This document shows positions 1 to 64,000 of a stretch of 64,000 nt of DNA, one piece after another. Position 1 is the stretch's first letter. The number at the start of each line of letters is the position of its first letter. The notes beneath the pieces are model-generated. The model had not been told where the DNA came from. It was given only the letters and a program-made list of their open reading frames with translations, and ran no database searches. The stretch is taken from NCBI GenBank assembly GCA_047495785.1, contig JBLDXI010000024.1, positions 3,038,001 to 3,102,000 on the forward strand, written 5' to 3'. This DNA is from Lepidodermella squamata (lineage: Eukaryota; Animalia; Gastrotricha). The translations under genes were made by a program, and so were the position numbers.

Positions 1-343
1 TTATCCTGAGTAACATAGAGCAAAATGGAGTTTAGGGTGTTCAAAAATAGATTACTAAGAAAGCCCACCTTTTTATACTTTTTACCTAAAATTAGGTATT
101 TATCGCCTCGAATTTCAGTTTTCGGTAATTAGAAGCTTCAATTGAAATTTTTAGGCTAAATGGGAGGCTCCCAGGGTCCTAAATGCCCGAGTAAAATTCG
201 GTTATTTAGCGGCTAAATTGCGAACTTTTTTTTATAGTGCATCTTTTTATAGTGCATATAGTGCATTTACCATTCGCATAGTAGTAGTGTAAAAGGGGCT
301 TATGTCCCCTACCATCTGTTGCCCATAACGTTCCACCCTATTA

Positions 344-1178
344 CATCTTTTTTCTTTTGCAATTTCATTATTTTTATTAAAGAAACACGTGATTATATTT
401 TCATGATTCTCAGCTTATTCATTTTTTTACTTTTTTCTACCTAAGGATTTACTCGATCTTCGAAGGTTCGCTGTATGCGAATACGAAACCCGAATTGGAT
501 GAATTTGATATCAAATTGAAGCTAGAGATCTGATCTATCTAGCTGTGAAATTAGAATACTGGATGCCATTTCATTCTTGAAGGTATTCAACGTTTTAGCT
601 GACTGGCTGTTCGGAAAGTTTCTTCTGATTTTACCTACGATAATGTTTATTTTTCAACAAATACCTACTAAGGAATAATTATATTACTTAGTCTTCGCTA
701 ATTTCATCATTTCATGATGAAACCAAAGCAATATTTGTGAAAACTACCTCAGCTTAGGGTAAGCTATTGCCCTAAATGCTACTAAAGCTCAATTTTTCGA
801 GGTACTATCGCTTCTACTCGAGATATCAACTCCGCCTGATTGTTCTAATCATTTTTGGGGAGGAGGGAGGGGCCTTATACCTATAAAATATAAAAACTAC
901 CCAAGGAAAACATCTTTGCAGTTAATTCTACTTACTCCTTAGTTTTTGCGAAACACATAATAATTTTGTCGATCTGATCGCATGTTTGAAAAGATTATAT
1001 ATCTAGCTTCAATTTGATATCAAATTCATCCAATTCAGGTTTTGTAATCGCTTACCTTCGAAGATCGAGTAAATCCTTAGGTAGAAAAAAGTAAAAAAAA
1101 TGAATAAGTTGAGAATCATGAAAAAATAAACACGTGTTTCTTTAATAAAAATAATGAAATTGCAAAGGAAAAAAGGTG
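344..1178. mobile_element. Long-TIR non-autonomous DNA transposon (MITE/foldback), TA-flanked
   Basis: ~190-bp inverted arms (344-535 vs ~992-1178), TA on both sides, no ORF inside. Confidence 0.8.
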
Positions 1179-1745
1179 TAGAGATGATAGATTGCTAAAA
1201 AATTAATTAAGACGATTGTAGAATTTTCAGACCTCTAGGATCCTCACATCCTCCTTGAAACAGGGAAAACCTTAAGACCCTGATGAATATCAACCCCTTT
1301 TTTATACCACTCGACTCCTCATTGATAGGTCTTTAAGTTAACATTAATAGATCTTAAAATTGGCATCAAAATCTCACAATGTTCAAATTCAATGCTCAAA
1401 TGGCATCAAAATTTCGCCACACCCCACTTTTCACTAGTTTCCAGTCATTTTCTCTTTTTGCTAACATAAAAAGCCCTTAATATGCAATGCAAGATTTTCA
1501 TAAATAGGTCACTGAGCAACCTGAAGTGAGCATGCCAACGACCAGCCAACCTTCATTAGTCCAATCAATTGCTTTTTGTACACGTGAAACTGTTGTTTTC
1601 AATGTTTCGCGACTTTTGGCACAATAATCAATTTCACTTGAAAACAACTCGAAATGTCTTACCCCTAAAATGTCTCTGTCGAATGTCAAAATGGCCACCG
1701 CTTCTCTCTCACTGGCTATTAAGCGATGCAGGCTGAATACCACTT

Positions 1746-1765
1746 TTATCGAGTGTTTTTTCACA
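1746..1765 (+). promoter_or_regulatory. Conserved GATA + forkhead-like upstream element (lectin 5' module A)
   Basis: TTATCGAGTGTTTTTTCACA, 319 bp upstream of ATG 2065; near-identical copies at 3930 and 30531. Confidence 0.55.
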
Positions 1766-2064
1766 CAATGTGAGCAAAGTGACTTCGCGATAGCGTCAAA
1801 TGCTATGCAGTTTCCAGGCAATTACAGCGATGGCAGGGCTAGCAAATTGACAGCGACGTTTATCATCGCGCTCCGACATTTTGCTGCCGTTGAATTATTT
1901 GATAATTATTCAGCTTTCTTCAAAGGTGCGAGAGGATTTATCATTAATTTAAATGAGACGATTCAAAAATTGAACAACGAATTGTCTATTATTGAGTAGA
2001 ATTTTAGTGCAAAAAATTGTTACCAAACTACCTTTGTATTCATCAAGAAAGAGAATGAGCATCG

Positions 2065-2654
2065 ATGACGATTAATTCGAGGAACATCCAACTTGTCTCG
2101 GCTTTTCTCGCTCTTCTGTTTGGTAAATATCGGCTGCCGCATAATGAGAGGGGTTAACAACTTCCGTTTCTTCTCTACTCCAGGGCAGCTTGCAGAGTCA
2201 TTCGGATTGTTTTATTGTAGCTATGGTTCAGGAAATATCTTAAGCTGCAAAAACGGAGGCACTTGTGTTAGCAACGATAAATGCAACTGCCTCAATGGGT
2301 ACACAGGAGATTATTGTGAGACGCCACCTTGTGAGTTATTCCCCCGTTGAACGATTCATATGCTTCGTCAATTCAAATGTTCAGCTTGCGGATTAACATG
2401 CTCGAACGGCGGAACTTGCACCATTGTTAACGCAGTTAGCACTTGCCAGTGCAGGTCAGGGTGGACGGGGACGACCTGTGATACGCGTAAGCATCTCAAA
2501 TTGTCAACAGCACAATATGTATTGTCATTTTATATTCGTTTCCTTCCTTTTACAAAAGCTAATTGCCAGAATGGATGTCTTAACGGCGCAACCTGTTCCG
2601 CCCCGAATACCTGTACATGTGCGTCTGGTTATACTGGATCAACGTGCAACAGTG
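2065..2654 (+). CDS. Orphan 5' module of the giant lectin gene family: signal peptide + 3 EGF-like exons (alternative first module or truncated paralog)
   Basis: Exons 2065-2122, 2184-2330, 2385-2486, 2559-2654 joined by GT-AG phase-1 introns give MTINSRNIQLVSAFLALLFG...CKNGGTCVSNDKCNCLNGYTGDYCE...; homologous exon for exon to 4281-4870; ends at a GTAAGT donor with no matching downstream body of its own. Confidence 0.8.
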
Positions 2655-3298
2655 GTAAGTTGTTCCTTTGTTTCGTATATGCTGAAAATCAAATTTCTCT
2701 CTCTTTTCACCGTCGTTCCCTTGGGGTTTTTCGAATAAATTCATCAAAGGGACAGAAGCCCGACTTCTTCCTCATTAAAAAAAAAACTTAAACTTTATTG
2801 ACGTGCAATTATCATATGCATGATTGCAGCACATAGTAAGGCATACTTATCATAGACACTCAAGTGTTAAGTATTGCGTCTTTGATTTTAACTTTGAATG
2901 CTTATAAACCTACTATCTACCTTGACATTCACTTATTCTTCCACTATTCTTCTTAATTGAGTTACTACTCAAGTTATAATCTTGCATAGCTATCTTGAAT
3001 GATAACTGAACGAAATGAAGATCCATAGGAACCGCAGATGAGCTCGAATAAGCGATGAGCTATACGAGATTCATTTTCTTCTCTGCATCGGCTCCTCTGA
3101 GGTCGGGCCATAGTCCCATCATTCGAATTCCAGGCTTGCAGGAAAAAGTGGTCTCGAAATCGCAGGAAGTCGCGATGATAAATAATCCATCTTCACCCTA
3201 TCATAGCTTCACCCTATGAATTAAATTATGCATCCTAATTTAGCGACCTATCGCTCGTTTTATTCCGGAAGATATTTAGAACACATCTCGTGAGAGTG

Positions 3299-3540
3299 AA
3301 CTATTGAGGCAATGAAACTTCTGCAGAAATTTGGAATCAACAGTGTCAAAGCTGTCGAAATTGCATCTCAATATTGAAGGACAGCGTTTGAATAGTAAAT
3401 CATCGCCTTTACTCAAATTATCAACAATCGAACCCCCAAATAGTTTATGAAACATACCAATCTCTATTATCAATTAATCATTTACTCATGTGTCTATTAG
3501 GCAATGTTACTGTATATATCCGTAAGCCAAAACCGCCAAT
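3299..3540. repeat. 242-bp dispersed repeat, inverted partner at 20340-20580
   Basis: Reverse complement of 20340-20580 matches except for one C in a C-run. Confidence 0.9.
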
Positions 3541-3929
3541 GATCAACACAAAAACGTTATCGATGATTGATGGAATGTACTGATCAAGGGGCATCTCGAT
3601 AATCACATAACCTTAGATGTCGGTTTTTTGTTAAGTGAGTTGAGGGCCATTTGCCATTTCAATTCCATTTCTGAGATCCGCAAAATTATATTGGTTAGCG
3701 TTCCTTATGGCTAAGTTTGTAAAGTTAGCAAGTTAGCTAAGTTAGTAAGTAAGTAAACTGCTGCTGGCTATTGGTCTCACTACAAAAATATTCAACCAAT
3801 TTGATGAATGGGTTTCTTGCCAGTCTTGAGATGACTCGACTGAAAGTCAATGTCAATCCCATTATTTCCCCTGCTACCTGCTACCCTTCGCCTATTTCAT
3901 TTTTAGACTAGGTGAGGAAAGTTATTGGA

Positions 3930-3949
3930 TTATCGAGTGTTTGTTCACA
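3930..3949 (+). promoter_or_regulatory. Conserved GATA + forkhead-like upstream element (lectin copy 1)
   Basis: TTATCGAGTGTTTGTTCACA, 351 bp upstream of ATG 4281; a second shared block GTGCGAGA..TTGATAAATTAATT lies at ~4146-4172. Confidence 0.6.
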
Positions 3950-4280
3950 CCCTGTACCATGTAAGATGTAAGAAACGGTTTTCAGCTGAAATATTGGCGT
4001 TGTGCTTCAAGCTGCTTAAAAGCACGGTTTCCAGCCGAAAACGGTCATTTAACATTTTAACTGCATTTTACTGCTAAGTCTTGGCGCCTATGAGGTGTAT
4101 ACCTCATGCATTATTGGCTTGAATGCTCATTCAGATTTTTCCAAAGGTGCGAGAAGATTGATAAATTAATTAGATGAGGCAATACGGGGTTGAGTTATGC
4201 GACGATAATGGTTATTACTGCGGCTTTCAAGTGCAACACATTTTTATTGAATTGAATTCTGGCAGGAAGATTGAGAATCC

Positions 4281-7200
4281 ATGGCAGTTAATTCGACAAA
4301 AATTCAGCTTGTGTGTGCCTGTCTTGCTCTGCTGTTTGGTAAAAATTGTCCACCATAATATAACGAAAGCGTCTCACTTCTCTCATTTATTATAAGTTTC
4401 GGAGTCAAACAGCGGCCCTGGAGATTGTAGTAACGGTGTAGGAAATCCAGATATCTGTCAAAACGGAGGCACCTGTGGTAGTGATAAGAAATGCGATTGC
4501 GTAGCTGGGTTCTATGGAGCCCACTGCGAATTGGGCCACGCAATTGGTGAGCCATTCTCCCGATAATAACACATTCGCGTGTGTCGAAACCTCTATATCA
4601 TTCGTCTTACCTTGCAGCTTGTTCATTAACGTGCTCGAACGGCGGAACTTGCACCCTTGTTAACGCAATAAGCTCTTGCCAGTGTAGGTCAGGGTGGACG
4701 GGAACGACCTGCGATACATGTATTTTCAATTTTCACTATGGAAATTGCCTTTTGATAGTTGAATATACCTCCAGTTTCTTGCCCAAGTGGATGTCTTAAT
4801 GGCGGAACTTGTTCCGGTCCAAACACCTGCAAATGCGCGTCTGGTTATACCGGATCAACGTGCAACAATGGTATAGTATTATAAGAGCATCGCAATTCCA
4901 TTCATTGTTTATAGCCGAACTTCACTCCAACCTCCTTTTTTGATAGCAAGTTACCATATATATATTCGAACATGTCTCGTATTTGATTTCTCTGTTTTGG
5001 CCCCAAACACGCACATCTCCTCAGATTCTAAAATCTTCGAACCTGATACCCCATAAGCTAGACCTTGCCGTCTTTTTTGTGGACAAATCATATCTGATTC
5101 TGAATTCTGAATTACAACGCTTGAATTTTAAGCATCTCAAAAAATTCGAGTTTTCGCTTCACTGGGGATTAAATTGGTCTCTGGCAGCTCTCAGATGAAA
5201 TGTAAATGTTCATGATTCATCGATTGAATACATTTCCAGCGATTTGCTCGCCAAGCTGTCAAAACGGTGGGTCGTGCACCTCTCCTGACGTTTGTCTGTG
5301 CACCAGCGGATACAATGGAACAACTTGCCAATCTCGTAAGCTATAATCCTTCTAACTTCCGATATAATGTCCGAATTAACAAAAATACAGCCATTTGCTC
5401 GACTGCTTGCGGTAACGGTGGAACATGCATTTCGCCGAACACCTGCAGATGCGCATCAGGGTGGACAGGACCAACTTGCGCTACACGTTTGCAGAATACA
5501 TTATTGATATTATAAATTTCTTACGATTAATCTTTTAAAGCGGTCTGCTCTCCAACCTGCAAAAACAATGGCAACTGCACGGCCCCAAACGTTTGCCAAT
5601 GTGCAACTGGATACATCAGCATAGATTGCAGCACAGGTTCTAAGATCCTCTTTCATTTTAATTTCACACTAAATTTTACGCATTCCCAGCTGTTTGCAAT
5701 CCTCCGTGTAAAAACAACGGAACGTGCTCTTCGCCTGATGTCTGCACCTGCACGGCCAAGTGGACAGACTCGACATGTTCAACACGTAAGGCTGAGATGT
5801 GAACAGAAAATCTATCAGATGCCATTTATACTCAGCTATTTGCAATAATCCGTGTCAAAATGGCGGGACGTGTTCCAATCCTGACGTTTGCACCTGTGTT
5901 GCTGGCTGGACGGGATCTACTTGCGCAACGCGTACGCTTTCGCGAATTTCTCAACGTTTAGTTATCTTTCAATCGTTGTCTTTCAACCAGCTATTTGCAA
6001 CTCGCCCTGTAAGAACGGCGGAACGTGCGTTGGCCCTGATCAATGCAGGTGTCCTGCGATTTGGGGCGGTCCGACGTGCGTAGACCCTGCTTGCCCCGCG
6101 CGTAACAACTGCTCAGGGCACGGCAAATGCATAGCAGCGAACAATTGCACGTGTGACTTTTTGTGGAAAGGCGACAATTGCGATCAATGTTTGCTCGCAC
6201 TCCATAAGTATAATCGATTTAACTTGTTGCTTAAACAGGGTACTGCCAAGACGGCTGGTGTCAAAATAATGGCAACTGTTCAGGCCCGAAGTAAGTTTTT
6301 TGTCGGTAAACCTGTCCGTTGCTAGGCTAGAGGCGAGAAAACTTAGCAGTTAGCATCTCATCAGGTATGGACAGCTACTTAATAACTACGCAGTTTAAAA
6401 AAAAACCCCAGAAAATAAGGAAAAAAGAGTTAAATGATGGAAATTTAATTGTAGCCAATGTCAATGTGTGTGGAAGTATTGGCGCGGGCCGAGATGTGAG
6501 CAACGTGAGCGGTGAAGTAAACAAAATCTCTTCGTTATTTACATTCAATTTTTTGCAGCGGTTTGCTCTCCGGAATGCTCCAACGGTTTGAAGTCGCAAG
6601 TTGTATCACTTCAGACTTTTGCAATATTTCTTCCTCCACCCAGGTGGCCAATGCCTATGGTCAGGTGGTAATCAGTATGTTGTAAGAATTTAGTTCTCGC
6701 AATTGGTTAATACTTCTACGTTCAAGGTGCCATTGCCCAACAGGCTGGACAGGAAATGATTGCACAATACGTAGGCGATATATTGAATTTATTGAAACAT
6801 TTAAGTTACTCTGAATAAAAATAAAGCTGACGCCGCTTCCTGGGCTGGGCACCAAACATTCATCAGCCAGAATTCGAAGACTTGGACCCAAGATGACGTG
6901 TACAAGAAATTCACGCTTGATGCGAGTGCTTATCCCCCTGGTTATTCCTCAGCGCGTAATATTTGTAGTCTGCAGTGTTAACCTTTTCCTAAATATGTTA
7001 TTTCAAGCGACGAGTGTTGAGAACTGCTGCCCTTGTGGGACTTTCCTACTCGATAACAACTGCTACTTTGTGGTGAATGGTCATACTTCGTGGAATTTCG
7101 GTGAAACTATGACTCAGCCTCATTATACCTACGCAACTTGCAGCCACGCTGGAGGGGTACCTGCCACCTTCGAAACAGGCGATGCCCAGTCAAAAATGGC

Positions 7201-10200
7201 TAGTTTAGTAAAATGGCTTGCCACTGAGCAAAATATTCAGCTCGGGGACAAACCAGTTGATCTCGCGACTAGAGTGGTTAATTATGACGACGATTCATTT
7301 TATGACCTTTGCTTGCTTATCGGCGGTTTCCGAGATCACGCCACGAATAAGTGGTACTGGCAGACGTATCCGCCGGTCGAGATTGACAGCTCACTCTGGG
7401 TGAAAAACGAGCCACAGGGATACGAATTTCTTTGCATGATACCGCACAAAAAACGCCCAATGCTCAGAACTTATTACTACTGGTGGGGCGAACAGCCTCT
7501 CGTCTGCATGATACGAAACCCGTGTTCGACTATGCCCGTCTGCAAGCCTGGCGTTACGAAGGACAAGCTTGACACTGTTCGGATGTGGGATAGATGCTAC
7601 AGCACAGGCGTGTCTCCAAATAATGACTGGGGCACGGCTTTTGTGAATCGGCTCCAGGCAGAACAAATTTGCCAGAGTAAGAATGGATTCTTAGCATCTA
7701 TAAGGCAGCAATTCGAGCCTTTCTATTGGGCGTGGGGCTTGGACGTTACATTGACAAACGATCAAACTGCATTCAGCTTCCCATACCGAATCTGGAACTA
7801 TCAGGGATGGATTGGCTACAACCATCTGAACTGTTAATTTCTTGTAATTAGTGATGATTTTGAATTCACCTCATCTTTTTAACAGCTGATTACTACTGGG
7901 ACTCAAGCAATATTAACCTGGCGAGTCCTTACCACGCGAACTGGCGATTAGGTTCGGGCCAAGAGCCGAACGACCAAGATGCTAGTCTTTGCTCTGTTGC
8001 GAAATTCGACGGATGGATCGATGAGATTTGCTCCATGAATACAAACGTAAATTGAAAAATTAGTCATTTTGAAGATTACGTGAATATTCTTCTCGCAGAG
8101 AATCGCCTGTGAAAGCGGTGTTGGAGTACCAACAGTCGTCGCAGATACAGATAGTGGCAGCAATTGCGCTCTGACGTGCCCGATAGCACGTAGTTTCATT
8201 TTGGGCTCTAGTCTTTCTAATTATTTTATTTTTAACTTTCAGCCGGTTGCCCAGCTAATTACGCCTATGTAGCCTGCTTTGATTCTTGCTACAAATTCAA
8301 TACGTAATATCAATCAGCGTTACTTATTAAATCTGGCTAAAGATGAATCTCCCACCAGGGACAACTCAAAGACTTACTTCGAAGCACTTTCTGATTGCGT
8401 AAGTAAATGAAATTATGAAATCAATTGAATAAACACGTATTCTCAGGTTAATGATGGTGCCACATTTGCGAACATCAACTCAACGGAAGAGTTTACCTAC
8501 ATCACTAGCATGCTTGACAAGAAGAAAGACTGGTTCATCGGTCTCGGAGATTGGACAAGGCGGTCGAAAGGTAATCTGGGCACAGGCGTTACTACCTATG
8601 TTGGTGACTCTGATGGAACTTGGACATGGCAAGACGATACAATAGCCGATTCGATATCTTACGATACGATTGGCACCACCTTTTCAAAGAGCCCAGATCC
8701 ATATAAATTCCTGATATGGGAGAAACAACCTGCGCCCGCGTCTGATAAAGCGAGTGCCCCTTTCCTAACATTCTTGAGATGGCAAGCCTCGAGTAATCAA
8801 TGGTATATCCCAATCAGTGATAAGAACAAGTTCGACTACAAAGCAGCGTATGTTTGCGAGTACAACTCGGCGTGCTACAAGTGTCCAATGTCTTGGGTCA
8901 AATTCGGGACTTACTGCTTCCAATATTCAACCTTCGATGACGGCGATGGCACTTACTTTGATAAAAAGCTGAGTTGTCAGAACCAAGATCCAAATGCCTA
9001 TATTTGGGCTCCGAAAACGGAGATGCTGATTCTCTTCGTTCGTGTCTTGCTGCAGCAGATGAACAAGTTTGACTCTAGTAAGTCAGTATGGATAGGGCTT
9101 GAAAAAAGAGCAGATAACACATGGGGTTGGAGTGATGGTAGCGATGTAGCTCCGGGTGATGCCTATGACATATTCCGCGGAACAACTGTGACTGCAAATA
9201 ACTGGGCTTTCTACGTCGACATATCAAACAGAGCGAATAATTTGCAAAAAGTGACTGATCAGAATGGAACGCAATGGAAGCTTGCCAATCAAAATTCGAC
9301 ATCCTACCGCGTGATTTGCCAACTGCCTGGTACTTATGGCGTTGGTCGGCCATGTCAACCAAACTGTCCGACAAAAGGTGAATCATTGCGATTTCACGAT
9401 TATTAAGAGCATTCTGAACATTGTGCTTTAGTAACTTGCCCTGGTGGATACGAATATGCTCCATGCACGGACTCATGCTACAGAGTTTCAGGGTTCGTTA
9501 GATCTCCACAGAATTATAAATAATATGTGTTCTAGATGTAATTTGGCAGAAAGGTTTTGTAGTTACCTGATTGAATGCCACAACAATTTTCTCAGACATG
9601 TTACTTTTTGTGACTCGATACATCTGTTATGATTTTGCAGTTGGGGATCGAGGTATCTTGACGCTCTCAAAGACTGCGTGAGTTTTTTGCATATTGCAGG
9701 AACATATTATAGAATTCGGTCATTCCAGATGGGCTCCGGAGCATCTTTGGTCAACTTCAACTCACAAGACGAGTTCCGCCGGGTCATGTCAATCGACAAC
9801 ATTGACGAGAGCAAACAATACTTCATTGGTCTGCAAGACTGGGCAAGGCGTTCGCGGCGATATCCTGTCACGTACTCTTCTAATTATCAACCCTACATTG
9901 GTGATCCTGATGGTAAGTGGTACTGGTCAGATGACACCGGGCCAATCGATGCTTCGGATATACCCGACGGCTTCTTCGTCCCGTCGCCGGACCCCTGGAG
10001 CTTTCTAATTTGGCAGCAACGGCCTGCTGTTTTTTCTGATCGTAGCAACAACTTTGTAGCCACATTGACCTACTCAAAATCGCGTTCTCAATGGTATATC
10101 GCCGTGAATAATAGCAATTTCGCGTCAACCGCTCGCTACATCTGCGAGTACAGCATGGCGTGTACAATGTGCCCTAGCGGCTGGTCGAAATTCAACGACA

Positions 10201-13200
10201 AATGCTTCAAAGTCCTAAATAGTAATTACTACACAGGCTGGCAGGCAGTGCAGAATTGTCGCGATTTGGGATCGATAGTGATAGCGCCTCGAACCGAGAG
10301 CCTTATTATGTATCTCCGAAGTACAAACTATGTAGCGAAATGGGGATGGTCAGCTATGTACGTTGGGCTTCTCGCCAAAGGTACATCGTATACATGGGCT
10401 GATGGGAAGGATGCTGATGCGACCGATGCCTACGACATAAAAGCTGAACCAACTTCGGATGCGATTTATTTAGTAGGAGTTGGTCAAGACACGTCTTTGA
10501 CGAAACAAGACGAGCAAGATTACTTGCAATGGTCAAGCTTGAACAACAATTCCTATAGTGGATTAGTGGTTTGCCAAAGGAATGGAAGCTATGCAAACGG
10601 TGTCTTGGTGACTACCCAAGCTCCACCAGATTGCTTAGACGTATGTAAAACAATCATGGCCTAGATTTTCATTGCATAACGATTCCTTTTTATCAATAGG
10701 ATGGCTGTTGCAAATGCCCTTTTGTTAGGTTTTCAGACCAGTCGTCTCAAACCGATACATGCTACTACTTCTCCAACTACACGTAAACAATTATTTATTT
10801 TGACTGCCTTGTTTTTGTATTCATATTTTCCAGGGCAACGTGGGATGACGCCAGCTGGACTTGTACTGGAATGGGAGGTCATCTAGTGATTGCGGACACA
10901 ATGACGAAGCTTCAGTATATTTTGAATCACCCTAAAATGGTTGCGCCGTACTACTGGACCGCACTTTCCCTAAGTAAAATCTGAATATTGCCAAAGAATA
11001 AGCTGATTGTTATTACCAGATTCCTATGGCATTTGGGCTTGGCCGAACACTCCTAACAATTACACTGCTGCACTGAACAGTAGGGTTTAAGTGGAATGAA
11101 ATCAGCTATAAAAAATATTTAATCCAGGATATATCATTGGCGACAATGCGTGGCCATCAACGCCGAATTGTTACGCAGCTCTCATTTCGAATAATGAAGG
11201 AATGTTGGTCCCGTTCTGTAACAATTCAAAAAGTGTTCAGATCACAAACGCAACCGTTGGCAATACGACGACGTATGATCGGAGCACGCAGTTTCGATTC
11301 ATCTGCGAAATAGTTCACTCGCCTACTTCTTGCCTTGGTAAAATTCGACATTAATTTTTGTGTTTCCTCAGGCTTTTAGAATTATGAATCTGAATTTAGA
11401 CGTTCATAGACGCAATCACAATTTCTCGCGTCACTTTCCCAACTTCCTAAAATATGGGTTGGCCCTACGTCTCATCTTAAATTATGCCTGACATTGATTG
11501 CTGGAGCACGGCATATTTCTAGACATCTATTTCATGTTTTTTCGAATTTAGGCTGCAAATATCCCAGCGATGCGGTCGATTTGCAGAATTTGAACAATGG
11601 CCACAGGATTTCTGCTGATAAATGCATTTGGCTCTTCGATGACACTGGGGACCGCTCGACTAATATCAACACATGCAAAGCGGCTGGAATGCGGCCTCTA
11701 TCAATTTTGCAGAATTACGAATCGAGAATTATGACCAGAGCCATGTTCGAACTTGGAAAAGACTCGTTTTGGCTGGACCTGGTGCTGCGAAATAAGAGTT
11801 TGCTACCTTGAAATTAATTCTAAAGGTTTCCTATTTCCTTTTGATCGACAGCTGACTACGTCTGGGAAGGTGAACCGACCACCTGGCACACGACTCCCAA
11901 CAATCGTCTGGTGGGCTTGCCATGGAGAAACAACTGGTACCAGCCATGTACCCGAGTTGCAAACGACATGAACATTTACACGCGAAACTGCCAAGATTAC
12001 TCGATCCCAATTTGCACCGTTCCATCGGCGGCGTCATGCTCAGATATGTGCCCAGCTGGCTTTACTTCAGTTGGTGATACTTGCTATCGGCTAGTAACGT
12101 AAGATTTAGCATTTAGCATTTAGCAACAGCCGAACTTTCTTGACAAATTGTAAAGGTCACCAACAGCAAATAGCCCGTTTGCTGCTAGGACGTATTGCTA
12201 CAACAACTTTAATAGTTATAACCTTGCTTCGATAACGAGCACTAAAAAGTTCCAACAGCTTATCGATTACTTGACGTCAACTAACAGCTTACTTATCGGA
12301 TCCGCGATTTGGCTTGGCTTGGACAACAGCATAGTTACGTCCCACTCTGCATTCGATAATGCGAATTTAGTGCGATCAGGGGATCCTGATTCTGGTTTGG
12401 AATTGTATACATTCAAATAACTTGATAGCTAAAATGGTTTCTTCTTTAGTCTGGGAACTTGATAGTGGTGATAAGCTACCAATAACGTCGTTTGGTGCGA
12501 ATTCTGATGCGAGTTTCTGGGATGCAAGTTCGCCTAACAGCAGTCATCACTACGCCTATCTCTATTGGGATACTACAAACATCCGCGTTCGAACAATTTC
12601 GAAGAACACCCCTCTGAATGCATTATTCGTTTGTGAAAGGCCACAACCTTGCTTAGAATGCGAACTGGGCTGGGTATGTATTATTATCTTGATTTTCAAG
12701 TTTATAATTCAAAAAAATATCTAGTGGTTTTTCAATGGGCATTGCTATCGTAAAGTTTCTATCGTCGCCGGATCAAAGTTCAGAAGCGTCCGGAATAAAT
12801 GCGAATTCATGTCTTCGTACTTAACAACAATCAACTACCCGATGGAGAATATGTTTGTCAGACAATTTGCTGGCTTCGATAAATACATCTTCATGGGGAT
12901 ATACACTGTAATGACCTACAACTTACCGCTAAAAGAAGATTATTTCGAATGGGAGGACGGTTTGCGAATGAACGCGAGTCAGCTAAATCTATGGACCAAT
13001 AGTGAGCCAAATATTTGGAAAGGAATGGAATACTTATCCGCAATCGCCTCTAACACAAATGAGTGGAATGACGTTGACCCGGAGCACGGCAGCCCAAACA
13101 TAGCTGTTTGCGAAAAAGATGCGACCCCACCTACCATAAAATGTCCGAAATCAGGCTCTGCCGCATCAGCTTGTGGTGACAGCGTGGCAAACAGTATCTT

Positions 13201-16200
13201 CGTCAGTGCAAGTGGATTCACGGCAAGCTCTACCTTCACCAACGGTTCGGTTTCATACCCACCATCGAACATAGCCCTGGGAAATCCGTGGTGCCCTGAT
13301 CCTGTCGTAGCCTTTTCGCCATCAAGGCCTGCTTGGATAAAATTTCAGTTTACTGACGGCCCTGTTTACGTCAGAGCAATCGGAACCGAGGGTCCGACTA
13401 TTGGAACGGGCCGAGTGCTTGCTTATATCATTAGTTACAAACCAAGTTCGACCTACCCGAGGGAACTGCACGTACATGCCCACAAATCCACGGCTTACAT
13501 AACTAAAGCTTCACCGATCATATTCGCTGGAAATGGAGCAGAAACGGTGAAAAACGCCCAAGAAATATGCCCCCGGATACCAGCTACTGAGTTGACGATT
13601 TGGATACTCAGCTATGCTGTTATGCCATTTCTTAAGGTGGACCTGAAGGGATGCGCATCTCCAGGAAAAAGTAACCGTTCTATGTTTGAACCCTCAGCGA
13701 TTTATGAATGATTTTTGCTTTCTAGGTAGTCCAATGTGCGAGTGTTGGCATGAGCTCTTCGATGGCAAGAACACAACGACATATTCGTCTCTTTCTGTGA
13801 GCGCAGACTCAGGCAATGCCTCCGCAGCAAACGCCCTCACCCAGGCAGACCCTACCCAGATCATTGCGGGGTGGACACCAACAGTTTTCGGAGACGGCCT
13901 AAACTGGTGGAAAATTCAGTTCACCGTCCTCAAGGTTGTCACTGGTCTCATCATGCACGGCAGCAATGATCCGGCTAAAGCTAGTCAATGGATTACTTCT
14001 TACTACGTCCAGTGGTCTCATACCGGTTACGACTACACCTTCAACTACTATCAGAACTTGGATGGCACTCCAAGGTTATTCATCGGGCCAATGAACGCGA
14101 CGGCGCCCACTCAACAAACATTTTGCCCGCCTATGAAGCTGATAGCCTTCAAAATCATCCCTGTCTCATACAATGTAGCTCCAACAATGGTTGTTAATCT
14201 GTTTGGCTGCTCTGCTCGAAACAGGCGATGCTTCGATTGCTGTGACGTGATTGGCTTATGCACTTGCGCATGTCCAGTGGGGTAAGATTTCTCTAGAAAT
14301 AATATGGCTTTCTGATTAATGTTATGTTATCAGGTGGTCGGGTACGTCTTGCATGTCTCTCGCCTCTGGAAAGACTTCTTACATCGATGCCCAGTCTCCC
14401 GTTTGCCAGCGTGACTTTATCTATGACGCTCTTACTCGCTGGGGTGGTTCACTAACGACATCCAGCTCCAGCTCTGCCAGTGCATATTACGACGGGAACG
14501 AGGATTGCCCATTTTTCGCGATTCAGGCCACGTCCTACGATTCTCGCACATTCTTTCAAATTTCCTTCGGAAAGTCGACCTACGTCTCGGTATTAAGTCT
14601 AAAGGGCAAGACTGTTAGTAGTGAAGCGAGATACATCACCTTCTATGCTCTCTGGTTCTTGGTCGATAATACAAATGACGAGCTGTTCTATCCCATCCTC
14701 AATCTCCAAAGCAATCCTCAGTCAGGACTGAAGTCCATTCCTGGAGCCAGAGATACGACCACCTATACGTCGTATCAGTTTTGCCCCAATATTCGAACCA
14801 AAGCTCTTCGGATAGTCCCATTGAAGTTTGTTGGGTCGAGGCCGGAATCCTTCGTAAGAACCTTAGGGTGTCCTACTCATGCTCCGTGCTCCACGTGCTG
14901 TACAAGCGATAATGGATGCCAATGCCTGTGTCCCGTCGGTTATTCGACGTCTTTTGGAGTTGGGTACCAGCCAAACCCATGGCCTCATTGTGGTAAGAAC
15001 TTACTCGAGTAACCTCAAATGCTTTATAGCTATTATAGATCAATGGACCATGCTCCAAGTGGACTGTGAAGATCACGCTTTTCGCCAATCCAGCCTCGCC
15101 AGCTCGACCTACACAATCTATCCGCCGGCTACCAAATCGCCAATTCCTGTCTATTGCGATATGACAAGTTACGGTGGCGGATGGACCGTCATCCAACAAC
15201 GCTTGGACTACAGCCAGAGTTTCTATCAGAACTGGGCTGACTATAAAGCTGGTTTCGGATCTCTGACTAGCAGTTTCTGGCTTGGAAACGAGTACATCTA
15301 CATGTTGACCTCCGGCACGAATCGTTACGACCTGCTGATAGAACTGACAACAGTGGATGACTCAGTTGCTATAGCCTACTACAAAGATTTCAGCGTCGAT
15401 TCTGAGGCACTGTCGTACACATTACATGTCGGAAGTTTCGACTGTAGCACTGATATCGGTGACTCACTGACTCCGCTCCATGATGGTCAGAAATTCAGTA
15501 CTTTTGATAACGACACGTCAACGAGTGGTGCGGGATTTGCTTGTGCGAAGAATGCATATGGAGGATGGTGGTACAAAAGACCCGCGACCACCGTTAAGAC
15601 GTGCCAACAGGCCAATTTGAATGGAAACGGAATCGGAAAGGCTGAGGGATCGATGATTACGTGGGCTACATGGCGAGGCTATTGGGAAAGTATGAAAACT
15701 ACTAAAATGATGATTCGACGATCTTCAATGCCCTTCATGCTTCATCGTAAGTTCCATAGCCATTAAAAATAAATTCAAGTAAAAAGTTCCATCTAAATTC
15801 AAACCCTGATTCTCAAATTGAACAACAATATTCACATGCCATAGAGCTGCGACCCCAATACCCTTATCCTGTCGATTGTCTCGACATCCGGCAATACAAC
15901 CCCACTGCTCCAAGCACCAACTATACGCTATACACTGTAACCGGTGAAAGTGTGTCTGTCTATTGCGAGATGAACGCTCTGGATGGCGGTTGGACCGTGA
16001 TTCAACGGAGGTACTACGATACTAGCGTAACCTTCGACCAAAACTTCACCACCTACGTTCGGGGCTTCGGATCGCCTCTCGGTGCCCATTATCTCGGCAA
16101 CAAATGGATTTACGCGATCACAAACGTTGACCTCACCTTCATTCCCTATCAACTGGCTGTAGTTGTCGAAGATTATAATGGCGAGAAGCGGAGTTCAATC

Positions 16201-19200
16201 TACGACGCATTTTGGCTAAACAATAACAGCTCCTACGAGTTGCTTGTTTACGGCTATAATTCCGATGGGACTACTGTAGAGGTTGCTGGAGACGGTCTGA
16301 GTACGCAGAGATGGCAACCGTTTCGAACCAAGGATCAATCGAAATCCTCTTGTTCGGCATCTTACAGTACCGGATGGTGGCGCCACGGCGGGTGGTATGA
16401 TAGCTACAAGTGTAGCGAAGCAGACTTGAACGGCATGTACGATGTCAACACCTGGGAAGGAGGTGTATTCTGGTCAAGATGGAAGGGCCGATATGAAAGC
16501 TTGAAATCAGCAACGATGATGATCCGCCGGGCTGGTCCGAAGCCAATCGATTGCTTGGATATGGCTGGGCAAGGCATGACTAAGGAGGGCCTTTACTACA
16601 TATACCCGTACAATATGAAGCCATTACGGGTCTATTGCGACATGAAAACTTTTTACAACTCACCGAGTTACTCAGCCGGCATTGGCTGGATCGTTATCCA
16701 ACGGAGGTCGAGGTTTGATATACCTTTCAATAGGACGTGGTCTGAGTTCAAGAAAGGCTTCTCGTCGGCAAATAATGGTCTTAGCGGGGATTTATGGCTC
16801 GGTCTGGATAATATCTACGCCCTTACTGCTTCGACGGCGTATGCACTGCTTATCACGCTGAAAAACCCAGTTGATAATGGTACTTACTACGCGTACTACG
16901 ACGATTTTTCAATCTCAGGCGAGAGTGACGGATACCAATTATATGTTGATAACTTCGATCAATCAACCAAGCCCTCTCAAGCTGCCGGGAATGGGCTGGA
17001 AACGTCTGCTAACCAGCCCTTTTCTACCTACGATAATGGAGATCGTAAGGACTGTGTTTCAAGTGGTAAGCTCAGTCCATGGTGGTTGCCCAGTGACTGT
17101 TCAATGTCCAAAAGTAACCTCAATGGCTATTACAAGGACTCTCGAGACCTAGCTGGGGTTGTTTGGAGCACTTTAGCCGATCTATCCACCTCAATGTATT
17201 ATACCCAAATCGCGATTCGCAGGAAAAGCCGAATCAAGGACTGTTCGTACGTCGCCACCTCATCTGGCGTTTATACCCTCACCCTGCCCGACGGTGGAAC
17301 ATTCCGATCATACTGCGACATGGACACAAGTTATTCATCTACGACGTATCCTAATAGAGGAAATGGTTGGACGGTGGTTCAGAAAAGATCTTTGAACAAC
17401 GCGAATTTTTGGCGCGAATGGGATGACTACAAAAATGGGTTTACAGGAAATCTCAGCTACAGTGGGGACTACTGGCTGGGCCTTGAAACTTTCAGTCGCT
17501 TGACCATGGCTGGGTCTTATTCCCTTTTGGTGTCCTGTAAAAACGTGGATGATAAGTTCTATTACGCTTATTACAACGATGTCAAGGTTTATGACGAAAG
17601 TCAGGGGTATCGTATCTTAGTGAGCGATTTTGACGAAACTACGAGCAATAAAGCCGGGGATTCTTTCAATTTTATCCACAACAATCAGAGCTTCAGCGCT
17701 ACTGATAAAGGAAGCTTCACAAAGCCGTGTTTTAAAAGTGGTAATAGACCTTATTTTGGGCCATGGTGGTACATTCCGTGGGATAGTGACTATTGGCCAG
17801 ATGGCATTGATCCGCAGTGTTGGATGGCAGCTAACCTTAACTCGGCGAATTGGGGCAGTACAGATTGGGGTTTCGGTTTAAACTGGGCGACCCTAACGTC
17901 TTACAATATTTCATGTAAAGCCACTCAAATGGCTATCAAACAAAAAGCAAGCGAGCAGTTGAACCGGCCCAGGGCGGCTACAGCGAACATGTGTGGGCGA
18001 AACACGATGTTGAAACATACTTGCAAACATGCGAATCAACCGGTAGCTGGGGATTCTACGCGGGTAATGCTCACTGAAAAAAGTGGAGTTTACGCTGCCA
18101 CTGATCTTGTCTGTAAAGGTAATTTCACTTAGGTCACCTTTCACGGGGCGATATTCAAACATTTTAACAGCTTACGCCGAACCTCAAGATTGCTCGTGGA
18201 AGCAAACAAAAGCCGCGACTAGCAGTAAGTTTACCTCCCAAACGTACGGCGACCTCACCGGCGATAACGGTGATGGAGTCGCTGCGAAATTCACTGCTTT
18301 CTGCGACATGGAAACGTTCGGAGGCGGCTGGACAGTTGTCCAGCGTAGAATCGACGATACGACAACTTTTATGCTGGATCAGTCAAGTTTCGAAACTCCA
18401 TTCGGGGTTCCGAACAAGAACTTTTGGTTGGGCAATAAGGTGATCAAAGGCTTGACATCAGCAGCTGAATATGAGCTGCTGGTCGAAATACGAGTCGCGG
18501 ACAACTACGCCTTCGCCCTATACAAACTGTTCTATCTATCAAGCGACGCATTTGTTTTGAACGTGCAAAACTATCAGAAATGCTCCACCGCAGGGGATTC
18601 ACTGACTTCTCTCAATGGATATTCCTTTACCTTCGATATTTGCGGAGGTTGGTGGTTTCCCCAACCCTCGCCCTGTGTATCTACCACCCAGTCGGCACCA
18701 ACCTCTAATTTGAATGCTCAGTTTGGAACTCAGAGCCCGATAAGTGCTGGGATACACTGGTTCACCTATAACAACAATTTCGTCCCCAATTTAAGTTGGA
18801 CATCAATGAAAATTCGCCGTTATCCAATGACTCATGGCAGGTATGTCGAAGTGCCCGATTTCAAGTGCAATAAGGGCAAAAGTGCGACTGTTCCTAACAT
18901 CAAAACTGCAGAGGATTGCCAAAATGCTTGTACCAATTATACGGATTTCACATGCATTACAGCCGTTTTTACGAAAGACGAATGTACTGTGAGGTCTGAA
19001 ACCTGTCCGCCAGGCTCAGGCGCAACAAAGTCGGACACCAGCACATTCTTCCGAATAGATGACTGCGATATGTTTCCGGGTGTTTGCGGGCCCCCTCCGA
19101 CTATGACGGGGACCACGCAAGAGGTAATATCGGCTGTTTTCGGGTCGAAACTTGCGATCAACTACACTTGTCTGCTGGGTTTCACCAACTCTCTGTGGAA

Positions 19201-20145
19201 CAACGATACAACTACCCTTACCTGCGATACCTCGACAAAGAGATGGAAGGGAGATTGGATGGATTGTAGGACATTATGCGGCGCTTTCCCCGACCTATCG
19301 GCATTCAACGCCGTTCGAAAGCCAGATATCGACATTGACGGAGGCACAATGACTCTATACTATGAGTGCGACAATGACTTCACACTAGTTTCAACCGGAG
19401 CCCCTATTCGAAAATGCGCTCCACCCTATGGCGATTGGACTGGGGAAGACATCGTTTGCAAATCAACTCGATGTCCCTTACCTCCTGTAGTTCCAAATTC
19501 CTGGAATAACTACACAGTTCCCACACCTGTTCCTTATGCAGACCAGAATCGGTGGAAGACGACTTGGCTATACAACTGCAATCGAGGCTATGTGTTCCCA
19601 GATTTCACGAAGACAAAAACGATTTATTGCGGTGATAGCCAACAATGGGAGCCAAAATCACCCGGCGTCTGCATTTCATTCAACTGCGCTGATCCACCGC
19701 ATTTTGACAACGTCAAAGTATCGGGTCTAGTGCCAATGGAAGCTAACGTGCTGTATGAATTCGGGACAACATTTACGTATGAATGCTATGAAGTCGATAC
19801 CCTGGATCCGATGAATTGGGACGGGCGGGTCAATGTTTCCTGCATTGGTAAGATGTTAGGCGTGCCAATAAATTGTGTGTGTGAACAATTTTGTTAGCTA
19901 ACAATACTTGGGGAGTTTTGAACTACACTGGATGGTCACAACCTTGGCTTCCGTCAAAATGCATTCGTAAGTTGAACTTTTCAAGAGTCGCGGTAAGTTT
20001 GAAACTTGTTATGAGAGTCGAGAAGTTGCACCACTGGTTTGTAGTTGCGGTAGCTTCGGAATTTGTTCCTGCTGCTTTCTTTTTGTTTTGGGGAGCTGAA
20101 AAGCAACTGACCTCCTCGCGGTGCTCCCTGGAATTACCCGTGTAG
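4281..20145 (+). CDS. Giant mosaic extracellular lectin/receptor, copy 1: SP-(EGF)x~12-(CTL)x~10-(F5/8C)x3-(FReD)x5-PAN-(CCP)x4, roughly 4,300 aa; last exon uncertain
   Basis: Signal peptide MAVNSTKIQLVCACLALLF; about 40 GT-AG introns traced with the frame kept. EGF motif CxNGGTCxxPxxCxCxxGWTGxxC; CTL motifs (CY, WIGL, W-DG, ICE); discoidin motifs (AWIKFQF, WITSYYVQWS, IIPVSY); fibrinogen-C motifs (VYCDM..GGWTVIQRR, FWLGN, FSTFDND, GGWW); sushi C-P..Y-C..GF..C..W..C. Confidence 0.9.
4397..6770 (+). other. EGF-like repeat array of copy 1 (mostly one EGF per phase 1-1 exon)
   Basis: Exons begin at 4397, ~4618, ~4776, 5240, 5391, 5541, 5690, 5837, 5991, 6239, ~6455, 6559 and onward, each with EGF cysteine spacing; the last repeats are split into micro-exons. 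Confidence 0.85.
7008..13115 (+). other. Array of about 10 C-type lectin-like domains of copy 1
   Basis: Repeated CP..W..F...CY/F, LASI, WIGL/FIGL, W.W.DG and (Y/F)ICE motifs in ORFs 6893-7837, 8510-9406, 9678-10664, 11494-12724 and 12809 onward. Confidence 0.8.
13180..14875 (+). other. Three F5/8 type C (discoidin) domains of copy 1
   Basis: FTASS...WCP...AWIKFQF..VRAIGTEG...LKVDLKGC and two similar units, each ending in LxGC. Confidence 0.75.
15040..18825 (+). other. Five tandem fibrinogen C-terminal (FReD) domains of copy 1
   Basis: Five occurrences of (V/S/A)(Y/F)C(D/E)M...GW(T/I)V(I/V)Q(R/K/Q)R followed by (W/Y)LG(N/L) and a terminal M-I-(R/K)-type motif. Confidence 0.9.
18840..19966 (+). 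other. PAN/apple-like domain plus four CCP/sushi domains of copy 1
   Basis: TAEDCQNACTNYTDFTCITAVF..C (PAN); CGPPP, CGAFP, CPLPP and CADPP starts with Y-C and W...C (sushi). Confidence 0.8.
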
Positions 20146-20195
20146 GGGTGATACTAACAAGTTGCTGTCAAGTTTCGCCCAACTGAAAGTCCAGG

Positions 20196-20247
20196 AGGTG
20201 GAGTTGGAGTCCCGAAGCTGGAGTGTCGACCCCTGTACTTCACACAC
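20196..20247. mobile_element. Terminal fragment of the small hAT-like MITE family also seen at 31805-31969 and ~30158-30185
   Basis: GTTGGAGTCCCGAAGCTGG...CCCCTGTACTTC matches 31911-31961. Confidence 0.55.
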
Positions 20248-20339
20248 TCGATACGTTTTTTCGTAATAGGGGAAATCCACATAATAACAATATAATTTTA
20301 GAATGAATAACGATGGAAACGATGGAGAGAAAGCGATTT

Positions 20340-20580
20340 ATTGGCGGTTTTGGCTTACGGATATATACAGTAACATTGCCTAATAGACACATGAGTAAAT
20401 GATTAATTGATAATAGAGATTGGTATGTTTCATAAACTATTTGGGGTTCGATTGTTGATAATTTGAGTAAAGGCGATGATTTACTATTCAAACGCTGTCC
20501 TTCAATATTGAGATGCAATTTCGACAGCTTTGACACTGTTGATTCCAAATTTCTGCAGAAGTTTCATTGCCTCAATAGTT
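20340..20580. repeat. Inverted partner of the 3299-3540 repeat
   Basis: Near-perfect reverse complement, 241 vs 242 bp. Confidence 0.9.
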
Positions 20581-21235
20581 AATGTACCCCGGGAACCAAC
20601 ATAAAGTTTCCATAGAGAACGGAAACTCTGTTTCGTGAGACATTCTTCCATTTCCTTCTCAAGGTTTCTGCAGGCCAGTACCAGGGGTTCACCGTTAACA
20701 ATTTTCTACAAATATTATATATTTGGAGATAAGCTTTCCAAGTAGCTTTCGGAAGGCCAATGGATTTCATAAATTTTTTCCTGATCCCTTTAATTGCCGC
20801 CGTTTGAAACGGAGAAACTTTGGCCAGATGAACTGAGTCAGAATAGTCAGTTTTTGGTCTGCTAGTAATAGGTTCGAATTTGCTAGGTGTTCCTTTAGTT
20901 CAGAGATGACGGCTGCTTTGTCATGGATTCCCCCCGTACTTATTTTCGAAATGTTCAGTAAAAAATGTCACCGAATATGAGGCTGGTTGACCAAGGCGGG
21001 TCTAATGGCGCCGGCCATTTCTACCGTTGATGCACCTTTTTCGCGACAACGAGACATGACACGCGGAAAGCATGTCTCTCGAACCCCATTCTAACCAAGG
21101 TTTGAGGAAAATTCTACGCAGACTAGATCTATCGACTGGTAAAAACTCGAACTGGCTCGACTGGCTTCGAAAATGTTTCTCATGGTTATGAACTAATCGG
21201 AAATATTACATGATGCGGTGCAAAACAAATAGGTA

Positions 21236-23061
21236 CAGTGCTCCCTCGATAAAAGCACTGGGTCGGGAGCCAGACGCGGTCTTTTAACAAGGGAAAGCTA
21301 TAACGAGGGCTGTAATTGAATGCAGAAGCTAAAAATAGACCGTTTCTACGCCTTAGGACAGTTGCCATGCCAACGCGCAGAAAGAGACGGACACGGATTA
21401 CGTGTCATTACAATTTTCGCTCGCTGAAGGCTGTGAAACAATAACACTGAATCATAAGTTCGTCGCCAAGTTTTTATTCTTATTTGCCAGGGCGGTTTTG
21501 ATTTGACTGATTAGCCCAGCTCGTCCGATTTCGCAATAAAATTTCATTTCATGAAATAACAGCTCAATCAAAAATCAATCACCTTGGTCAAGATTGACCA
21601 GAATACTTCTGAATAAATTACCAGCAAATTCAGCCTAACATTCTCAAGACAATGCAGTGTTCAATTCAGAACTCATGCTTCGCCTAAAATTCGTACCATT
21701 ATTTAAATAATTTGAAATAATTGATATGAAATTTGAAACAATTAAGATGTATTCTCGATAATTTCTTCGCGGCTAACCTGACTTTTTCTTTTTTAAATTC
21801 ATCGAATCAATGGCATTGAGCAATCACGGACCAATTTCAAGGCATAAGACGTGTGGTTCCGTCAACAAGGAACGATTCGATAGGTGTTTTGATTGCATGG
21901 AATAAATTTGTATCTTCTCAGGCGATCTGATTTTCATTCGACTGACCTATTAAGATCATAGCAAGGTAAAAAAACGGGCAGAAGCTCCCGCCGCCCCTCC
22001 TCGGGATGTTGCGATTTTCAAAGTCAAAATCGAATGATTAACAGTTGTGAAAAAACCCGGAAAATTGCCAGGGCGTTGAGCATTGAAATCGTAGAGTAGT
22101 GGCAGCCAGTTTCATGGTAGATCAGGCCTATAGACTATCCAAAATCGGCTAATAATTCCAATGACTCAGGACAACTCGAACGATGAAATCGGTTTATTAT
22201 GAGAATTAATCTGTGTATCTAAATTCAATTAAATCTGAAAACAAGGACTTAATTCTTCGCTTGATGGCGCAACACAGCTGGGAAATAGTTTTGGAAAAAC
22301 TGGAAAAAATTCATCACTATAGTGTTGAAAATTCAATAATTTTCGACTAGAAATACCTGGATTTTGCTAGTCATTTCCCACGGCTCACGGTTTATTCCAG
22401 CGGGGTTCTTCCAAAATTGGAGAAATAACTACAGAATCGTTAACAAATACCACGATGTTTCAATTTTTCCTGACAAAAGTCACGATTTCTAATCCTAATT
22501 CGATCATGTTGATAAATTTAAGAAGCTTTTCTGGCCGGGAAAACTGCTAAAACATGATAAATCAGGGCAATTCAATGGGTGTATAATTGATCAGCTATTG
22601 ATTTCAGAAAAATCAGCAAATCAAGAAGATTGAAGATAGACGGGCATTTTTATAGATGTTGAAACGAATTATTAATTGTTTTCTGATGAACTGGCGTAAT
22701 TTCTGGTGGAATTTCAACTGAAAAAGCGGGACGACTCGCAGCACGACTTGAGTGGCAGCTAATCCACACACTCTGTTGCATAATCACAGTCATTTCAAAG
22801 CCACAAGAACAGCATAATGCACTGATGATCTTTCAACTCGTTTTAACTGAACTGGAAATAACTAGATCTCTCAAAACCACGACAACACGCCGCTAGGTTT
22901 CTAGGAACGCAAATTTTTCACACTTAATTTTTTTAATTCATCCAATAATTATTGTTTGTTTAATTAAAAATTTACAACTAATTTATTTAGCAGGGTCCAA
23001 AATTACGGTCTATTAACGAGGGAGTTCTTTTAACGAGGGTGCCACTAACGAGGGAGCACTG
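21236..23061. mobile_element. Non-autonomous Tc1/mariner-pogo-like element
   Basis: TA|CAGTGCTCCCTCG ... CGAGGGAGCACTG|TA, with repeated subterminal TAACGAGGG motifs; no transposase ORF. Confidence 0.75.
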
Positions 23062-23130
23062 TATTTAGAATACTTTTTCATCGCGTAAGGGTGACAGAAA
23101 AACTTGTCTAAAATAGAAAAGAAAGGTGTA

Positions 23131-26100
23131 CAGGGTGTTCTTTTTAAAACCGAACATCCGCCGCGCGCGTTGGAAAATCGCGTGCTACCGCAAATTTTTA
23201 TGCACAAAATTAAATATCCTTTTAAAAATATTTTTATTTTATTATATTAATAATTTTTTTTAAATAAAAATTTTGTTGCTACGGAAAAGCGTGCTGCGCG
23301 ATGCCGCGCGTTTTCGCGTTGTAGCCGCTCCGCGCACCGCAAGTTCCCCGGCGCGCAACTTCATCCCCGTAATTCCGCATTTTATCACCGGTGACGACAC
23401 CTTTGTTAGGGTTTTTCTGATAGCATTTCAAGCATTTAATAAGGCAGCCGGCGTCATTTTTTCTAAATATGGCTCAATTAGACGTATGCGCTAAGCCTAA
23501 ACAAGCCATTTTTATGCCGTTTCTCGCAGATCTTAAGCGTTTAACCCCGGAAACTTTCACATAAGTGCGGTTATACCTTGCGGAAACAGTGTTTCTAAGT
23601 ACAGTAATGTATTCTCTACAAGATTACCACAGCCGTTTTTGTAGGATGATGGTTATTTTTAGCACGTCTGCCCTAACAGCCAGCCGGTCTTTCAGAGCAT
23701 AGATCTCATTATCACCATCTTCAAGGAGGTCCATGCCTTCAAATCACCCGTCAAAAACACTGTCTCTCATTGTTTTCTTGTAAAGCAGAGTAAATACTAC
23801 TTAGTTACCGTTACTTTTTGGAGGGTCACCGCGCTTTTTCACTTGCTGCTGCTATGGATGCATTCTGTCGATAAATGGAGTTTTTCGGGATATTCGGAAC
23901 ATTTACAGTGTTAGCAAACAATTCAGCGGTCAAATGGGGGCTCAAATGAGTGAATTCACTAGGAGACGTAAATACTTTGACAATGAAACAAGAAAAAGTC
24001 GGTGTTGCCATACTAACTCGTGAGCAGGAGGGACTTCCTTCTGCCATACCTGCTGTGTTAGATCTCATCCTCTGGCCAGATGAACGATCTTCAAGATGAT
24101 CCATGTCATGAATTTTGCTTAATTAGCATTGTTACTCATTGTTTTCTGGTAGAATAGAGTGTAAATTTCTTAGTTACCATGTCTTTTTGGGGGGGTCACC
24201 GTGGTTTTTCTCGTTTTACGGCTTAGGATGCATTTAGACGTTAAAATGGAGTTATTCGGGTTTATCGGAACATTTATTGATGCTTGGAAATAATCAACGG
24301 TCAGATATGGGTAAAATTGGGGGATTTTGCTTGGAGACTATATCAATATGACGACAAAGCAGAAAAAAGCTAGTGTTGCCGCCGTAATTCGAGCGCAGGA
24401 TCGACTTTCGTCTGCCCTACACACTCTGGTTAGACGTCATCATTGAGTCAGATCAGCAACCTTAAGGATAGCCCATTTCATGAAATAATCTGGTAAGAAC
24501 AATCTTTCTCATGGTTTTCTTGTAGAATAAACTGTATATTTCTTAGTTACCATTACTTTTAGGTTGGACAACGCGGTTTTCCGCTTTAAGTGGCTTGGCA
24601 TGCATTTTTCGGGTTTTTTCGGGTTTTTCGGGATATTTTTGGTCGTAGCAAATAATTTAGCGGTTAAATTTTGGCCAACACAAGTGAACTTGCTAAGAGA
24701 AGATGTCAGTTTGACAATAAAGCAGAAAAATGCTGGTGTTGCCGCCCTAACTCGAGCGCTGGGTCGGCTTTCTGATACCATACCATCCTTGTTAGAGGAC
24801 GTTTCAACGCGTTGTAGCCGCAATCCTTCGTGATTTATGGGGCCATATGACGTCGATGCATGAATTTTAGGCATTGTGTGAATATATTGCTTTAATCGTG
24901 TTAAAATTCTGCAAAAGACTTTACCCGTTGACACATTTCAGCCGCTGCTACTGGTTTTCAGCGGTCGCATTAGGGCTAAGGTTTGAAATCGTTTGTTTTC
25001 GCTTATTCTTCTATTTCTCCGCGGGTGGGGAATTTCAGCGGGTGGGGCGCGTTATATTATTGTGATTTATTGCGCTTGAAGTTACATCAATCAAATAGTT
25101 TACCACTAAAATATTACAAGAAACGTAAAATCTATGCGAGAATGCTGGACTGTTCTTACAGGACGCGTAGAATCAGAGATCAAAGGGATGCATATAAAAG
25201 ACAAAGACTGGCGTGGTGTTAAACTTGCTTTGTTACCGCAGTCTCACAAACAGTTACACCCGCCCGCAACTGCGGTTACCGCAGGGAAATTGATGACAGG
25301 ACACGGGCATCACCACGGAATATTCCCGCCGCTGCCCTGCGCCGCCGCAAACGAGTGATCAATGTCTGAATAAGATCTCGGTTATCAGTCCTAAGCGTTG
25401 TCTTAGTCATCGGCTGTTTTCAAATCTCCGGCGGATCCAGTGATACCAATGAATTTTTCGCCGAAAATGATGCTAAATTCTCACTCTTAACGACTCACGC
25501 CGCGCGCCGGATGCTGCCAATGATGTTAAAGTTTACATGACGTTTTGTTAAACACTCAACTTGATCTGAATGGTGCAAATAAACGGCTGTTCATAGCCTA
25601 GCGATGTTGATTTTCCATGCTATGGATGTTAAGGATGCATTTATAGATGCTAAGCGCTCTCTTTACTTGAAAGCAATCTTGCTATAAGGAATTCCTTACT
25701 AAGGATGTCCTTACTAAGCAAGACATCCTTAGCAAGATGGCTTCCAAGTAAGGACGCGGTGTCACTGGTATGCTTGGTAGGAATGGCTCACTCAACAATC
25801 CTTACTCAGACTTCGCCGCTTCAGACTGAGCGATCTAAGGATCTGATCTCAGATGGACCTGTGCACCTTAAAAGACGCGGCGTAGAGTGAAGAGTGAGTG
25901 TCCATAGTTATGACTATTAAGATGACAGTCCTTACTAAGCACCAAGCTACGCTGACTTGTAAACCACTATCCTTAGTAAGGAACATGACTGATGTTACGA
26001 ACAGCAGTAAACTAAATAAACTGAGCGGCTAAACCATCGTAATCTAAAATACCTTGTATTTTTTCTTTTTGATATTATGAACATGTTCTACGAGACAGCT

Positions 26101-26897
26101 TTGATGATAACGGTGGTAACGCCTTTGAGATCAGCTTTGATTAGTCTATAGAAGTTAGCTACGGCATCACTGCGGACGACGAAGTATCACACAAGGATGA
26201 GAGAACATCAAGGATAAAGAAGGAAGGCAACGTGTCTTCCGCATCAGCAACATCTATGCCAGTAAATTCGACATGTTTCCCCCCAGCTTTCCGTTTATTT
26301 ACATGATACCACTGCCCTTTTCATCGTGTAACAGCCAGTTGCATTGCATTTCGCCCAGAAAAGCGTGCGTTTCTCTGATCCGCGGACTGAAACTTGAGCG
26401 ACAAGTTATCAAGGCCGCTTGTTATATCATTAGACTCCTCAAGACAGCAGAAAACTACGTTGCACCGCCGTCTTCTTGATTCCAGCGGTGGATTTCAACG
26501 GCAAGGAACCGCAATTTAAGGCTCTTTTTACCGATTTTGGGTATACCACATTGCGAAAACTGATACCGAATAAGAAAAAACGGCGCGGCTAAAACATTAA
26601 GCTCGCTTAACTGACTTGAATGATGCGCGGCAAGGAGCCGCGCGCTTGCCGGTTACCTTAGGAACCAGGCGCGAAAACCCTGATTTCAGGCGTTTTAACC
26701 GCTAAAATTTAAAAACCGACGCGTCGACGTGGCAACGCGCGCTAAAATTCAAGGGCATCGCGCAATTGAAAATAAAATTAAAAATAATTATTAAAAGTGA
26801 TAAAAAATTATTTTAGTAAAATTATTTTTGTAAAATAGCCGGCAAATTTATTTTTCGCGACTACGGCAGGATGTTCGGTTTTAAAAAGAACACCCTG
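23131..26897. mobile_element. 3.77-kb non-autonomous Tc1/mariner-like element
   Basis: 29-bp perfect TIR: TA|CAGGGTGTTCTTTTTAAAACCGAACATCC ... GGATGTTCGGTTTTAAAAAGAACACCCTG|TA; no transposase ORF. Confidence 0.85.
23766..24870. repeat. Three degenerate ~370-bp tandem units inside the Tc1-like element
   Basis: Units start CTCAT(T/G)GTTTTCT(T/G)GTA at 23766, 24136 and 24508 and share TTAGTTACC and GTGTTGCC. Confidence 0.8.
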
Positions 26898-27524
26898 TAA
26901 AACTAACCTTTTGCACCTCCGCCAAACCATCCCGCGGCCTGATCACTATTGAACGCCAGTTTGCTGTGATTTGTGTTGTGTTTCTCAATTTTAAGGAGAA
27001 GGACAATACAAAAAAGATTTTCGATGTTCGATTTTAAGGCAACAGAATATTTAAAACAGATGCTGAAGTGTTCGAAATTGTTACTTGCTGGCCAGGACGT
27101 TGACAATAATCGAAAATAGTTGATTCAATCACTAAATAAAAAGTGCTACTCATATGGAAAATTTATGGACTCGAAATACGGCTCGAATTTATAAAGGAAC
27201 AGCGTTTTTCGAAATCTGTTGGAAATCAAATAGGAAAGGTTAAGGTAAAATTTTCGCAGACAAAAATCATTGGCTTTATTTATCTATAGCTGAATTTCTC
27301 AATTTCGAATGTTTCGCATCGATTATTTTCATCATTGCGTTGCGATTTGTTGAACGCAGAGCGGCCCTTTATTGATTCCGCTTACGATTCCGCTTACGGA
27401 CATTATCAAAAGGAAGCCGTTAAAACCAGTTTCAAAAATCAGTGTTGAAATCAGTATTCAGCGTTTTCATATTTTTCACGCCCAGCTGTTTTAGAGCACA
27501 AAAATCACGCACTCCGCCTGTATA

Positions 27525-27910
27525 AGTCCTGGCGGATAGGACGATTTCGGCCGGTTTGATTGAATTCCAATAGCGTCGTCATTTTTAATTTCCAACTCGA
27601 AAAAATTAACACAGAGGTCAATGAGACTATGGCGGACACCGTTGTATTTTTTGTTGGATCAAAAAATGATCAGAAACCTATGAAATTCCAAGTTGAAATA
27701 AATCGAAATTTCAATCTCAGGTTGACTATTTTCAAATTGCTAGTATGTCCTGACCATGCAAGATAACGGTGTCCTGGTTTCAAAACCTTGTAGCCAACAT
27801 CAAAAAGCAATATTCCTCAAAAGGGCGATCAAAAATTCAACGAATACAATTTTCTGTGAATTTTCAAAGTCGAAATTCCGAAATCGTCCTTCCCGCCGTG
27901 AAAGGGTTAA
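27525..27910. mobile_element. Possible decayed piggyBac-like MITE
   Basis: Right end ...CCGAAATCGTCCTTCCCGCC..AAAGGG|TTAA is inverted relative to GGCGGATAGGACGATTTCGG at ~27531; the left TTAA end is missing. Confidence 0.35.
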
Positions 27911-28187
27911 GAGCCAAAGAGCAATCTAAATGAGGAATGAACGACCGTCCATACTGCATATTCATCATCCCAATGGCAGCTTGTTAATTAATTCGATACA
28001 CCAGAGAAAAATGCGAGCCAGGGGCCGGCTTAGCACTACGGAAACTCATTGTTCATGTGCGCGAAAAAAAGGAACACAGTTTTTGAAAAATGTCCGAATC
28101 TAGTAGTGTAATTAACGATCATTGTTCTTTGATTGGGTTTCACTTCCTTCCCTTGTTATATCATAATATGACATAATAGGATTATGT

Positions 28188-28387
28188 CATATCGCGCCTT
28201 CCGCGCCAGAACAGTGTGCGGAAATAGAAACAAATGGCGTAAAACTAACTTTTTGCATCTTCGCCAAGTCAGTCGCGTGCCTGATCGCTGGAAAAAAGTT
28301 GAACGCCAGTTTTTTCTGCGCATCAAATGCATTACGCCATTTGTTTCTATTTCCGGCACACTGTTCTGGCGCGGAAGGCGCGATATG
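28188..28387. mobile_element. 200-bp MITE with ~55-bp TIR and 9-bp TSD (Mutator-like)
   Basis: CATATCGCGCCTTCCGCGCCAGAACAGTGTG... and its reverse complement; flanks GGATTATGT / GGATCATGT. Confidence 0.75.
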
Positions 28388-28480
28388 GGATCATGTCTCG
28401 GGCCCCAACATCAGTATAGACTGACTACTCACGAGAAAAGGGGTGTAACGCCATGGGCGCCATGGGAATTAAACCGTGAA

Positions 28481-28896
28481 AGCTGATTCGGAGAGAATTA
28501 AATTGATCGACATTTTCAGGAAAGTAAATTCTTCATACCAAGAACTACCGTTTGATACTTGGAGCGAACTTGGATAAATTTTTCCTGATTTTCTGTGATT
28601 TTCGAAATCCTTCAACAATGATATTGGTATTGATTTTTGAGAGTGACCCTGAGATCTGAACGTTTTCTAACTGCGCCATGTGCGTGCGTCACACGAGCTT
28701 CGAGCAAAGGTTCAGGATTGAATCCTGCAACCATTCGGTGGTTTTACTTTGTTTTTTCCAGACGGAATTCTTGAAAATTCTTAGAAAATCAGGCAAAAAT
28801 CATCCAAGTTCGCTTCAAGTATCAAAAGGTAGCTCTTGATGTGACGAATCTACCTTCCTGAAAAAGTCCTTCGATTTAACTTTTTTCGAAGCAGTT
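28481..28896. repeat. Degenerate palindromic (foldback) element
   Basis: TTTGATACTTGGAGCGAACTTGGAT (~28551) is inverted as ATCCAAGTTCGCTTCAAGTATCAAA (~28802); arms about 130 bp. Confidence 0.6.
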
Positions 28897-30038
28897 GTCA
28901 TGATTTATTTCTGAATACGAAAACTGCTATCCTAATTTTTTGACCAGTTCTTTCCATTATTAAAATTATAGAAAAATTATCACCGTGTTCCTGTCGATAA
29001 GACCTATCCGATGACACTTGGTTCTTTGTAATCTGACCATTTAGAGCTGAGATATCGAGTGTTGAAATTTTGAATTTTTCGATGTTTGGCCTCCAAGAAA
29101 TTGATGAATCAGCAGGCCATCTGGCATACTGATATTATGTATATGTCCTATGTTCATCGAATTTCATCCTACAGTGACAATCAAAAGATCCGCACGGTGG
29201 AATTGAGGCGACACTAGTTGAAATGTTTCGCACGTGCGAAATAAGACTGTTTATCTCCTGCAAAACGGAACACAATGACGTCTTTCTCACGAGCTCCAAA
29301 AATAGCTCCATGGAAGGGGGGATAGTTTCAAGAATATGAATATATTCATGAGGTGTCATGAAACTAGGACATTCTCAATTAAGTGCCAAAAATGCAACAA
29401 AATTTGAGCAGTTGGAATAAGGTGTCGACAGATCAAAAATAGTTTTTTCGGAATTTTTCTGACATAATTATCTACTTTGAGGACTTCGGAATATTAATTA
29501 GCACCTTATGAATATTCATATTTTTACAACTATTAAAACTTCTTGGTCTGTCCGAGTTACACTTTTTATTTTTAGCTGATTTTAACCCGAGCTTGGAGCT
29601 AAAAATAGTTCGGGTGCGTGCAAGATGTTTTTAGTTTTAACTCAACAAATTCCTGACCGTGCGTAACTTCTGATTTTCACTGTATATTCATCCTCCGTTA
29701 TATCTATTCCTCTCTATTTCTCCAAGATTTTCATGCAATCATGATTTCATGCATGATTACAATTCGTGCTCGTGCTCGTCCTTATTGATGCGCCTATGCA
29801 AATCAAATAACATTGCCCAGCTATTTAAAGCAATTTTTTTCAAATAGAGATACAAATTCAGTGGAATCACAACCTAATAAAACATTCGATCAAACCAATC
29901 AATCGATAAAATAATAGGCATTTTCCAAATCATTAATAGATTGTATACAAAATATAAAGACATGTCTGGTGAAGCGCGGTAATACTACGGTAATCAGAAG
30001 ATAATTTAAACGGCAATTTTTCAGCTGATTCTTTCAAC

Positions 30039-30240
30039 GGGGGGCGGGGGGGGGGGGGCGGTTTGCAAGAGTAGCAGTAAGCAGTAATAGAAATACTGTC
30101 ATTTGATGGTGATATATCAGAAGAAACACTATTAGAATGAAGTCAAGATTTGAATGACCCCAGCACCCCTGTACTTGGCACCCTGACAGAAAAAGATGTA
30201 TGGGAATCACCCCCCTCCCCCCCCCCCCCCCCCCCCCTCC
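30039..30240. repeat. Poly-G and poly-C tracts around a hAT-like MITE end
   Basis: G-run 30039-30061 and C-run ~30210-30240; CAGCACCCCTGTACTTGGCACCCTG at ~30161-30185. Confidence 0.6.
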
Positions 30241-30530
30241 ACCCTAAAAACAAATATTTCTGAAAGTGCTGGAGGTTGCCCATGAATCTCGAACTTTTAT
30301 TGCATTTGAGCCCATTGTTGACTTGAAAATGTCCAAAAGGCGCTAGCTGAAGCTCGCTTCGCTCGCAAGCCGACTTTTATGAGTAGTTGTTGAATGCTTT
30401 CTCGATATGTCTAGGCTGTCAAATGTCGAAGGTCATATTGTCGAAATGTCTGCTCATTTCTCACATGATTCTTTTTTTACCTAGGTGTGAAAACACCACA
30501 TTACGGTTTTCGGCGGCAAATCCTTTAAGA

Positions 30531-30550
30531 TTATCGAGTGTTTGTTCACA
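30531..30550 (+). promoter_or_regulatory. Conserved GATA + forkhead-like upstream element (lectin copy 2)
   Basis: TTATCGAGTGTTTGTTCACA identical to 3930-3949, 328 bp upstream of ATG 30859. Confidence 0.6.
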
Positions 30551-30858
30551 ACCTGTAAGAAAGCGTTAATTTTCATATTCTATTCTAACTGCTCGAAAGC
30601 ATCGTTTCCAGGCGATTTCAGCCGGCATGAGCAACAATTTAGCTATTTACCATCGACGTCTTTGCTCCTACACATCGTTTAGGCATAAATTGATCTAATG
30701 AGCATTCAGTATTTCCAGGATGTGCGAGACAGTTGATAAATTAATTAAACAAGACACTTCAAGCCTGAGTTTTGCACAGACAATTTAATTTTACTTCGAC
30801 TTTCTAGTGCAACGAATATTTTTTGGACATTATTGTTTTGCAGGTGGAGCGAACATTG

Positions 30859-33800
30859 ATGAAGGTTAATTTAAAGACCGTTCAACTTGTTTGTGCCTGT
30901 CTCGCTCTGCTGCTTGGTAAAAATGGCATATCACTCAACGAATGACGTAAAATTCCCCTCTTGGTTGCAACTTTCAGAGTCAATCAGCGGCCACCCTCCC
31001 ACTCCCGGAACCAGCCCTAGCCCTGGAGATTGTAGAAATGGTGCAGGACATCCAGATAGCTGCAATCATGGAGGCACTTGCGGTAGCGATAAGAGGTGCG
31101 ATTGCGCAGCTGGATTCACAGGGACATACTGCGATGATGTAATTGGTGAGCCAGTTTTCTGAAAGAAACGCGCACACGTGTGTCAAAATCATGATTCCAT
31201 TTACCTTGAAGCTTGTTCACTAACGTGCTTGAACGGCGGAACTTGCACCATTGTTAACGCAGTTAGCGCTTGCCAATGCAACTCAGGTTGGACGGGGACA
31301 ACTTGCGATACAAGTGAGTATATTCAATTTTCACAATGGATATATGCATTATATTATTTGTCAATATAACTCAAGTTTCTTAAAACTAAAATTGAAAGGT
31401 TTTACGCACAGTGTAACTTTCCATTGGTGCTCATGATCACCTCGCGAAATTTAGAGTGCGCGTAAAAAGTTTTATTTAACTTTTCTCGCGCGAGAACACC
31501 GTATTTATTTGATAGAGGGCATCAGGATTTATTAACGGTTTACAGCCATTTCACACCAAATTACACATACATTTTCTGAATTTCTACAGATGACATCAAA
31601 TTTCCATCAAAGAAGGAAATCCCTAACTCCTTCATTTTCAACTAGTTTTCTGAATGTCTCTCCTTTTCCCAAACTAATATTTCTATGCTAAAACATGGGT
31701 TTTTTAGGTTATAAATCTCATACAGTAAAACCTGTCATCTCGAAGGCTCACGGTGCCATTCGACCCATTCGACTTCTAGAGAGATTCGAGATAGAGGGAG
31801 ACAGTAGTGTGCGAAGTGGGTACGAGGTAGGATCCGGGAATTGAGGTGTTTTCTCGGTTACTTCGGCAACCAGCCAAAGGGTCCCCCTTGGTTGTTTCAG
31901 CCTTCTTCTGGTTGGAGTCCCGGAGCTGGGGTGTTGCAGCACCCCTGCACCCCTGTACTTCGCACCATGGGAGACAGACATAACTCACAGGAAGTCAGCC
32001 CTGTGTCTATTTTAAAGCTTTTATTTCATCAACCCAATATTTTAGAGCACGAAAAGCAACATTTTATTGAATATTATCGCTATATAAGTCGCGAGCCACG
32101 TTTTTGGCCTTAAATGTGCTAAGACAGGCCGCGTGATCTGAAATAAAGTGTTTAAGCAGGATTACGCAATGAAGGGTTGTCGATTACGAGCGGCTTCAGC
32201 TTCTCACCGAGCTCTCTTACATGCTCTTTAGCCACTTTGCGCCTCGCAATGCGCGCGCGTCATCGCTCAACACTAAAAATGAGCTTCGAAGACTCGACTT
32301 CGAAGATTCAAATAATGCACCATATGGCTACGGTTCCTTTCCCGTCCTTCGACTTTCGAGATGGAAAGAGTGAATTATATGCGCTACATGCTGAAAATCC
32401 CACGGTTCCTCGGCAATACGGCGGTCGAGATACACGGGGTTCGAGATAACAGATAACAGGTTTTACTGTATTCGTCAATCGTGTTTGAATCAATTTTGAT
32501 TTATTCCATTGTCCCTTAGAATATTCGTATTCGTATTCGTAGACAGAGCATAACTATTTCCTTTACCTTTGAGTTATCTTTGAAACACCTGGAATTAGAG
32601 ATCTCTCAAATCTTAAAACTCAGGTTTTCGCCTTACAACTGTCAGATAAAATTTTACACTTTCTTGATTCTCTATTGAATGCATTTGCAGTTATTTGCTC
32701 GCCAAGCTGTCAAAACGGAGGGTCGTGTACATCTCAAGGCGTTTGTCAGTGCGCCAGCGGATACAATGGTACAACCTGCCAATCTCGTAAGCTAAAAGCC
32801 TTGTGACTTCTTAAAAAGCTCGAACTCGAGTGAAATTTTAGCCATTTGCTCGACTGCCTGCGGTAACGGTGGAACATGCATTTCGCCGAACACCTGTAGA
32901 TGCGCATCCGGGTGGACAGGACCAACTTGCGCTACTCGTTTGCTGAACAATTGATTGACTTTCGAAGTTTCTTATAATTTTGACTCTTTTATAGCGGTGT
33001 GCTCTCCAACCTGCAAGAACAATGGCAACTGCACGGCCCCAAACGTTTGCCAATGTGCAACTGGTTACATTGGCATAGATTGCAGCACAGGTTCAAAGAT
33101 CCAGTGTCATTGGTTTTCCATTTTCATGCTATGCATTCCACAGCTGTTTGCGACCCTACATGTAAAAACAACGGAAATTGCTCTTCACCCAATGTCTGCA
33201 CTTGCACAGCCAAGTGGTCAGATTCAACGTGTTCAACACGTAAGGCTTATCAGATTTGAAAAGGAATCTATCAGATTACCCTTCCACTCAGCAATTTGCA
33301 CTAATCCTTGTCAAAATGGCGGGACGTGTTCAAATCCTGATGTTTGCACTTGTGTGGCTGGCTGGACTGGACCCACATGCGCTAAACGTAAGACATTTGT
33401 TGACGGCTCGTTATTTCTCGAACCAAGAATTTGGTTGTCACAGCAATTTGCAGCTCGCCATGCGTGAACGGCGGAACGTGCTTTGCGCCTGATCAATGCA
33501 AGTGCCCGTCGATATGGGGCGGTCCAACATGCGCCGATCCGGCTTGCCCTGCGCGAAACAACTGTTCGGGGCACGGCACCTGTGTGGCGGTCAATAATTG
33601 CACGTGTGACTTTTTGTGGAAGGGCAACAATTGCGATCAATGTGAGCTGTCTAATGTATTAAATGCATTTATTTATTCTCAGCTTTGCTTCGCAAGGGTA
33701 CTGTCAAGACGGTTGGTGTCAAAACAATGGCAATTGCTCGGGCCCGAAGTGAGTCTTTATTTGACACACTTGGGTGCTAATTCTTTGCGCAAAAGGAAAG

Positions 33801-36800
33801 GCCATACCAATTGTTTAAACAAAAATTGTCCAAAGGTGCGAACGTTTCAGGTGTGAGCACGCTTGCAACGTGCCTTGAGTTGAAGATTTAAGAACCGGCC
33901 TCATTTAGACATTTCGAAAGTGGACAATAATTCAGCACACGTCACTAATAACAAATGGTCAACAAGTCGGGAAAATATCAATAGTTTTTGAGAAGGGCCA
34001 TAATATGGCCCAGCCAGCTCTTCACCAGAAACAGCTGGATAAGTACTTTCAAGCCTCAAGCCGTCAGTTTTAATCCAGAATAATATTTATTGCAAAAAAA
34101 TCATGTTTCCCGAAAAAAACCCATTTAATTTGCTTGGGGCATCGCAAATAGAAAAAGACACCTGTAATAAGAATCGATTTGAATAAGAAAATTGATTGGA
34201 TACCGATTTGAAGGCAAAGCCTACTGGCATCAATGACTAATTTCGCGCCCTACCTTCCGAGACATTTAAAGGCGCCTGATTCGAAAAGGGTAGCGGGATT
34301 CATACTCTCGGAGCTTCGGCAGCGAGGAATTGATGAAATGAAGCTAAAATCAATCAATTTTGCCATTTCCATTTTTTTCTGCTAGCTGCTAGTATTACTC
34401 ACGACCGCGCTGCCCTTGCATCAGCCATATAGCATCAGCCAGGGTATAGCATGTAGATAGCTAGTCGAGTCCTATATAGCGAGGTTCCATTTCCGACAGT
34501 CGCTGCGGAAACAATCGAACTGAACGAGCGATATCCACTCCGAACTTTCAGGCCGGCGGTTGACAAATTTCCCCTAAATTAAATTGTTACCGCTTCTTGG
34601 GTAATCGCCTCGAATGCTGCGGACATCTGGTCTTGGTTACAGCTTACAGAATGCATACCTCGGTATAGGTTCCAGTTTACGCTCAAGGCCTATACAAGTA
34701 TAGAAGAGCGCGTCAATATGTTCCGACAGGAATTTGTTACCCTTTATTATTATTTAAGCTTTCAGTTCGGCGGGAAATCATCATATTTTATCGTTTCACT
34801 CATTGTGGGTTGAAGTCACAAGTCATTTTGGGATATACTGCAAAAAAAGCTATACTTGCCCATGTCGAGAAAATTAGGCAACAAAGTACTCGATATCAAC
34901 CTTAATAGGCAGATCTTAATCTAATGAAAAATTCGCATGCTGTAAAAGAATCTTCTGCGTCGCACTAAGTCTATGTTGCAATTTCAGCCAATGTGAGTGC
35001 GTTTGGAAGAATTGGCGTGGGCAGCGATGTGATCAGCGTGAGTTTTCTTCAGGGCGAGCTTTACTCGATTTCAAGTCATTTATGTTTCAGCTGTTTGCAC
35101 ACCAGAGTGCTCGAATGGTAAGACTGTAGCAACTAACCACTAGGCATTCGATTGCCGTATTGCCTTTTAAAGGAGGGCGATGTCTCAGAGCAGGAGGCAA
35201 CCAGTAGGTCTATGAAATTGTGCGAGAATAGAAGTATAAAGCCAAATCTCACAGGTGCCATTGCCCGACTGGATGGACGGGGAACGATTGCACAATTCGT
35301 ATGAAGAACATTTACGTTGTGTTCAGCATTTCATCGCATTTCTTTCCATGAAGCTGACGCTGCTTCATGGGCAGGCCATCAAACTTTCACGAGCCAGAAT
35401 GCCAAGACTTGGACCCAGGATGACGTATACAAGAAGTTCACGCTTGACCCAAGTGCTTATCCACCTGGTTACTCGTCGGCCCGTGAGCATTGTGATAAGA
35501 GATCCCGAATACATTGTAAAATGCTATTTTTTCCAAAAGCTACAAGTGTTGAGAACTGCTGTCCTTGTGGGACTTTCCTACTCGATAATAACTGCTACTT
35601 TGTGGTGAATGGCCATACGTCGTGGAATTTCGGTGAAACTATGACTCAGCCTCATTATACCTACGCAACTTGCAGCCACGCTGGAGGGGTACCTGCCACC
35701 TTCGAAACCGGCGATGCCCAGTCGAAAATGGCTAGTTTGGTAAAATGGCTCGCCACTGAGCAAAATGTACAACTCGGGGACAAACCAGTTGATCTCGCAA
35801 CTAAGGTGGTTGATTACTACGACGATTCATTTTATGACCTCTGCTTGCTTATTGGCGGTTTCCGAGATCACGCCACGAATAAGTGGTACTGGCAGACGTA
35901 TCCGCCGGTCGAGATTGACAGCTCGCTCTGGGTGAAAAACGAGCCACAGGGATACGAATTTCTTTGCATGATACCACACAAAAAACGACCAATGCTCCGA
36001 AGTTATTACTACTGGTGGGGCGAACAGCCGCTAGTCTGCATGATTCGTAATCCTTGCTCATCGTTGGCAGTTTGTAAGCCTGGCGTCACTAAGGATAAGC
36101 TGGAAAATGTTCGAATGTGGGACAGATGCTACACGACGGGTGTCTCGCCTGGGGAGGATTGGGGCAATAGCTACGTCAACCGTCTGAAAGCTGAGCAGAT
36201 ATGTCAAAGTCGTGACGGTTTTCTCGCGACTATACGACAGCAGTTTGAACCCTTCTACTGGGCTTGGGCTTTGGACGTAGTGTTGTATGACGATCAAACC
36301 ACATTCGGATTCCCGTACCGCTTATGGAACTTCCAAGCTTGGATAGGGTACAACCACTTAAATTGTGAGTTTTCGTATAATGGTTCTGAACTAATTTTCA
36401 GTACTTATTTCTTAGCTGATTACTACTGGGATTCAGCGAACAAGAACTTGGCTAGCCCATATCATGCAAACTGGAGGCTTGGATCCGGCAAAGAGCCGAA
36501 CGATCAAGATGCAAGTTTTTGTTCCGCAGCTCAATTCGATGGGTGGATCGATGAAATCTGCAGTTTGAATACCCATGTAAGCAGTCACTTAGTGCCCCAC
36601 GCAATAAAAAATTGTTGCCTCTCAGAGAATCGCTTGTGAGAGTGACTTGGCAAAACCAGTAGTGACCGCGACTGATTCATCTGCTAGTCAATGCGCAGCG
36701 GCGTGTCCTGTTACTCGTTAGTATACAGAACTCCTCAGCTTTTGAACTGATACCATTTATTTTACCCGTGAAGCATCTTGCCCGGACAACTATGTCTACA

Positions 36801-39800
36801 ACTCCTGCTTCGACTCATGTTATAAAGTGATCAAGTGAGCTCTAAACTTCTTGGATCATCATCGGAACACCATTCTATATTTTTCAGCGATAACTCAAAA
36901 TCCTATTTTGAGTCGTTATCCAATTGTGTAAGTGCTCAGCAGGTATTCCCGGATCGCGTTGATTTGATTTTGCGTAGGTTGATGATGGGGCTACTTTTGC
37001 GAACATAAATTCCAGCGCGGAATTCAACTTCTTGACTGGCTTAATGGATAAGAAGAAAGACTGGTTTATTGGCTTAGGCGATTGGTATCGAAGATCTAAG
37101 GGAAACTTAGGTGTTGGCATAACTTCTTACGTTGGAGATTCCGATGGAACATGGACCTGGCAGGATGATACAATTGCTGACTCGATAAGTTATGACACTC
37201 TTGGTGGGACATTCGCACGGGCACCAGACCCTTACAAATTCTTGATCTTCGAAAAGCAACCCGCCCCAGCTTCTGATTCAGCTAGCGCACCCTACTTATC
37301 ATATCTCCGTTGGGATTCAACAAATTCCAGGTGGTTCCTGCCCATTGGCGATAAGAACAAATTCGATTATAAGGCGGCTTACATTTGCGAGTACAACTCA
37401 GCTTGCTCGATGTGCCCGAGGTCCTGGACGAAATTTGGAACCTACTGCTTCCGATCGCTATTCGACGATGGCACCGGAACATTCGCCGATAAGAAGATTT
37501 CATGCAGCAATCAAGATCCAGCTGCTTATATTTGGGCGCCTAACACAGATATGCTCATCCTGTATGCTCGCGTCCACCTTCAGCAGAGCAATAACTACGG
37601 GAGTGGTAAGCAATTTTGGATCGGTCTCGAAAAGCAGGCGGATTCCAGTTGGGCATGGACGGATGGAACAGCTGTTGCAGCTAGCCAGGCTTTTGATATT
37701 GCTCGAGGTGTAACGCTAACAAGTAGCAACGTTGCCTTTTCGGTTGATACCGTAAATACGGCAAATAATTTGCAAAAAATCACCGATCAGAACAACACAC
37801 AGTGGAAACCGGCTGCTTCTTCAGCGGCAGTAGCTTCGGTGATATGCCAGATGCCGGCTACTTATGGCTACAATCTCACTTGTCAACCTGCTTGCCCAAC
37901 CAAAGGTAATATACAGTCAGTTCTCGCCATAGTACACTTTCACGGGGGAACCAGAAAAAGGTGTACCGAAGACACCCTTGTGAGTCGAAAATAGCTTGTC
38001 AGCTCATAATTGGGACCGGCCAAAACCTGTACTATGACAAATAAGTGTACTATAACGGAGTGTACTATGGCGAGGAGTGACTGTAATCAAAGTCTTCCCG
38101 ATGAAGCGTGTGGGTAGTTACCTCCAAGACTTTTTACCGTCTTTCAAGTCTTTTCCGAGATATAAGCTCTCGCTACCGTTAAGTCCCTGCCCTATTAATA
38201 AAGGATTTGGGTAACATGGTTCCGCGAAATTCGAATGATTTCATTCGCATACCTACCTCATAAAGATTTTTACAGTAACAAACCCTGACTAAAATGACAA
38301 CAATTCCAGTATAAGATTCGTGCGATACAACCTATCTCCTATCCTATCCCGAACTATCCGCAACAACAGTGGCTTCGCAAAGAAAATTATCGTGCTAATT
38401 AGGTTGGTTAAGTTGTTGGAAGGTTGAACATTAATCGTTTGAATCTAATAAGAGCAGTGGCGTAACTAGGTCTTCCAATCTGGAAGGGGAGGGGGGGCAG
38501 CCTTGGGGCCAGCCATAGAGAAAAAAATGACCAGGGGTGTGTTTTTTTAAGTCCGGTCTGAAAGAAGTTCAGTTGGTTCGACTGTTTTTTGAACGGTCTA
38601 AAAGCGTCATGTGCTGCACGTGCCGTGAAATGGGTGAACACCAAGAAGACCGTGTTGCCACAATATCAAGTGAAACGGGGTGGCTAATTAAAATAAATTC
38701 ATCTCAGAAATGACCAAAAATTACCACAACTTCATTCAAAGGAGCATGGAGGATGATGGGAGGATGAGGCCGTGTGAACACCGTTCACTTCTAGAACTTT
38801 TCGGCATATTTTTAGGGGTTTTGCAGTTGAATTTTACTCAGATTCCAATTTAACTAGCCACCCCGTTTCACTTGATATTGTGGCAACACGGTCTTCTTGG
38901 TGTTCACCCTTTTCACAGCACGTGCAGCACATGACGCTTTTAGACCGTTCAAAAAAGAGTCGAACCAACTGAACTTCTTTCAGACCGGACTTAAAAAACA
39001 CACCCCAGAGTAAGCACTCAAGCTAATATTTCAAAATCTTCATTTTTATTCAAGTTGAATTTCTCAAAACGGATATCTCCGTTTTTCACCAAAATTTGCA
39101 TGCCTATAGAACGCGAGCTGTTCTTTCACGTGGTATATGATTTGAGGTGGGCAACCCAACCGTTGCTATGATACAAAAGCCTCTTTTTCACTACGGTTTC
39201 ATTTATTTTGATGAGATCAAGACTGAGCAGCAATTGCCCACCTCACATCTTATACCACGTGAAAGAGCAGCTCGCGTTCTATAGGCATGCACATTTTGGT
39301 GAAAAACGGAGATATCCGTTTTAAGAAGCACTCGATTTAATAATGCAGATCAAATTGCAGCTTGTGAGTGCTTACTCTGATCACTTTTTTCTCTATGGGG
39401 CCAGCACAGCTTTGCCACGTATTTGCAGCCCCGAATTTTTCAGACCAAGGGTTCTCCCTGTGGTACCTCGAGCAGATTTTTCCAGTTGGTGGAGCCGGTG
39501 CCCCCCTGCCCTCCTTAGTTACGCCTCTGAATAAGAGAAAATGAACTTTCCTCAAATGGTGGTTAAATTTTTTATGTTAAGAATGTACCTCAATTAATAA
39601 AATGTTGAAAGTACTTGAGCGAAATTTTCAATTTAGTTCAATGTCCGGACAACTCTTGGTCCTACAGCTCCTGTATGGATTCGTGTTACAAAGCATCCAC
39701 GTGAGCTAACAATATTCAGTTCATCCTCAACAAATACTTCCTTTGCAGATGGTATGACGACTACTTCTCAGCAATGAAACAATGCGTAATTTTAAATAGC

Positions 39801-42800
39801 ACCATCTCTAAAATATACAATGTTTTGCGCTGATTTAGCTATGGAGTGGTGCATCACTGGTCAACATGAACTCTCTGGATGAGTTCCGCAGGGTCATGTA
39901 CCAGCATACATATAAATCTGTGGAGGTTGCTGGGGATGGTCTGAGTACGCAAAGATGGCAACCGTTTCGAACCAAGGATAAATCGATATCCTCATGCTCG
40001 TCGTCATACAGTAGCGGATGGTGGCGGCATGGCGGGTGGTATGATAGCTACAAGTGTAGCGAAGCAGACTTGAACGGCATGTACGATGTCAACACCTGGG
40101 AAGGGGGTGTATTCTGGTCAAGATGGAAGGGCCGATATGAAAGTTTGAAATCAGCCACGATGATGATCCGCCGGGCTGGCCCGAAGCCAATCGATTGCTT
40201 GGATATGGCTGGGCAGGGAATGACTAAGGAGGGCCTTTACTACATCTACCCGTACAATATGAAGCCATTACGGGTCTATTGCGATATGACCACATTTTAC
40301 AACTCACCGAGTTATTCGGCCGGCATCGGCTGGATCGTAATTCAACGGAGGTCGAGGTTTGATATACCCTTCAATAGAACGTGGTCCGAGTACAAGAAAG
40401 GCTTCTCGTCGGCAAATAACGGCCTTAGCGGGGATTTTTGGCTTGGTCTCGATAATATCTACACCCTGACTGCTTCGACTGCTTATGCCCTGCTTGTTAC
40501 GTTGAGAAACCCAGTGGATAATGGCACTTACTACGCCTATTACGACGATTTTTCAATCTCAGGCGAAAGCGATGGCTATCAATTATTTGTTGATAACTTC
40601 GATCAAGCGACCAAGACCTCTCAAGCAGCAGGAAATGGACTTGAAACCTCTGTTAACCAGCCATTTTCTACCTATGATAATGGGGAACGTAAAGACTGTG
40701 TTTCAAGTGGTAAGCTCAGTCCATGGTGGTTGCCCAGTGACTGTTCTAAGTCGAAAAGCAACCTCAATGGCTATTACAAGGACTCTCGAGATCTAGCTAG
40801 GGTTGTTTGGAGCACCCTGGCCGATGTTTCCACCTCAATGTATTATACCCAAATCGCGATTCGCAGGAAAAGCCGAATCAAGGACTGTTCGTACGTCGCT
40901 ACTTCTTCCGGGGTGTATACTCTCACCCTCCCCGACGGTGGAACATTCCGATCATACTGCGACATGGACACAAGTTATTCATCTACGACGTATCCGAATC
41001 GAGGAAATGGTTGGACGGTGGTTCAGAAAAGATCTTTGAACAACGCGAACTTTTGGCGCGAATGGGATGACTACAAAAATGGGTTTACAGGAAATCTCAG
41101 CTACAGTGGGGACTACTGGCTGGGCCTTGAAACCTTTAGTCGACTGACCATGGCTGGATCTTACTCTCTATTGGTATCCTGTAAATACGTAGATGACAAG
41201 TTCTACTACGCTTATTACAACGATGTCAAGGTTTATGACGAAAGCCAAGGGTATCGAATTTTAGTGAGCGATTTTGACGAAAGTACAAGCAATAAAGCCG
41301 GCGATGCGTTCAATTTCATACATAACAACCAGAGCTTCAGCGCTACTGATAAAGGAAGCTTCACAAAGCCGTGTTTCAAAACTGGCGATAGACCTTATTT
41401 CGGGCCATGGTGGTACATTCCGTGGGATACTGACTATTGGCCAGATGGCGTTAATCCGCAGTGTTGGATGGCCGCTAACCTTAACTCGGCAAATTGGGGC
41501 AGCAGAGATTGGGGTTTCGGTTTGAATTGGGCGCCCCTGACGTCTTTCAATATTTCATGCAAAGCCACTCAAATGGCTATCAAACAAAGATCAAGTGAGC
41601 AGCTGAACCGGCCTAGAGCAGCTACAGCGAACATGTGTGGGCGAACCACAATGTTGAAACATACTTGCAAACATGCAAATCAACCGGTAGCTGGGGATTC
41701 TACCAGGGTTATGCTTACGGATAAAAGCGGGGTCTACGCTGCCAGTGATCTTGTCTGCAAATGTAATTTTACTCTCATAAGCCACCTTAATACAAGAATA
41801 CAGAATTCATTTTTTACCAGCCTACGCCGAACCCCAGGATTGTTCGTGGAAACAAACAAAAGCCTCGGCTAGCAGTAAGTTCACCTCCCAAACGTACGGC
41901 GACCTCACCGGCGATAACGGTGATGGAGTTGCTGCGAAGTTCACTGCTTTCTGCGATATGGAAACATTCGGAGGCGGCTGGACAGTTATCCAACGTAGAA
42001 TCGACGATTCGGTGACGTTCATGCTAGATCTGTCAAGTTTCGAAACTCCATTTGGCGATCCGACGAAGAACTTTTGGTTGGGCAATAAGGTGATTAAAGG
42101 CCTGACTTCGGCAGCTGAATATGAGCTGCTCGTCGAAATACGGGTCGGGGACAACTACGCCTTCGCTCTATACAAACTGTTCTATCTAACAAGCGACGCA
42201 TTTGTTTTGAACGTGCAAAATTATCAGCAGTGTTCCACCGCCGGGGATTCACTGACTTCTCTCAATGGCTATTCGTTCACCTTCGATATCTGTGGGGGTT
42301 GGTGGTTCCCTCAACCTTCCCCCTGCGTATCAGCTACCCAGTCGGCACCGACCTCTAATCTGAATGCTCAGTTCGGGACTCAAAGCCCAATAAGCGCGGG
42401 GATACACTGGTTTACCTACAACAACAATTTCATCCCCACTTTGAGTTGGACCTCGATGAAAATTCGTCGCTATCCAATGACTCACGGCATGTATGTCGAA
42501 GCTCCCAATTTCAACTGCGATAAGGGCAAAAGTGCGACTCTTCCTAACATGAAAACCGCCGATGATTGTCAAAATGCTTGTACAAATTATACGGATTTCA
42601 CATGCATTACAGCGGTTTTCGCGCAAGACGGATGTACTGTCAGATCCAAAACCTGTCAGCCAGGCTCAGGCTCAGGCTCAGGAAAGTCGGGTACTAGCAC
42701 ATTTTTCCGAATGGATGACTGCGATATGTTCCCTGGTGTTTGCGGACCCCCTCCGACTATGACTGGGACTACGCAAGAAGTAATCTCGGCTGTTTTCGGG

Positions 42801-43809
42801 TCGAAACTCGCAATAAACTACACTTGCCTGTTGGGTTTCACCAACTCTCTGTGGAACAACGATACAACTACCCTTACCTGCGATACCTCGACGAAGAGAT
42901 GGAAGGGAGATTGGATGGATTGTAGGACATTATGCGGCGCTTTCCCCGACCTATCGGCATTCAACGCTGTTCGAAAGCCAGATATCGACATTGACGGGGG
43001 CACAATGACACTATACTATGAGTGCGATAATGACTTTACACTAGTTTCAACCGGAGCTCCTATTCGAAAATGCGCAAAACCATATGGCAATTGGACTGGG
43101 GAAGAAATCGTTTGCAAATCAACTCGATGTTCTTTACCTCCTGTAGTCCCAAATTCCTGGAATAACTATACAGTTCCCACTCCTGTCCCGTATGCAGACC
43201 AGAATCGGTGGAAGACGACTTGGCTGTACAATTGCAATCGAGGCTACGTTTTCCCAGATTTCACGAAGGCAAAAACGATTTATTGCGGCGATAATCAAGA
43301 ATGGGAGCCGAAAACGCCCGGCTATTGCATTTCATTCAACTGCGCCGATCCACCGCATTTTGCCAATGTTAAAGTTTCGGGTCTAGTGCCGATGGAAGCT
43401 AATGCGCTGTATGAATTCGGGACAACATTCACGTATGAATGTTATGAAGTCGATACCCTTGATCCGATGAACTGGGATGGGCGGGTCGATGTTTCTTGCA
43501 TTGGTATTATCTTAGACGTGTCAATGAATAGCTAATGTAAATAATTTGTTTTAAGCAAACAATACTTGGGGAGTTTTGAACTACACCGGATGGTCACAAC
43601 CTTGGCTTCCGTCAAAATGCATTCGTAAGTTGAACTTTTGAAGAGTCGCGGTAAGTTTGAAACTTGTTATGAGGGTCGAGAAGTTGCACCACTGGTTCGT
43701 AGTTGCGGTTGCCTTTTTATATGTTTCTGCTGCTTTCTTTTTGTTTTGGGGAGCTGAAAAGCAACTGACCTCCACGCGGTGCTCCCTGGAATCACCTGTT
43801 TTGGGGTGA
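30859..43809 (+). CDS. Giant mosaic lectin, copy 2: SP-(EGF)x~11-(CTL)x4+partial-(FReD)partial+3-PAN-(CCP)x4, with in-frame internal deletion; last exon uncertain
   Basis: Signal peptide MKVNLKTVQLVCACLALLL; exon-for-exon homology with copy 1 and GT-AG introns traced in frame; ORFs 35317-36639, 37032-37994, 39866-41872 and 41958-43535 align to copy 1. Confidence 0.85.
31723..32468. mobile_element. Intronic pogo/Tigger-like MITE
   Basis: TA|CAGTAAAACCTGTCATCT ... AGATAACAGGTTTTACTG|TA. Confidence 0.8.
31805..31969. mobile_element. 165-bp hAT-like MITE nested in the pogo-like MITE
   Basis: 8-bp TSD GGAGACAG at 31797-31804 and 31970-31977; termini TAGTGTGCGAAGT / ACTTCGCACCATG. Confidence 0.75.
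37914..38083. mobile_element. 170-bp Tc1/pogo-like MITE just inside an intron of copy 2
   Basis: TA|CAGTCAGTTCTCGCCATAGTACACT ... AGTGTACTATGGCGAGGAGTGACTG|TA. Confidence 0.8.
38514..39397. mobile_element. MITE with CATAGAG termini and 8-bp TSD (P-element-like; middle shell)
   Basis: TSD GGGCCAGC at 38506-38513 and 39398-39405; long inverted arms including 39061-39154 vs 39234-39327. Confidence 0.8.
38535..39005. mobile_element. PIF/Harbinger-like MITE (inner shell)
   Basis: ~160-bp TIRs beginning GGGTGTGTTTTT; 3-bp TSD CAG at 38532-38534 and 39006-39008. Confidence 0.8.
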
Positions 43810-44182
43810 TACTAACAAGTTGCTATCCATAAATTTACCTTCTTATCAAAATGTGCATCAATTTCAGAACATTTCTCAAATAAAATAATTTCTTATGGCT
43901 TTTGATGGAAAATGTAATAAAACTTTGTTAAATTTGCTGAATATAACCCATTTTTAAGACCTTTTTGAAGCGTCGTGTGTAAAGACACTAAACCTCCAGC
44001 TATGACCCTCGCCATCTGCTGAGCTACGACTGAAGCTCAAACTCCAGCTAAAATTCGAATTATTGACCAAGATGATCTTCGACACCTATTATTCGAGCTG
44101 ACAGTATACGGAGGACGTAACGCATGTTGAACGCCAGAGCTGTAAAACGATACGTGAGGAGTGGGGATCGGAGTCGTGTCGT

Positions 44183-44372
44183 TAGCGACGTTGAATAACT
44201 CGGATTTAGGTTTGTTTACATTCGTTTTATAGTGAGAGGTGAGAGGTGATAAGTAAAAAGTCTATTGTTTTGCCTCTTCATTCACGTTAAAAACGCCGCT
44301 TCTTATCACCAATCACCAATCACCTTGAAACGGATGTAAACAAGCCTAAATCCGAGTTTTTCAACGTCGCTA
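44183..44372. mobile_element. Small palindromic MITE-like element
   Basis: TAGCGACGTTGAATAACTCGGATTTAGGTTTGTTTACAT vs ATGTAAACAAGCCTAAATCCGAGTTTTTCAACGTCGCTA; a related end lies at ~63241-63263. Confidence 0.6.
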
Positions 44373-44521
44373 TCGATGTAATCAACGTCCTGATTGAGAA
44401 GAAGCATAAACTATCCATATGAAGTAGCATCCCCGTAGCCATAGACTGCGGTGTGTAAATTAGCTCTCCGCAACTTTTTATTAGAAAAAAACATATGAAA
44501 TCTGTCCAGTGGTCGTCCAGT

Positions 44522-46741
44522 TCACTTCCAACCGGGCATCCTCTGAATGAAAGGGAAAATCATGATTAAGTGAACTGATGTCGAAACTACTAGAGAAGCT
44601 ACAACCACTGTAATTTTTCTTGCCGCATAAGAAGCCTGTAAGACAACCAGGATAATCAATGTTGCTACTATTATCGTCGTCAGATTCAAATAGGCAATGA
44701 CAATAGCACGATCGGGGAGAGCCAATTTGTTGTACCTTAGTCCGAGAATAACTGAACAGCCAATTAATAGCAGGAGGAAATTAGCCACTATTAAGACTGA
44801 GTAATAAATATATTGTGTCTTCGAATAACATCTGGACTCAACAAATTGCGTTATAATATCTTTTTCAGCGTCGTAGAATGTCATTTTATCGTCGAGAAAA
44901 GTTCGAGCCATAGCACGATCAAGGATTAGGAGCACCACGAATACTAACAGCGCCATAAGCAATAAGACGAAACATGCCGACATAGCTGCTCGAATACTTT
45001 TAGTCTCCAACCTAGAAACCGCAAACCGAAGTTTTTTCTTCGATCGGGGCCTAACCAAAGTCCGTATTTGCTTATAAAGGATGAATAACAGAGCCACTAA
45101 ATATGCGGTGAATGTAGAAACGCCAAGGCTCAGAAACATTGGACCCACCGTGCAAACCCAATCCCCATGATCTGATGGGTTTAATGAGAACGAAATAGAG
45201 GATACATCTAAGAAAACACTTCCAATCATTGTTGGAAGATGCCTTGACGCATCGGCCTTTGACCAAAATTTCAGCCAGATAATCGAGATGATGCTTAAGA
45301 CAGCAGATAATATTGCCAATGAAGAAAATATAATATAAGCGCATAACGTTACATCATTCACCGTGACGACTAAACCTGCGGAGTCTTTCGGTAACTTTTT
45401 AAACTTCCCACCCCAGTTGACTTCAGTAATCTCTCTCAGCTCATAAGAAGCATTATCCATTTTTCGAATGCTTCTGTAGTGAACTTTGTAGCCCTCCTTA
45501 GCACTCCAAGACTGAATTGACATGACGTCACCATCGTATTCCATCTTTGATGTAAACTTGACCCGGCCCGTCCTTAACCCATTGAAATCCGACGCGGCAA
45601 CGCTTTGATTAGTGACTCTCATAATTAACTCTGGACGTTCCTTGAAATCCCGCAAAGTCACGTTCAGGCTTGCTAGTTGTTTCTCAGTTCGATCCAATGC
45701 TAGGACAGTCATAAGGATCATGTCGTGGCATAAAAACCTGTCAGCTAAGTCCATCGTCACACCCGACCTCTCTGCGTGGTAAGAAATTAATTCTGTTTCG
45801 AACTCTTGCAGGCTGTATCCGAGCAGCGTAACTCTCCCGTAATTATCAATTGGCGTTTGACTTGATCCGTAGTAAAACACGTGTTCCAATTGCGAGATGA
45901 TTATGTCTCTAGTGCAATTAGGGCTAATAATTTCCGGAAACCCTAAAGGATTAAACGCCATCAGGGAAGAGAGAAGGAAAACATATCGATTGCCGCTAAT
46001 GCCAATGTTGTATGTGTTACATAAAAGGCTTAGTAAAACATAAGCCTCTAAGGTTTGAATCACGAAAATCCTAGCGTCGCTCTGCTTCATAGATTGAACA
46101 TCAGCCTCATCTATACCGGCGCGAACATCAAACCAGGCGAGGGTAACGCCGAATTTATCCATTTCACTAATGAAATGAGTTGCGAGTCGAATATTTGTCG
46201 GATTTTCAGCATTGGCGTACATCGCCACTCTCGCCCATTTGTTTTTCTTGATGAATGTTAGGCAAATATTGTTGCCGATATCAGACGAGCTTCTCATTCG
46301 GTACAAATTTGGAAAAACCTTCCGATTGTTAGTAAAGAGTGCGTTTGAACAAGAGTACGCTATTGCAACACTGTTAAGGTGTTGAACCATAGCGCCGTAG
46401 GATTTGCAACCAGGCGTGTAAGATCCTCCAAGTATGATTGGGGACTGGTACGTTCCATTGGCTTCATTCATTTCGCGAGAAAAAGCAACTGCGATCTTTG
46501 CATCATAAACTCCATTAATTCCTTCGTCAATCTCCCGAGTCACCAGGTTGTAGTCGGGCAGGATGTCACTACGCTGGTTGATTTTATCCAGGACGAACTG
46601 TATAGCGATGCTGCAAGTCAGTTGATGTACTGGTACAGGGGTCCATAGTGCAAGGCGAAGGATTGTGAGATTATATGGTTTCATTGCACTGACGTTTGAA
46701 AGGAGGACTTTGAGAATAATTGCACAGCTTGTGAATTTCAT
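44522..46741 (-). CDS. Intronless class C GPCR-like receptor (ANF-receptor/Venus-flytrap domain + 7TM, GABA-B-like), 739 aa
   Basis: Signal peptide; motifs AIQFVLDKINQRSDILPDYNL, FPNLYRM, KNKWARVA, SDARIFVI; no cysteine-rich linker; about seven hydrophobic segments in the C-terminal third. Confidence 0.85.
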   Translation of the reverse strand: MKFTSCAIILKVLLSNVSAMKPYNLTILRLALWTPVPVHQLTCSIAIQFVLDKINQRSDILPDYNLVTREIDEGINGVYDAKIAVAFSREMNEANGTYQSPIILGGSYTPGCKSYGAMVQHLNSVAIAYSCSNALFTNNRKVFPNLYRMRSSSDIGNNICLTFIKKNKWARVAMYANAENPTNIRLATHFISEMDKFGVTLAWFDVRAGIDEADVQSMKQSDARIFVIQTLEAYVLLSLLCNTYNIGISGNRYVFLLSSLMAFNPLGFPEIISPNCTRDIIISQLEHVFYYGSSQTPIDNYGRVTLLGYSLQEFETELISYHAERSGVTMDLADRFLCHDMILMTVLALDRTEKQLASLNVTLRDFKERPELIMRVTNQSVAASDFNGLRTGRVKFTSKMEYDGDVMSIQSWSAKEGYKVHYRSIRKMDNASYELREITEVNWGGKFKKLPKDSAGLVVTVNDVTLCAYIIFSSLAILSAVLSIISIIWLKFWSKADASRHLPTMIGSVFLDVSSISFSLNPSDHGDWVCTVGPMFLSLGVSTFTAYLVALLFILYKQIRTLVRPRSKKKLRFAVSRLETKSIRAAMSACFVLLLMALLVFVVLLILDRAMARTFLDDKMTFYDAEKDIITQFVESRCYSKTQYIYYSVLIVANFLLLLIGCSVILGLRYNKLALPDRAIVIAYLNLTTIIVATLIILVVLQASYAARKITVVVASLVVSTSVHLIMIFPFIQRMPGWK

Positions 46742-47240
46742 TTTGCAAAAATTCAGATATTCAACTACAAGTAACGTTTTAAGTGCCCAACGGCGGCGTG
46801 ACTGAATTCCTAACTAATAAATTGGCCAGATCCTACTTCTGACGTCAATTTGCGTGACAGTAATTTCGACAAATGCCGTCATTATCTACTCAATTAGATG
46901 TTGTGGCTTGAAATGCGATATTCCGAGGAAGAACCAAAGGCGAACTTATGCCACATATTATTCAAAGACCAAATTCACTAATTGTGGATTTAAGCCGAGG
47001 TGCCTTAGGATCGTTTTTGTTGACATTGAATCATTTGCAGACCGTGGAGTTATTAATCATGTAAGCTGGCAGCAAAAAGTCTCCACGCGAAAAAATAGCA
47101 ATCGATTCCTTCATTTTTCTTGTCAATCACAGATCCACGATTTTTTCATCTGTTCAATAATCAAATTAGATCTTTCCGACAAATTCTGAATTTAACTTGG
47201 CCTGAATTGCAGCTTGGACGAAATGTAATCAGTTCTTGTT

Positions 47241-47273
47241 TCGAGTATTTGTTCAGCATTATTGATAAGATAA
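47241..47273 (+). promoter_or_regulatory. Forkhead-like element plus tandem GATA sites upstream of propeller gene 1
   Basis: TCGAGTATTTGTTCA (47241-47255) followed by TTGATAAGATAA (47262-47273). Confidence 0.55.
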
Positions 47274-47373
47274 TGCAAGCAACTGCCTAAAAAGCTAATC
47301 AAACAGATGCGAGGAACCACTTCACTGGACACAAATTTTGTTAACAGATTATTTCAGCGCAATTGATCTCGCA

Positions 47374-48702
47374 ATGAAAATCCTGTTCTTTTCAGTCTCT
47401 GCTGTTTTCGCTTCAGTTAGCGCTGATAATTCTTGGACTAATGTTGGGGGCGATTCGGCTCACTCTGGTTTCAAAGCCGAGACTCTAGGATCTCCTGCCA
47501 GCGCAGAATTCGGTAAACGATGGTCGAGCAACCTACCCGAGAGAAAGTTCGTCAAACAACCCCTAGTTCACGGGGGTAAAATCTACCTTCAGAGCCAGTC
47601 TGCCACTATCTACGTCTTGGATGAAACCAATGGCAAGTTGCTACAGACTATCGAACTACTGAAAACTGGCAACCCAACCCCATTCCAGCCTGTTATAGGC
47701 CAAAGCAGTGATGGCAAGAACTATTTGATCTCTTGCGCCTACTCAGAACCGGGAATTTCGAACAGCGATTGCTTTGTTTATGACATTGAGGCTCAGAAAA
47801 TCGTCAATCGTCGAACTTTCGTATCTTCCAACACTTGGATGTTCAAAGATAAATTCGCCATTTCGTTCAGTTCGAAACAAGGCCTGATCTATCTACCAAG
47901 CTATCTAGATTCAAAAACAGTAATGGCTCTCAGCGTTCCTGAGCTGGATGTCAAATTCACATCTGTAATGAACGGTTCTGTTCTATCTAGCGGGTTTTAT
48001 AAAGATCGACTTTTTGTTTCTTTACCCGGTTTCCTCGTTGAGTTGAACCCTGAAACCGGCGCTGAGATCGACTCCATTTCTTTCGGCTTTGATGGGTTCT
48101 TCTATTGGACTCCAGCTATTGCTAACGATCTAGTCCTGGCATCGGCAATTGATGGAAATCAAAGCCCTTACATACTTGCGTTCGACATTTCCAAGGCCCC
48201 AGGCTCTCTGAAGTGGTCGACTCAGACGGAGTTGAGCTCTGCTAATGGTCCGATCTTCCTGGCAACCGACGGAGATTTCACCTACTTCTCCTACCCTAAC
48301 GATAGGCCTGCATATCGAGTTTTCGACAATAAAGATGGAACGTTGGTCAAGTCTGTGAATTGCAAGTCCAACAGGCCCAGCATTAACATTTCACCTTATC
48401 TTATTGTGACGAATGACTACGTCTTCACTCAGGTCTGCAACGGCATCGAGGCATTTGATAAAGCGAAAGGCGAAACTGTCCTTAACAGTGGAATCGCAGT
48501 TCAAGCTGTTACATACAATGACGGAACCATTTTTGGTGTTAGTGATGAGGCTTCAGTGGTTATTACAGCCTTCAGGGTCGATGGAACTCCGGCTCCGACT
48601 CCTATACCAACTACAACCGAGACGAACGCGGCTTTCCTTTCAAATCAAAGCTTCTTAATTATTGTAGCTGCCTGTATTCTTTCCTTCTTTCACAGTAAAT
48701 GA
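47374..48702 (+). CDS. Intronless secreted PQQ/BamB-like beta-propeller protein 1 with probable GPI signal, 442 aa
   Basis: Signal peptide MKILFFSVSAVFASVSA; WTNVGGDSAHSG; propeller blade motifs (PLVHGGKIY, YVLDETNGKLL, ELNPETGAEI, AFDKAKGETV); Pro/Thr stalk and hydrophobic C-terminus; AATAAA at 48717. Confidence 0.75.
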   Translation: MKILFFSVSAVFASVSADNSWTNVGGDSAHSGFKAETLGSPASAEFGKRWSSNLPERKFVKQPLVHGGKIYLQSQSATIYVLDETNGKLLQTIELLKTGNPTPFQPVIGQSSDGKNYLISCAYSEPGISNSDCFVYDIEAQKIVNRRTFVSSNTWMFKDKFAISFSSKQGLIYLPSYLDSKTVMALSVPELDVKFTSVMNGSVLSSGFYKDRLFVSLPGFLVELNPETGAEIDSISFGFDGFFYWTPAIANDLVLASAIDGNQSPYILAFDISKAPGSLKWSTQTELSSANGPIFLATDGDFTYFSYPNDRPAYRVFDNKDGTLVKSVNCKSNRPSINISPYLIVTNDYVFTQVCNGIEAFDKAKGETVLNSGIAVQAVTYNDGTIFGVSDEASVVITAFRVDGTPAPTPIPTTTETNAAFLSNQSFLIIVAACILSFFHSK

Positions 48703-48778
48703 TCATGAAATTACAGAATAAATGAGTTCAGCGTTCAATTTCAAGCCATCATGAAACCAGTGTAATTTTCGTGGTTTT

Positions 48779-48790
48779 TTGATAAGATAA
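48779..48790 (+). promoter_or_regulatory. Tandem GATA element upstream of propeller gene 2
   Basis: TTGATAAGATAA identical to 47262-47273, with additional TGATAAC at ~48802 and ~48846. Confidence 0.5.
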
Positions 48791-48875
48791 CTAGACTCAA
48801 GTGATAACATTTTCAGCTAACTTAATGGTTTAACTTCTGGTTTAATGATAACATCCTTTTCTAACCAAAACTTCA

Positions 48876-50207
48876 ATGAACCTAAAGTATCTTACTCTAT
48901 TGGCTTTTCTAATCGAGTTTACTTCCGCTGAAGATTGGTGGTCGAATGCTGGTGGAGATTCGTCTCATTCCGGCTTTAAAGCCGATACATTAGGCCTTCC
49001 TAACTCGGCAGATTTTCAACAACTATGGATTTCTGCCGGACTACCCGAGCGGCGCTACATAAAGCAACCGCTAGTTTACGATGGCAGAATATATATTCAA
49101 GGTCTATCAAGCGCCATCTACGTTTTCAACCAGACTGACGGGAATTTCATCACAAAGATTCAGCTAGTCACAGTACCCTTGCCTGATGTCATGATGCAGC
49201 CTCTGATAGCTCAGAGTAATGATGGCAAAAGCTACCTGATAGCCTGTGTTTATTACAGTTTCGATGATAAAACAAAGAGTGATTGTTATGTTTACGACAC
49301 GCAAGCAGGGGCAATCGTTAATCAACAATCGTTCCCATCCGAGAGCGATACGTGGTTGTTGAAGGATAACTTCCTGCTCTCATTCAACTCGAAACAGGGT
49401 TTACTCTACCTACCTAGCTCATCTGATGCGAAATCTTTGATGGCTGTTAGCATACCTGAACTTCAAGTCAAATTTACCTCCCAATTATCGGCAACAGTTC
49501 AATCAACTGCATTTTACAATGACAAGTTGTATGTTACCTCGGCTAATCAGCTGATGGAATTGGACCCTATAACCGGTGAAGTATTATTGGCCTTGCTCAC
49601 GTTCGGATTTGATGCTTCGTTTTGGTCACCTGTTATCGCGAATAATAGCGTAATTGCTGTGACAATTGAAAACAATCAGATTATCTATATTACGAGCTTC
49701 GATATATCAAGGGAAAGGGTATCCTTGAAATGGACGACAAAGCTTACCAACTTGACTGGCGCTTCAGCACCGATGTTTGTGTCAACCGATGGGGATTTTA
49801 CGTATTTGACATTTCCGAACGACAAGGCTGCTTTTCATATAATCAACAATACCGATGGAATTTATGTGAGAGCTGTCAATTGCCAGTCTAAATCTACTAT
49901 TTCCATTTCATCTTACCTATTTGTCACAAATGACTACATTTTCACGCAAACGTGCAAAGCCATCGAAGCTGTTGATAAAATAACAGGGGAAACAGTGTTG
50001 AGGGCCAACAAAGCGGTGCAAGCTGCAACTTATCACAGTGGAACAATCTATGGTTTAACTGATGAATCTCCCCCTAAAATTATTGCTTATCATGTTGATG
50101 GGAGACCTCGGCCTACGACTACGCCGAATAATCCTGCTCACGTGGCGAGGCCTGGCTACGTTTATTTGAACGTGCTATTGATTTCCTTATTATTATTGAG
50201 GTATTAA
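48876..50207 (+). CDS. Intronless secreted PQQ/BamB-like beta-propeller protein 2 (tandem paralog), 443 aa
   Basis: Colinear with gene 1 (WWSNAGGDSSHSGFKA, KQGLLYLPS, TDGDFTY, VTNDYIFTQ); signal peptide and hydrophobic tail; AATAAA at ~50220. Confidence 0.75.
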   Translation: MNLKYLTLLAFLIEFTSAEDWWSNAGGDSSHSGFKADTLGLPNSADFQQLWISAGLPERRYIKQPLVYDGRIYIQGLSSAIYVFNQTDGNFITKIQLVTVPLPDVMMQPLIAQSNDGKSYLIACVYYSFDDKTKSDCYVYDTQAGAIVNQQSFPSESDTWLLKDNFLLSFNSKQGLLYLPSSSDAKSLMAVSIPELQVKFTSQLSATVQSTAFYNDKLYVTSANQLMELDPITGEVLLALLTFGFDASFWSPVIANNSVIAVTIENNQIIYITSFDISRERVSLKWTTKLTNLTGASAPMFVSTDGDFTYLTFPNDKAAFHIINNTDGIYVRAVNCQSKSTISISSYLFVTNDYIFTQTCKAIEAVDKITGETVLRANKAVQAATYHSGTIYGLTDESPPKIIAYHVDGRPRPTTTPNNPAHVARPGYVYLNVLLISLLLLRY

Positions 50208-50832
50208 GCTTTTTTGTCGAATAAAATTAATGAGTACACGCTCTTGAATGATTAGCCTAATTGTGCCTTATTTCTCTTTTTATCTATAAATTTGGTCCAT
50301 ATCTTTTAGGAAGTTCATCAATAAGGGTAGCTTTACTTGCACAAGTCTATTTCCTTGAAATCGATCTCGATCGATCGAGCTTGGGGCTAGGTATAGAACC
50401 TGCATAAAACCGTATGCATTATCGACGCGGGAAATAACAATGGCTCAATTGATTACACTGTTGTTGCACTGCAGGATCTTGACCCTTGACCCAGTTTCGC
50501 AATATGTTGGCGGAACCGCATCGGGCGCGGGAATGTAGGACGAGCAGGGGGATGTTTCAGCGTGGTTTGGTCAAACTAATTAGGACTTTCAACCTGGTAC
50601 CTTGTAGAACTGGCTGCATAAATAAGGTTGTGAATCAGCGTTGCTCCGCTCGTCCTTGAAAATTATGGTTGATATAGAAAAATCAAAAGATGGACTTGAG
50701 TAATAGAACGTAATATTTATTGAAAGAATCACTCCGTCGGACGGTACGCCATTAGGTCTATTTTATGGGGCTTTCTGTTTCCTGTTAATTTTTTTGATAG
50801 GCAAGTCAATGCAGGAAAATTGCGCCGTTGGT

Positions 50833-53393
50833 TCACTTGCCAATCTCTGTCTCGCAAATAAAAAAGAACTTTCTATCACACGGGGTATCGTCCCAGAGTC
50901 CAACAGAATACTGCCAAACGCCAGCGCATGTATTGCCACCATCTGGCTGGCTGGGGCCATAGAACAGAGACTTCGCTGGCTCGCCATTTTCCCAAGTTGA
51001 CGATGGGACATTACCGTAATTTCGCAATCCGATATAATAAAATCCCGGACTGATATACATTCCTGTTAAAAAAAATCAAGCTATTTTAAGGACGAGTGTC
51101 AATGATTTACTAACTCCCTGTGTTCATTATGAAACTCTGAACAAATTTCTGCTCGTCGAAGCTAGTAATAGAGACCAAGTGCCATTTGTTTTTCTTGCAG
51201 ATAGCGTTAGCTTCGTCATAAGTTGCTAGAATGCTGTACACCTTGTAACAGCTGCCTTTGAAGTAGTACGGGCACCAGTCTTCGACCTTCATTTGACACA
51301 AGGCGTTTGCAGTACCAGCCAACGGTTCTGTAGTCCAGTCGTAACCATTCGAAGCCGCTGGCGAACTTGTTATAGCTGCGTGTGGATACCAGACGCTGTT
51401 GAAAATCTGTCCGTTGGCCCAGTCGGACTCAGCTATCAAATTGACATTTACATATTAAACAGCGCTGATAATCAGAATAAAATTATCCTTACGACACATT
51501 GGTACGTCACAAGCTTCTGGTTGGCCGTTGTCACTTCGGTAGCACCACACGCTGTTGTTGAAAACGCTTGGGTCTGGATTGCGGCAGTACGAGTGCGCCA
51601 CGTACCAGTCAGGGTAGGCTTGCCACTTCGCCCTGTAAGTATTATTGGCATGGTCCCATGTCCTGCAAGGCACGCCGCTAACCGTTTGCGATACACTTCC
51701 GTAGTATTCGCGACCGTTCGGAGTGAAACGGCAGGTTTCAGGCCATGACATTGAAATAGCTATCAAAGGAATGATTAGCATTAAGAATGGCATGTTAGCA
51801 GTACAGCAGCCTCCTTACGCGTTTCGCAGATAGGCAGCAGTGGTCCAGCTCCGTCGATGAGGGTATAAACTGAATAGCCATTGATGACTTCAACTTTGCC
51901 ACTGTATAATAAAGCATAGTTTTCACCAGTCCCGCCATTAGGCTCCGTGCCGCTGAGATGAACAAACGTTAGATACGAATTAAGGAACATTTAAGAAGCA
52001 GTTACCCTATCGTCCACACCCATCGATCGTAGAAAGCGTCGAGCAGCGTCAAGCTGCCGTCAATGGTAGTCCAGTTACCCTCATGGCCATCATCAATAAA
52101 ATCAACATAACTGTGACTTGTTATTGGAAGTATCGCTAGGAAAGCCGAAATCAAGGCTCGTTTCACCAATCCGGTTGGTGTCACCAATTTCCCACCCATT
52201 TTTCGGCACCTAGTGGCGCCCGAGTAAATATCTGTTGCAGATGTACTCACGGCAAGGCAAACGTCCCTGTATCGCAGACCATAGGGACAAACACCAGGGT
52301 TGTTACTGCCGAATTCATAGAACACGACAGCTGGGTTTCCAGCTGTCTTCGACACATCGATGCACCCTTTGTACTTCACCACACAATTTGATGTCGACGG
52401 CACGTATGTATAGGCTACACAGCCGGGCGTGCTCAGACACGCGTCGTTACACTGCTTTCGTGTCAAGCCCGTTATTCCTTTTATGTCAACACTTGCGCAT
52501 TGTAAGTTCGTAGCTGCTGGTGGGCGATCTGCGTGGACTTTGTCGTACATCCAAATCTCAGATGTCAGATCGGCGGTAGGAATTTCGCAAGATTTAGTCT
52601 TCAAACAGCACATCCGGGTCAATTTCAGGAAGGCAAATGCAACGCATTGGCTGCCGTAACGCCGGTCACATCGATCAGCACACTCCCGGGGACCTGAGGC
52701 TGGTAAGCAAGCCGGATTAGTTATATCGCCATAGGGGCAATCGCCTCGCCGCTTGACGTAGCCACTTATTTCCTCAACCGGTCGGCTCCACAGATTCGAG
52801 TCAAACAATGCGTAACCAGTCCACCATTTCGAAACGGTCCCGTAATTGTTCCCAAGTACCTGCGGCAACAAAAAAATTGTTAATTATTTCGAAGTCTTTT
52901 CCACAGATCACAGTACCGAGTAAACAAAGTTTCGTTGCTGTTGAGTTTCGAAAGTCACGAGAGATGAACCTTGCGTTTCCTCACAGAACTTCCATGCTGC
53001 ATTGCGATCAAACGGAGTGTTCATACCATTGATGTAGTAGCAGATCTGGCTATCTGGATCCATTACCCAATCAGGTGGGCAGAACTGTCGCTTGTGGTAC
53101 ATTTGATGCTTGAATTGGAGATCTGGTTTAAGAGGCGGGAGGGGTGTCGTTACATTCGTTGGATGTTGATACAGCTTGCAAGTATTGTATAAGCTGCTGT
53201 AAGCTACGCTGTCACAGTTTCTCATCTTGCAATAGACGAAGCACTCCCCGGATATCTTTGTCTCTAATTCGAATATAGGACTCAAGGTAGATGGCAACAT
53301 GTTGGCGAAATCTGATCTGCCAACCCAGTCCTCATCTGGCTTCGCAGCAAGACTAGGCAAAGCGATTAAAGCGACGACAAAAAATTCGATCAT
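50833..53393 (-). CDS. Secreted mosaic protein: PAN - CTL - PAN x2 - CTL - kringle - CTL (6 exons)
   Basis: Signal peptide MIEFFVVALIALPSLA; PAN (ECFVYC..CDSVAY..CKLY); kringle (GREYYGSVSQTVSGVPCRTW..HSYCRNPD..VWCY..ACDVPMC); CTLs carrying EPN and QPD motifs; GT-AG introns traced. Confidence 0.85.
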
Positions 53394-54558
53394 TTTTGCA
53401 GAACAGAATGAACTGGTAAAAGCAGCTACCTTCTTTGACACAGCTTTATCATTCATTGGTGTGCCCTAGACAAATAGTCATAACTAAATTTGGCGGTAAA
53501 CTAACCATAGTGATTTCGATTTCTATTGTTGTATAACTTTTTATACCACCCTCCATCAATATTTGATCTTCCGTCGGCTGAATTAGCTTTAACAAAGTAT
53601 TTGTAAGTAAGACTGAAGTTGAGGCTCCGTTTGAGCAAAACTGACGCGCACTTACCATGTTTAATAAGTTATCCTTTTCAATTATTCAACCTGCTCAAGC
53701 CAGCGCCATATTGAGTTGACGCTACCCATGCCGCCTTTAAATTTTAAACAGTCACATCGGAGAGTTAATTCTGGCTGGGTAGTTAATTCTGCCCGGGCGG
53801 TGTAGACGGCCAAAGACTGTAGGGTGGCGCTTATGACTATTTTCTTTATCCTTACTAGTTCTGCTGTCCAAAATCGCTGTTAGGCCTAATAATCTGGAGA
53901 AAATGCTACGTTGCCGAATCGACTATGAGTACGGTGTAGGTAGCAAATGGTCACATCGAATCGAATTCTGTAATAAAAACTCGAATCAACGACTATAGAC
54001 CTAAATCATCTATCTCTCGTGATTTAAGCTCGCAAATTTCCCAAAATGTATGAAAGTAACTCAAAGAGCTGCACAACTCGAAAATAGACTGGTTTTAATT
54101 GATCATTATTGACTCATGAAAATCGTTGGCTTCGTCGCATGCATTATGCAAGAACACCAAGTTACTGCACTAATGTAATATTACCGTAGCGTGTTCGATA
54201 ATGTCGGGGAAACCTTTTTCCGCGAGTAAAGTGTCGCCTTCATGAGTGGAAAGATGCTCGAAATTGTTAGAATATTACAATTTCTCAATTTGAACAAGGT
54301 GTTTTACATAATTTACAGAATGACAAAACTCTGACTCACACTTGAAGATTTTCCGCTATACTATGAGCAATTTCGACAATCAATAAATCTGAGTTCTGAA
54401 GTAAGCTGAACATTTCTGAATCAAAGCTGAAAATGTTTGAGAACTAAGCGGAAACTATAAAAATTTGACGTCACTCCAAGAAAAAAGTTTGTAATTCAGT
54501 ATCCGATATGAATTCCCAGTTTTCATATATTTTATTCTTTAAATTAGTCAAATATTGC

Positions 54559-56198
54559 CTAATGTCTGATTGTGCTACCGATAGAAGCATACGAGGCTCT
54601 TCTCAAAGCCTCTACTGAAGTTGATAGCACCAATGTTGACTCGTCACCATGAAAAGCAGCATAGTTGTATGGATTGCTAGATTTTGTTAACCTCGCATAA
54701 TTAACCACCCCACCTATCGACAATATTGCCACCAAAAACAATCCACCGATCGCTATGGTGAATCCACCCCAAGCAAACCCGACTGTGTCCAGAAGAAAGC
54801 CAGCAATTGGCGTACCGGCGAAAGCACCTAAATACCACATAGCGTTGTAAAGACCTGCGACCATCGCCGAGGTTTCAAGACCGTCCTTGAACCCAGCGGA
54901 TCTCGCTGCCTCGAGAATATTAATCGGAGTCGGGCTGACTATAATTGCCAACCCAGTGCTGACTACGACATAGGAGACTATTGTTAGCCAAACTGAAGGC
55001 TGAATGATGGATTGAAGCCAAGGGATAGGACCGATAAGAATGTAGCCTATCGTCATAACTCCAGCCCCTACTACCATGAGCTGAGATTAAGATGTATTTT
55101 AGTACAAGTAAAGCAACACCATGTTTCGAAAATTACCACGTAGCGTAGTTTTGGGAAATTGTCAGAAATCTTGCTGACTACTAGGGTGACTATAGTGTAG
55201 AGAAGAGCTTCTACGAAGAACACCAATCCGATCTTCACTGTATCAGTCAGACCCAGGTCGGCGAAGTAGAGCGTTATTGTCGGGGTTGGATAGTTAAGAA
55301 TCAATGCCGTCATCGCAAGAGCTACAGTTAGGATCCAAATCTCAGGCGAATATCGGTAGAAGTTAAGCCATTCCAAATATGCAGATTTCTTCTCCTTTTT
55401 GCTGTCTTCCTCAGATTGTTGGAGGCTGTCGGGTGGTAGAGTTAGCCGAAGCATGATTTGCGAGATGAAGCCTAGGACAAGTAACAACGATCCAACAATG
55501 TAAAATGGGAGAGAGAATCCGCCAGCAGCGTAGAGGGCTCCGCCCAAGCTCGGGCCAACCATCCACCCGACTGAGACGGCTGTTTCTAGCGCTGCATAGC
55601 TCGTGGAAATGTTGTTTGGAAACAGAGTTGTAACAATGCTGTATGCAGCAATATTGTACCTTGAAATCAGAAAAAGCATATTAAAAACGATTTAATTGGA
55701 ATTTGTTCCTTACAAGCTCGCCCCAGCCCCTTCGATGAACCGAACAGCGAAACACAGAACGACGTAGGCATCGCCAGGTGGGGACTGGTCCAGCAACCCG
55801 AAGAGAACAGTCGAACCTCCCGCTAGTAATGTACCAGAACCAATCATGAAATGAGGACCAAGTTTACTGACGAGTTGGCCTGATACCAAGCTCCCAGCAA
55901 ACATGACGAAAGTGTAGGTACCAAAAATGAACCCGACCACAGTGGCTGAAACGCCTCGCCTCTCCGCTTCAGTAGGGAAGAATGGCGAGAATAACGAGTT
56001 ATTCATCCCAAAGCCGAGTAGAACTAATGAGATCAGGCCGAGATTTATGAGACGCGACCGTCTCGTTCCGATTTCTGGGGTCTCCTTCTTGTCTCCAGAC
56101 TCATTGTTTGCCTTTTCATTGCTGATTTTTGCAAGGCTTACAGAGGTAGTCACCGTGCCGTAGGTCCTCCAGGAAGCGGAAAATGATGCCTGTGCCAT
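54559..56198 (-). CDS. MFS transporter, SLC18B1-like (3 exons)
   Basis: Exons 56198-55714, 55659-55137, 55080-54559; SPFFPTEAERRGVS, LCFAVRFIEGAG, GPSLGGALYAAGGFSLPF; about 12 TM segments. Confidence 0.85.
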
Positions 56199-57479
56199 TC
56201 AAAAACCACAAATTTGCTCTCTCTCTCTGTTCTATAGAACTTTGAACTTTCATTCTGCCTATATCAACAAATGAAACCTTATCACTTTTGAGACTACAAC
56301 GAGAAATTTTTTGGGTACGAGATAACAGGGATGATTCACCTTGTTATCTTAGTTAAAGCCGAAAATTATGGCCGGGGGGACCCCTGTACTGTCGCAGTTC
56401 GCATCTGTGTGTGCGGCGAAAATAACCTATGCGAGCCTTGCGCTCAGTCCCCGCATGCCTATCGCGCACTCCCACGTTTTTGTCCGGGTTGCTCCTAATG
56501 CCGTAGTAGCCGATACTGTGACACGCCAACTCAGAAACAACTCAGGTTGGATGGTATTATCCCCATTTTCTGAAAGTGCCGATCTCTACCGTAATTCCTC
56601 CGTAGCTTTACCGTAGTTATAAAGTAGTCAACAAATTGTCGTCTAGTATTGTACCTAAGGTTGAAAGAATTAAAAAGGGATGCAGCTGATAAGTTTTGAA
56701 CCCTCAATTCTTAGTCACTAATGTGTATGCTATTTAGTACAGTACGTCGCCCGAGAATGTCACTTCGGATGGCACCGTCCTAGGTACGTGTCCCTCGTTC
56801 GCTTTGTTGCCAACTTTGGCTTTGTCGCGTTTGCCTTAATGGTCAAGATACAACTTCGCAGCAAGGACATGTTGCCAAACAACACATACTCCGTGCCATC
56901 TTGGGAGTCCTATGCCTGCTACTTCAGAGACCCCGCTTTCGTGCGTAATAATGTCGTTCGCCGGGCGTGCCTTTCTTCTCTTGACGCATTCAACTCCGCT
57001 ATGCCGTAACGCCGTAAGGTAAGTGCTGCCGTTGCGTGAGGATATGGAAAAGTTGCTGTGAATCTTGGATCTTGATTGTGGCATGCTTGAAGATTAAAAC
57101 AGGCTCGGTTCAAGCGGTTTACCTGCACTTGCACAAACGATCAAGCCTTACCCAGTAGTGTACAAGTTGAAAGTAGAACTACCAGTATTGCTATCATCAG
57201 TCCCAAAGGTTCTTCCCGGCGCTACTGCGGCAGCTTTGCTGCTGCTGTTGCCAATTGATTATCAATTTATTTTTCGTAAAATCGTATCGACTACCAATGT
57301 CGGCGCAAAATACGGCTGAAAAATCGATCATTCAAGTACAAGGTTAAACAATGGCTTCCAGCTGTTGCTAACAAGTTAATAATTCAACATAACTGCTAGC
57401 GACAAAAGAAAGCTACGTTGCTCTCTGTTAAGAAACACTCTTTGTAAAAACAATATATATACAGGAGTCATTTTTAATC

Positions 57480-60400
57480 ATGACCGAGCCGGATGGCCTA
57501 CCGAAATCCCACTCGATAGACACAAATTATTCGATATGCGTCTGCTACCCGTTCGACGATCGGCAGCAGCATGTTAGAGCTATGATCAAGTTCTTACAAA
57601 CCGTTAGCAGGTTCAAGATTATAGCTGACTCTTCAGATGTTGTGAGTATTGAGTAAACTATTGCCATTCCTAGTAATTAAAGAAAATTTACTAGGCTGCA
57701 GTAGAGAAGAGCGATATTGCCATTTTGTGCTGTAACGAGGTGTTTAAAACCGATCGAGCATGCCGAAAATTCGCGGTTTCTGCATACAAAGCTAAGAAGC
57801 TTCTCGTGCCAGTTCTCCTTGACCCTGATCTAGAGTTTGATTACTGGTTGGGTGCTATCCTAGGCACGCAATCACGAGACGCAATCCCCTTTCCTCCGGA
57901 TGTCAACTTCGACAATTTTATCGACGAACTACTTAATTATATCGCTAAACAAGTCAACCCGCTTTACTTGAAATCGCGAAAAGAGCCAGTCGTCGATGAA
58001 GCGATATTAGAAGAGCCATTTGTTGAGATTCACGTCCCTCCGATTCAAGCATCTGACGACAAGGAGAACCAGTTGATCCGAACTATCGGTATTGAAATGC
58101 TTAAACCGTCTCTTATATTCAGTAATTATATTTCTTGGTTAGATGACGCATCAAATGAAGAAACTGTGGGGAAGAAAGATTCAAGCAAAAACAAGCATGA
58201 GAAGTGCTTGAATACGCCTGTTACATTGCTTGCGATTCTTCCTGAAGTCTCGAAGTTTCAAAAGGAAATCAAAGAAATTCTTCATCATCTCGAAGAGAAT
58301 CGCCTATCTGTTACCAAATCTCGGGAGGATGAAGTATTGAATTCGCGGGTGAGCAACAGTTAAAAACTGCAATTTGCTATATTTAATGGCTTTCCTAATT
58401 TAGGCTTATGAAGTGGCGGATGTTATAATTTTGTTCACCGATAACTATGCCAATTCTAAGTTGGCGAAAGTTGCGGAGCTATCAATGAGAAAATTAGTCC
58501 ATGTTGGCCTTGGGTCAGGAAAATGTGACGTTCTTCTGGATGGAAAACCTCTAACGTCGATTAAACAAGAAATTATCGATATTGTCAGCCAGAGTCTGTA
58601 AGTTTCCTGAATATCCTGAATGTCCAGTTATAAAAATTATTCTACTCAGAATTACAAAATGCAATATTCCCAAGTTGGTTGTAAGCTATCAACGGCGCAT
58701 GTTAGAGGAACAGCTGGTCAAAACTGCTCTCAACAGAATTTGCTGTTCAAATACTGAAAGTGAGCTCGGAGATTTTTCGAAAATCTAACTTCAACTTATT
58801 TTCTCCGCAGCTTTTCTTATGATTACCGGCGATAGCGGGTGCGGCAAGAGCACTTTATTGACCCACTTGTTGAGCGATAAGTCTAATAATCAGCTTTTGG
58901 CACTGGATTGTCATATTCAATACGTTGTATGGCTCAACGTCAGTAAATTTTCCAATTCCCAGCACAATTCAAAAGCCACGCCGAGAAATTCTCTATTTGA
59001 CGAGAAAAGGTTCTTCGACTGTCTTGCTTCAGCTCTCAGCCAGGATTTTGAGCTCACCAATCCGACAAGCCGTTTGAATCTAGTAACACTTTTTGCCTCG
59101 GAAAAGCGCAATCATGGCAGATTGTTGCTCGTTTTGGATGGCTTCACCAAAAACCTTGGGGTGTTGGAGGCTGTGACGAAACTAGGTCCTACCATGAGAT
59201 GCGTTGTTATCAGCAATCGGGAGGACGCTCAACAAAGTATTAGCGGTTTGAAGATAGCGAGCAGTTTCACTCTACTGGAACTGCCACCTATGCAAGAACC
59301 CTTGGTCTTCAAGATGCTGTCGAGTTCTCTTGACTGGAAACTTGGGAAAACCGAAATTCACAACCTGGCAAAGGCTTGTTTTGGCCTTCCTGCGATCGCT
59401 CGACTTATAGATGGCCATTTACAGACTAAATTTCTCGAAAGTTACGATGAAAAAGACAATCGATTCGGCTCTTTTGAAATGAAGATGGCTTACTACTGTG
59501 ATATTTTATGCCAGCAACTTCACACAGACCAGAATCGTGACTCGGCGGTACACCACGAACTTCTCGCCTGGTTGAGCTGAGCTTCAAATCATCTAATAAG
59601 GAGAACAGCGACCTTGATTTCACGGATTTAAAGGCCGCAAGTATTTTCCTGTGCTTCGAGCCTGGGGAGCCTGTCGATTGCCTCGACCTGGCCGTTCTTT
59701 GGCAATGTGAGAAGAAGAGCGCCGAATGCTTATGCGACTCCTATGTTAAGCGAGGTCTTTTGATTCATGCCCACGAATCTAGTGGCGTAGTTGTAAGTTA
59801 CTCGATGAACGAAATTGTTTACAACGCGCTATTCGATTTGGCTTCGAAATCGAAGCGCCTTTTCGCTAACATTGCTGACTTGCTCTACCACTTCGCAACA
59901 CCAGCCATGGCTTTTGAGGCAATCAAACAACGACGAGAGGGTCTGCTGAGAAAAATCGCCTCGGAACTACCGATTCGAGCTTTCGAAGGACTTTGCCGTG
60001 CTACTAGGGTTGACGACTCGAATGATAGCGACAATTTGCTTGAGGCGCTTATCTCAGAGCACTGGCGGGATGGAAATGTAAACGTTTCGGCTTCTTTGGT
60101 TCTTAGCTTCCTGGCATCATTTGAAGCTCACGGCATCGACATTTTCAACATTTTGACCACGACGAATGAGAAAACCGGCCATTGCGCTTTACTACAAATT
60201 CTTGAGTCAAAAGACGCCTCTCCAGAGTTCGAAGTCCTGAAAAAGAAGGTCAACTCGTTGATCACTCAATCTTCACGCCAACTCAAGGTAGAAAAACTGG
60301 CAGAAAATCGACGATGGGTCGCCGAGTCTCGGAATAGAGATAACACACGACTGTTGATCGCTGCGATTCGGGACGAACATCTCCTGGTCCAACATATCAT

Positions 60401-61295
60401 CAACTCGGACAAGCATGGCGTAAACCATGCGGAACGGCATACTGGAATTACACCGCTCATGGCCGCCTGTGCTTGCGGGAATGATCGAGTGGTTGAGCGA
60501 CTTGTCGGAGCAGGGGCGGATGCGAACGCTAGGTCAGCTGAAGGACTGAGGCCGTTGATGTTCGCAGCGATGAATGGCCACCACCATGCTGTTGAAGTCT
60601 TACTATCAATCTCAACTTTCGACAAGGTTAACGTCAACGCGATCGAGCCACGTTTCGGCATGAACGCGCTCATGTTCGCTGCGAGATCTGGTAATTTGAA
60701 GTCTGTTAAGGCAATGAGAAAAGTTCCGTTCATCGAGATTGATGCTAAGACCAATAATGGCTCCAACGCGTTGATGATGGCTGCTCAAAAAGGTCATTTA
60801 GCCATTGTGGAAGAATTAGCCCTGGCTGGTGTTGATCCTAACCTGGCTAATAAGGACGGCGTTACTGCTATGATGTTAGCTGCTGAGAATGGCCATTTAG
60901 AAACGGTGAAATTCCTCAACACCTTCATGCCTGGGGATTTGAATGCTGTAAGATTTGATGGAATGACCGCTTTGTTGCTTGCAGCTGAATCTGGTCACGA
61001 GCCCGTTGTCAGTTATCTAAGGATGAATGGGGCTGCTGTGACGCTATGCGGAGGTCCTTATGCAAGGTCACCCCTGATGCTAGCGGCGATGAATGGGCAT
61101 CGAAGGGTGGTTGAGACTCTGCATATGATGGGTGGCGCTGAAGGAGCAATGCTCAATGCGACAGACACTAGCCCGAGAAAGGCCACACCGTTGATTTTGG
61201 CTGTTGATAATGGCCACGGACCTGTTGTCCAGCTTCTAGTAACATTGGGAGCGGATGTTAGCGTATGTTTTTCATTAGTAATTTGCCTAAATTAG
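57480..61295 (+). CDS. NLR-like STAND protein: TIR-like x2 - NB-ARC - winged helix - 8-9 ankyrin repeats; 3' end may continue past a donor at 61263
   Basis: Exons from 57480-57641, 57695-58348, 58404 onward. TIR_2-like AVEKSDIAILCC..CRK....KKLLVPVLL...YWLGAILG; P-loop GDSGCGKS; VVWLNVS; Walker B LLLVLDG; CFGLP; LAVLW...RGLL; ankyrin TPLMAA/NALMFAA..GH..V repeats. Confidence 0.85.
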
Positions 61296-61315
61296 ATTCC
61301 TCCTCAATGATTTAT

Positions 61316-62053
61316 CAGCGCTTCTCAAACGGTGGTTCGCGACCCCCGCGAAGGTCGCGGGCCAATTTTTGAGGGGTCGCGGACCTTCTCCAAGGGTCAC
61401 GGGGGTCGATTTGAGTTTTTTCTAGAGAGGAAAACATTCTGAATAAACGTGAAATCGCGGGTTCAATCTTAACATTTTCTCTATTTTTCATCGTTATTTT
61501 TTATTTCTTTAACACATGGCAAGCTCTATCAAAGGTTATTTCCAACTCAAGCGGCCAAATAGCGCACCGGTCCGTCTAGAGGTCAAGAATCCAAAGGCGT
61601 TGTGCTTGAGCTAAAAAGTAATAACTCCTGGGCGCGCGCTGATTGGTCAATCGATCGTGGGGGATGGGGGATCTTCCCCCAGCTCGGCTGGGCCAGACAA
61701 CAAAATGAGTATTTATCCCACTGTTTCGTTAATTTTGAGAGGTTTTGGAGCGTTTTTAGTGGAAAATCTTCAAAAGTTTCTCGCTTCGCTCGCTTTTAAG
61801 TTGAAAATTCAGTTGTCAAATTAAGCAAAAAACGGTTTCATTCCTGGCAGCTCCGAGATCCAATATCGTACCCTGAGCCGCATTTCGACTTGCTGTGTCG
61901 CAAGAAAAACTTTGAAGGATGAGCAAATTTACGATGAGTACTTATTACTATTGAGAGGAATGGAGAGTAAATATTCAATAAAATGACCTAGGGGTCGCGG
62001 ACCCAAAGGAATTATTTTGTAAGTCGCCGATTGCTTGAGGTTGAGAAGCCCTG
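61316..62053. mobile_element. hAT-like non-autonomous element
   Basis: TIR CAGCGCTTCTCAA / TTGAGAAGCCCTG, subterminal GGGGTCGCG repeats, flanking direct repeat ATTTAT. Confidence 0.75.
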
Positions 62054-62409
62054 ATTTATCTGAAGAAGATTGAATTTCCCAGAAATATACCGAAAAATCC
62101 CATTGGAAAATTGTCGTTATTTGCAGTTGTTTAACTTTATTCCAGATTGCTTTATTCTGCGCTTAGCGAATTTCACACTTGATATGCTTTCACAGGGCAT
62201 TTCAAATAGCCTCATGCCTTAGAATCAGAATCTATATAAATAGGGGATTTCTGCAATCATTAACCTAAACTATTAAGCAAGAAATCATTACGCTCAACGA
62301 TAGAGAGGTTAGTGGAACACTCCGATGGGTACGAAGGATACGTAGTCAATTTGGAAGGTCTTTGAGGTTGCAGTTTGAGGTTGCTGCTCAACTTCGCGTT
62401 CAGTTACTT

Positions 62410-62808
62410 TTAATCATGAGTTACTTTCAGGTACGCCAATCCGCCTAATTTCTTCGCTATGGCACAAAATATTGGCCCATCATAACTGGAGCAGCCCCAT
62501 GAAGGGGCTGTTACAACTTTTAGGCACGTGCAAAATGCGTTGTCACAATAGGCTCGACCTAGCTGTAGTTGGTAACATCTGTCGTGATTGGCGCAACAAC
62601 GGTTGATATTGGCTAGAATTTTAAATCAGTAATTCACTAAGAGTTCAATAATGCAGCACTTACGTTTAAGCTCTGGGCAATCCCAACTGATAAATTTGGA
62701 TGCTACCCAACGCTGGACACGGTCAGCCCCACAAGAAAACGAAGCGTAACTTCCACCAACAAGGAATATTACACCAATGGCCAAGGGTAAGATGAAAGCC
62801 CTCTTCAT
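62410..62808 (-). CDS. Secreted phospholipase A2-like protein A (2 exons)
   Basis: Exons 62808-62664 and 62612-62410; signal peptide; INRCCANHDRCY catalytic motif, CDNAFCTCL, FCAIAKKLG. Confidence 0.85.
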
Positions 62809-63464
62809 AGTTACGAGCGAGATATATTCGCTAATAAAAAAGCTGTGAAAAAACTACAGCAAATTTGCCGGAAATGCTGTTTGAATCATTTTCAGGGTTG
62901 ACCGGTTTTTTTGTTTAAAAAACCACCCACCGGTTAAAACCTGTGAAACAAACCGGTCTTATTCATTTTAGCTACAAAGCTAAATATAGAATTGTCGCCA
63001 AAAATATAGGTCGAGTCGCTATGACAATTCGATATTTTACGGTATAACATTCGTAAATCGTTCATATCTGAACTCGCCGCACTCGATTTACTCATTTCAA
63101 CTCGCCTCCGGCTCGTTCCGACTCGTAAATCTCGGGCGGCTCCGTACAGATATAAACGTTTTACTCATGTCATACCATACAAATATAAATCTCAATAGCT
63201 GACCAGCGGTCGCTCACATTGAATAATGATCTTCACCTCGCGGATGTAAAAAAGCCTAAATCCAAGCTAATCAGCAATGCTAACGCTATGTCCGTCCTCT
63301 TCGATATCCCCGTAAAAGATTGAAGTTCACAGAGGTATTTCCGAGACAACCCGATTGAAGTACTATCTGGAAGTCTAACCCTAAATAGGAAAGAACGATA
63401 TTGGTAGCTTAGTAAGGTCTATAAGCAGTTTATCTTCTCAACGTCAGTTATGATTTGTTTCAAA

Positions 63465-63862
63465 TTAGCCTCGAGCAGCATTGCGGTACGCTTTTTCGCC
63501 ATATTTTCTAACAGCAGTACAGAATGCAGGCCCGTCAACATTGCGGCAAGCCCATGAAGGAGCTGTTGCAGTTTGTAGGCATGAGCAAAACGCGTAGTCA
63601 CAGTTGCTTCGACCTCGTTGTTGGTCGTAGCATCTGTCGTGAGCGACGCAGCAATTGTTGACAGCGGCAAAAATAATTGGCAATAATTGCCTAATAAATC
63701 AATAGTTTAGCACATACATTTAAGCGATGGGCAATCCAGTTCGATGGAGACGGAGGCGAACCAACGCTGGAAACGGTTAGCCCCACAAGCAAACTCGGCG
63801 TAACATCCGCTAACAAGGAATATTACGCCAATAGCCAATGGCAAGATGCAAGCCCTGCTCAT
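63465..63862 (-). CDS. Secreted phospholipase A2-like protein B (2 exons; acceptor non-canonical or broken)
   Basis: Exons 63862-63718 and 63667-63465; VNNCCVAHDRCY, CDYAFCSCL; colinear with paralog A, but the intron ends in TG. Confidence 0.75.
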
Positions 63863-64000
63863 GGTAATTAATGCGTTATGAACGGTCAATAAACGAACGC
63901 GTTGAAAGAAGTAAAAGACGATTTTAAATTAATTTTGGAGGAGAAAAAGGGAGCTTATCTAGTGCCAAGGTATTGAAGTTCAGATGATTCATTCTTCAAG

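What the first reader, a model, noticed from the sequence alone, without database searches (positions are those of the whole stretch)
2065..5240. Duplicated promoter + leader + EGF module could act as an alternative variable N-terminus on a shared body
Seen: module A (2065-2654) and module B (4281-4870) each have the conserved upstream elements, a signal-peptide exon and three EGF exons with intact frames and splice sites. Both end in G|GT phase-1 donors that would join the acceptor at 5239/5240 in frame. The first EGF exon differs strongly among A, B and copy 2, while the second is nearly constant. Inference: a protocadherin/UGT1-like 'variable 5' cassette plus constant region' system diversifying the tip of a giant lectin; more modules could lie upstream of the window. 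Caveat: an out-of-frame ATG at 2055 precedes module A.
Basis: partly seen in the sequence, partly recalled or inferred. Interest (0 to 1): 0.75.

Follow-up and report, generated by a model that had tools for sequence, protein, structure and literature searches.

The report
Duplicated gene start on giant lectin
A giant secreted lectin gene of a small freshwater animal (probably a gastrotrich) has a second, old copy of its start upstream (control region, signal peptide, three EGF domains) that selection has kept intact, so it probably gives the protein a second tip, but no RNA data were available to show where it joins.

Summary
Modules A (2065-2654) and B (4281-4870) each have about 320 nt of shared upstream blocks, a 58-nt signal-peptide exon and three EGF exons with intact frames and splice sites.

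Module A is not a relic. Its introns no longer align with B or C above a shuffled baseline, yet the second and third EGF exons keep 81-87% identity. dN/dS there is 0.16-0.21 and all 18 cysteines are kept. Neutral drift would preserve this with P<0.001.

Every EGF exon here is phase 1-1, so A4 joins B2, B3, B4 or 5240 equally well.

No further module exists in the 40 kb upstream, and none elsewhere in the genome by DNA search.

The modules have four exons with internal acceptors. The genome reportedly uses spliced-leader trans-splicing, and each ATG is preceded by an acceptor. This differs from protocadherin/UGT1 clusters.

New support comes from paralogues. One has three intact selected modules before one body. 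Another has a strongly selected orphan EGF exon between two starts. The scan had already noted that second locus (s1-374169).

No transcript could be found.

Verdict: probably an alternative 5' start. The junction and exclusivity are unproven.

The parts
1746..2047 (+). Module A upstream conserved blocks. These are the 20-mer at 1746-1765, GTTTCCAGGC at 1810-1819, ATTCAG/GGTGCGAGA plus an AT-rich TAATT block at 1908-1957, and AGTGCAA at 2006-2012. Read as promoter-like region plus outron.
   Evidence: Three-way alignment with B and copy 2. The 20-mer is exact only at the three module sites in the genome. Identity is above the shuffled baseline, z 2.7-6.0.
2046..2059 (+). Candidate spliced-leader acceptor AGs just before A's ATG (AG at 2046-47, 2050-51, 2052-53 and 2058-59).
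   Evidence: Sequence. Use as a trans-splice site was not tested here. The idea comes from earlier notes on this genome.
2055..2075 (+). Out-of-frame uORF (6 codons plus stop) that overlaps the start codon of A. It would be removed only if the last AG (2058-59) is the acceptor.
2065..2122 (+). A1: signal-peptide exon, 58 nt, ends in phase 1, donor GTAAAT.
   Evidence: 68% amino-acid identity to B1.
2184..2330 (+). A2: first (tip) EGF exon, phase 1-1, fast evolving. An alternative in-frame acceptor lies at 2195|2196.
   Evidence: Pfam EGF_2 25.4 bits. dN 0.55-0.68 against B2 and C2. No closer relative in the genome.
2385..2486 (+). A3: second EGF exon, phase 1-1, nearly constant.
   Evidence: 29/33 residues identical to B3 and to C3, dN/dS 0.16-0.18. 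Pfam EGF_2 26.7 bits.
2559..2654 (+). A4: third EGF exon, phase 1-1, with a consensus donor G|GTAAGT.
   Evidence: 81% nucleotide identity to B4, dN/dS 0.21. Pfam EGF 24.4 bits.
2655..3929 (+). Spacer between A4 and B's upstream blocks. No convincing coding ORF. It holds dispersed repeats at about 2775-2870 and at 3299-3540, one AATAAA (2734) and two ATTAAA (2774, 3220).
3930..4265 (+). Module B upstream conserved blocks. These are the 20-mer at 3930-3949, GTTTCCAG at 4027-4034, CATTCAG/GGTGCGAGA plus an AT-rich block at 4128-4178, and AGTGCAA at 4230-4236. The candidate spliced-leader acceptor CAG lies at 4263-4265.
4281..4338 (+). B1: signal-peptide exon, 58 nt.
4397..4546 (+). B2: tip EGF exon, phase 1-1, with a weak AAG acceptor. 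The ancestral acceptor 6 nt downstream is now GG.
4618..4719 (+). B3: second EGF exon, phase 1-1.
4775..4870 (+). B4: third EGF exon, phase 1-1, donor G|GTATAG.
4871..5239 (+). Unusually long intron (369 nt, against 50-72 nt elsewhere in this gene) before the first shared exon. Its last 55 nt are 78% identical to copy 2.
5240..5335 (+). First exon of the shared body: an EGF exon, phase 1-1, followed by a run of 96-nt EGF exons and then the C-type lectin, discoidin, fibrinogen and Sushi parts.
30531..31381 (+). Copy 2 start, used as the comparator. Upstream blocks run from 30531 and the candidate acceptor is CAG at 30841-30843. Exons are C1 30859-30916, C2 30978-31145 and C3 31212-31313. A relic of intron 3 and of the lost third EGF exon's acceptor lies at 31314-31381.

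Best explanation
Module A is an old partial tandem duplicate of the 5' end of the giant EGF/C-type-lectin/discoidin/fibrinogen/Sushi gene. It comprises a control region, an acceptor just before the ATG, a signal-peptide exon and three EGF exons. It is still translated and works as a second, alternative start of that gene.

A transcript that begins at A is cis-spliced from the consensus A4 donor (2654|2655) into the downstream gene. This could happen in two ways. It could go directly to 5240, replacing B's three EGFs. Or it could go to B2 at 4397, adding A's three EGFs in front of B's. Both are in frame.

Transcripts that begin at B give the other isoform. The isoforms differ mainly in the fast-evolving first EGF at the mature N-terminus.

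Shown here: the integrity of A, purifying selection on its exons, its conserved upstream blocks, and the recurrence of multi-module starts in paralogues. Inferred: that A is transcribed, that its donor reaches the shared body, and which acceptor it uses.
For: A's introns align with those of B and C no better than shuffled sequence (z 0.6-2.1). A3 and A4 keep 81-87% identity (z 8.7-11.3), with dN/dS 0.16-0.21.

All 18 EGF cysteines, the ATG and 14 splice-site bases are intact. Under neutral drift of only 0.1 substitutions per site, P(ORF and cysteines kept) is 5e-4.

Upstream blocks are conserved in A, B and C and are unique to these three sites in the genome.

A4 ends in a perfect G|GTAAGT donor with no coding-like ORF downstream.

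Paralogue evidence:
- Gene 3b (C24:3.43-3.456 Mb) has three intact leader+EGF+EGF modules before one body, with nothing body-like between them. dS between the modules is saturated and dN/dS is 0.13-0.20.
- Its most upstream module is the counterpart of the only start of the neighbouring gene 3a. That start must splice across a 3.4-kb intron to the body.
- In the paralogue at C24:4.56 Mb, an EGF exon with no leader and no promoter block lies between two start modules. Its dN/dS is 0.087, so it can only be expressed from the upstream start.
Against: No RNA evidence. Three protein word searches with A- and body-derived ORFs found no same-species transcript product. An A4-specific 23-mer is absent from the metagenome contigs.

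The in-frame fit is uninformative because all exons are phase 1-1.

Module B has internal acceptors and a good acceptor just before its ATG. Cis-splicing of A4 to that site gives a stop after 8 codons, so productive splicing needs that site to be bypassed.

No complementary intronic pairing that could loop out B was found.

A's start codon is preceded by a uATG in better context.

An AATAAA lies 80 nt after the A4 donor.

Copy 2 works without any A-type module.
Confidence: 0.55

Rival explanations
1. Module A is a separate small gene that encodes a secreted protein of a signal peptide plus three EGF domains. Its mRNA would end in the spacer. Either the A4 donor is read through to the TAA at 2789-2791, or A4 is spliced to a short terminal exon. 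In this reading it never joins the giant gene.
For: The same selection evidence fits this reading. The frame stays open for 45 codons past the A4 donor to a TAA at 2789-2791. AATAAA at 2734 and ATTAAA at 2774 lie nearby. A has its own upstream blocks.
Against: The stop and the ATTAAA lie inside or at the edge of a young dispersed repeat at about 2775-2870, which has 95-99% identical copies elsewhere. They therefore cannot be the long-term 3' end. Cleavage after the AATAAA at 2734 would give an mRNA without a stop codon. The A4 donor is a perfect consensus, which a terminal exon does not need. No coding-like ORF is present in the spacer. In the paralogue, the orphan exon Z shows that upstream-start transcripts run on and are spliced at least 2 kb downstream. 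Five upstream modules at three loci have all survived, which is unlikely for truncated duplicates that lack 3' ends.
Confidence: 0.25
2. A-started transcripts exist but are mostly unproductive or regulatory. They would be cis-spliced into B's pre-ATG acceptor, giving a premature stop and decay. Alternatively they would be cut by trans-splicing at B, so that A acts by promoter interference or as an upstream outron rather than by supplying a protein tip.
For: B's pre-ATG CAG at 4263-4265 is a good acceptor and is the first strong one downstream of A4. Using it gives a stop after 8 codons. A has a uORF. Earlier notes report spliced-leader trans-splicing in this genome.
Against: This cannot explain codon-level purifying selection on A2-A4 or the retention of all 18 cysteines.
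Confidence: 0.12
3. Module A is a decaying relic of a partial duplication, or an assembly artefact of the amplified DNA used for this genome.
For: Partial 5' duplicates usually die. The genome that fits this assembly was made from amplified DNA.
Against: There is no stop, frameshift or lost splice site despite divergence that has erased intron similarity. A and B are 63-87% identical by segment, not near-identical, so this is not a collapse or chimera artefact.
Confidence: 0.03

Closest known systems
Variable-first-exon gene clusters (clustered protocadherins, UGT1A). [quoted passage not shown]
   Same: Tandem, same-strand start units, each with its own conserved upstream blocks, lie upstream of one shared body. 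The variable part encodes the distal, ligand-facing end. The units are old and individually kept by selection. Paralogues carry up to three units.
   Different: There are only two units here. Each unit has four exons (leader plus three EGF exons) with internal acceptors, rather than one large exon without an acceptor. An acceptor also sits just before each ATG. Skipping of the downstream unit is therefore not automatic, and an additive isoform (A1-A4 plus B2-B4) is equally possible. Splicing to the constant part is not shown.
Ordinary alternative promoters or first exons created by partial tandem duplication of a gene's 5' end.
   Same: The same origin and the same logic: two starts, one body, and isoforms that differ at the N-terminus.
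   Different: Here the duplicated unit includes the signal peptide and three whole domains, is ancient, and recurs in several members of one gene family.
Fibrinogen-related and other multi-lectin immune-type proteins of invertebrates that diversify their recognition end, such as snail FREPs and arthropod Dscam1 exon arrays. This comparison is from my own knowledge and was not checked in papers here.
   Same: A secreted protein with fibrinogen-type and lectin domains and a fast-evolving variable end. The diversity is encoded in tandem duplicated exons.
   Different: The variable part here is an N-terminal EGF tip with its own leader, not internal mutually exclusive exons. No docking or selector-type complementarity was found. 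An immune role is only inferred from the domains.
Alternative spliced-leader trans-splice site use in animals with trans-splicing. This comparison is from my own knowledge. For this genome it rests on earlier notes only.
   Same: Each module has an acceptor 15-17 nt before its ATG with no paired donor nearby.
   Different: Use of these sites was not tested here. Each module also has promoter-like conserved blocks, so the choice may be made at transcription rather than at trans-splicing.

Membership tests
Variable-first-exon cluster (protocadherin/UGT1 type) | Tandem array of several variable 5' units upstream of one set of constant exons | tested here: inconclusive
   Two units (A and B) at this gene. 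None in the 40 kb upstream and none elsewhere by DNA search. Paralogue 3b has three units and another paralogue has two plus an orphan exon.
Variable-first-exon cluster (protocadherin/UGT1 type) | Each unit preceded by its own promoter | tested here: inconclusive
   About 320 nt of conserved upstream blocks, including an AT-rich block about 105-125 nt before the ATG, are present in A, B and C. No transcription-start data.
Variable-first-exon cluster (protocadherin/UGT1 type) | Each variable unit is a single exon with a donor but no acceptor, so downstream units are skipped automatically | tested here: not met
   Each unit has four exons with three internal AG acceptors, plus an acceptor-like CAG/AAG 15-17 nt before the ATG.
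Variable-first-exon cluster (protocadherin/UGT1 type) | The donor of each unit is spliced to the first constant exon | not testable with these tools
   No transcript of this locus could be retrieved. Phase compatibility is trivial because every exon is phase 1-1.
EGF-like domain (Pfam PF00008 / PF07974) | Six-cysteine pattern and an HMM score above the gathering threshold | tested here: met
   A2 25.4, A3 26.7, A4 24.4, B2 23.1, B3 28.5, B4 26.3 and C3 27.5 bits all pass. C2 at 21.0 bits is just under the 21.5 threshold. Each exon has six cysteines.
Secretory signal peptide | N-terminal hydrophobic core followed by a small-residue cleavage region | tested here: inconclusive
   All three 19-residue leaders have a hydrophobic core ending in LLFG or LLLG. 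No signal-peptide predictor was available.
Spliced-leader trans-spliced 5' end | Unpaired 3' splice site shortly upstream of the ATG that receives the leader in RNA | not testable with these tools
   The acceptor-like sequence is present. Trans-splicing in this genome is reported only in earlier notes. I did not verify it.
Unprocessed pseudogene / dead partial duplicate | Disabling mutations and dN/dS near 1 | tested here: not met
   No stop, frameshift or lost splice site. dN/dS 0.16-0.21 on A3 and A4. Neutral simulation P<=5e-4.

The most novel reading that the evidence does not exclude
The giant multi-lectin genes of this gastrotrich carry tandem arrays of one to three complete 'promoter + leader + tip-EGF' cassettes. 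One cassette would be chosen per transcript, by promoter choice and/or by alternative spliced-leader trans-splicing, and joined to a shared body while the downstream cassettes are skipped. This would be a germline-encoded way of varying the recognition tip. It would be analogous to protocadherin/UGT1 clusters, but built from multi-exon cassettes in a trans-splicing animal, and it would need a so far unknown rule for skipping exons that have good acceptors.
Probability: 0.3. Interest if true: 0.75.

Novelty: new variant of a known kind. Interest (0 to 1): 0.5.

Why it matters
If the upstream modules really splice to the shared body, this family shows how partial 5' duplications can be turned into a small repertoire of alternative recognition tips on a very large secreted lectin. 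It would do so in a phylum with almost no molecular biology. It also raises a concrete mechanistic question: how does an upstream donor bypass a downstream leader exon that has its own acceptor, in an animal that trans-splices? One long-read cDNA experiment would settle it. If the modules are instead separate small genes, the finding is an ordinary case of partial duplication giving small EGF proteins.

Tried and rejected
1. Transcript evidence through the protein word search. Three queries by reference were used: the genomic ORF 2360-2791 that spans A3, intron 3 and A4; the A2-containing open frame 2123-2347; and the body exon ORF 6893-7837. None returned a same-species product. The best hits, at 45-52% identity, were genomic read-through ORFs from other organisms.

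2. An exact A4-specific 23-mer in the metagenome contigs gave no match.

3. More modules: a DNA search of the whole genome found only A, B and C. tblastn of all module exons against the 40 kb upstream found nothing. There is no A-like relic between the two gene copies.

4. Long-range intronic complementarity that could loop out module B: none beyond chance.

5. Special conservation of the intron end before 5240: 78% identity, not clearly above the other copy 1/copy 2 introns at 67-75%.

6. My first identity measure with free end gaps gave 72% for shuffled sequence. I replaced it with a full-length measure that has a shuffled baseline.

7. I first placed B's pre-ATG acceptor one base off, at 4265. 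The correct exon start is 4266.

8. The large representative protein search and structure prediction were not run. They could not decide the splicing question.

Exons were searched one by one, by reference. Joined reading was done only inside scripts, for frame checks and the neutral simulation.
Full report
WHAT IS THERE

The window is eukaryotic, with short introns of about 50-70 nt. It is contig C24:3,038,001-3,102,000 of a 121-Mb assembly in 151 contigs. Earlier notes of this scan take the genome for the gastrotrich Lepidodermella squamata. The published assembly of that species is 122 Mbp, with one adult transcriptome (PMC11660948). This fits but does not prove the identity.

The window holds two tandem copies of a giant gene. 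Copy 1 runs from 4281 to about 20,000 and copy 2 from 30,859 to about 44,000. The large exons carry C-type lectin, F5/8 type C, several fibrinogen C-terminal and Sushi domains, behind a run of 96-nt EGF exons.

Exons:
- Module A: 2065-2122, 2184-2330, 2385-2486, 2559-2654.
- Module B: 4281-4338, 4397-4546, 4618-4719, 4775-4870.
- Copy 2 (C): 30859-30916, 30978-31145, 31212-31313.

All frames are open, all introns have GT...AG, and each EGF exon matches the Pfam EGF models.

About 320 nt upstream of each ATG share blocks in A, B and C. The outermost 20-mer occurs exactly at these three sites in the whole genome.

Amino-acid identity of the first EGF exon is 38-62%. For the second it is 85-88%. 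The uATG at 2055 opens a 6-codon uORF that overlaps the start codon.

Copy 2 lacks the third EGF exon. It keeps a recognisable relic of intron 3 and of that exon's acceptor, 80% identical over 64 nt. The exon was therefore ancestral and was lost there. The long intron that remains in copy 2 also holds a dispersed element at 31720-32475.

MODULE A IS FUNCTIONAL CODING SEQUENCE

I used a full-length identity measure with a shuffled baseline.
- A's introns are indistinguishable from random against B and C (z 0.6-2.1).
- B and C introns still resemble each other (z 2.0-4.6). A is therefore the oldest branch.
- A3 and A4 are 81-87% identical to their counterparts (z 8.7-11.3).
- dN/dS is 0.16-0.21 on A3 and A4, and 0.47-0.49 on the tip exon A2.

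All 18 cysteines are kept. In a neutral simulation, keeping the ORF and the cysteines has P = 5e-4 at 0.1 substitutions per site and below 5e-5 at 0.2 or more. A relic or an assembly artefact is excluded.

Every EGF exon in this gene is phase 1-1. A4 therefore reads in frame into B2 (4397), B3, B4 and 5240 alike.

Each module also has an acceptor-like site just before its ATG. In B it is CAG at 4263-4265, in C it is CAG at 30841-30843, and in A it is AAG at 2045-2047 with three more AGs after it. Earlier notes report spliced-leader trans-splicing at such sites in this genome. I did not verify this.

If the A4 donor used B's site in cis, the frame would stop after 8 codons. I found no intronic complementarity that could do this.

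The array does not extend. There are no modules in the 40 kb upstream and none elsewhere by DNA search.

THE RIVAL: A SEPARATE SMALL GENE

Read-through of the A4 donor stays open for 45 codons, to a TAA at 2789-2791. AATAAA lies at 2734 and ATTAAA at 2774.

That stop lies in a young dispersed repeat at about 2775-2870, with 95-99% identical copies elsewhere. It cannot have served through A's long history. The spacer holds no coding-like ORF. A4 keeps a perfect GTAAGT donor.

SUPPORT FROM PARALOGUES

I examined that locus myself (C24:4,556,001-4,576,000, minus strand).
- It has two leaders and two TATAAAA-containing promoter blocks, named X and Y here, each followed by two EGF exons.
- Between them lies one EGF exon, Z, with good phase 1-1 splice sites and no leader or promoter of its own.
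- Z against its counterpart Y1 has dN 0.13 and dS 1.49, so dN/dS is 0.087.
- Z can only be expressed from the upstream start. Those transcripts therefore run on and are spliced more than 2 kb downstream.

A survey of other family loci found a second gene pair at C24:3,411,001-3,471,000.
- Gene 3a has one module, a 3.4-kb intron and then the body.
- Gene 3b has three intact modules (leader plus two EGF exons each), about 4 kb apart, before one body, with nothing body-like between them.
- Among the three modules dS is saturated and dN/dS is 0.13-0.20.
- The most upstream module is the counterpart of gene 3a's only start (dS 0.74, upstream region 76% identical, z 10).

Across three loci, five upstream modules or exons have been kept by selection. 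This is hard to explain unless they feed into the downstream body.

WHAT REMAINS OPEN

No RNA evidence could be obtained. Exons were searched singly by reference, and joined reading was used only inside scripts.

I cannot say whether A is transcribed, which acceptor its last donor uses, or whether the modules are exclusive or additive.

PROBABILITIES

| Reading | Probability |
|---|---|
| Alternative 5' start feeding the shared body | 0.55 |
| Separate small secreted EGF gene | 0.25 |
| Mostly unproductive or regulatory transcripts | 0.12 |
| Relic or artefact | 0.03 |

COMPARISON WITH KNOWN SYSTEMS

[quoted passage not shown] It fails one defining feature of that family: a single acceptor-less variable exon. 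Its array is also minimal at this locus. I therefore file it as a new variant of a known kind, not as a member.

Noticed in passing
window 3299-3540 (+) and 20340-20580 (-): A 242-nt dispersed-repeat member is present as two 99-100% identical inverted copies that bracket module B plus the whole body of copy 1. Other genomic copies are only 78-90% identical. This could be two recent local insertions, conversion between the copies, or an artefact of amplified-DNA assembly.
   Followed up: partly
L024+L025+L014+L015+L026+L027 (C24:3411001-3471000), joined positions 20795-30004: Paralogue gene 3b has three intact, anciently diverged leader+EGF+EGF modules before one giant body. Its neighbour, gene 3a, has a single module followed by a 3.4-kb intron.
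   Followed up: yes
L012+L013 (C24:4556001-4576000), minus strand, reverse-complement positions 8288-8401: An orphan EGF exon Z lies between two start modules of another paralogue and is under strong purifying selection (dN/dS 0.087). The introns just after Z and after its counterpart Y1 share a short motif (AGGGGCTCG) about 15 nt from the donor, although synonymous sites are saturated.
   Followed up: partly
window 31720-32475: A dispersed element with short terminal inverted repeats and more than 50 related copies in the genome sits in the long intron of copy 2, next to the place where the third EGF exon was lost.
   Followed up: partly
window 342-1180: A foldback or MITE-like element with inverted arms of about 195 nt (89-100% complementary) lies just upstream of module A's conserved blocks.
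   Followed up: no
window 4395-4404: B2's ancestral acceptor (CAG in A and in copy 2) is CGG in B. The usable acceptor is an AAG 6 nt upstream, still in frame. This weak site is the one that an A-started transcript would have to skip or use.
   Followed up: partly
window 5000-20200 versus 32600-44000: The two gene copies are a mosaic. They are 75-87% identical in the 5' EGF part and 89-94% identical in the 3' fibrinogen part. Copy 2 lacks about 4.9 kb of the middle. This suggests gene conversion at the 3' end and domain loss or gain.
   Followed up: no
window 23758-24563: Three tandem copies of a unit of about 370 bp (77-83% identical over the 64-nt stretch reported by the repeat finder) lie in the region between the two gene copies.
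   Followed up: no
window 44522-46741 (-), 47338-50207 (+), 57480-61295 (+): A single-ORF class C GPCR (ANF receptor plus 7tm_3), two adjacent ORFs with beta-propeller (PQQ_2-like) matches, and a NACHT/NB-ARC plus ankyrin gene.
   Followed up: no

Follow-up and report, generated by a model that had tools for sequence, protein, structure and literature searches.

A giant lectin-type mosaic gene of the gastrotrich Lepidodermella squamata is followed by a predicted HDV-like ribozyme

A 64,000-nucleotide window of the Lepidodermella squamata assembly GCA_047495785.1 (contig JBLDXI010000024.1), the whole stretch of DNA analyzed here, carries a gene, gene A, that encodes 35 adhesion- or lectin-type modules: 12 EGF repeats, 10 C-type lectin domains (CTLDs), 3 F5/8 type C (F5/8C) domains, 5 fibrinogen-related domains (FReDs), a PAN domain, and 4 CCP modules. 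A predicted HDV-like self-cleaving ribozyme lies behind the last module. In our best reading, to which we assign a probability of about 0.45, the product is a secreted, multivalent cross-linker of a coat, mucus, egg coat, or glue, and the conserved ribozyme ends or down-tunes the message. The protein is another product of extracellular domain shuffling, but one that is undescribed, conserved, and under strong constraint, and it is a candidate coat or glue protein of a micro-animal that has received little study. The ribozyme, a 76-nt element with a constant position downstream of a gene family, counts for more than the protein. Host-gene roles for conserved self-cleaving RNAs are rare in animals (CPEB3 and Clec2), and this element makes such a function directly testable.

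Table 1. Positions of gene A, its copies, and associated elements in the window
Feature	Position	Strand	Remarks
Third copy, 5' part only	2065..2654	+	Signal peptide and 3 EGF exons; phase-1 donor at end
Start codon and signal peptide	4281..4410	+	Exon 1 and beginning of exon 2; paralogous leaders at 30859 and ~2065
12 EGF repeats	4423..6766	+	Pfam on single exons and Cys pattern; mostly one per 96-nt phase-1 exon
10 divergent CTLDs	7028..13120	+	Pfam, ESM features, leave-one-out profile
3 F5/8 type C (discoidin) domains	13169..14874	+	Cys-rich linkers after the second and third
5 FReDs	15053..18823	+	FReD3 and FReD4 are sister copies
PAN/apple-like domain	18833..19063	+	Pfam PAN_1 E 0.011, below cut-off; same Cys pattern in ortholog
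4 CCP/Sushi modules	19085..19962	+	Pfam Sushi 6e-9; complement receptor 1 at 1e-22
3' spacer	19967..20089	+	Phase-1 GTAAG donor-like site, then 123 nt to predicted cut; no AATAAA
HDV-like ribozyme of gene A (predicted)	20090..20165	+	76 nt; predicted cut between 20089 and 20090
Tandem paralog B	30859..43624	+	26 exons, 2,407 open codons; without EGF3
HDV-like ribozyme of paralog B (predicted)	43748..43823	+	109 nt past in-frame TGA (unspliced reading)

An earlier note on this DNA had proposed one gene with this module content and ~4,300 amino acids, and assembly of the coding sequence bears it out. Forty exons join into a forward-strand frame that runs from the ATG at 4281 to 19966 with zero stops in 4,291 codons. 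All 39 introns are GT-AG, with a median of 54 nt; 34 of them measure 46 to 71 nt, and the others are 98, 148, 164, 214, and 369 nt long. The modeled product has a mass of ~477 kDa, 43 N-glycosylation sequons, and 216 cysteines. Its most hydrophobic 19-residue windows fall within residues 1 to 21, and no membrane helix was found in the 4,291 modeled residues. The five longer introns could conceal borders between two or more adjacent genes, which we regard as highly improbable: the frame is open throughout, a second signal peptide is absent, and both a tandem paralog and an ortholog share the module order across these places. Since paralog B keeps the exon lengths and the ortholog is colinear, gene A is very probably a single gene. 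The sole sequencing run containing the locus behaves as DNA, with contigs that span introns without joints, and is uninformative on splicing. A 242-nt inverted repeat flanks gene A; a transposon carrying the gene is unsupported, as one arm is continuous with a larger decayed element and no target duplication is shared by the flanks.

Paralog B has the same exon lengths and phases as gene A, and the introns of the two are 58 to 75% alike. In paralog B the equivalent of gene A positions 9790 to 16273 is replaced by 18 unrelated nucleotides (39900 to 39917), a join that puts half of CTL5 in frame with half of FReD2. The dN/dS ratio between gene A and paralog B is 0.06 to 0.14 in all measurable blocks, and gene A is under strong purifying selection; the third copy gives 0.26 (65 codons). 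The ortholog, found in a metagenome, is nearly intronless, has four FReDs, and is colinear with gene A up to CCP4 at 36 to 48% identity. The end of its CTL10, three F5/8C domains, and FReD1 lie within one stop-free frame of 792 amino acids. In a tree with rough bootstrap values, FReD1, FReD2, and FReD5 are orthologous by position across the two species (support 97 to 100). A scan of JGI metagenomes with a PAN-CCP alignment yielded no further homologs.

Each exon was searched against the databases separately, and the joined protein served for frame checks and local comparisons. The calcium-binding EGF consensus is absent from the 12 EGF repeats. Pfam Lectin_C exceeds its cut-off only for CTL10 and is weak for CTL6 and CTL7, while ESM features flag CTL1 (0.95) and CTL3 (0.94) as CTLDs. 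A leave-one-out profile matches all 10 CTLDs, with E values of 1e-3 to 1e-30 for single sequences (weakly for CTL2, CTL7, and CTL8). The CTL3-4 and CTL5-6 units are copies of one another (41% and 31% identity); a homolog search with the CTL3-4 exon found none, and the AlphaFold model of CTL3-4 (pLDDT 39) was set aside. The second and third F5/8C domains are recognized by Pfam, which gives three F5/8C matches in the ortholog, and the first is assigned by AlphaFold and Foldseek, with factor V/VIII C domains as matches (E 4e-5). No Pfam match to protease, collagen, IgSF, or signaling domains was obtained with the gene A exons scanned. VWD, TIL, and mucin-type repeats, which are typical of known glues and mucins, were not seen in gene A.

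The CTLD, F5/8C, and FReD folds all include glycan-binding members, and the earlier note had suggested glycan sensing and pattern recognition. In gene A, EPN is present in CTL2 (7541 to 8116, with WID) and CTL10 (12659 to 13120, with WND), and a combination of EPN or QPD with a WND-type motif is absent from the other eight CTLDs. CTL10 aligns with the CTLDs of Mincle and aggrecan; its counterpart in the ortholog has EPG in place of EPN. The Cys-His acetyl-sugar site of ficolins is found in none of the five FReDs, the His being replaced in all, and FReD1 retains part of the acidic calcium loop. Only 8 of 22 single-FReD matches have the Cys-His site either, and gene A domains that have lost the motifs may still bind sugars in a non-canonical way. 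The gene A product might be a multivalent secreted agglutinin for pattern recognition or food capture, one that binds microbial glycans and traps bacteria. The glycan-binding members of all three folds, the features of CTL10, the calcium loop remnant, and the multiple copies per genome favor such a role, which we nevertheless consider unlikely given that eight of the ten CTLDs and all five FReDs lack the canonical sites, the EPG of the ortholog, selection that is purifying rather than diversifying, and the absence of an effector module. With EPN in 2 of 10 CTLDs, Cys-His in 0 of 5 FReDs, no signaling, protease, or collagen module, and strong purifying selection, the sequence speaks only weakly for pattern recognition. 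The mucus or adhesive option of the same note fits better, and the best reading is a protein of a coat, mucus, or glue that is secreted and acts in cross-linking.

Under this preferred reading, one gene would give rise to a secreted glycoprotein whose long, multivalent chain acts as a cross-linker within an outer coat, mucus, egg coat, or glue. By analogy with their families, the EGF and CCP arrays would serve as spacers. Judging from the motifs, the CTLD, discoidin, FReD, and PAN arrays may mostly bind proteins or surfaces without canonical calcium-sugar chemistry, and the two EPN-type CTLDs, perhaps together with FReD1 and the discoidin domains, could contribute real glycan binding. The array probably grew through tandem module duplication, of which CTL3-4/5-6 and FReD3/4 are examples. 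The HDV-like ribozyme, whose fold and position are described below, would cleave the transcript ahead of its poly(A) signal, and this cut would end the message or tune it down.

The earlier note had placed the gene end at 20145, which turns out to be one among several possible ends; the sequence past 19966 holds the predicted ribozyme. A phase-1 donor-like site directly follows the last Cys of CCP4 in gene A, paralog B, and the ortholog, and no downstream exon or stop position after CCP4 is common to the three. In some readings, a hydrophobic stretch upstream of the predicted cut might form a GPI or membrane tail. A conserved basic C-terminal tail is unsupported, as the spacers of gene A and the ortholog are no more alike than expected by chance (758 of 5000 shuffles).

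The predicted gene A ribozyme can be folded as a nested double pseudoknot with P1, P1.1, P2, P3, and P4, a G-U pair at the cut, and a C in J4/2. The ortholog end bears a predicted HDV-like ribozyme at the same place, and across copies the elements lie 123 to 148 nt past the last module. A ribozyme descriptor matches exactly two gene ends in the 64-kb window and the ortholog end, with 0 matches in 40 random 64-kb sequences. The best Rfam match, drz-agam-1 (E 0.008, 24.7 bits, gathering score 37), and the HDV family (20.9 bits, gathering score 50) are both below gathering score. In an alignment of five rows, including two near-identical pairs of rows and with P4 paired by hand, 99% of cells are paired and 6 pairs have changed on both sides; all five rows have the G-U at the cut and the C in J4/2. 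Minimum-free-energy folding is blind to the pseudoknot (z ~0). AATAAA occurs solely downstream of the ribozyme. The ortholog and, read unspliced, gene A reach the predicted cut with no stop codon, the stop lying beyond it, an arrangement that a simple 3'-UTR model leaves unexplained. The conservation of this 3' block is accounted for by the ribozyme, and the idea that it contains a readthrough or selenocysteine codon was rejected.

Most HDV-like ribozymes are associated with retrotransposons (PMC2950038), and the element may be a leftover of a retroelement 5' end that plays no active part, or may lack activity in vivo, with ordinary polyadenylation ending the gene. Consistent with this, drz-agam-1 is the top Rfam match, and a DNA-pattern scan for the ribozyme core retrieved two plant-metagenome contigs from an unrelated AT-rich organism, without the lectin gene, in which the core lies in unrelated non-coding DNA. 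Such a relic is nonetheless improbable: the position is kept between species so far diverged that synonymous sites are saturated, gene A and paralog B are 93% alike in the ribozyme and 45% alike just after it, and no same-strand non-LTR element was found right after the ribozyme, where unconserved DNA and convergent genes lie instead. Repression by a 3'-UTR ribozyme of the hammerhead type in Clec2 lectin mRNAs provides a precedent for a host role (PMC2950038).

The donor-like site shared by the three copies, together with their disparate downstream exons and stops, would also be expected if the ribozyme sat in a former intron and cut before membrane-domain exons, making a receptor-type gene secreted and leaving the unpaired phase-1 donor as a relic. 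The gene A product would then serve polycystin-1-like receptors as a soluble ligand, decoy, or partner. The four-FReD array of the ortholog fits this reading, and in the Themis proteins of ascidians a FReD ligand is paired with a polycystin-1-like receptor. We judge this scenario quite unlikely, as convergent unrelated genes come after the ribozyme in paralog B and the ortholog. More broadly, one may tentatively imagine, with the odds somewhat against it, lineage-specific giant secreted lectin mosaics in which an HDV-like ribozyme was domesticated as a 3'-end device that bypasses the usual poly(A) route, sometimes cuts before the stop codon, and perhaps makes a polycystin-like receptor ectodomain secreted.

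The unfamiliar architecture claimed by the earlier note holds for the whole module order, which is undescribed among the annotated proteins and literature covered by our exon-by-exon searches, but not for tandem FReDs. Nine of the best 150 matches carry 3 to 4 FReDs, including amphioxus CAH1246567.1 (three Sushi modules, olfactomedin, four FReDs) and Plectus sambesii A0A914VWG1 (a CTL domain and three FReDs); amphioxus KAI8514006.1 combines Sushi with several FReDs, and Anopheles FREPs with 2 to 3 FBG domains have been published (PMC1242226). Like gene A, these proteins have tandem FReDs beside Sushi or CTL modules; they differ in showing 33 to 36% identity and in lacking the 12 EGF repeats, 10 CTLDs, three F5/8C domains, and PAN. 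In our tree (rough bootstrap), the arrays of Plectus and amphioxus form clades separate from those of the gene A FReDs, without positional orthology. A neighboring discoidin-FReD pair is also present in assembly GCA_001625305.1. Ficolins, tachylectin-5, MFAP4, FIBCD1, and snail FREPs share the FReD fold, and the best solved relatives of FReD1 are MFAP4 (1e-44), ficolin-2, and tachylectin-5A. These proteins are oligomeric, with one terminal FReD and the Cys-His site mostly present, whereas gene A has five internal FReDs without it, followed by PAN and four CCP modules.

The mannose receptor family (MRC1, LY75/DEC-205) has 8 to 10 tandem CTLDs, few of them sugar-binding. Gene A likewise has 10, and the ESM features of CTL1 are close to the LY75 and MRC1 clusters; it differs in its head of 12 EGF repeats, the lack of ricin-type and FnII domains and, in the modeled part, of a membrane span, and in four other module types. 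Sea-star Sfp1 and flatworm Mlig-ap1/2 are large, secreted, lineage-specific mosaics with structural roles. They and the oikosins, which are large, secreted, lineage-specific structural mosaics (PMC3390340), resemble gene A in combining lectin, EGF, CCP, or discoidin modules, a functional analogy rather than demonstrated homology. A reading of the animal as an appendicularian and of the protein as an oikosin is unsupported, and the description of oikosins mentions neither fibrinogen nor FA58C domains (PMC3390340). Drosophila Uninflatable is also a giant extracellular mosaic with CLECT, FA58C, CCP, and EGF, but it has one CLECT, three CUB, and three HYR domains in a different order, a membrane span, and neither FReD nor PAN (PMC3340373). 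The gene A ribozyme shares the nested double pseudoknot, the G-U at the cut, and the position of the catalytic C with CPEB3 and drz-Agam-1. The CPEB3 ribozyme lies in an internal intron of its host gene and the drz-Agam and R2 types head retroelements, whereas that of gene A stands behind the last module and heads none; unlike the Clec2 hammerhead, it is of the HDV type and lies before or after the stop codon depending on the copy.

The window comes from an animal whose introns are very short, and the exons of the giant lectin-mosaic gene (gene A) were modelled by a splice-path search followed by manual refinement. The model comprises 40 exons and 4,291 codons without a stop, and its introns are all GT-AG (median 54 nt). 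An exon-by-exon scan gave a signal peptide followed by 12 EGF, 10 CTLD (CTL1 to CTL10), 3 F5/8C, 5 FReD, one PAN-like, and 4 CCP modules, in agreement with the module counts of the earlier note. Databases were searched with single exons, and weak modules were checked separately. A leave-one-out profile matched all 10 CTLDs (CTL2, 7, and 8 weakly), language-model features backed CTL1 and CTL3, and the predicted fold of the first F5/8C led Foldseek to factor V/VIII C domains. CTL3-4 and CTL5-6 represent a duplicated pair. The proposed gene end at 20145 is only one of several possibilities; the modelled frame ends earlier and is followed by a predicted HDV-like ribozyme.

No RNA sequencing run with the locus was found, the sole run containing it being DNA, while comparative evidence argues strongly for the proposal that this is one gene. 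Paralog B, a tandem copy in the same window, equals gene A in exon lengths and phases, with introns merely 58 to 75% alike, and dN/dS values of 0.06 to 0.14 (EGF, CTL1-2, FReD, and PAN-CCP blocks) point to strong purifying selection. Paralog B lacks EGF3 and 6.5 kb from half of CTL5 to half of FReD2, replaced by unrelated nucleotides with the frame kept; this gap may be a true deletion/repair junction or, should the window belong to the amplified assembly of L. squamata (PMC11660948), an amplification chimera. A colinear ortholog with few introns on ENA metagenome contigs (L002 to L004 and L007; 36 to 48% identity) carries CTL9, CTL10, three F5/8C, four FReD, PAN, and four CCP, and one of its frames (792 residues) spans the end of CTL10 to FReD1. 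A Logan contig from a third source has F5/8C3 and FReD1, 2, and 3 in that order, and the same two module borders carry introns. In a FReD tree with rough bootstrap, FReD1, 2, and 5 cluster by position across species, and the third FReD of the ortholog is a long, unplaced branch; FReD3 and FReD4 of gene A are sisters, so its five FReDs appear to derive most simply from four. Contigs of the DNA run with differing letters and flanks indicate additional gene copies. The donor of a 5'-only third copy fits the gene A exons at 4775 or 5240, a possible alternative N-terminus or truncated duplicate. Gene A is a real, intact, and conserved giant secreted mosaic gene.

The product (~477 kDa, 43 N-glycosylation sequons) has no RGD, and no membrane helix was found in its modelled part. 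Judging from motifs, canonical sugar sites are mostly lost: EPN is confined to CTL2 and CTL10 (2 of 10 CTLDs), and the Cys-His motif seen in ficolin-2 and MFAP4 is absent from all five FReDs. Sugar binding of a non-canonical kind may occur. No protease, collagen, or signalling modules were found among the exons scanned. Taken with the strong purifying selection, these features would fit a structural or adhesive multivalent cross-linker (coat, mucus, glue, or egg coat), to which we give a probability of roughly 45%, better than they would a pattern-recognition molecule. Of the earlier suggestion of a multivalent glycan-sensing, mucus/adhesive, or microbe-capture molecule, the mucus/adhesive part is therefore preferred. 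A role in immunity or food capture is unlikely, and that of a soluble receptor partner somewhat more so.

Alignment of the 3' ends of gene A, paralog B, and the ortholog revealed a conserved non-coding block, predicted to form an HDV-like ribozyme in the sense orientation. A structural descriptor found these sites only, with none in 40 random 64-kb sequences; the best Rfam match, drz-agam-1 (E 0.008), is under the gathering score. In the alignment, 99% of cells are paired, with two-sided changes in P1, P2, and P4, although independent rows are few and P4 was set by hand. The A and B ribozymes are 93% alike versus 45% for the DNA beyond, and no same-strand retroelement was found behind the ribozyme. 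A minimal ribozyme with the same core was also seen in non-coding DNA of an unrelated AT-rich organism (plant-metagenome contigs L005 and L006, without the lectin gene).

A phase-1 GTAAG donor-like site immediately follows the last CCP4 Cys, and the predicted cut lies 123 nt beyond this site in A and B and 148 nt beyond it in the ortholog. A rival reading places the ribozyme in a former intron, where it would cut a polycystin-like receptor gene short so that a secreted product results. AATAAA occurs solely 3' of the ribozyme in B, L002, and L003, and none was found near gene A. Most likely, predicted cleavage upstream of the poly(A) site would end or limit the message; a cut ahead of the stop codon would send it to non-stop decay. 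The position of the stop relative to the ribozyme does not appear fixed: unspliced, it lies 109 nt before the cut in B, and 53 and 16 nt after it in A and the ortholog, respectively. Splicing of a hypothetical 49-nt intron, whose acceptor is weak, would move it to 48 nt before the cut in A and B, while no splice choice placing it before the cut was found in the ortholog. Over the last exon and next 60 nt, A and B are more alike than at synonymous sites of the neighbouring exon (about 75%), suggesting either local gene conversion or RNA-level constraint; this stretch contains a second GGTAAGT site, 23 nt beyond the donor.

Features of the window and related contigs
Feature	Position	Strand	Remark
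Gene A	4281-19966		ATG to end of modelled frame
Paralog B	30859-43624
Third copy, 5' only	2065-2654	+	signal peptide, 3 EGF exons, phase-1 donor at end
Filler at paralog B deletion	39900-39917		18 nt
Predicted ribozyme, gene A	20090-20165	+
Predicted ribozyme, paralog B	43748-43823	+
Predicted ribozyme, ortholog	L002 2607-2679	sense strand of gene
Minimal HDV-like ribozyme	L005 1821-1876; L006	- (L005)
Last exon + 60 nt, A/B	19898-20026; 43556-43684		97-98% identical
Inverted pair flanking gene A	3299-3540; 20340-20580	+; -	242 nt, 99.6% identical; probably a young repeat inserted twice
Decayed frames entered by right arm of pair	20505-20967	-	non-LTR element end by look; no Pfam match
GABA-B-type class C GPCR-like gene, by reading	44522-46741	-	single exon, 739 aa; convergent with paralog B
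Two tandem single-exon genes	47338-50207	+	secreted beta-propeller-like, ~450 aa each, bacterial-like look; hydrophobic C-termini, possible GPI anchors
Small secreted gene	52002-53456	-	PAN-like and C-type lectin-like Cys patterns
TIR-like, NB-ARC-like, ankyrin gene	57480-61295	+
MITE-like inverted-repeat elements	342-1180; 28466-28911; 38543-38998; 39061-39327		some in long introns of paralog B

The earlier note had also regarded the architecture as unrecognised, which holds for the full module order, of which no description was found in the literature searched, but not for tandem FReDs as such. When 1.84 billion representative proteins were searched with the three-FReD exon, 9 of the 150 best matches had three or four FReDs (~33 to 44% identity), and Anopheles proteins with multiple FBG domains have been published (PMC1242226). 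Multi-FReD proteins of amphioxus, Elysia, and Plectus share the tandem FReDs, with Sushi, olfactomedin, or CTL as partners; among such matches, only the ortholog matched the CTL, PAN, or CCP parts, and only one, an amphioxus-type protein, joined F5/8C to FReD. Uninflatable has CLECT, FA58C, CCP, and EGF in common with gene A but differs in being a membrane protein and in carrying CUB and HYR (PMC3340373). By sequence comparison, gene A is thus built of known parts in an undescribed complete order, outside every family tested. The value of the finding rests largely on the conserved ribozyme at the gene end, for which we propose as an analog the Clec2 ribozyme, a hammerhead that limits its message and lowers reporter output by 80% (PMC2950038).
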